Shown: piece after piece, positions 1 to 32,000 of the stretch
Position numbering within the stretch: the stretch's first letter is position 1
Layout of the letters: the number at the start of each line of letters is the position of its first letter
Origin: Citroniella saccharovorans
Lineage (GTDB): Bacteria; Bacillota; Clostridia; Tissierellales; Peptoniphilaceae
Length of the DNA stretch: 32,000 bases
Direction: 5' to 3'
Assembly: GCF_035481615.1 (NCBI RefSeq)
Contig: NZ_JAYKOT010000001.1
Coordinates: 90,070 to 122,069 of the forward strand
Position numbers and translations under genes: made by a program
The notes under the pieces: model-generated
The model's input: the letters and a program-made list of their open reading frames with translations, nothing else
Databases searched by the model: none
Told to the model about the DNA's origin: nothing

Positions 1-199
1 AAAGTAATGTCTTTATTCTAACTCCTAAGATTTTTATTCCAGAAGCCTTATAAGAAGCCTCTGGTACTTTTATTATTTTAGACCTAAGTCTTGACTTAAC
101 TTCAGGAATAAATTTTCCTTTTTTCTCTTCTGGATAAATAAGTTCACTTACACTTACAATTTGCTTGTCAATTGATCTTGGATCATTGTTTTTAGTCAT
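1..199 (-). CDS. hypothetical protein, N-terminal part only (gene runs off the left window edge)
   Basis: Minus-strand ATG at 199-197 with GGAGG (rc of 207-211) 7 nt upstream. The frame stays open to position 1 (MTKNNDPRSIDKQIVSVSELIYPEEKKGKF...). It is absent from the ORF track because it is truncated. No family recognised. Confidence 0.4.
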   Translation of the reverse strand, partial: MTKNNDPRSIDKQIVSVSELIYPEEKKGKFIPEVKSRLRSKIIKVPEASYKASGIKILGVRIKTLL

Positions 200-292
200 A
201 GCTACGCCTCCTTTTTTGGTAAATCTTTTATTAAATTATACTATATTCAAATTAAAAATAGTATATTTTTAGATTAATATAAAATAAATTTT

Positions 293-325
293 AAAAAATA
301 AAAAACCCGCAGAATTTTCTGCAGG
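293..325 (-). terminator. intrinsic terminator (hairpin CCTGCAGA-AAAT-TCTGCGGG followed by a T-run on the minus strand)
   Basis: GC-rich 8-bp stem at 306-325. The plus-strand A-run at 293-305 gives the U-tract on the minus strand. It lies downstream of the small peptide gene and the structured region 340-470. Confidence 0.6.
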
Positions 326-573
326 CTTTAAACTTAGAAAGATTTAATATAAATCTACTAAGGGGTAGGCTACTTGCCCTAGAAGGCTCTCGCCAACCTT
401 CCAGGGAAGCTTTTGTTTACCAAAATTTTTTTGTAACAAAAACTTTTTTTAAGGATGATGATTGGTAAACTCACTTTTTAAAAACTATATACCTAAAATA
501 ACATTTTCTTATAAACTCATTTTTTAAATTTAATTACTGTTAATAAAGTTTTCAGTCAAATTGTAAACTGAAG

Positions 574-729
574 TTACATTAATGATGTAGGATTGTCACC
601 AAGGATGAAAATAAATACATCCCAATCATAACCTGGCTTGCTAGCAGCTAGGTCGATATTTTTATTAAGAGGGGCAAATCCTGTTAGTAATGTAGCAACG
701 ACTAATAAAAGCGCTAATATTTTTTTCAT
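574..729 (-). CDS. small secreted peptide precursor, 51 aa (candidate signalling pro-peptide)
   Basis: Hand translation: MKKILALLLVVATLLTGFAPLNKNIDLAASKPGYDWDVFIFILGDNPTSLM*. It has a GAGGAGGAG RBS upstream and an N-terminal signal-peptide-like K-K + hydrophobic core. It is divergent from the regulator at 1023. Too short for the ORF track. Alternative in-frame ATGs at 735 and 738. Confidence 0.5.
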   Translation of the reverse strand: MKKILALLLVVATLLTGFAPLNKNIDLAASKPGYDWDVFIFILGDNPTSLM

Positions 730-1022
730 ATGCATCATCTCCTCCTCACACTTATATATTAATTCATCTAGTTAGAGTTTACAAGGGAAATATGTGACTA
801 GTTCGTCACTTTTGGTATTTTAAAAAAAGTTTATTATAGCAAGATTTATAAAGCACCAATTTCCTTCAATATATTATACAGTATTTTAAGTTTTTTGAAA
901 AGTACATTATCTATTTAAAGTACTTAGTATTAAAGAAAGCTTAATGTTGATAAAAAAGACTCCTTGTCTTATAATTAATAGTGACTTCAAATGACAATAT
1001 TTAATAGAAAAGGAGATGTTTT

Positions 1023-1937
1023 ATGGAAAGTGAAAAAAGTTTAGGACAACTTTTAAAAGATATTAGAAAAGAAAATAAATACACTCAAGAAGATGTCGCT
1101 AAAGCTTTATTCATGAGTAGAAGGACCCTTATAAGAATTGAAAACGATGAAACTGAGCCAACTATAGAACTTCTCTCTCAGCTATCCGACCTATATAGGA
1201 CCAATCTTCTTTCATTAATATATGAAAAAATTAAATTTAAAAATGCATCGGCGATGCATATTATTCAAAATCTTGAAAATATTTGTATGAATAGCAATTA
1301 CGACTCAATAAAAAGTGTGCTTAAGGATCTCTACTCTATTTGCGAAAAAGATCCAGAAAATAAAAATTTATTGCAATACTATTACACTTATTGTGGATTC
1401 TACTATGTAAATTCATCCAAGATGGATTTAAATCTTGCTATAGAATTTCTTAACAGGGCATTAACTATCTTCAATAAAAATTTTGTAATTTCTGAATATA
1501 AAGACTTTGTATATTCAGATATAGAATTAAGGGCATTATGCGCTCTTTCATTAGCCTACAAAAAAAGAGATAAAACTGATGAATATGAAGATATACTAGA
1601 ATATTCTTTTAAGACTTTAAAAAAAATAAGTTCTACCTACTTTATACTTGGCAACCAATATGCTTCAAGCCTTACTTTTCAATCAAGAATTGATGAAAGT
1701 TTAAGTCTAGTTGATAAACTTATTGAAAAAGCTAAAAAGTATAACCATCAAGTATTTCTTCCGCTTTTGTTTTACCTAAATTTTTTAAATTACAATATAG
1801 TTAAGGATTATGAAAAATCTGACCAGTATTTAATAAGCGCAATAGCTTTGGCTGATGTATATTCATCCTATGACCTAAAAAATAGAATAAAAGCTAAATC
1901 CAAAATAATAACACAGTCGAGAAAAACAAGTAAATAA
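1023..1937 (+). CDS. XRE-family helix-turn-helix transcriptional regulator with long helical-repeat (TPR/Rgg-like) C-terminal domain, RNPP-type architecture
   Basis: The N-terminus LGQLLKDIRKENKYTQEDVAKALFMSRRTLIRIENDETEPT is a classic XRE HTH. The remaining ~240 aa are rich in Y/L/N/K helical repeats. GGAG RBS upstream. Confidence 0.7.
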   Translation: MESEKSLGQLLKDIRKENKYTQEDVAKALFMSRRTLIRIENDETEPTIELLSQLSDLYRTNLLSLIYEKIKFKNASAMHIIQNLENICMNSNYDSIKSVLKDLYSICEKDPENKNLLQYYYTYCGFYYVNSSKMDLNLAIEFLNRALTIFNKNFVISEYKDFVYSDIELRALCALSLAYKKRDKTDEYEDILEYSFKTLKKISSTYFILGNQYASSLTFQSRIDESLSLVDKLIEKAKKYNHQVFLPLLFYLNFLNYNIVKDYEKSDQYLISAIALADVYSSYDLKNRIKAKSKIITQSRKTSK

Positions 1938-1947
1938 TTGAGTTTAA

Positions 1948-2034
1948 ATTACAGATAATAATAAATCTACAAGGCAAAAGAGTAAATCTTTAAAGAATGC
2001 AAGTAGACTTAACTAAGTATCTGTAATTTTTTTA
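1948..2034 (+). terminator. long imperfect hairpin + T7, probable terminator of the regulator gene
   Basis: ATTACAGATA (1948-1957) pairs with TATCTGTAAT (2018-2027) and is followed by TTTTTTT. The loop is unusually long. Confidence 0.4.
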
Positions 2035-2114
2035 TTTAATAATTTTAAATTTTATAATAAGAGTTTATTTTTACTTAGTATGGGTATAATAGCTAATGTA
2101 GTCTAAAGGCTACT

Positions 2115-2311
2115 CAAGTTATTGACAAAGTAGCAAAATCCAAAAGGTACGCTGCATACGAAAGAAATTGTAAGAAATTTAAATTGAAATAATCCACCCG
2201 TAAATCGCACTGTTTGAGCGTTAGCGAGTTTGCGATTTACAGGATTATGAGATTTAGAATTTCGGGGTTTCTGCAGTCGGAAAAGCGTTTTTGGATTTTG
2301 TCTACACTCTG
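2115..2311 (+). repeat. MITE-like palindromic repeat, copy 1 (197 bp), flanked by an exact 18-bp direct duplication
   Basis: About 90% identical by eye to 4543-4740. Terminal inverted repeats are built around GTAG(A)CAAAATCCAAAA. The whole element folds as a long imperfect hairpin with a central stem CCCGTAAATCGCA/TGCGATTTACAGG. TGTAGTCTAAAGGCTACT is present at both 2097-2114 and 2312-2329. No ORF. Confidence 0.8.
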
Positions 2312-2363
2312 TGTAGTCTAAAGGCTACTAATATTATAAAAATAAAATTCTAAGGAGGACTTT

Positions 2364-2930
2364 ATGTCATTAGTAGGTAAAAAAATAGAAGAATTTAAAT
2401 TAGATGCTTATGATTCTAAAAATGATAAATTTGTCACAGTTTCAAATGAAGATTTAGCTGGTAAGTGGACTGTATTTATGTTTTATCCAGCAGATTTTAC
2501 TTTCGTTTGCCCAACTGAACTTGAAGATATGCAGGAGCATTATTCTACTCTTAAATCTTTAAATACTGAAGTTTACTCTGTTTCTACAGATACACACTTC
2601 GTTCACAAGGCTTGGCACGACCACTCTCAAGCTATTTCCAAGCTTGAATTTACTATGATAGGCGATCCACAAAAAGACCTAACACAAAAATTAGATGTTC
2701 TTGGGGAAGATGGTCTAGCTCAAAGAGGAACATTTATAATAGACCCAGACGGAATAATCCAATCAATTGAGATAAACTCTGGAAATATGGGAAGAGATGC
2801 TTCTCTTGTAGTAGATAAGATAAAAGCCCAACAATTCTTAAGAGAAAACCCTGGAGAAGTTTGTCCAGCAAAATGGAAAGAAACTGGAAAATCACTTACT
2901 CCTGGACTAGACCTAGTAGGTAAAATTTAA
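2364..2930 (+). CDS. ahpC: alkyl hydroperoxide reductase subunit C (typical 2-Cys peroxiredoxin)
   Basis: 188 aa with the peroxidatic motif DFTFVCPTE and the resolving-Cys motif [18 protein letters not shown]. Immediately followed by ahpF. Confidence 0.95.
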
Positions 2931-4491
2931 ATGTTTTTAGATGAAAATCTAAAAAATCAGTTAAAAGAATATCTAAAGCTTATTGAAAATGATCTTTTGA
3001 TAAGTTTAAGTTTGGACTCTGGCGAAAAAAGCAAAGACCTAAAGGAATTTTTAGAAGAAGTTATAGGTGAGAGTGACGGTAAGATTAGTCTTGTAGAAAA
3101 AAAAACTTCCAATCACTCCATCATTTAGAATTGATAGGAAGAATAAAGAAATTGGAATAACTTATTCAGGGGTTCCACTAGGTCACGAGTTTGAAAGCTT
3201 TGTTATAAGCCTAATTCAAGCTGGAGGAAGACCTCCCAAAATTAGCGATGAAGCAAAAAAAAGAATTGAAAGTATAGAGGAAAAGCTTGATTTTACAACA
3301 TTTGTTTCCCTATCTTGCGTAAACTGTCCAGAAACTGTTTCAAACTTAAATCTTATGGCTGTATTAAATGAAAATATTTCTTCAACAATTATAGAAGGCT
3401 CCTTCAATAGAAAGATGGCTGAAGAGAATAATATTCTTTCAGTTCCAAAAGTATTTCTAAATAAGGAAGATTTTTTAAGCGGGAGAAAAAGCTTAGATGA
3501 AATTTTAGATAAATTAACTAGCCTAAATAAGCTTGAAAGTACTCCAGCTTTAGAAAAAAATTCTTCAGATGAATTATATGACCTTCTAGTTATTGGCCAG
3601 GGGCCAAGCGGGGTAAGTGCTAGCATATATGCAGCCAGAAAATCTTTAAAGACAATAATGGTTGGAGAAGTTTTCGGAGGTCAGGTTTTAGATACAGGGT
3701 CAATAGAAAATATAATAGGAAATAAAATTATAGAAGGTCCAAGCTATATATCGGGCTTAAAAAAACACGTAGAGGACTATCCTATCGAGCTTGCAAGTAA
3801 TGTAAGGGCTGAAAAAATAGAAAAGGTAAATGAAATATTTGTAACAAGTCTTTCAAATAAAAGACTTATAAAATCAAAGACAGTAATTGTGGCAACTGGA
3901 GCCAGTTATAGAAATTTAAATATTCCAGGAGAAAAAGAGTTTAAGGGTAAGGGAGTATCCTACTGCACCCACTGTGATGGCCCATTTTTTTCTGGGATGG
4001 ATGTAGCTGTAATAGGCGGAGGAAACTCTGGAGTTGAAGCTGCAATCGACCTTTCGTCAAATTGCAGAAAAGTTTACCTAATTCAAAGATCAGATAAACT
4101 TTCAGCTGACGAGGTCCTACAAGAAAGGCTAAAAAGTAAGGAAAATGTTCAAATCTTACTAAATGCAGTAAGTGAAGAAATTGTAGGAGAAAAAAAAGTA
4201 GAAAAGCTAATCTATAAAGATAAAAATACCGGCGAAAAGAAAGAAATAAACCTAAGCGGAATTTTTGTACAAATTGGTCTAGACCCAAACACAGAATTTT
4301 TAAACGGTCTAGTAGAGAAAAATAAACTTGGAGAAATTCTAGTAGATGAGTCTCAAATGACAAGCCAAAAAGGCCTATTCGCTGCTGGAGACTGTACAAA
4401 TTCAAAATACAAGCAAATAGTAATTTCCTTAGGAAGTGGAGCAAGTGCAGGGCTTGCCGCCTATGACTATATTGTAAGAAATGGACTATAA
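2931..4491 (+). pseudogene. ahpF: alkyl hydroperoxide reductase subunit F, reading frame broken by one extra base in an A9 run (3097-3105); possibly a sequencing artefact
   Basis: ORF 2931..3128 reads MFLDENLKNQLKEYL..., an AhpF N-terminus. After the A9 run the +1 frame continues LPITPSFRIDRKNKEIGITYSGVPLGHEFESFVISLIQAGGRPPKISDEAKK...SLSCVNCPETV and joins ORF 3355..4491. That ORF carries GQGPSGVSASIYAAR, CTHCDG and GGGNSGVEAAIDL. An A8 run would give one ~520-aa AhpF. Confidence 0.9.
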
Positions 4492-4542
4492 AAAATTACT
4501 AGATAAATAATTAAAGTAAGACCCAGGATTTTTTCCTGGGTT

Positions 4543-4740
4543 CAGGTTGTTGACAAAGTGGCAAAATCCAAAAAGTAGCTTTCCATACGAAAGAAATTGT
4601 AAGAAATTAAAATTGAAATAATCCGCCCGTAAATCGCACTGTTTGAGCGATAGCGAGCTATTGATTTACAGGATTATGAGATTTAGAATTTCGGGGTTTC
4701 TGCAGTCGGATAAGCGTTTTTGGATTTTGTCTACACTATG
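4543..4740 (+). repeat. MITE-like palindromic repeat, copy 2 (198 bp), flanked by an exact 23-bp duplication of the ahpF terminator hairpin
   Basis: Same element as 2115-2311. GACCCAGGATTTTTTCCTGGGTT occurs at both 4520-4542 and 4741-4763. Confidence 0.8.
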
Positions 4741-4741
4741 G

Positions 4742-4767
4742 ACCCAGGATTTTTTCCTGGGTTTTTT
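4742..4767 (+). terminator. intrinsic terminator (ACCCAGGA/TCCTGGGT stem + T6); a second copy lacking the T-run lies at 4521-4541
   Basis: 8-bp GC-rich stem, 5-nt loop and T-run at 4762-4767. It was presumably the original ahpF terminator, duplicated by the repeat insertion. Confidence 0.7.
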
Positions 4768-4852
4768 AATTGAAAAATAAAAGCTAAAGTAGGAGTATTG
4801 ATTTTTAAAAATTTATATAAGATAATATTAGTAGAATAAAAAGGAGGAAGTC

Positions 4853-5611
4853 ATGAATAGTATAAGAATAAAATATCTATTTCACTCAGGATATGTAGTG
4901 GAATTTCCCGATAAAATCCTTATATTTGACTACTATAAAGGAGCCTTAAGTAATTTCCTAAAGAAAGACAAAAAAATATATTTTTTTGTAAGTCACGGAC
5001 ATAAAGATCATTTCAATAATAAAATATTTGACTATAAAGATATCGGTAAAACCTACTTTATCCTATCAAATGATATTCTTGGTGTAAAAAAAGAAGGTAA
5101 AATCTTAAATATCGGTCAAAATAAGGAAGAAATAGAAAATAAAAAGAGAATCCTAGGAAAAAATGTGCATCTTATGGCAAGTAACCAAACTTTTAAAATA
5201 GATGATATGTTAATAAAAACATTCGGATCAACAGATTTGGGAGTTAGCTTTTTAGTTCAAACCCAAGGTGTAGGCATATTCCACGCTGGAGATTTAAACC
5301 TTTGGATATGGGACGAGGACACTAAAGAAGAAAGAGAAGAAATGTATAAAGCCTTTATGAAAGAAATTAAAAAAATTTCACAAGAAAAAGTAGACATAGC
5401 TTTCTTCCCACTTGATCCAAGGCTAGAAGAAAGAGCAGAAGACGGCTTGAAAATCTTTATAGATGAAGTTCCTTCCCAGCTAGTTTTCCCTATGCACCAA
5501 GAAGATGACTACTCCAAATCCATCTCCTTTTTTAACAGTCACAGTGAATATAGAGAAGTTTTTAAACCAATTTACGACAGAGGCCAAACATTTATAATAA
5601 GTTTAGAATAA
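4853..5611 (+). CDS. MBL-fold metallo-hydrolase
   Basis: 252 aa with the HxHxDH motif (VSHGHKDHF). AGGAGG RBS 6 nt upstream. Confidence 0.75.
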   Translation: MNSIRIKYLFHSGYVVEFPDKILIFDYYKGALSNFLKKDKKIYFFVSHGHKDHFNNKIFDYKDIGKTYFILSNDILGVKKEGKILNIGQNKEEIENKKRILGKNVHLMASNQTFKIDDMLIKTFGSTDLGVSFLVQTQGVGIFHAGDLNLWIWDEDTKEEREEMYKAFMKEIKKISQEKVDIAFFPLDPRLEERAEDGLKIFIDEVPSQLVFPMHQEDDYSKSISFFNSHSEYREVFKPIYDRGQTFIISLE

Positions 5612-5745
5612 TTAAGACAAAAGATTAAAGCTAATAAAAGAGATTTACTTGACTTATATATAATTTCCTAACGCCTATTTTAATTATTTTTCTTAAATTA
5701 AACTAATCGTAGATATATTTTAAAAAAATCAAAAAAAATAAAAAT

Positions 5746-5941
5746 CAGAGCGTAGACAAAATCCAAAAACGCTTAGTGGGCTACAAAAATTTAGAAATTC
5801 TAGCTTCTCTAATGCTGTAGGCCCGTAACTCGCTAAGCTCGGCAGTAGGGTTTACGGGCGCATTATTTCAATTTGAATTTCTTAAAATTTCTTCCGAATG
5901 GAACGCTTCCTTTTGGATTTTGCCTTTTTGTGGGCAGTCTG
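5746..5941 (-). repeat. MITE-like palindromic repeat, copy 3 (diverged, inverted orientation)
   Basis: It starts CAGAGCGTAGACAAAATCCAAAAACGC, matching the reverse complement of the right end of copies 1 and 2. The central hairpin GCCCGTAA...TTACGGGC is retained, and it ends TTTTGGATTTTGCC. Roughly 65-70% identity by eye. It is absent from the paralogous empty site near 10875-10897. Confidence 0.65.
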
Positions 5942-5957
5942 AATATAAAAATTTTTA

Positions 5958-6273
5958 TTATGACGACTTTTTAGATTTACTTGAAATGGAAAAGGCAGAC
6001 ATCTCTATTCAAAATCCATATTATATCCACTGTTTGAAAATCTTGAAAATGTAAAGGAAGCTTACAAAAAAGTTTATGAAGGGTCAACAAAGCTTTCACA
6101 TCTTGCTGTAAATGGCAGTGACATGATTGAAATTGGATATGAAGGTGAAAACATAAAAAAAAGTTTTAAAGTATCTGTTGAAACAGGTTATTGCAGGGCC
6201 AAAGATATACGAGTGGGAAAAGTTAATAAATATTGCTCAAAGGGTTAAAGGCGATATTGTTGGGAGTGAATAG
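5958..6273 (+). pseudogene. frameshifted 3' remnant resembling the C-terminus of a CCA-adding enzyme / poly(A) polymerase family gene
   Basis: Pieces in three frames: DDFLDLLEMEKADISIQNP, ENLENVKEAYKKVYEGSTKLSHLAVNGSDMIEIGYEGENIKK and LLKQVIAGPKIYEWEKLINIAQ. The pattern (L-x-[IV]-N-G-x-D-[LM]-x-x-[IL]-G) is recalled from the C-terminal region of Firmicute CCA enzymes. One frame change falls at the A8 run 6155-6162. No N-terminal part is present. Confidence 0.3.
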
Positions 6274-6275
6274 TT

Positions 6276-7619
6276 ATGACTAAAAACATTATAAATAAGA
6301 ATTTTTTGACTAAGGTTCTGGACAAGTCCAACCAAGGTATACACATAGTAGACTCTAACGGTACAACTCTATATTATAATAAGACTGCCGAAGAGATTGA
6401 CGGAATTTCAAAGGAAGAAATTTTAGGCAAAAATATGAAGGACCTTGTTAAAACAGGACTTTTTTCAAGGTCTGTCGCCCTAGATGTTATAGAGTCATGC
6501 AAACAAAAAGAGGTTGTGCAATATATAAATGATAGAGTGGTTATTGCCACTGGTGTGCCTATAACGAAGGACAAAGAGTTAGAAGCTGTAGTGGTGTTTG
6601 TTAAAGACTCTAAAGTTCTACGTGATATGACTTTGCAGCTACAAGATTTACTTATTGAAAATAACTACATGGCCAAAAATCTCTCTAAATATAATTCGAA
6701 GTACTTAAAGGAAGGAATTATAATTTCAAACTCTAAGGCAATGCAAAGGATTATGAAGGTCGCAAATAGAGTTTCAAAGTTAGAAACTCCAATTTTTTTA
6801 CTTGGAGAGCCAGGATGTGGAAAGACTATGTTTGCAAAGTACATCCACGAAAACTCACTTAGAATTGATAAGCCATTTATAAAGCTAGACTGTTCTGCTA
6901 TTCCAAAGTCAATTATCGAAACGGAAATGTTTGACGACGAAAATAGTTACAATGGTTCCCTACTTAAACAAGCGGAAGGTGGAACTCTATTTATTGACGA
7001 GATTGCAGACATGCCACTACCTTGTCAGCAAAGACTTGTGTATGAACTAAATAGAATAAAAAATTCTATGAAATCTCATGGGGCTAGCCCTAGCATAAGA
7101 ATCATAGCTGCATCAAACGAAAATATTAGCAAAAACATTTCTGATGGCAAGTTTAGAATGGATTTGTACTATCTACTAAATATCATCCCAATTAAAATTC
7201 CTCCACTTAGGGAAAGAAGTGAAGATATTATTCCACTAATCAATCTATTTTTAAACAAGTACAATGAGTTTTACAACGAAGACAAGTCAATTTCTCCAAA
7301 TTGTAAAAAGTTTTTAATTAACTACAGCTGGCCCGGAAATGTGCGTGAGTTAGAAAATATAATTGAAAGACTCGTTGTCACCAGCGACACTGATGTAATT
7401 GACGTGGAACATGTGGAAGAGTTTATAAATAATTTCTACACTAAGATTGATGATGGCAAGACTTTTAAAGAAAAAGTAGAAAGTTATGAGAAAAAATTAA
7501 TCCTTGAATATAGTAAACAAGTGTCTTCAATTAAGGAGCTTTCAATCCTTGCAGGGATAAACGAATCCACCCTTCGAAAGAAAATTGAGAGATTTAATTT
7601 AAATATTACATTTTCGTAA
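6276..7619 (+). CDS. PAS-domain AAA+ enhancer-binding-type transcriptional activator with C-terminal HTH, lacking the GAFTGA sigma-54 contact motif (TyrR-like)
   Basis: 447 aa. An N-terminal PAS-like region (GIHIVDSNGTTLYYNKTAEEIDGISKEEILGKNM), Walker A GEPGCGKT, Walker B GGTLFIDEI, WPGNVRELEN and a terminal HTH IKELSILAGINESTLRKKIERF. Where GAFTGA is expected, the sequence reads ETEMFDDENSYNGSLL. Confidence 0.8.
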   Translation: MTKNIINKNFLTKVLDKSNQGIHIVDSNGTTLYYNKTAEEIDGISKEEILGKNMKDLVKTGLFSRSVALDVIESCKQKEVVQYINDRVVIATGVPITKDKELEAVVVFVKDSKVLRDMTLQLQDLLIENNYMAKNLSKYNSKYLKEGIIISNSKAMQRIMKVANRVSKLETPIFLLGEPGCGKTMFAKYIHENSLRIDKPFIKLDCSAIPKSIIETEMFDDENSYNGSLLKQAEGGTLFIDEIADMPLPCQQRLVYELNRIKNSMKSHGASPSIRIIAASNENISKNISDGKFRMDLYYLLNIIPIKIPPLRERSEDIIPLINLFLNKYNEFYNEDKSISPNCKKFLINYSWPGNVRELENIIERLVVTSDTDVIDVEHVEEFINNFYTKIDDGKTFKEKVESYEKKLILEYSKQVSSIKELSILAGINESTLRKKIERFNLNITFS

Positions 7620-7629
7620 CATATCTTTT

Positions 7630-7728
7630 TTCGGAAAATTTTCCAAACGTTCGGAATTTTTTCCGAAATTTTTTTATTCATATTTCCCATTCTTTGGCCT
7701 AAAACTTTTATTTTGGAATTTTTTCCAA
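7630..7728. promoter_or_regulatory. three phased palindromes TT(C/T)GGAA-N4-TTCC(G/A)AA, candidate activator binding sites
   Basis: TTCGGAAAATTTTCCAAA at 7630-7647, TTCGGAATTTTTTCCGAA at 7650-7667 and TTGGAATTTTTTCCAA at 7713-7728. The centres are about 20 and 62 bp apart. They lie between the activator gene and the ureohydrolase gene. Confidence 0.5.
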
Positions 7729-7790
7729 TTACATTTCTTTGTAAGAGAATGTTTTCCTATTTTTTTAACTGCCTTTTTATACTCTAAAAC

Positions 7791-7819
7791 TTGCAATTAT
7801 AACCATTACCCCATATACT
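7791..7819 (+). promoter_or_regulatory. sigma-70-type promoter candidate for the ureohydrolase-transporter operon
   Basis: TTGCAA (7791-7796), a 17-nt spacer, then TATACT (7814-7819), 65 nt upstream of the ATG at 7884. Confidence 0.45.
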
Positions 7820-7883
7820 TTGCTTGTAAATCATTTCTTGCAAGGAAAACAATTTTTAAATTTTATTAAAGGGGTAATGAAAA

Positions 7884-8846
7884 ATGACAGAAAAAAATAT
7901 TAAACAACCGGCAACGGCTTTTGCTTCACCAAGATTTGTTAATACAGGAAACTTTATGCGTATGCAAAGATTTGACAATGCAGAAGGATTAGACTTCGCA
8001 ATCTATGGAATTCCTTTTGATACAGCTTGTTCATACAGAGTTGGGGCAAGATTTGGTCCTCAAGCAATAAGAAATATTTCTGTAATGATGAAGACTAACA
8101 ATCCTGTACACGAAGTTAATATTCTTGACTACCTAAAGGGTGGAGATCTTGGAGACGTTAACGTTGTTCCTGGATACATACATCCAACATATGATGCAAT
8201 TGAAAAATTTGCAGGCGAAATATTAAAAGCAGGCGCTATTCCAATAGCTCTTGGTGGAGACCACTCAATAACTCTAGGAGAACTTAGAGCAGTTGCTAAG
8301 GAACATGGACCTGTATCACTACTTCACTTTGACTCTCACGCTGACATTAACGACACTGTATTTGGAGAAAAATATAATCACGGAACTCCATTTAGAAGAG
8401 CAATTGAAGAAGGACTAATCGACCCACATAAATCTGTTCAAATTGGTATGAGAGGTTCTCTATATGACGCTGGAGAGTTTAAACTAGCTAAGGACTTAGG
8501 ATTAACTCTTATTCCAACTCACAAGGTTCGTGAAATGGGAATTCCTGAAACAATTAAAAAGGCAAAAGAAATTATCGGAGATAACAAAGTATTCTTAACT
8601 TTCGATATCGACTTTATCGACCCTGCTTATGCACCTGGTACTGGTACTCCTGAAGTTGGTGGATACACTTCACTAGAAGGTGTTGACATTATCAGAAGAT
8701 TAGAAGGATTGAACTTTGTTGGAATGGACGTAGTTGAAGTTGCACCTCCATATGACCATGCGGAAATAACTTCTCTACTTGCAGCTAACTTAATCTTTGA
8801 ATTCTTATCAATCCTTGCGTTAAATAAGAGAGAGAAACAAAAATAA
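7884..8846 (+). CDS. agmatinase-family ureohydrolase (agmatinase / guanidino-acid hydrolase type)
   Basis: 320 aa with the arginase-fold Mn-binding motifs GGDHSIT, FDSHADIN and DIDFIDPAYAPGTGTPEVGG, plus MDVVEVAP. Confidence 0.85.
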   Translation: MTEKNIKQPATAFASPRFVNTGNFMRMQRFDNAEGLDFAIYGIPFDTACSYRVGARFGPQAIRNISVMMKTNNPVHEVNILDYLKGGDLGDVNVVPGYIHPTYDAIEKFAGEILKAGAIPIALGGDHSITLGELRAVAKEHGPVSLLHFDSHADINDTVFGEKYNHGTPFRRAIEEGLIDPHKSVQIGMRGSLYDAGEFKLAKDLGLTLIPTHKVREMGIPETIKKAKEIIGDNKVFLTFDIDFIDPAYAPGTGTPEVGGYTSLEGVDIIRRLEGLNFVGMDVVEVAPPYDHAEITSLLAANLIFEFLSILALNKREKQK

Positions 8847-10312
8847 TGAAAGAGCAAACTAATTTTAGGGGAGCTCTTAGTAAGTCAGAAATTCGAGATC
8901 TAAATTTAGATCTCGAAGACTTACATCAGTTGGACTCTTTTGATTTAAAAGCAAATGATAAGAAAAAAGGGATTGCTAAGAGTTTAATTTTTACAGCTAT
9001 AGCAATCTTTATCTTTTTTATTCCAATTACGATTAATGGCAAGACCGACATTACTTTTGGAATAATTTATAACGGACTTATGAATTTAACCGGAGTTTAT
9101 GGACTGTGGTTTGTGACATTAATAACCATAGCAACAGCACTACTTAGTATATATGGCAAGTACTTTGCAAAGAGTGGAAAAATCTACAACTACTTTCATG
9201 GAGACTCTATGATTCATCCACTAATCTATTCCATTGGAGCAGCTTTTGCATTGCTATACACCCTTGATGCAACAACTTCTTTAAGTGGACCAGAAATTGT
9301 TGTAGGTGCATCAACTGGAGGAACAGTAATTCCATCAATTGCTGTTGCAGTTTTCTGGATAATCTTGGTTTCATCATTCTGTATGCCATTTTTAATAAAC
9401 TATGGCTTTATTGATTTAATAGGAACTTTGATGGAACCACTTATGAGACCAGTTTTCAAACTTCCTGGAAGAGCTGCAATAAACGCATTAGTTTCATTCC
9501 TTTCAAGTAGTTCTGTTGGTGTGTTGATTACTAACAAGCTATATCGTAGAGGAGTTTATACTGAAAAAGAAGCAGTACTAGTTGCTACAGGTTTCTCCGC
9601 AGTATCTGTAGGTTTCGCCTACATGGTTATTAAAACTGCAGGACTTCAAGATCACTTTGCACTTGTATATCTTGTGTCTGCCTTAATGACTCTTATAGTT
9701 TCAGGTATTATTGGAAGAATCCCTCCTTTTAGTAAGAAGAGAGATATCTATCCAAATGGTAAGGTGCAAACTAAAGAAGATATTGACAATACAAAGTCTT
9801 CTTCAAATAGCGTATTTAAAACAGGTGGAAACAGAGCTGTTAAAAAAGCTTTCTTAGCGCCACCACTTGCAGGAGAAATCAAATCCAGTCTTAAGGACAG
9901 CGTGGAAGTTATACCAAAGGTAGTTACTTCACTTTGCGCTATTGGTACGGGAGCTTTGATACTTGCAGAAAACACACCTATATTTACATTTTTAGGCAAA
10001 CTTTTCGTACCACTTCTAAACCTATTGAGAGTACCTAATGCAGCTGACATTGCTGCAAGTTTCCCTGTGGGAATAGCAGAGATGTTCTTACCTGTACTAT
10101 TAATAGCAGAAAAGGTGCCTGTGCTTGATCCACAAGCGAGATTTTTAGTTGTTTCAGTTTCAATTTCACAAATAATATTCTTTGCTGAAACAATAGTTGT
10201 AATGATGTCTGCAAAGTTGCCTATAAAATTATGGGAGCTTGTTGTTGTGTTCATTGAAAGAACAATACTTGCAATTATAATAGGTTCAATCTTTATGCAC
10301 ATCTTATTCTAA
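8846..10312 (+). CDS. polytopic membrane transporter (possibly YjiH / nucleoside-recognition Gate-domain type), likely substrate importer for the adjacent ureohydrolase
   Basis: 488 aa with about 10-12 hydrophobic segments. Its start overlaps the stop of the ureohydrolase gene (ATAATG). The family name is from memory only. Confidence 0.55.
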   Translation: MKEQTNFRGALSKSEIRDLNLDLEDLHQLDSFDLKANDKKKGIAKSLIFTAIAIFIFFIPITINGKTDITFGIIYNGLMNLTGVYGLWFVTLITIATALLSIYGKYFAKSGKIYNYFHGDSMIHPLIYSIGAAFALLYTLDATTSLSGPEIVVGASTGGTVIPSIAVAVFWIILVSSFCMPFLINYGFIDLIGTLMEPLMRPVFKLPGRAAINALVSFLSSSSVGVLITNKLYRRGVYTEKEAVLVATGFSAVSVGFAYMVIKTAGLQDHFALVYLVSALMTLIVSGIIGRIPPFSKKRDIYPNGKVQTKEDIDNTKSSSNSVFKTGGNRAVKKAFLAPPLAGEIKSSLKDSVEVIPKVVTSLCAIGTGALILAENTPIFTFLGKLFVPLLNLLRVPNAADIAASFPVGIAEMFLPVLLIAEKVPVLDPQARFLVVSVSISQIIFFAETIVVMMSAKLPIKLWELVVVFIERTILAIIIGSIFMHILF

Positions 10313-10318
10313 AAATAA

Positions 10319-10365
10319 AGTCAGTATTTTAGCCGAGTGCCAAAATACTGACTCTTTTTATTTTA
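10319..10365 (+). terminator. intrinsic terminator
   Basis: AGTCAGTATTTT (10319-10330) pairs with AAAATACTGACT (10342-10353) and is followed by CTTTTTATTTT. Confidence 0.7.
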
Positions 10366-10447
10366 AATATTCTTCAAAGTAAGAAACTTCTTCAAGTACA
10401 TCCATTAGTGATTACACTTCAAAGCCCTTGTAGCCTTTAACTTTTTC

Positions 10448-10756
10448 TGGATATGGGACGAGGACACTAAAGAAGAAAGAGAAGAAATGTATAAAGCCTT
10501 TATAAAAGAAATTAAAAAAATTTCACTAGAAAAAGTAGACATAGCTTTCTTCCCACTTGATCCAAGGCTAGAGGAAAGAGCAGAAGACGGCTTAAAAATC
10601 TTTATGGATGAAGTTTCTTCCCAGCTAGTTTTCCCTATGCACCAAGAAGATGACTACTCCAAATCCATCTTATTTTTTAACAATCACAGTGAATATAGAG
10701 ACGTTTTTAAACCAATTTACGACAGAGGCCAAACATTTATAATAAGTTTAGAATAA
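10448..10756 (+). pseudogene. 5'-truncated duplicate of the 3' end of the MBL-fold hydrolase gene
   Basis: 10448-10897 is about 95% identical by eye to 5303-5745 plus 5942-5960. ORF 10487..10756 (89 aa) matches the last 89 aa of the 252-aa protein almost residue for residue. No N-terminal half or HxHxDH motif is present. Confidence 0.8.
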
Positions 10757-10908
10757 TTAAGATAAAAGATTAAAAGTAATAAAAGAGATTTACTTACAAA
10801 AATATAATTTTCTAACACCTATTTTAATTATTTTTCTTAAATTAAGCTAATCGAAGATATATTAAAAAAAATCAAAAAATATAAAAAATTTTATTATTCA
10901 ATATAAAA

Positions 10909-10939
10909 AGAGGGCATGCTATTTAAAGGCATGTCCTCT
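10909..10939 (-). terminator. bidirectional-looking intrinsic terminator downstream of the surface protein gene
   Basis: AGAGGGCATGC (10909-10919) pairs with GCATGTCCTCT (10929-10939), with T/A runs on both sides. Confidence 0.7.
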
Positions 10940-10952
10940 TTCTTTGTTTTCA

Positions 10953-13547
10953 CTATTTGAAAAGATTTTCGCTTACGCTATTTTCTCCTCCAAGTACAAA
11001 GATTTTTTCTATTTTGTTTCTTTCTAGATATTCTTTTACTACTTGTGGTAATTTGTCTTTTCCTGTTAGTAATATTGGGGCTTCTACTTTTCCTGTTATT
11101 GCTCCAAATACTAGTGCGTCTGCATAAGCTGTGCTATTTGCTAGAGCGATTTGTTTTGGATTTACAAATGCTCTTTCTGCTATTTTAACTGCTGTTTCGA
11201 ATCTATCTTTTCCTGAGATTCTGTCCGCTTTTACTCCTAGTTTTACTGAGTTTTCTCCGCCTACTATTAGGATGTCTTTGGCTTTTTCTACTAGTTCTTT
11301 TGCGCATTCTGGTATGCTATCTTTGTTTACTAGTATTACTGCTCTGTCTTCTACTTGTGCTAGGCTTGATGCTGTTAGGGCATCTACTAGGCTTTGTCCG
11401 TTTGCTAGGATTAGTTTTTCTGTTTTTCCTGCGGCTTTTGCTATTTCTACTGCTGTTTCAAATCTATCTTTTCCTGCTATTCTTGTAATGTTTTGTTTTA
11501 GATTTTCTACTGCTTTTTGTGTTATTGAGTTTAAACCGCCTATTAGGATTATGTTTTTGGCTCCTAGTCTTTCTATTTCTTTTGCTACTTCTTCTGGAGT
11601 CATGTCTTTCTTTATTAGTAGGATTGGAGCGTTCTTTTCTTTTGCTAGTACGCTTGCTGCTAGTGCGTCTGCTTCTTTTTCTCCATTTACTAGGATTACG
11701 GTCTCTGCAGTATCAAAGTTTTTCTTTGAGATTTCTACTGCTGTCTTGTATCTATTGTCTCCTGCTTGTCTTCCTAGTTCGATTCCTTCAAAGATGTTCT
11801 TTTCTGGTTTTACTTCTGGTTTTGTTTCAGGCTTTGGATCTGGTCTTGTTCCTGGGTTAGGTCCTGGGATTGGATCTGTGCCTGGTAGGTCACCCTTATT
11901 TTCTTTAGTAATAATTGTTAAATCTACAACTCCACCCACTTGGCATAAAGAATAAAAATCTTCATCTTCATTTGAGTAATTTAGGCTTAGTTCATAAGGT
12001 ATAGGTAAAGAAATTTTATCTTCTAATAAATCTTTAGCTAGACTTATAAGTAGGTAATTATCTTCAGACTTAACACTTATTCCCCTACTTTTAAGCTCAT
12101 CATAAGCCCTATTGTAGTTATTTTTAAAAGTTATAGTTTCATTTTCATCCCATTCAAGAATTTCTAACTTTCTACTTGAATCTACTTCAACCTTTTTACC
12201 ATCAACAGAAATTATTGGATTTTCAAGCCTAAAAATTAACTTATCCCCTTCTTCTTTATAGTCAGTTAATTTTAGGCTTAAACTTGGATTTTGATTTTCT
12301 ATATAGAAAGATCCCATTTCCTTATTTTCTACAAGAGAATTTAATGAAGATAAGTCAATAATTTTATTGTCTGAAAAGTTTTTTATTTCAGCCCTACATT
12401 CCCTAAGAGGACTAATATCTTCAATTTCATTAGAATAGCCCTTAACATCATTTAAATTTTTCATGTTATAAAGAGCGCTAATATCTTTAACCTTATTTAC
12501 AGCAAAATTTAATTCTCTCATTTTAGACATCTTTGCAAGTGGACTAATATCCTTAACCTTATTCTTATAAAGGTAGAGAACTTCTAAGTCAGTTAAATTT
12601 TCTAAAGGACTAATATCCTCTATCATATTTCCCCTTAAAACGAGATTTTTTAGCTTAGTTAAATCCTTTAGAGGAGTTAAATCTTTTATATAAACTAAAT
12701 CTTGTAAATACAAAACTTCAAGATTTTTAAGATTTTTAAGTGGGCTAATATCTGAAATAGCATTTCCACTTGGGTCTGGCTTGTCATAAGGGCCAGAATA
12801 ATTTCCATTCAAATGAAGCGAAGTTAAATTTACTAAATTTTCTAAAGGAGTAATATCCTTTATAATATTGCCTTGAGCCTTAAGAACTTTTAAATTAGTT
12901 AGGTCCTTAATAGGATTAAGGTCAGATATTTTGTTATTATCTAGGTATAATTCTTCTAAATTTGAAAGTTTACTTATAGCTGAAATATCACCTATATTAT
13001 TTTCAGTCGCAGTTAAAATCTTTAACTTATTTAGATTTTCAAGTCCTTTTAAGCTAGTCAAATTATTTGAATTAACATTCACATCTTCAAGACTTCTTAA
13101 ATCTTTTAGAAAATCTAAATTTTCTAAATCATTGCTCTTGATATATACTTTTTTTAACTTAGTGAAATTTGCAAGTAGGCTTAAATCTTTGCAGTGAATA
13201 CTAGAAATATGCAAATCTTCAAGATTTACCGCTTCTTCAATCCCCTTCAAGCTATCTACATTTAAAATTTCAAAAGACTCATCAAATATTGGTCCAATCC
13301 TAAGAGCTTTTAAGTTTCTCATTTGATCCCTAGTAGGAACATAGTCTTTAGCTGTATCAGCATCTAGCTTTTTACTCTCATCAATAAGATTATCCTTATT
13401 CTTTAAAGATTCTACTACTTCCATTCTTACTTTGTCGTCTTTAAAATAGACTTTTTCTAAAGAGCCTTCTTCAGCACTAGCAAAATTATTGCAGATGCCT
13501 ATTACAGCCACTAAACAAACAAAAAATAAAACAAATTTTTTCTTCAT
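10953..13547 (-). CDS. secreted surface protein: signal peptide, ~14 leucine-rich repeats (internalin-like), Pro-rich linker, three C-terminal CWB2-type cell-wall-binding repeats
   Basis: 864 aa. The signal peptide is MKKKFVLFFVCLVAVIGICNNFASA. A 22-aa LRR periodicity follows (LxxLxxLxLxxNxIxDISPL). The linker reads PGTDPIPGPNPGTRPDPKPETKPEVKPEK. Three repeats then contain G(D/K)(N/D)R(Y/F)(K/E)TAVEI...ADALAAS, as in clostridial Cwp-type CWB2 domains. Confidence 0.85.
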   Translation of the reverse strand: MKKKFVLFFVCLVAVIGICNNFASAEEGSLEKVYFKDDKVRMEVVESLKNKDNLIDESKKLDADTAKDYVPTRDQMRNLKALRIGPIFDESFEILNVDSLKGIEEAVNLEDLHISSIHCKDLSLLANFTKLKKVYIKSNDLENLDFLKDLRSLEDVNVNSNNLTSLKGLENLNKLKILTATENNIGDISAISKLSNLEELYLDNNKISDLNPIKDLTNLKVLKAQGNIIKDITPLENLVNLTSLHLNGNYSGPYDKPDPSGNAISDISPLKNLKNLEVLYLQDLVYIKDLTPLKDLTKLKNLVLRGNMIEDISPLENLTDLEVLYLYKNKVKDISPLAKMSKMRELNFAVNKVKDISALYNMKNLNDVKGYSNEIEDISPLRECRAEIKNFSDNKIIDLSSLNSLVENKEMGSFYIENQNPSLSLKLTDYKEEGDKLIFRLENPIISVDGKKVEVDSSRKLEILEWDENETITFKNNYNRAYDELKSRGISVKSEDNYLLISLAKDLLEDKISLPIPYELSLNYSNEDEDFYSLCQVGGVVDLTIITKENKGDLPGTDPIPGPNPGTRPDPKPETKPEVKPEKNIFEGIELGRQAGDNRYKTAVEISKKNFDTAETVILVNGEKEADALAASVLAKEKNAPILLIKKDMTPEEVAKEIERLGAKNIILIGGLNSITQKAVENLKQNITRIAGKDRFETAVEIAKAAGKTEKLILANGQSLVDALTASSLAQVEDRAVILVNKDSIPECAKELVEKAKDILIVGGENSVKLGVKADRISGKDRFETAVKIAERAFVNPKQIALANSTAYADALVFGAITGKVEAPILLTGKDKLPQVVKEYLERNKIEKIFVLGGENSVSENLFK

Positions 13548-13624
13548 ACTTCCCCTCCTATATTTTAAAATCGTTTATATTATATCATAGAAATTATAAA
13601 TAAAACTTATAAAAATATTTTTCT

Positions 13625-13839
13625 GGAATTGTAGGAGAGCGTCTATTGTCCATTTCTTCTATTTTTCGTCTTGCCTTTCTGGACTTGCCATTTGAATTAA
13701 ATGACCTACGCACCATGAAACAATGTATCCACCTCCTTCATAATATCCGTTTTTACTTGTTCTTGCGTGGGTTACCTTTGCAAGTTGTAACTGCTACACT
13801 TGGCTTTTCTGCTATTACTAATTTCATTAATAGCTCCAT
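13625..13839 (-). pseudogene. remnant of a DNA topoisomerase III gene (N-terminal ~65 codons, with a deletion, a frameshift and a stop)
   Basis: Hand translation gives M(ELLM)KLVIAEKPSVA, then in the next frame NGYYEGGGYIVSWCVGHLIQMASPERQDEK*KKW. This matches the conserved TopB N-terminus (MKLVIAEKPS...GYxVSWCVGHL...PExYDxKYKKW). Homology ends near 13625. Confidence 0.6.
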
Positions 13840-13883
13840 AAATTAAAAAAAGAGCGAAAGATTTCTCTCTCGCTCAAAGTATT

Positions 13884-13913
13884 TCTCCCGAATAATATAT
13901 TATTTTCGGGAGA
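13884..13913 (-). terminator. hairpin downstream of the 487-aa gene (weak U-tract)
   Basis: TCTCCCGAA (13884-13892) pairs with TTCGGGAGA (13905-13913). Confidence 0.4.
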
Positions 13914-13934
13914 ATTCTATTTTCTTTTTTAACT

Positions 13935-15398
13935 TTATTTGTTTACTTTCCAATATCCATCTTTAGCACTGCCTTTATACTCGATTGTTTTTTCATCTGT
14001 GAGAACTTTTAAATCTCTCTTAATTGTACTTACGGACACGTATAATATACTAGAAAGCTCCAGTGATGTTATTTTTGAATTTCCTTTTATAAGTTTCACT
14101 ATCTTATTTCGTCTATCATTTGGTTTTAATTTTTTACCATCATTTTCACCCTCATTTTTCCCCTCACTCTGACCGTAATTTTGAGTACCATTTTGAGTGT
14201 CATTTTGAGTGTCATTTTGGGTGTCATAATTTAAATTCTTTAAAATTGTAGTAAATGAAGATTCTGTTGACTTAAACTCTGGTTTTAATTCTTCTTTATA
14301 ATTTTCTTCAGCTTCATAAGCTTCTATAATTTTTCTAAGTCCAGATCCACGTCTTTCCATTAAATCCATTCTAGCAAATACGTCTGCTATGATTGGATTT
14401 CTTCTTGATGAAGATACATCTAGTGGATTTATATCTTGAATAAATGTACCATCATACATACCTCCAGGAGAATAGATTTCTAACCTATCATCATAGATAT
14501 CTACATGGACTTCACTTCCTATCACAGAATAATCTCTATGAATTAATGCATTTACTAAGGCTTCTTGAACTGCCCTTTCGGGATATTCTGGATATTCTAT
14601 TCTGTAGACTGGGCCTTTCTTCCACATCTTTTTAGAATTTCTCTTCACAAAGTCTAAAGAAGCTTTTAGCAGATAAATAATGTTACCTTCAAATTCTATA
14701 TCATCTAAGGCATCCATTCTCCCATTAGCTTTAGTAAGCCCATTCCACCTAGTACAAAATACCCTTGACTGATAAACTTGATAGTTATCAGCAAATAAAG
14801 CTCCTGCTATGGTTAGATTTCCCTCATCATTTACAAGTCCAAAAGATTTCAAATCTTTTTCTTCAAAATCTTTTCCTGTTCTTTCTTTGTACTCGACTTT
14901 AAGTTCCTTAAAGCTTACATCTTCAATTTTTTTCTTTGACTGAAGTGAATCGTAACTTATATGTTCTCCCTTTAAAGACAAATTAAAAAGATCAATTCGA
15001 CTTGCAGGGACACTTTGATTTCCTACTCTTTTATAAGCAGTTCTGTTTCCTGCATCTACTACAAAATATGGAGTGTTTTTCCCAGCAAATATACTTAAAA
15101 TCAATATAACTTTTCCATCAATTTCCTTGATTTCCATATCAAATTCTGGAGTCGGATCCATTTTAATTTTTATGATTTCAGAAATATTTTCAGAAGTCTC
15201 TTGATAGTCACTAAGTCCAAGAATTATGTTATCCTCTTTTACTCCAAATATAAGCTTCCCACCTCTACCATTAGCAAAGGCTGACACAGTTTTTAACCAA
15301 GACTTTGGTTTATTCCTTTCTAATTTTTCTTTTTTGTCATATAGATTTGTTTCTCCAAGATAGTCTTTTAAGTTCAAAGTATCCCTCCTCTCTGGCAA
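13935..15398 (-). CDS. AlbA_2 (Schlafen-like DNA-binding) + ATPase-like + C-terminal winged-HTH protein, often annotated as RecG-like ATP-binding protein / transcriptional regulator
   Basis: 487 aa. The N-terminus has the AlbA_2 signature (ETNLYDKKEKL...KTVSAFANGRGGKLIFGV). The middle region reads AVQEALVNALIHRDYS...RRGSG. The C-terminal wHTH reads ITSLELSSILYVSVSTIKRDLKVL. The likely true start is the TTG at 15377, 6 nt after GGAGGG, not the track start at 15398. Confidence 0.7.
   Translation of the reverse strand: MPERRDTLNLKDYLGETNLYDKKEKLERNKPKSWLKTVSAFANGRGGKLIFGVKEDNIILGLSDYQETSENISEIIKIKMDPTPEFDMEIKEIDGKVILILSIFAGKNTPYFVVDAGNRTAYKRVGNQSVPASRIDLFNLSLKGEHISYDSLQSKKKIEDVSFKELKVEYKERTGKDFEEKDLKSFGLVNDEGNLTIAGALFADNYQVYQSRVFCTRWNGLTKANGRMDALDDIEFEGNIIYLLKASLDFVKRNSKKMWKKGPVYRIEYPEYPERAVQEALVNALIHRDYSVIGSEVHVDIYDDRLEIYSPGGMYDGTFIQDINPLDVSSSRRNPIIADVFARMDLMERRGSGLRKIIEAYEAEENYKEELKPEFKSTESSFTTILKNLNYDTQNDTQNDTQNGTQNYGQSEGKNEGENDGKKLKPNDRRNKIVKLIKGNSKITSLELSSILYVSVSTIKRDLKVLTDEKTIEYKGSAKDGYWKVNK
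14178..14225 (-). repeat. in-frame 12-bp tandem repeat x4 encoding (D/G)TQN repeats inside the 487-aa gene
   Basis: Plus-strand units are ATTTTGAGTACC, ATTTTGAGTGTC, ATTTTGAGTGTC and ATTTTGGGTGTC. The protein reads DTQNDTQNDTQNGTQN. Confidence 0.8.
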
Positions 15399-15524
15399 AT
15401 ATTGTACTTAATTATACCATATTTTTGTATTGTTTATTCGATGATAGGACTTGAGATTTATAATAGTTCATCATCTTCAGCTAATGATTTTTGTGAGTTT
15501 TATAATTGTTAGATTCATCTTTTG

Positions 15525-15731
15525 TTAAGTCTTTACTTTCTTCAAAAATACTTTCAAACACCGCACCTTTTTTATAAGTCTTTTATTTCTTGCTTTTCTT
15601 TCTTGTTCATTAAGTTTTTTCTTCAACTGTCTTTTTTGATTTTGTAACTGCTTGATTTCTTCTTCTGCCATCAATATTTTTTCATCTATATTTTTCATCT
15701 TCCGTTTTCCTCTCTTTCTAAATTTGAGCAA
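15525..15731 (-). pseudogene. DUF3847-like small coiled-coil protein of Firmicute mobilisable elements, C-terminus out of frame at an A6 run
   Basis: The track ORF reads ...IKQLQNQKRQLKKKLNEQERKARNKRLIKKVRCLKV. With one extra A in the run (plus-strand T6 at 15568-15573) it would read RLIKKGAVFESIFEESKDLTKDE. That fits the ERKARxHRLIxRGAxxES pattern I recall for this family. Confidence 0.45.
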
Positions 15732-15739
15732 AGAAAAAA

Positions 15740-15762
15740 CAGTAAACCAATTTGATTTACTG
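15740..15762 (-). terminator. intrinsic terminator after the membrane protein gene
   Basis: CAGTAAA/TTTACTG stem with TTTTTTC following on the minus strand. Confidence 0.5.
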
Positions 15763-15927
15763 TTTCTTGAATTGCTATATTATGGTTTCTTGGTTTTAAG
15801 TGAATTACTTTACTTTTTCAATCTTTATCTTCTTTATTTTCACATTATATAAATTTAGCAAAATAATCCCTAATACAAAAGCCAGTTATGTTATCAATAT
15901 ATCATACTGATGTTATGAGTTTCTCAT

Positions 15928-16347
15928 TTACTTTAAGATACATTTTGCCTTATTGTTTTTTATTAGTTCTATAATAAGTGAGATTAATATCGATATAAGA
16001 ATACACCATATCCATATAAAAACGCCATAATGCTTACTTAGTTGATATTTTGTTTGTGAACTCATATCTTTAGTAATCTTAAGCATAGACTGATTTCTAA
16101 TATAATCACCCATAAAACGTCCTAAAAATAAACCACAAATATTTCCAAAAGTTATGGAATAACCTATATTTTTTCGAAAAAAAGTTATTAAAATTGCAAT
16201 TAATGCCACTAAAATGTAAAAAACCTTATTATGAGCTATCCACTTGAACAAATAATGTGAATTATCCACTAAGCTAAAAATCACATATATAAAGAACCAC
16301 AACAAGGCTTGAATAATTGGACTTATATTTTTTTTATGTGTGCTCAT
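15928..16347 (-). CDS. small integral membrane protein (4 predicted TM segments), function unknown
   Basis: 139 aa with four hydrophobic stretches. It lies directly downstream of a small signal-peptide ORF. Confidence 0.6.
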   Translation of the reverse strand: MSTHKKNISPIIQALLWFFIYVIFSLVDNSHYLFKWIAHNKVFYILVALIAILITFFRKNIGYSITFGNICGLFLGRFMGDYIRNQSMLKITKDMSSQTKYQLSKHYGVFIWIWCILISILISLIIELIKNNKAKCILK

Positions 16348-16352
16348 CTAAT

Positions 16353-16448
16353 TTACCCAATATTTTGTTCTAAATTATTGTCTACTGCTGCAAATGCACT
16401 AACACTCATACTCATTATTAATATAAAAACTAAAACTAATGACATCAT
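16353..16448 (-). CDS. 31-aa peptide that is almost entirely a signal peptide, leaving an 11-aa tail
   Basis: Hand translation: MMSLVLVFILIMSMSVSAFAAVDNNLEQNIG*. An upstream AGGAGG + ATG (16456) would be in frame, giving MKKMMS..., if the A-run had one more A. Below the ORF-track size cutoff. Confidence 0.35.
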   Translation of the reverse strand: MMSLVLVFILIMSMSVSAFAAVDNNLEQNIG

Positions 16449-16544
16449 TTTTTCATAATTAAATTCCTCCTTTGTTTTCGGAAATATTAGGATAAGTCGT
16501 TTCTCTGTTTGTTTTTAGTAAGGAAGAAATCTTTATCACCGTTT

Positions 16545-16864
16545 TTATACCTTTGAGGATTGTTGTAGTTCATTAATATCACCTCCATTTTAATAAATAT
16601 AGTCATATAATTCTTAACAACAATTACGACTATTACACTTATATGTTTCTTTTCCATCCAAGTCAAAAATCTTATACATACAAACTCCTAAAGCATTTGC
16701 TATATAGTTAGAAACATTTAGTCTAGGAATTGTTTCCCCTGTCTCTATTTTGTTTATACTTGTTCTTAAAATCCCTACTTTTTTACCAAGTCTATGCTGC
16801 GATAAACCTAGTGGTTTATGGTAGTTCCCAATTCTATTATCCCTTATTTCTTTTTCTTTGCTTA
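16545..16864 (-). pseudogene. XRE-family HTH protein gene without a canonical start codon
   Basis: An open frame after the TAG reads LSKEKEIRDNRIGNYHKPLGLSQHRLGKKVGILRTSINKIETGETIPRLNVSNYIANALGVCMYKIF..., a typical XRE HTH core. There is no ATG/GTG/TTG upstream of the HTH. Confidence 0.4.
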
Positions 16865-16872
16865 ACTATAGT

Positions 16873-16899
16873 ATTATCATAATTTTATTTTAATGTCAA
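16873..16899 (-). promoter_or_regulatory. near-consensus sigma-70 promoter facing the XRE / peptide / membrane protein genes
   Basis: The minus strand reads TTGACA (rc of 16894-16899), a 15-nt spacer, then ATAATA (rc of 16873-16878). Confidence 0.35.
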
Positions 16900-16997
16900 T
16901 GTTTTTTCTTATTTTAGATTACCTTTTCTCAGTCTATTATTATCTAATATCTATCCTAATATTTTATCGTTTTTCTCATTATTCTAAGTGTTTCTTT

Positions 16998-17252
16998 AAA
17001 TTTTTTTGTTTTTTTGGTTTTCTAGTAGAATTTTTATTTCTTCATCTGTTAGTACTTCCGCATTTTCTATAAGGCTTTCTAAGACTTATCCTCTTGTTAT
17101 TAGTCTATGTGTTCTTTCTTTTCTTCTTTTTACTATGTCTTATTTCAATATCTTCTTTTCTTGATTTTCACGTGCCTTAATCTTTCTTCAGTATCGTAAG
17201 TTTTATCTTTTATTTCTTTTGACACTTGACTTAGTGGATCTAATTTTTTCAT
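16998..17252 (-). pseudogene. decayed DUF3847-like gene (second copy)
   Basis: It starts MKKLDPLSQVSKEIKDKTYDTEERL... It then shifts frame to RRKERTHRLITRG*VLESLIENAEVLTDEEIKILLENQKNKKI*. There are several frameshifts and an internal stop. Confidence 0.5.
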
Positions 17253-17435
17253 ATAACACTCCTTTCTTACAATATAAAAAGAGATAACATTTCTGCTATC
17301 CCTTTCAAAATTTCATTATTAGAATTTTATGCCTTTTGAAATATCGCCTATATTTCTATAATGATTTTCTATTTCTTCTTGCTTCCTTCCTTTTAACCAT
17401 ATAAATCTATCCCTACGTTTTTTAATGTATTGTTG

Positions 17436-17714
17436 CTATTTAAATAAATCAGAATGTGAGCCAGTTCTTACGAGTGATAATACTAAAACCTCTTCTATTT
17501 TTTCATATATCAATAAAAAATCCGGCTCTATATGACATTCTCGAGTCCCTTTGTAAATCCCTTCTAATGAATGATCTCTATATTTTTCATCAGGAGCTTC
17601 ATCTTTTGCTATCTTCTCAATAATTTCAAACAGCTTTTCAATATCTTTTCCTTGTTTTTTAGCTTGCTTTAGATCTTTTTTAAATCTACTTGTAAACTTT
17701 ATCTTATACTTCAA
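17436..17714 (-). CDS. type II toxin, RelE/YafQ family mRNA interferase
   Basis: 92 aa: MKYKIKFTSRFKKDLKQAKKQGKDIEKL...YRDHSLEGIYKGTRECHIEPDFLLIY...TGSHSDLF. It overlaps the antitoxin stop by 11 nt. Confidence 0.9.
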   Translation of the reverse strand: MKYKIKFTSRFKKDLKQAKKQGKDIEKLFEIIEKIAKDEAPDEKYRDHSLEGIYKGTRECHIEPDFLLIYEKIEEVLVLSLVRTGSHSDLFK

Positions 17715-17976
17715 GGGCTTTCCTCAAGTCATCCATATTATCGTAAGAAATAACATTACTATCCTTAGCTATCATTCTTCCTTCTTCTATGGCTTTTATA
17801 GTTTCATCATTTGGAATATCAAGTTTTAAATCAAAAGGAATGCCCCTTTCTCTAATACTTGCCCTTAAAAACATATTAATTGCAGTAGTCATATTTAAGC
17901 CTAAACTGGAGTAGATTTTTTCTGCAGCTTCTTTTATTTCTTTATCAGTTCTTATATTCAAATTTGTTGTAGCCAT
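17704..17976 (-). CDS. type II antitoxin, RelB/DinJ family
   Basis: 90 aa: TTNLNIRTDKEIKEAAEKIYSSLGLNMTTAINMFLRASIRERGIPFDL, a ribbon-helix-helix DinJ-type N-terminus. Confidence 0.9.
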   Translation of the reverse strand: MATTNLNIRTDKEIKEAAEKIYSSLGLNMTTAINMFLRASIRERGIPFDLKLDIPNDETIKAIEEGRMIAKDSNVISYDNMDDLRKALEV

Positions 17977-18078
17977 TTCCTCATCTCCTTTGACTTAATT
18001 ATATGACAAAATTCGTTTACTGTAAATACATTGTCATTATGTTATCCCTGCTGATTTCATTATTTCTATTCTTCATTA

Positions 18079-18561
18079 TCATGCTCGAGTAAAACTTGGT
18101 TTGTATTCCCAATTTCTTAAAAATAATTTAGACCATGTATTAGTTAGTTTACCTGATAATCTAAAGTGAATACTATATAAAGCAAAAACTCTTGTTCCAT
18201 CATTTCTTGGCAAGGTAACTTCTTTTGTAATAATGCCTACGATTTTTATATCTTCTCCCTCAATTGTTATCGTTTCATATTCATCTAAATAATATGGTCT
18301 AATACCTAGTTTAGGTTTCTTTTAACATTAAATATCACTGCGATAAGATCATTATAATAATTTTCATTAAATGGATTACCTCTTAAATCTATTGCAAGTT
18401 TTTAAGTCTAGGTAAGTAGGTAAAGCCGTATTAAAATCTCCTTGTCTAATGATTGGGATAAATTTCCTATCATTGTGATTATTGTAGAGTTCCGAGAATA
18501 TTATATGACTTTCATATATGGCACCTTTTTCTCTATTATTAGCTTTCCTTTTATATTTCAA
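18079..18561 (-). pseudogene. decayed gene, N-terminally truncated and frameshifted; the first piece resembles the distal half of a TIR/SEFIR-type domain
   Basis: Three pieces in different frames: ...NNREKGAIYESHIIFSELYNNHNDRKFIPIIRQGDFNTALPTYLDL, then IDLRGNPFNENYYNDLIAVIFNVK, then GIRPYYLDEYETITIEGEDIKIVGIITKEVTLPRNDGTRVFALYSIHFRLSG... The TIR-like call rests only on a remembered motif (KFIPvlr.G...iP.yL). Confidence 0.3.
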
Positions 18562-18619
18562 TTACTTAAATTACTCTTAGGCTTTCGTAAATCTCTCGTG
18601 GGAATATTTTAAAAGTATT

Positions 18620-18800
18620 TTTTGAGTACCTTCATTATCCATAAATACTTTCAAACACTGCACCTTTTTTCTATAAGTCTTTTGTTTCTTGCTTTTCTTT
18701 CCTATTCATTAAGTTTTTCTATAGCTGCCTTTTTGATTTTATAATTCTCTATTCTTTCCTCTTTCTTTTTGATCTGTTCTTCAATACTTAACTTTATTCT
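18620..18800 (-). pseudogene. decayed DUF3847-like gene (third copy)
   Basis: ...EEQIKKKEERIENYKIKKAAIEKLNE*ERKARNKRLIEK then a frameshift to AVFESIYG. The DNA is clearly similar to 15540-15700. Confidence 0.45.
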
Positions 18801-18829
18801 TTTACACGCCACAATGCACACTTTCTTAA

Positions 18830-18864
18830 AATAAAAAACGATTAGATTTTTATTTCTAATCGTC
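18830..18864 (-). terminator. intrinsic terminator after the decayed methyltransferase/specificity locus
   Basis: ACGATTAGA (18838-18846) pairs with TCTAATCGT (18856-18864), with a T-run on the minus strand (plus-strand A-run 18832-18837). Confidence 0.6.
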
Positions 18865-18873
18865 TTTAATCTT

Positions 18874-20170
18874 TCATCCTAAATATTTGTTAAGCACATC
18901 ATTTATTCTTTTATTTAAGTCTAGTTGATTTTCTTATAGTTTATGAATTTTCTCCTCTAATTTATAAACTTTTTCCATTTCATGATTTTGTATTTCTATA
19001 TTAGGAACACTGATATTAATACTTTTAATTCTGTCTATTGACGCCCTATGTGATCTTGAAAAGCCAATAGCTTGTCCCTCTTTTTCTAATACATGGGTCA
19101 TATAGCATTCCTCCCATATTTTTTATTTGAATACCTTCATTTCCCTTACTTTCTGACCAGCTATAAGCTAAAAATTCACTCCGTTCTTTTACTGAACTTG
19201 GAGACTTAATAATTAAAGTTTTCTGATCTTTAACCAATGCAAAATAAAATATTTTATCCTTTTCTATTTCTTTAACAAATGAATAAAACATAGAATTTAT
19301 CTTTTGTATTTGTTCACCTTTATCTAACTTTTTAAAAGTAACACGTTCTAAAAGGTTTTTAGTTCTGTAGTTTTACTAAAATCATCATAATACATTTTAA
19401 AATATTCTATATTTTCAAATTTATGGTAATTTTTAATCTCTTCTATAAAAGCTGTAAAGGTTTCTAAATCTACTCCTATATGTTCAATATAATCACCTAA
19501 AATTTCATCATCTTTCCAAAGGCTTAATTTTTGATTGGAGAAAATAGCCTGTATGTTATCTTCAATAATCTTATAATGTTTCGGTGGTTCGTTATATTTT
19601 TCTAAAAAAAAATTATTGTATCTTTACCTGTTTTGCCTAAAGTTGAATTTCCCAGCTTAACAATAGAGATTATTCTAAAATTCTTTATAATTATGCTTCT
19701 AGTCGCTTTATAACTACTTTGAGTACTGCTTAAAAAAGTGTCTGGGAGAATTACAGTCGCTATACCATTAGGCTTTAATAGTTGTAAGATTCTTTCAACA
19801 ACTAAAACCTCTATTTTGCTACCTTGATTAGATATTAAATCTATCAACTCTAATTTATTTTCTAATAATTTTAAATGAGGTTTAAAAGTTTCTATTGAGT
19901 AGGGTGGATTAGCAACAAGAATATCAAAAAAATCATTTTTAATTCCCATTTCTTTATGGTTATCCAGTCCATCTCCAAAAATAATATTTCCCTCTCCAGC
20001 TCCATTCATAAAAAGAGATATCTTAGATACTCTTGCAAGCCTATAGTCTTTCTATATATCATAGATGTTTTCACTAACCCAATCATTGTTAGAATTTCCC
20101 TCTACTTTATTAATTAAATCTATTCCCTCTGTCAAAAAATGTCCGCTCCCGCAAGCATAGTCTATCAAAA
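18874..20170 (-). pseudogene. decayed N6-adenine DNA methyltransferase with specificity-subunit-like tail (type I hsdM/hsdS-like or type IIG), 5'-truncated at the BREX island junction
   Basis: Motif I is DCVLIDYACGSGHFL (rc of about 20130-20175). An in-frame TAG follows (NIYDI*KDYRLARVSKISLFMNG). Motif IV is VANPPYS in ORF 19602..20009. Further frameshifted pieces include ORF 19046..19291 and a tail ISVPNIEIQNHEMEKVYKLEEKIHKL*ENQLDLNKRINDVLNKYLG. No N-terminal region is present. Confidence 0.65.
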
Positions 20171-20435
20171 CGCAATCTTTGATACAATGGCTATCTGTGG
20201 CAAAGTGCCGAAAATGCCTTGAATCCGTGCTATTCCTGGGCGTTTTCCTGTATCTATGGCCACTCTAACAGCAGCCCATTGAACCCATTTGTGTTCGATA
20301 TGCTGTGGTTGTTGATACCAAAGCGACACCTTCTTTCTCAATAATTAAAAAATATGGCAAGAATCGGCTTGATAAGATACGAAACCTGTTCTTCTGAATT
20401 TAATGTATCGTAATACATCGCTGACGCTCACCTCC

Positions 20436-22556
20436 TTACTCTACACCCAGTGCCTTAAATACTGCGTCCTCAGCACTACTATAGAAAATTAAATTGAAAC
20501 TTCCAATCAGGTCTGCCGGTACGGTTCCGAGCTCCGCTGCTGATGTGATAGGCAGAAGCACTCTCTTTGCTCCACTATCCAAACATACCTGCAGAGAATT
20601 TGCCAGCTCGTCCACCTTCATTATAGTTCCACTGATGCTGATTTCACCAAGTACAGCAAGACTGCTGAGTGCTGGTTTTCCAAGTGCAATCGAGCAAATC
20701 GCAATCAGTGTGGGAAGGGACAGCTTTCCTGTCATGCCGATGCCCTGCAAATCCTGATAGTTGATAATATAATCTTTTGTTGTGATACTGATGGAAGCAC
20801 TGATACGGTTTCCATTTGCCTTCAGAAAGTTGAAAGCTGTATTAGTGGATTCCTTTGCATCACGATCACTTCCGATACCTGTTCTTTCGAACTTTCCGTT
20901 ACCCGGAAGCATCTGGCTCTCCAAGCGGAATAAGCCTAACATACCGCTCTTACCATGAGAGACGGTATATACCTGTCCAGGATTGCACATTCCTTCTGGG
21001 ATGAGCTTACCGCCACCTTGCTCAGGTACGGAAACATAATGTTCCTCAAAGGTTTCCTTATCTATGTAGGAAAAGTTAACATCGTAGAACTCCATACCGC
21101 CCAGCTTCTTAAGCTGCTCCTTAACACGCCTACGCATCTCCATAGAAATCTGGAGAACTTCTTCTACTTCTTCTTTTGTAAAACTGCCATCCGGATACAG
21201 AAGTTTTAAATATCCGTCTGCCATTCTGCGCACGGCGATAGTATCTCTCTGATTAAGATTCTTACCGAGACGGAAATAATTATCAATAGCATCACCGTAC
21301 TGCTCCTTACGAAGCTCACGAATGAACTCTGCAAGATAGTCACTGATAAATCCATAATCATTTGTAAAATGCTCTGGTCGAAACTTCGGAATCTCCCATC
21401 CTGGCAGATAGCAATGCATACGGTCAAGGAATGCCGTGTCTGTTCCCATTTCCGGAGGGAATGGGTCAAATAAGCTTGATGTCTTCAAAAGTACATCTAC
21501 GCTTTGATTGATATTACCAACGAATACCATAGAAGCAGATGCTGCCTTTTCTTCCTTTCCTCGTGCAAAGGAACCAGAAGCCATGTAATCTTTCATTATC
21601 TGCACGCCATCTTTATCCTTGAATTTGATACCTGCAACTTCGTCGAAGGCTACGCAGTCCCATAATCCAACCAGACCAACAGTCTTGTGAGCCATGTTAT
21701 AAAATAAGTTTGCTACTGTCGTCTGGCCTCCAGAAACAAGGATGCTATTCGAAGAAATCTCCTTATAAAGATGTGATTTACCTGTGCTTCGAGGTCCCAG
21801 CTCGCAGAGGTTGAAGTTGTTCTCTACAAGTGGAATCATACGAGTCAAAAGAAGCCACTTCTCACGATAAGAAAGTTCGTCTGGCTCCATACCAATGGAA
21901 CGCATCATAAGATCCAGCCATTCCTCTTTGGTAAAAGCCTTACGTCCCTGTTTCAAATCCTTGATATCGATATGAGGCATCTGAATCGGTGTCAGCTTAC
22001 GAATGCTAATCGGAAATATGTCCTTCTGTTTTTTCTTTTTGGACTGAAGTGTGTTTCCATCTACATCGATGATTCCAAAGTTATTATCACCTTCGGTTTC
22101 ATAATCCAGCTGAACAATACACCAGATACCACCGCAAAGAAGTCGGTCATACTTTTGTGGATACTCATCAGTAATAGGGATATTGGATAATCCCAGATTG
22201 GAGAATTCCGCAAAGAAACAGTCCTTCTTAATATCCAATCGCACTGTTACCATATCAATGATGGTATGGCTGCCTCTACTTCTAAGACGAGACAAGACTT
22301 TCTGCGCTTCATCTGGTCTTACAAAGTTATCAGCAAGGATATGCTTGACATTCTGCACACCCTGCTCGATAACCTCATCATCGTCTGAACTGCAATATTG
22401 ACCCAATAGAAACTCAAGAACATAAACCGGCACATTTGCACCCTCCTTGATTTTCTTAGTCAGGTCTTTGCGGACAATCTTTCCATCAAAGTTTTGACGC
22501 AATTTGTCCTTTATTATTTCACGAGAGCCTTCGCCCACTTCAAGATTGTCACTCAT
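20436..22556 (-). CDS. brxL: BREX system Lon protease-like protein BrxL
   Basis: 706 aa with a P-loop (LGPRSTGKSHLY) and a C-terminal Lon-protease-like domain (GIGMTGKLSLPTLIAICSIALGKPALSSLAVLGEISISGTIMKV). It is the last gene after pglZ, as in type 1 BREX. Confidence 0.9.
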   Translation of the reverse strand: MSDNLEVGEGSREIIKDKLRQNFDGKIVRKDLTKKIKEGANVPVYVLEFLLGQYCSSDDDEVIEQGVQNVKHILADNFVRPDEAQKVLSRLRSRGSHTIIDMVTVRLDIKKDCFFAEFSNLGLSNIPITDEYPQKYDRLLCGGIWCIVQLDYETEGDNNFGIIDVDGNTLQSKKKKQKDIFPISIRKLTPIQMPHIDIKDLKQGRKAFTKEEWLDLMMRSIGMEPDELSYREKWLLLTRMIPLVENNFNLCELGPRSTGKSHLYKEISSNSILVSGGQTTVANLFYNMAHKTVGLVGLWDCVAFDEVAGIKFKDKDGVQIMKDYMASGSFARGKEEKAASASMVFVGNINQSVDVLLKTSSLFDPFPPEMGTDTAFLDRMHCYLPGWEIPKFRPEHFTNDYGFISDYLAEFIRELRKEQYGDAIDNYFRLGKNLNQRDTIAVRRMADGYLKLLYPDGSFTKEEVEEVLQISMEMRRRVKEQLKKLGGMEFYDVNFSYIDKETFEEHYVSVPEQGGGKLIPEGMCNPGQVYTVSHGKSGMLGLFRLESQMLPGNGKFERTGIGSDRDAKESTNTAFNFLKANGNRISASISITTKDYIINYQDLQGIGMTGKLSLPTLIAICSIALGKPALSSLAVLGEISISGTIMKVDELANSLQVCLDSGAKRVLLPITSAAELGTVPADLIGSFNLIFYSSAEDAVFKALGVE

Positions 22557-22579
22557 TACTGCTCCTTCCGAACAAGCTC

Positions 22580-25225
22580 TTAGCTAAAAAAGTCAAACTC
22601 ATCGACTGCAAATGCGATGTCAATCTGAAACTCTTCTTTCTGCGGCATCTTGAGACCTGTTTCGTCTGCGATGACCAAATAATAGCTTGCTCTATTATCA
22701 TACTTTAGTGATTTCAGGTTGAAGCTGCAGCGGAATGTACGCTCCTGTCCATTATCACTGGTCTTATCTGCGATAATCTTTGCTGTATCACTTATCTGCT
22801 TTCCATTGGAATCAACAAAATACAGCAGATAGTTTGCTGCACTGCGGTTATCGCCAACCGCATCCTTTTGATAGAAGTTCAGCGAGAATATCATATTACT
22901 GATTTTACGGCTTGCGGAAAGAAGTCCTACTTCTACAGGCCTCGTGTCATACTTAGCCTTATTGCGCTGATAAGCCTTGGAATCATTGCGAAGGTAATGA
23001 TATTCAATAACTGGAACAACCATCTCCTGAAGACTGATGCCGCCGTGCACGAAATTGAGGCCTCCACCTTTCTTCTTAATGCGAACGCTCTCTCTCGGCG
23101 CAAAGGCATCGTATCCATCGTCCATGAATTTCACCGGAAGTAAATAATCTGGAGCTGCTCCTTTACGGGTAATCAGATAGCGGCGGTCAATCTCCACATC
23201 CTGCTCACTGGGCGAGGTCTTATCCACCTTGGATTCTTCGGAGAGCGGACTGTAGGTATAAAGAAATCCGTGATCAGCGGTAATGTAAACACGAGTACCA
23301 CCGAACTCATTGCGGATGATTCTTACAATATTTTTGATTTCTTCAATTGCATCATCACATGCCGGAAATACCATGCTGTCAGAAGTATGGCTGGCCTCGT
23401 CTACCTTATCATGGTAAATATAAACCACTTCCATACCCTTAACTAAGGCACTCCTTTCCGCACGTTTCATCGGTGCAATATCCTTATATTTGAGGGCTAC
23501 GCTTTTGATATTTGCAGCCTTGAGAACTTTATCTCGATTGCCTGCATCTGTAGACATTCCATCTGCAAGAATCTGCAAATCACCGCAACTGCGCTCACTT
23601 ACAGATAAGTTTTTATGTGGCAAGAGTGCTGCCATACCGAATTTTGTAACAGTAGGGAAGATACCTTCACAGGAGCTAAGTGCAACCTTACTCTGTGTCT
23701 CACGACGAAGCTGGTCTGCCAGAGATGCTGCCAACTCATAACGGAAGGCATCTGAGATTATGACAAACACACGATTGTCCTTACTCTTAACATTCTGATC
23801 ATAAAAGTCCACCTGCTGTGGCACTTCCATAATGCGACCATACTTTGCGAGTTCATCAGCGCAAGCATCGGACCAATTATTACCCAGCTCACCAAGGAAC
23901 CAGTGCGTATAAAGGCCCTCCACCTTATCAGTCACCTGCTTGAAAAGATCATCCAGATGGTCATTTCCGACCTTCAGGCTCTTTCCAAACGCCAAGTGAT
24001 ACTTACGATAATAAGTATCCATACAGTAGTAATCTTCGGTATACTCTTTCCAGACATTTCTTGCCTCCACAGTATGGAAACCCGCAGAGTGTTCCAAGAA
24101 GAACGCCTGCATCTTTGCAACCTGAAGAATACCCTCGTAGTAGCATTCCACATCGTCGTACCACGCCAGAGTCCGACGCTTCTCGACTGTATTTGTGATC
24201 ACATCTACATTGATAATATTATTACTGATTTCTGTCATTATCTGAGTCAGGATGCACTCGTTGACGCAAGGGAACACCTCAGTAGCTACCAAGTCATCCA
24301 ATGGTACCTGCTTGAAACGCTTTCTGAGAATGAGGTCTTCTTCCACATTTCGCAGAATTTCAACGAGGTCCTGTCTGTTATCTCCTGCAATCCACTCAGA
24401 CACAAAGTCGTAGCACCAAGCCTGATGCGGTGTGGAAATAAAGCTATCGAGGCCTGCCAGATACTCCATACGAAGGGTTCTGGTTGTTGCAGTAAGCAGA
24501 ATATGTGTCACCAACTTCTCGATGGTGGAATCGTCTCCTTCAAAATATCCGGTCGCCTGCTTTACAAGTGCCCAGAATGGCGCTACAGCTCCATAATTTA
24601 CAAGGCTCTGGAACACCTCATTGGACTTTATATCGCTTCCACCACTTATGACAGCTTTTACTATGCTATTAGGCTGAGCATTCTTGGTTCCACAGATAGC
24701 CGCCATAACAGTAAGATGCATCTGTGATGGCGTGCTGATGCCCTTATTGAGCTTTGCGAATGCCGCTCTTCTGGTCTGTGCTCCGAAGAATTTCTTATAA
24801 AGCTTAACAAGTCTGCGGAAATCCGGAGTCTCCGGAAGGTAGGTCTCATTCATCCAGATAGACACCAAGTCAGCTCTAAACTCTTCGCTGTAAAGCTCGA
24901 TATTCAAAAGCCAGTTATCCTCCTGTGACTTATATGATATCGGACTGTAAACCAGATAGTTGCTGGTGGTATCATCCACATTCAGTAGCTTCTTAGCTGC
25001 AAAGTTGTTGGTGCCTGTAAGCACCAGTAGCTTTACATTATCTATCTGAATATCATCTAGCTTGTCCTCAAACTCCCTATCCTCGTCATACCAGAAGATT
25101 ATACGACGCTTATAAAACTCCGGAAGTGGTGCAGCAAATCGCTTATTCAAATCTTGGATTATTGTGTCTAAATGACCCAGACCACCCTCTCGTTCTTTCG
25201 GGCTCACCTTGTCCATACTGGCCAT
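22580..25225 (-). CDS. pglZ: BREX-1 alkaline-phosphatase-superfamily protein PglZ
   Basis: 881 aa. The N-terminal region reads RRIIFWYDEDREFED. The PglZ domain carries NRVFVIISDAFRYELA and TRVYITADHGFLY. AAGGAGG RBS 7 nt upstream of the ATG. Confidence 0.9.
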   Translation of the reverse strand: MASMDKVSPKEREGGLGHLDTIIQDLNKRFAAPLPEFYKRRIIFWYDEDREFEDKLDDIQIDNVKLLVLTGTNNFAAKKLLNVDDTTSNYLVYSPISYKSQEDNWLLNIELYSEEFRADLVSIWMNETYLPETPDFRRLVKLYKKFFGAQTRRAAFAKLNKGISTPSQMHLTVMAAICGTKNAQPNSIVKAVISGGSDIKSNEVFQSLVNYGAVAPFWALVKQATGYFEGDDSTIEKLVTHILLTATTRTLRMEYLAGLDSFISTPHQAWCYDFVSEWIAGDNRQDLVEILRNVEEDLILRKRFKQVPLDDLVATEVFPCVNECILTQIMTEISNNIINVDVITNTVEKRRTLAWYDDVECYYEGILQVAKMQAFFLEHSAGFHTVEARNVWKEYTEDYYCMDTYYRKYHLAFGKSLKVGNDHLDDLFKQVTDKVEGLYTHWFLGELGNNWSDACADELAKYGRIMEVPQQVDFYDQNVKSKDNRVFVIISDAFRYELAASLADQLRRETQSKVALSSCEGIFPTVTKFGMAALLPHKNLSVSERSCGDLQILADGMSTDAGNRDKVLKAANIKSVALKYKDIAPMKRAERSALVKGMEVVYIYHDKVDEASHTSDSMVFPACDDAIEEIKNIVRIIRNEFGGTRVYITADHGFLYTYSPLSEESKVDKTSPSEQDVEIDRRYLITRKGAAPDYLLPVKFMDDGYDAFAPRESVRIKKKGGGLNFVHGGISLQEMVVPVIEYHYLRNDSKAYQRNKAKYDTRPVEVGLLSASRKISNMIFSLNFYQKDAVGDNRSAANYLLYFVDSNGKQISDTAKIIADKTSDNGQERTFRCSFNLKSLKYDNRASYYLVIADETGLKMPQKEEFQIDIAFAVDEFDFFS

Positions 25226-25241
25226 GCTGCCACCTCCTTAC

Positions 25242-26241
25242 TTAATAAAAGTTCAAGCCGCATTTTTCAGCAGCAACCTTCGACTTCAAGTCATTAATAA
25301 TCATAGCCTTTATCTCAAGCCATGTAACAGAAGTATTTGTTCGCAACTCTTGTTTTATTCTTTCAAGGCATTTAACAAGAATCCTACGTACAGTTGATTC
25401 CAATTCGAACAATTTAGATTTGGAAATATTCTGCCCATCTCCTTCATGTAGAGATTCTGACCTAAGATGGTAAAATACTTTCATTCTCGCATACATCTGG
25501 CCTATTGCTGTCGGTGTATTCTCTAGCATTACTGCGACTCTTTTGGAAAGTACTTCTTTTTTTCCCCCGCTGATGATGATCAAGTAGTGTCATTTCAAGA
25601 GCCGTAGTAAATTGTTCAAATCCAGTTGCTATGTCAACTTGCTCAAGACCCCAAACAAACTCATCAATACAGTTTTTAAAAATTGTATACTCTGAGCCAT
25701 GATAATCAGATAAAAACTGATTACATGACATTACCTCATCCGGCACCAGAGAAAACACCCTATCATCAGTAGTATTTCTTGTTACATTAATACTGGTGTT
25801 GTGCAAAATATTTTTCATAAATCCAATAGAAAATACATTGTCAAGGAAAATCTCTTTTGTACCGATGTTACCTTCTTTGAAAAGATGCAACAACGAAAAC
25901 ATCTTGTACAAATAATCTGTTTCCAACTTGTTGTGAGCTTTTACTTGATTACCGCACATCATATCTTTATCGGTGTACACGCCCGGTCCTTTAATTTGGT
26001 TCTCTATCTGATAAACATCCTTTTTGCTAATGCATATCAGGTACTTTCCATTTTCATCAGATTTAATAGAGTCTAAATAGTCAACTGTTAGATCCCCTCT
26101 ACAATCTGTAATTTCCTCCTTAAATGGCAAATTATCGATATAATTTTTTTCAAAAGAGTAGCCATTGCCTATTTCTATTCCAAGGATGGTCTCATCACAG
26201 TATAGGACAGGTGCATTAATAGAAACATTTACCTCAATCAA
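25242..26241 (-). CDS. HEPN-motif (R-x4-H) protein of unknown family embedded in the BREX operon; annotated as two overlapping ORFs (259 aa + 113 aa) that fuse to ~339 aa if one base is removed from a G5A7 run
   Basis: TTG start at 26241, 8 nt after an AAGGAGG that overlaps the pglX stop. The frame change falls at the minus-strand run GGGGGAAAAAAA (plus strand 25557-25568). The downstream frame contains FYHLRSESLHEGD. The stop at 25242 is followed directly by the pglZ RBS. GC is about 33% versus about 47% in the flanking genes. Confidence 0.6.
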
Positions 26242-26254
26242 TTACGGTACCTCC

Positions 26255-29200
26255 TTACTTAATCTTTGCCAAGACATCTTGGAAAATCGAATAGTTCTTC
26301 TTCACACCATCATCAAGGTCGATGGAAATCATCTGGTCCGCCAAGTGGTGTATTTTTTCTTCGTATTCATGGATTTCAGTCGCTTGATCACTCAGTGTTT
26401 TAAGCTTCTTACTCAGTCTAACTCTCTCGCTGGTAGATGAACTTTCCATGCGGTTCTCCAAATCTGCAATCGCAGTACGGTAGCGAGCCTGCTGCTCATG
26501 GACATAATCCGTACGAATACGAGCGAGGGTATCCAGCTGATAGCGATGCATGTAGATCAAACATTTGAAACCGTTCTTCTTACCAGAATCAAACATCCAG
26601 TAAATCGGACGTTTCTGATACATCTTGCAATGGTCTTTGTAGAAGCCGTTTAAGAAATACTTTCTGATAACATCTTTAGGCTGACCATTAGCTCCAAGAG
26701 CATCAGCAATGAAGCTCAGATTTTCCTCCAGTGTGTCTTTTCCATATACGACTTCTACAAACTTTACGAATAGGCCAACAATATCATCTTCAAAATACTC
26801 ATCATCGCAAATAGGAATAATGTTATCCTTGTCTGCTGCAAAGCTAGGATACTTGGAAGCATCCCAATCTCCCCCAGCATAGGCAAGACCATCTACATCA
26901 AGGGAATAACGGCCGAACATACAGCCAACTGCATAGGAAATAAAGGAGACGACCTCGTCCTCTTTGGTGCGGATATACCTGCTGCCCTTCATGCTCTCCG
27001 GCACATCCTCCTTGCTGTCAAATATCCGCTGCACCGTAATATCCTTGTCCGCCACCTCCGGTGTGAGCTCATCTTGAAGGCCATAAATGTCAATAAAGAT
27101 GCGGTTAAGTTCTTCCTCGTTAGCTTTTAACTGATTGAACCGGTCATCACATTCAGCCTGCCACTGGTCAAAGGCTTCGGCAATGGTAGAAACGTTGCGA
27201 AGCAGTGGATGATACTTGAAATCCCATGAGGTTTCAAAAGAATCCCAATCATGTTTTGCTACACCTATATTATTTCTGGTTAGATTGCCTACTCTTGTAT
27301 AAATGTTAGTTTTTCTAATAATTGGCAGCGACGCAACATGACCTACTTCATAATTCAATGTCGGAGATATGGCAGATAGAATGTCTAGTGCTATCTTTGA
27401 GTTAACGAAACCTAGATCGTAAAACATGTCGTCAGGATTATTATAAAAAATACAGCAACCAGCAACATCAAATATAAATCCTTGCGGATAATATCTAAAT
27501 GCTATATCTCCACTTGATATCTTAGACCAGCTCAAACATGCTTTGAAATACTCACTTATGCTCTTTATTGTCCTAGTTGGAGACTTATATAATGATGCAG
27601 CATAAGCTTTTATTTCTTTCCCATCATTCTCATAGTTAACCAGATGGTCAATGTTTCCATACCATTTCTTAAACTGCCCTCCTTTGTTATAAGGGAACCA
27701 TTTCTTATAAGATTTTTGTGCCTCACTAGCATTACTATAGTTAAAGCCTATTCTTGGATAAGCAACTTCATACCACAATCTTAAAAATCGTTTGTTATCC
27801 GAAGTAGCCATTCCTTGCCTTGTGTCACCTTTGGTTTTTAAATCTATTCCATTGGAAAAGTTTTCTATTAAATTCTCACTCACCCAATACGCCACAGGGC
27901 TGCCAGGGATTTTGGAGAAGTTGGACTGATCTACTGAGTAGCGATTCTCACCTACAAGGAACATATCTTCTTTTCCTTGCTGCGTGGTCGGCTCAATTAG
28001 GCGGCAATACACCCCATTATAGTCTGTAACGTAACTTTTGCGGATAGCAAAAGATGTCGTCTGCACTACCTCTCCACCTATTTCTTCAAAGGCTCTTGCA
28101 CCCAAATGCACCATGTTAATAATATCTTTGTCGAGAATTTTTTTGCGAAGTTTCTCAAAGCTGGACAGGAACATCCACGCATGTTGCGTTATCATTCCTT
28201 GTAAGCCATTTGCTTTTAGCATTTTGCCACAAACCTCGATAAATACAGCAAACAAATCGCTTTTGCTGTCAGGATAATTCTTTTTTACATAATCCGACAG
28301 CTTTGCACTCATACCCGATGCACCCATATACGGCGGATTTGTCACAACCACATCATATTTCTGTGCCAGTGCTTCTGCTACCTGCACCAAAGTTTTTAAA
28401 CCAAGAGCTTCATCCGTGTAAATGGACATCACTCTCTCACTCTGTATTTCATCAAAACGAACGTACAATGCATCCCAATCCAGATTGCTAACTGTGATGA
28501 TAGACCCATATTCCTTTGCGTCATGTAGTTCGCTGGTAATGGTATCCATGGCCTCTTTCAGCTTGGCATCGCCATTGCAGAAATAGTCTACTGCATGTTG
28601 GTCCACATGATTGCTTTCCACAATGGCATAAACATGGGGCTGCACTTTGCGGCGAAGGAATCTCTTGTCATATTGGCAAGCCTTCATCATAACAGTAAAA
28701 TAGCTAAGCTGCGCCGCACGGTCATCAATATCTAAACCATAGATGTTGTTTTCTACAATGCTTGTAACCGCTTCACGAGTGGTATAGCCATAGGATTCAT
28801 AAATCTGCACAAGAACGTCAAACATATAAGCCAAAATATGGCCACTTCCTGAGCAAGGGTCGATGCACAGAATATCTTCCGGTTTCAATGCTTTATATTC
28901 TTCACGAATAGTCGCAAGCTGCGCCTGAACTTCCGGCTCCTGCTCTGCTTCTTCCAAATAATATTTCCAATTGGATTTCAGTCCACGGCCCAGACCGCCC
29001 TCTCGTTCATCTACGATGAACTTCACCTTGTCGTTCGGATGTCCTTCTACCCACAAACGGCCCAGGGAGTTTTGAACCATGTAGCGGACAATCCAGTCCG
29101 GTGTGAAAAGCTGAGTTGCTGCCGGAATATTTTCCTTTGTGATTTTCACATTCTTCTTAAGGGCGGCAAATACGTCGTCCTTCTTTTCACTGTTACAATA

Positions 29201-29755
29201 CTGATACAGCCAGCCAATAATCTGGACAGCATCCTTCCAATCTTCCTCATCTATCAGCTCAATCATCTGATGCAAGGTGCTGCCCTCACGAAGAAGGTTG
29301 TCTGGGAATAGAAGCTCCGTGTAGTCAGAGAGTTTCTGGAACATGCCCGGAAGCACGCTATTCAGCGCATTGCATTGGGTAATCAAAAGATACTTATATA
29401 GCTTGTCATCATCGTTGGCTTCCTTGTAAGCATAGACTTTCTCCATGTCAAGCCCATCCAGCTCCAGATAGATTGCCTCTGTCAGTATCTGAGGCTTGAA
29501 TGCGTTATTCTCATCTGTAAAAACACGCACTCTCGTAGGGAGATAACCATTTACCTCCATAAAACGCAGTGCAGAGAAGCGGTTAAACCATGTGTAGGCA
29601 ACCTCTTCCATGACATGCTCGTATCCTTTTTCTTTGATTCTCTCGATCAAGGCAGCTCTCTGTTTCTTCTCAGTAGAAGAAAGCAGATGACCACCTACGC
29701 TATCGTCATTCGGATTTCCGATCTCTTTATCGGAAACCCCATATTTAAGCGCCAT
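26255..29755 (-). CDS. pglX: BREX-1 adenine-specific DNA methyltransferase PglX
   Basis: Motif I is CIDPCSGSGHILAY and motif IV is VVTNPPYMG (about 28328-28339). The size and the position between brxC and pglZ fit PglX. The track ORF extends to 29899 but would then overlap the upstream 152-aa gene by 68 nt. The ATG at 29755 (MALKYGVSDKEIG...) or the GTG at 29764 (GGAG 10 nt upstream) is more plausible. Confidence 0.9.
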   Translation of the reverse strand: MALKYGVSDKEIGNPNDDSVGGHLLSSTEKKQRAALIERIKEKGYEHVMEEVAYTWFNRFSALRFMEVNGYLPTRVRVFTDENNAFKPQILTEAIYLELDGLDMEKVYAYKEANDDDKLYKYLLITQCNALNSVLPGMFQKLSDYTELLFPDNLLREGSTLHQMIELIDEEDWKDAVQIIGWLYQYCNSEKKDDVFAALKKNVKITKENIPAATQLFTPDWIVRYMVQNSLGRLWVEGHPNDKVKFIVDEREGGLGRGLKSNWKYYLEEAEQEPEVQAQLATIREEYKALKPEDILCIDPCSGSGHILAYMFDVLVQIYESYGYTTREAVTSIVENNIYGLDIDDRAAQLSYFTVMMKACQYDKRFLRRKVQPHVYAIVESNHVDQHAVDYFCNGDAKLKEAMDTITSELHDAKEYGSIITVSNLDWDALYVRFDEIQSERVMSIYTDEALGLKTLVQVAEALAQKYDVVVTNPPYMGASGMSAKLSDYVKKNYPDSKSDLFAVFIEVCGKMLKANGLQGMITQHAWMFLSSFEKLRKKILDKDIINMVHLGARAFEEIGGEVVQTTSFAIRKSYVTDYNGVYCRLIEPTTQQGKEDMFLVGENRYSVDQSNFSKIPGSPVAYWVSENLIENFSNGIDLKTKGDTRQGMATSDNKRFLRLWYEVAYPRIGFNYSNASEAQKSYKKWFPYNKGGQFKKWYGNIDHLVNYENDGKEIKAYAASLYKSPTRTIKSISEYFKACLSWSKISSGDIAFRYYPQGFIFDVAGCCIFYNNPDDMFYDLGFVNSKIALDILSAISPTLNYEVGHVASLPIIRKTNIYTRVGNLTRNNIGVAKHDWDSFETSWDFKYHPLLRNVSTIAEAFDQWQAECDDRFNQLKANEEELNRIFIDIYGLQDELTPEVADKDITVQRIFDSKEDVPESMKGSRYIRTKEDEVVSFISYAVGCMFGRYSLDVDGLAYAGGDWDASKYPSFAADKDNIIPICDDEYFEDDIVGLFVKFVEVVYGKDTLEENLSFIADALGANGQPKDVIRKYFLNGFYKDHCKMYQKRPIYWMFDSGKKNGFKCLIYMHRYQLDTLARIRTDYVHEQQARYRTAIADLENRMESSSTSERVRLSKKLKTLSDQATEIHEYEEKIHHLADQMISIDLDDGVKKNYSIFQDVLAKIK

Positions 29756-29831
29756 CTGGCTCACACGGGAGATTAACTCCGGCGAGCTTCTGTAGCGAAT
29801 TTTTTTATCGCATTTTTGTTCATATTTTTTA

Positions 29832-30290
29832 TCATTCCTTAAACAGGTTATTAAATAAATCTCCAATTTCCTTTTTTGTAGGAACAGTGTCAACTCCATC
29901 CAGATTTTTAAATGGAATTACCATATCCTTTGCGAATATAATTTTTGCGCAAAAGAGAGTAAGTTTGTATTCAGCAAAAAGCAAAATACAAGTTAGTACA
30001 ATAACCGCTAGCAAAAGCAAGCATATTTCAGTCGTTGATGTTGGACTAAAAACTGCAAGTATATACCCAGCAACCAAATCTACAAAAGCTATCATATTCA
30101 GATAAGTATTATGTGCACTTTTTTGTAGCTTTTCTTTCTCAATTTTACAATTATCATTTTCATCTCGTTGAGCGATATTGCTACCAGGGAAACAGTTTTT
30201 AATTATCATTTCTTTTCTACACTTAACACTATTCAAAAGTAGTATCAATGCTCCTGATAGTTGAAATACTAACATTCCAACAAATAGCAT
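29832..30290 (-). CDS. small 3-TM membrane protein, non-canonical gene inside the BREX operon
   Basis: 152 aa. The ATG at 30290 lies 8 nt after an AAGGAG that overlaps the brxC stop (TAAGGAGCTGCTAATATG). The hydrophobic segments are MLFVGMLVFQLSGALILLL, MIAFVDLVAGYILAVF and ICLLLLAVIVLTCILLFA. GC is about 32% (hand count over 29941-30180). Confidence 0.65.
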   Translation of the reverse strand: MLFVGMLVFQLSGALILLLNSVKCRKEMIIKNCFPGSNIAQRDENDNCKIEKEKLQKSAHNTYLNMIAFVDLVAGYILAVFSPTSTTEICLLLLAVIVLTCILLFAEYKLTLFCAKIIFAKDMVIPFKNLDGVDTVPTKKEIGDLFNNLFKE

Positions 30291-30302
30291 ATTAGCAGCT
30301 CC

Positions 30303-32000
30303 TTAGCATAATTTGATTCCGTCGCAATCCTTCATCATTGCAGTAAGATATGTCCTGACTTGTTCCACGTATTTATCTATATCTTCTTGAGTTTCCAATG
30401 TCTTTGATGGGAATACTGTCTGACGGTACACATTCTTGATAAACTTCTTCGGTGCTGGAGGAGTTACATTTCCATCTTCTTTCGGTTTGATGGTCGGTGC
30501 AACGGGAATCTTCGGATGACGGATGCTATCGATTATATTGACTGTTTCATCTTTGTATTCCCACATCTGTGGTACCAGACCATCGAGGAGCTGCAGGCTT
30601 TCGAGCTCTGCTACTCTTTTTTTCTTCTGGTCAAAGAATTTGTCGGCAAGCCCAGAAATTGTTCTAGCTTCATAGACATCACCGGCAAGAGTATGAATCT
30701 CAGCTAAACACTGGCGAATGATTTCAAGAATCTCAGCACGCTTTGCTTGGAGAAGTCTTCCATGACCCTCACGAACTGTATCCATCAATCCGTTCAGTTC
30801 AGGGATTCTCTTATAAACGCTGGTCTGTCCAGCTTCCACTAGGGTAATCTTACGAATCTCATTCAGAGCCTGATTTGCTTCCTCTTCTTTCTTTTGAAGA
30901 TAAGAGAGGTCGTTTTTAAGTTCCGCTTCCATTCGAACAGCTGCATCGAATACCTGTACCTGATTCTTAAAGAATCCTTCTACTCTCTGCATGTCGTCCT
31001 TATTATCGAGAAGGTTGTCTTCTTCTTTCAGAAGTCGGTCAATTAGTGCCATGTTGTCCTTGCGCTGAGAAAGAATGTTATCCATTAGATTGAGCGCATT
31101 TATCACAAGCGAATGGTCCGGATATTTATGACCCTCGTAACGCTTGTTCAGTTCTTCATAATGTATCTTTTGTTCTTCAAATTTTTCTACAATGTATTTT
31201 ACAAGTCCGTCTTCATCGTCCGGAACATCCATGACATCGAAGTATTCACGCAGCAATTCTTTGACGGCACGCATCTTCGTCGCAGTAATGACCTGACGCT
31301 TGGAGATACTGGTTTTGCCAATCTCGCTTTTTTTACGAAGCATATCTGGAAGTTTCGGATTACTTGGCTGGATGGTTTCTCCACCGTATTTGACCGTCAC
31401 CTTCTGGTCATAAATCAGCATCGCAGCGACGACTGCAATATCGATTTCTTTCCAGCCATAAGGAATTGACTGAAAACGGCTCTGCACATCTGCCATCGAA
31501 GTAGGAAGTTTCTTTGCATACTGCATCTCAAGATACTCTTCCATCTTCACAGCAGCATCATGGTTTTCTTCCATGCCTGCCATGACACCGTTCAGATGTT
31601 CACCCTGCAGAATAGAAAGTACATCTGCATCCGTGTCAGCGTTCTTGGTTATAAGGCCGAGTTCGCTATAAACATGCGTTACCAAATATTCTAGCGCTTG
31701 GTCCAGCTTGCTCTTGGCATCGCCGCCCTTAATTTCTATATGCTCTCCATCCACATAGAACTCAGCACCGATGATTGCCTTCTTCAAATCTTCCTCTGCA
31801 GAAGACTCGTACTTCGCAGCCTCATTCTGATGATTGCGGATGATGTCCTGCACAGACTTCGGAAGCTGCGCTACGTTACGCTGCTTTACATACTTACGTA
31901 CCTTCATTGCTTTTTCCAAAGACTCATAGTAAGGAGTTTCAGAAAGCACAACGATTGCCTGATTCTTAGACTCTGTCATAAGGCGAAGTTCGCTCTTCTC
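30303..32000 (-). CDS. brxC: BREX system P-loop protein BrxC (PglY-like), C-terminal ~565 codons; gene continues beyond the right window edge
   Basis: The frame is open from the stop at 30303 to the window end (codons upstream of the track Met at 31979 read EKSELRL). It is a large alpha-helical protein immediately upstream of pglX in a brxC-pglX-pglZ-brxL arrangement. The N-terminal ATPase part lies outside the window, so the call rests mainly on synteny. Confidence 0.7.
   Translation of the reverse strand, partial: EKSELRLMTESKNQAIVVLSETPYYESLEKAMKVRKYVKQRNVAQLPKSVQDIIRNHQNEAAKYESSAEEDLKKAIIGAEFYVDGEHIEIKGGDAKSKLDQALEYLVTHVYSELGLITKNADTDADVLSILQGEHLNGVMAGMEENHDAAVKMEEYLEMQYAKKLPTSMADVQSRFQSIPYGWKEIDIAVVAAMLIYDQKVTVKYGGETIQPSNPKLPDMLRKKSEIGKTSISKRQVITATKMRAVKELLREYFDVMDVPDDEDGLVKYIVEKFEEQKIHYEELNKRYEGHKYPDHSLVINALNLMDNILSQRKDNMALIDRLLKEEDNLLDNKDDMQRVEGFFKNQVQVFDAAVRMEAELKNDLSYLQKKEEEANQALNEIRKITLVEAGQTSVYKRIPELNGLMDTVREGHGRLLQAKRAEILEIIRQCLAEIHTLAGDVYEARTISGLADKFFDQKKKRVAELESLQLLDGLVPQMWEYKDETVNIIDSIRHPKIPVAPTIKPKEDGNVTPPAPKKFIKNVYRQTVFPSKTLETQEDIDKYVEQVRTYLTAMMKDCDGIKLC

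Follow-up and report, generated by a model that had tools for sequence, protein, structure and literature searches.

The window, i.e., the whole 32,000-nt stretch of Citroniella saccharovorans contig NZ_JAYKOT010000001.1 that was analysed, carries a type 1 BREX operon on its minus strand, with a gene of an uncharacterised family (hereafter gene X) between pglX and pglZ. BrxC, PglX, PglZ and BrxL were identified by both Pfam and PADLOC, and a further assembly of this strain (GCA_042651875.1, locus L115) extends upstream to brxA and brxB, so that the BREX context named in the preliminary description is confirmed. The features of the locus, in the direction of transcription, are:

30303..31979, minus strand: 3' part of brxC, running off the window (Pfam and PADLOC)
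26255..29899, minus strand: pglX, BREX methyltransferase (Pfam and PADLOC); an indel at 29781 has probably distorted the 5' end of the ORF as listed here
26250..26257, minus strand: pglX stop TAA (26257-26255) within TAAGGAGG, overlapping the Shine-Dalgarno site of gene X
25242..26241, minus strand: gene X, uncharacterised ~333-aa family, 332-aa repaired ORF; frameshifted in the window assembly, native product WP_378143087.1
26241..25462, minus strand: upper ORF of gene X, 259 aa
25583..25242, minus strand: lower ORF of gene X, 113 aa, overlapping the 259-aa ORF
25756..26241, minus strand: N-terminal alpha/beta domain, residues 1-162 (AlphaFold2 model), with a long helix and a conserved LFKEGNIG turn
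25242..25755, minus strand: C-terminal all-helical, HEPN-like domain, residues 163-332 (AlphaFold2 domain-only model, pLDDT 96.9)
25557..25568, minus strand: G5A7 run GGGGGAAAAAAA, spanning invariant Gly-Lys-Lys codons; the extra A at 25563 causes the frameshift
25446..25463, minus strand: R-x4-H codons, R260-S-E-S-L-H265, predicted catalytic centre
25223..25239, minus strand: pglZ Shine-Dalgarno sequence AAGGAGG (25239-25233) and ATG at 25225, directly after the gene X stop (25244-25242)
22580..25225, minus strand: pglZ (Pfam and PADLOC)
20436..22556, minus strand: brxL (Pfam and PADLOC)

Gene X starts at a TTG at 26241, 8 nt past the pglX stop, and its N-terminus M-I-[DE]-V is kept in homologues. 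The position of the pglX stop inside TAAGGAGG, the TTG, the two overlapping ORFs and the G5A7 run were all reproduced on the minus strand, as were the R-x4-H reading further downstream and the AAGGAGG and ATG of pglZ right after the stop. Deletion of one A from the G5A7 run fuses both ORFs into a single ORF containing FYHLRSESLHEGD; the one-base repair proposed earlier therefore works, but the product is 332 aa long and not ~339 aa. A scan for promoters and terminators around gene X was uninformative because the counts were no different from those in shuffled sequences.

Other genes of the window were also annotated. Between brxC and pglX, a 152-aa ORF (29832-30290, minus strand) gave no match in Pfam, NCBIfam or PHROGs; counterparts occur at the same position in L022 (53% identity), L078 (62%) and L115. 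Its approximately three hydrophobic segments predict a small membrane protein. It is a second embedded gene in the BREX operon. Just after brxL, positions 18934-20009 (minus strand) hold remnants of an N6-adenine methyltransferase (Eco57I/N6_Mtase) and short downstream ORFs, which look like a degraded type I or IIG restriction-modification (R-M) gene. Further downstream of the operon are a RelB antitoxin and YafQ/ParE-type toxin pair (17436-17976, minus strand) and, ~5 kb beyond brxL, a 487-aa Schlafen protein with AlbA_2, HATPase_c_4 and wHTH domains (13935-15398, minus strand). An 864-aa secreted protein with leucine-rich repeats and C-terminal cell-wall-binding repeats (10953-13547, minus strand) is unrelated to gene X.

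As gene X is split in the window, we compared its two forms by exact-sequence look-up. The shortened form, 259 aa long, corresponds to WP_324618621.1 (locus tag VLK81_00540 of Citroniella saccharovorans) and occurs on a single contig of 467,824 bp, and the exact repaired 332-aa protein is WP_378143087.1 (ACFOW0_07115, Citroniella saccharovorans), found on 13 contigs. The locus of GCA_042651875.1 (L115), which is of the same strain, has no substitutions relative to the window over 16,758 bp and differs by three single-base indels. At 25563 in gene X the window has A7 and L115 has A6; at 29781, at the 5' end of pglX, the window has GG and L115 has GGG; and at 19613, in the methylase fragment, a T9 in the window gives 135 aa where a T10 in L115 gives 224 aa. 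The two indels with clean ORF calls, 25563 and 19613, both leave the longer ORF in L115 and the shorter one in the window. The indel at 29781 falls 42 nt into pglX, where PADLOC matches the listed protein only from residue 41 onwards; this one-base difference is why the pglX ORF seemingly starts at 29899 and overlaps the 152-aa ORF, whereas pglX of L115 begins directly after the stop of the preceding gene without overlapping it. It is probably an assembly error that distorts the PglX N-terminus.

The G5A6 form is present in eight same-strain loci (L115-L122), which comprise GCA_042651875.1 and at least seven read-set assemblies (SRR271451xx). The tract site is in frame at all of the ~110 homologous loci, including loci that carry an in-frame A7, and the Gly-Lys-Lys encoded by the A-run is invariant in the family; the only out-of-frame copies are that of the window and that of the noisy read-set assembly L001, whose G4A5 falls in the same wrong frame and which also has indels in pglX and brxL. 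The split at G5A7 noted earlier is thus present in the window and absent from the other assemblies of the strain. We considered whether the frameshift could nevertheless be real, with gene X a recent pseudogene or a contingency gene switched by G5A6/7 slippage. The two runs together make up a composite homopolymer 11-12 nt long, and both the A7 of the window and the shared wrong frame of L001 would fit such a gene; that L001 has further indels, that the window and GCA_042651875.1 differ by three indels only, with shorter window ORFs at 25563 and 19613 as is typical of errors, that the strain has G5A6 elsewhere, that homologous loci stay in frame even with A7 runs and that the coded Gly-Lys-Lys is invariant make this reading improbable. 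Phase variation at the homopolymer was likewise rejected, there being no frame-switching tract polymorphism among the eight strain loci or the ~110 homologous loci. The one-base insertion in gene X is very probably an assembly artefact or, failing that, a very recent slip confined to a single stock.

Because the same strain carries G5A6 elsewhere, the split is not native, and therefore neither a slippage switch nor the 'dead passenger' applies; the latter had been put forward for the case that the tract length was confirmed and relatives also carried a broken gene, but the homologues are in frame. As judged from the sequence comparisons, gene X is intact in the organism and under purifying selection, with dN/dS of 0.05-0.36 among BREX-embedded orthologues. 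This observation calls for caution with the window assembly, in which the split gene X, the odd 5' end of pglX and the shortened methylase fragment should be read as indel artefacts.

The repaired protein gave no usable match in Pfam, NCBIfam, PHROGs or PADLOC, and Pfam gave nothing consistent for the window protein and 57 close relatives. In a database clustered at 90%, 278 full-length homologues were found, nearly all of 331-338 aa, from hosts that include Lachnospiraceae and Anaerocolumna; all are named 'hypothetical' and none has a Pfam domain. An exhaustive profile search extended the family to 822 representative clusters at E<=0.001. The gene X family is therefore uncharacterised, being without a Pfam, NCBIfam or PADLOC v2 model. 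An AlphaFold2 model computed with the family alignment shows two domains (pLDDT 92.7, pTM 0.92). For the N-terminal alpha/beta domain no match was obtained in Pfam, the PDB or Foldseek, which bears out the earlier remark that this part was not recognisable; we propose that it is a sensor or regulatory domain. A PDB sequence-profile search with profile A1 found nothing. With profile A2 the top PDB match was sigma-70 region 2 (E=0.06), which arose from the resemblance of 'LFKEGNIG' to 'LIQEGNIGL'; it was rejected as a chance motif resemblance because it lies in the N-terminal domain and is not significant. The full-length model gave no meaningful match to the PDB with Foldseek.

In an alignment reaching down to 16-20% identity, the only invariants of the superfamily are E216, R260, H265 and R285, with Y257, G267 and G124 almost unchanged; R260 and H265 are shared by all 58 close and all 51 distant relatives. 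What defines HEPN domains (PMC3710099) is an Rx4-6H motif where helix-3 ends, a polar residue following its R, and a conserved acidic residue further upstream; gene X has each of these. In the predicted structures (AlphaFold2 models with pLDDT 92.7 and 96.9) the R-x4-H closes helix 243-266 on its C-terminal side, and a loop (267-273) and a further helix (274-301) come next. The polar residue after R260 is S261, which is invariant in the core family and in distant members is mostly S, occasionally N or G. The upstream acidic residue is the invariant E216 in helix 204-219, which aligns with the 'ALE' of ApeA.

Family-level matches to HEPN proteins recur at sub-threshold scores. PF18735 (HEPN_RiboL-PSP) is the most recurrent weak Pfam match in distant relatives and is colinear over the motif region; the matches always cover ~90-188 of the 191 profile positions, the region that carries the R-x4-H. 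In the five distant members shown individually it scored E 0.0046-0.23 and 11.8-17.3 bits, and in the aggregate scan it was matched in 4 of the 51 distant relatives (best E 0.0015). The window protein and the 57 close relatives gave no PF18735 match, and the distant members shown individually stayed below the gathering threshold of 28.4 bits. DUF4145, another HEPN family, was matched twice among the distant relatives, again weakly; the only weak PADLOC matches among the 51 relatives are to Csx1/Csm6 and CARF_HEPN; and NCBI has given one distant relative the name 'HEPN domain-containing protein'. In a PDB profile search, the ALE, the R-x4-H and the downstream R align with the HEPN domain of Ec4ApeA, 9hxm (E=0.28, not significant). 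The best-probability Foldseek match of the domain-only model is a 'HEPN domain protein', 4nqf (prob 0.33, not significant), with AbiV also listed, and the full-length list includes Csm6. Profile and structure searches had been proposed as a check of the HEPN assignment; they returned a helical domain with HEPN proteins at the top and weak HEPN profiles in distant relatives, but no profile match for the window protein and no significant structural match. The earlier claim of a HEPN effector is consequently supported by the invariant R-x4-H at a helix end, the polar residue, the upstream Glu and the helical bundle, while every family match is sub-threshold. From the conserved residues and the predicted fold, we assign the C-terminal domain as HEPN-like.

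We then examined the genomic context of the relatives using tblastn with the window's BREX proteins, in species-representative genomes (17 loci) and metagenomes (80 loci). Two intact relatives, 74% and 86% identical to gene X, both sit at the pglX-pglZ junction of full type 1 BREX operons. Many relatives, even at 43-50% identity, follow PglX and precede PglZ on one strand. After identical proteins were collapsed, 76 unique relatives remained: 31 BREX-embedded, 22 non-BREX (a call that requires at least 2.5 kb of flank on both sides) and 23 with flanks too short to tell. The pglX-pglZ junction is thus occupied by 31 of the 53 informative unique relatives; the BREX-embedded sequences form several deep clades, with intergenic gaps of typically 11-17 nt in the BREX loci. 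Pairwise identities of X and PglZ are only moderately correlated (Spearman 0.37), which suggests a mix of co-inheritance and exchange. The remaining informative relatives are lone genes in mobile elements and defence islands; a survey of homologues for co-occurrence with BREX or other defence genes had been proposed as a check. One copy neighbours a type I R-M system accompanied by Mrr and HNH genes, one lies at a prophage end, and others occupy the margins of integrative or mobilisable elements in which serine recombinases, relaxases, TraG, C5-methylases, Fic and Bro-N abound. Gene X is co-oriented and translationally close-packed in the BREX operon, and it can also stand alone on mobile elements. 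No family match was obtained by tblastn in sequenced plasmids or phages, and IMG/VR holds only three family loci. A conserved partner gene (a nucleotidyltransferase or other antitoxin) was not found among the neighbours of 18 non-BREX loci; a HepT/MNT-type toxin-antitoxin pair was rejected on this ground, the neighbours in BREX loci being pglX and pglZ.

One clade has three consecutive cargo genes at the junction: a DUF4357/RAMA gene of 108 aa, gene X, and a Schlafen (AlbA_2) and HATPase_c_4 gene of 515 aa (L026, 9661-12551; similar loci are L071, L072, L077-L083 and L107). This arrangement suggests that the pglX-pglZ junction generally serves as a cargo slot in the BREX operons of Clostridia. 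BREX loci of the L026 type with the 515-aa gene occur in Fusicatenibacter and related bacteria, and the 515-aa gene, located there between gene X and pglZ, shares 26% identity (E 2e-36) with the 487-aa Schlafen protein of the window. At another locus (L037, 5628-6993) only the last ~120 codons of pglX stand before a gene X copy of 84% identity, and neither pglZ nor brxL follows within 6 kb downstream; it may be a BREX remnant that has retained the accessory gene.

Base composition sets gene X apart from its BREX neighbours. Its GC content is 35.0% over the whole gene and 33.0% over 25621-25920, in agreement with the preliminary description, but that of pglX is 42.1% (41% in the adjacent 600 nt) rather than the ~47% given there; pglZ has 44.6%. 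Since the BREX island (window 20400-32000) has 40-46% GC in a genome region (1-20000) of ~26-36%, with host flanks of ~26-32%, the whole BREX operon looks horizontally acquired, and gene X with 35% is near the host value. In 32 of 32 BREX loci gene X has a lower GC content than both neighbours (means 35.5% vs 43.7% and 46.1%). A recent foreign insert, read from low GC, was therefore rejected: the dip is a property of the family and no evidence of a recent event in the Citroniella genome. The idea of a foreign gene recruited into the BREX unit holds in so far as gene X is a genuine insert at a junction shared by 31 of 53 relatives, but low GC is not evidence that it was acquired recently.

The way in which BREX blocks phages is still unclear, and some protection is left even with PglZ inhibited. 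According to a recent survey (Nucleic Acids Res 2026, PMC12839542), BREX operons frequently contain embedded nucleases, among them standalone HEPN endoRNases and Schlafen-family RNases, for which a role as backup suicidal effectors is proposed, and HEPN genes within R-M operons, with ApeA among the proteins first noted there, were described in 2013 (PMC3710099). The kind of gene is therefore already known. The embedded endoRNases resemble gene X in having BREX genes on both sides and a proposed role as a suicidal backup, but the survey works at the level of domains, and its accessible text names neither a ~333-aa family nor the fixed pglX-pglZ position nor the N-terminal domain. The suggestion of an undescribed BREX-associated module accordingly stands for the family, which is uncharacterised, and not for standalone HEPN endoRNases in BREX, which the survey describes. 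What is new is a large family without models, its two-domain architecture, its invariant core of four residues and its strong preference for the pglX-pglZ junction. PARIS in BREX loci and BrxU (GmrSD) of pEFER show that second-layer defence genes can lie within BREX operons or adjacent to them (PMC12839542); their proteins, an OLD-ABC ATPase with TOPRIM and a ParB-HNH protein, respectively, are unrelated to gene X.

Among characterised proteins, ApeA (the system of Gao et al. 2020; PDB 9hxm) is like gene X a single-protein enzyme in which a HEPN domain at the C-terminus follows an N-terminal region that is not recognised. It differs in being ~580-620 aa long, with N-terminal, Mid and split-HEPN parts, where gene X has 332 aa and two domains, and the PADLOC ApeA model gave no match in the query or the 51 relatives. 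In ApeA, a ligand bound in the pocket between the N-terminal region and HEPN activates cleavage of the tRNA anticodon loop, and Ec2ApeA is activated by deoxydinucleotides (bioRxiv 10.64898/2026.01.26.701840). DARNA (PD-T7-3) is a mechanistic analogue, a single-protein HEPN abortive-infection tRNase (bioRxiv 10.64898/2026.02.22.705581), although its domain order is reversed (N-terminal HEPN, C-terminal Pds5-like domain), its length is 456 aa and it has no sequence match to gene X. Both DARNA and ApeA are infection-activated tRNA nucleases (bioRxiv 10.64898/2026.02.22.705581; 10.64898/2026.01.26.701840), and PrrC is similar in principle.

On balance, we favour the explanation that gene X encodes an intact HEPN-type RNase that is triggered by infection and acts as a second, abortive layer of defence in addition to BREX. 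Being translated from the polycistronic mRNA of the BREX operon, the protein would be co-expressed with the operon and would stay inactive until its N-terminal domain senses an infection cue. By analogy with ApeA, DARNA (PD-T7-3) and PrrC, its HEPN domains would dimerise to form a composite, metal-independent RNase site, with R260-x4-H265 as the predicted active site helped by E216 and R285. Once activated, it would cleave tRNA or mRNA, so that the infected cell is arrested and the infection aborted. The RNase activity, the trigger, the toxicity and the functional coupling to BREX are inferred, and so is the suicidal or guard role suggested earlier.

Conceivably, gene X could instead be a non-toxic regulatory or non-catalytic RNA- or nucleotide-binding BREX accessory whose domain is only superficially HEPN-like, since it has no significant homology to any HEPN family and an R...H pair in a helical bundle can arise by convergence. 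We regard this as very unlikely: the sole four invariants across 822 clusters coincide exactly with the residues that a HEPN active site should have, HEPN domains without catalytic activity have typically lost the motif (PMC3710099), and the stand-alone copies on mobile elements argue for autonomous activity. Those same copies bear differently on another reading, that gene X is an autonomous abortive-infection or selfish module in a permissive cargo slot, with no functional link to BREX. This is unlikely, though it is the alternative we take most seriously, as 22 of the 53 informative relatives stand alone in mobile elements with no conserved partner, the junction also holds DUF4357/RAMA and Schlafen-like cargo in some BREX loci, GC lies below the BREX neighbours throughout, and co-divergence with PglZ is only moderate. 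Position and orientation are nevertheless constant across clades that are 43-50% identical to one another, the 11-17 nt gaps and the stop codon overlapping the Shine-Dalgarno site imply obligatory co-expression, and no other systematically recurring context was seen.

At the opposite end, gene X might be a dedicated accessory subunit of Clostridia-type BREX, a HEPN RNase whose N-terminal domain monitors the state of PglX/PglZ or a phage anti-BREX factor and which fires when BREX is blocked, i.e., a guard, with the stand-alone copies as secondary escapes; we consider this doubtful. Gene X is of general interest as a compact, highly conserved gene that recurs, in many BREX operons of Clostridia and Tissierellia, at one position between the methyltransferase and PglZ. 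Because it is compact and conserved, has a fixed slot and also occurs as a lone gene on mobile elements, it offers a convenient handle on the idea of a layered BREX. If the explanation that we favour, an infection-triggered RNase layered on BREX, is true, the family would add a new N-terminal sensor domain to the single-protein HEPN immune RNases.
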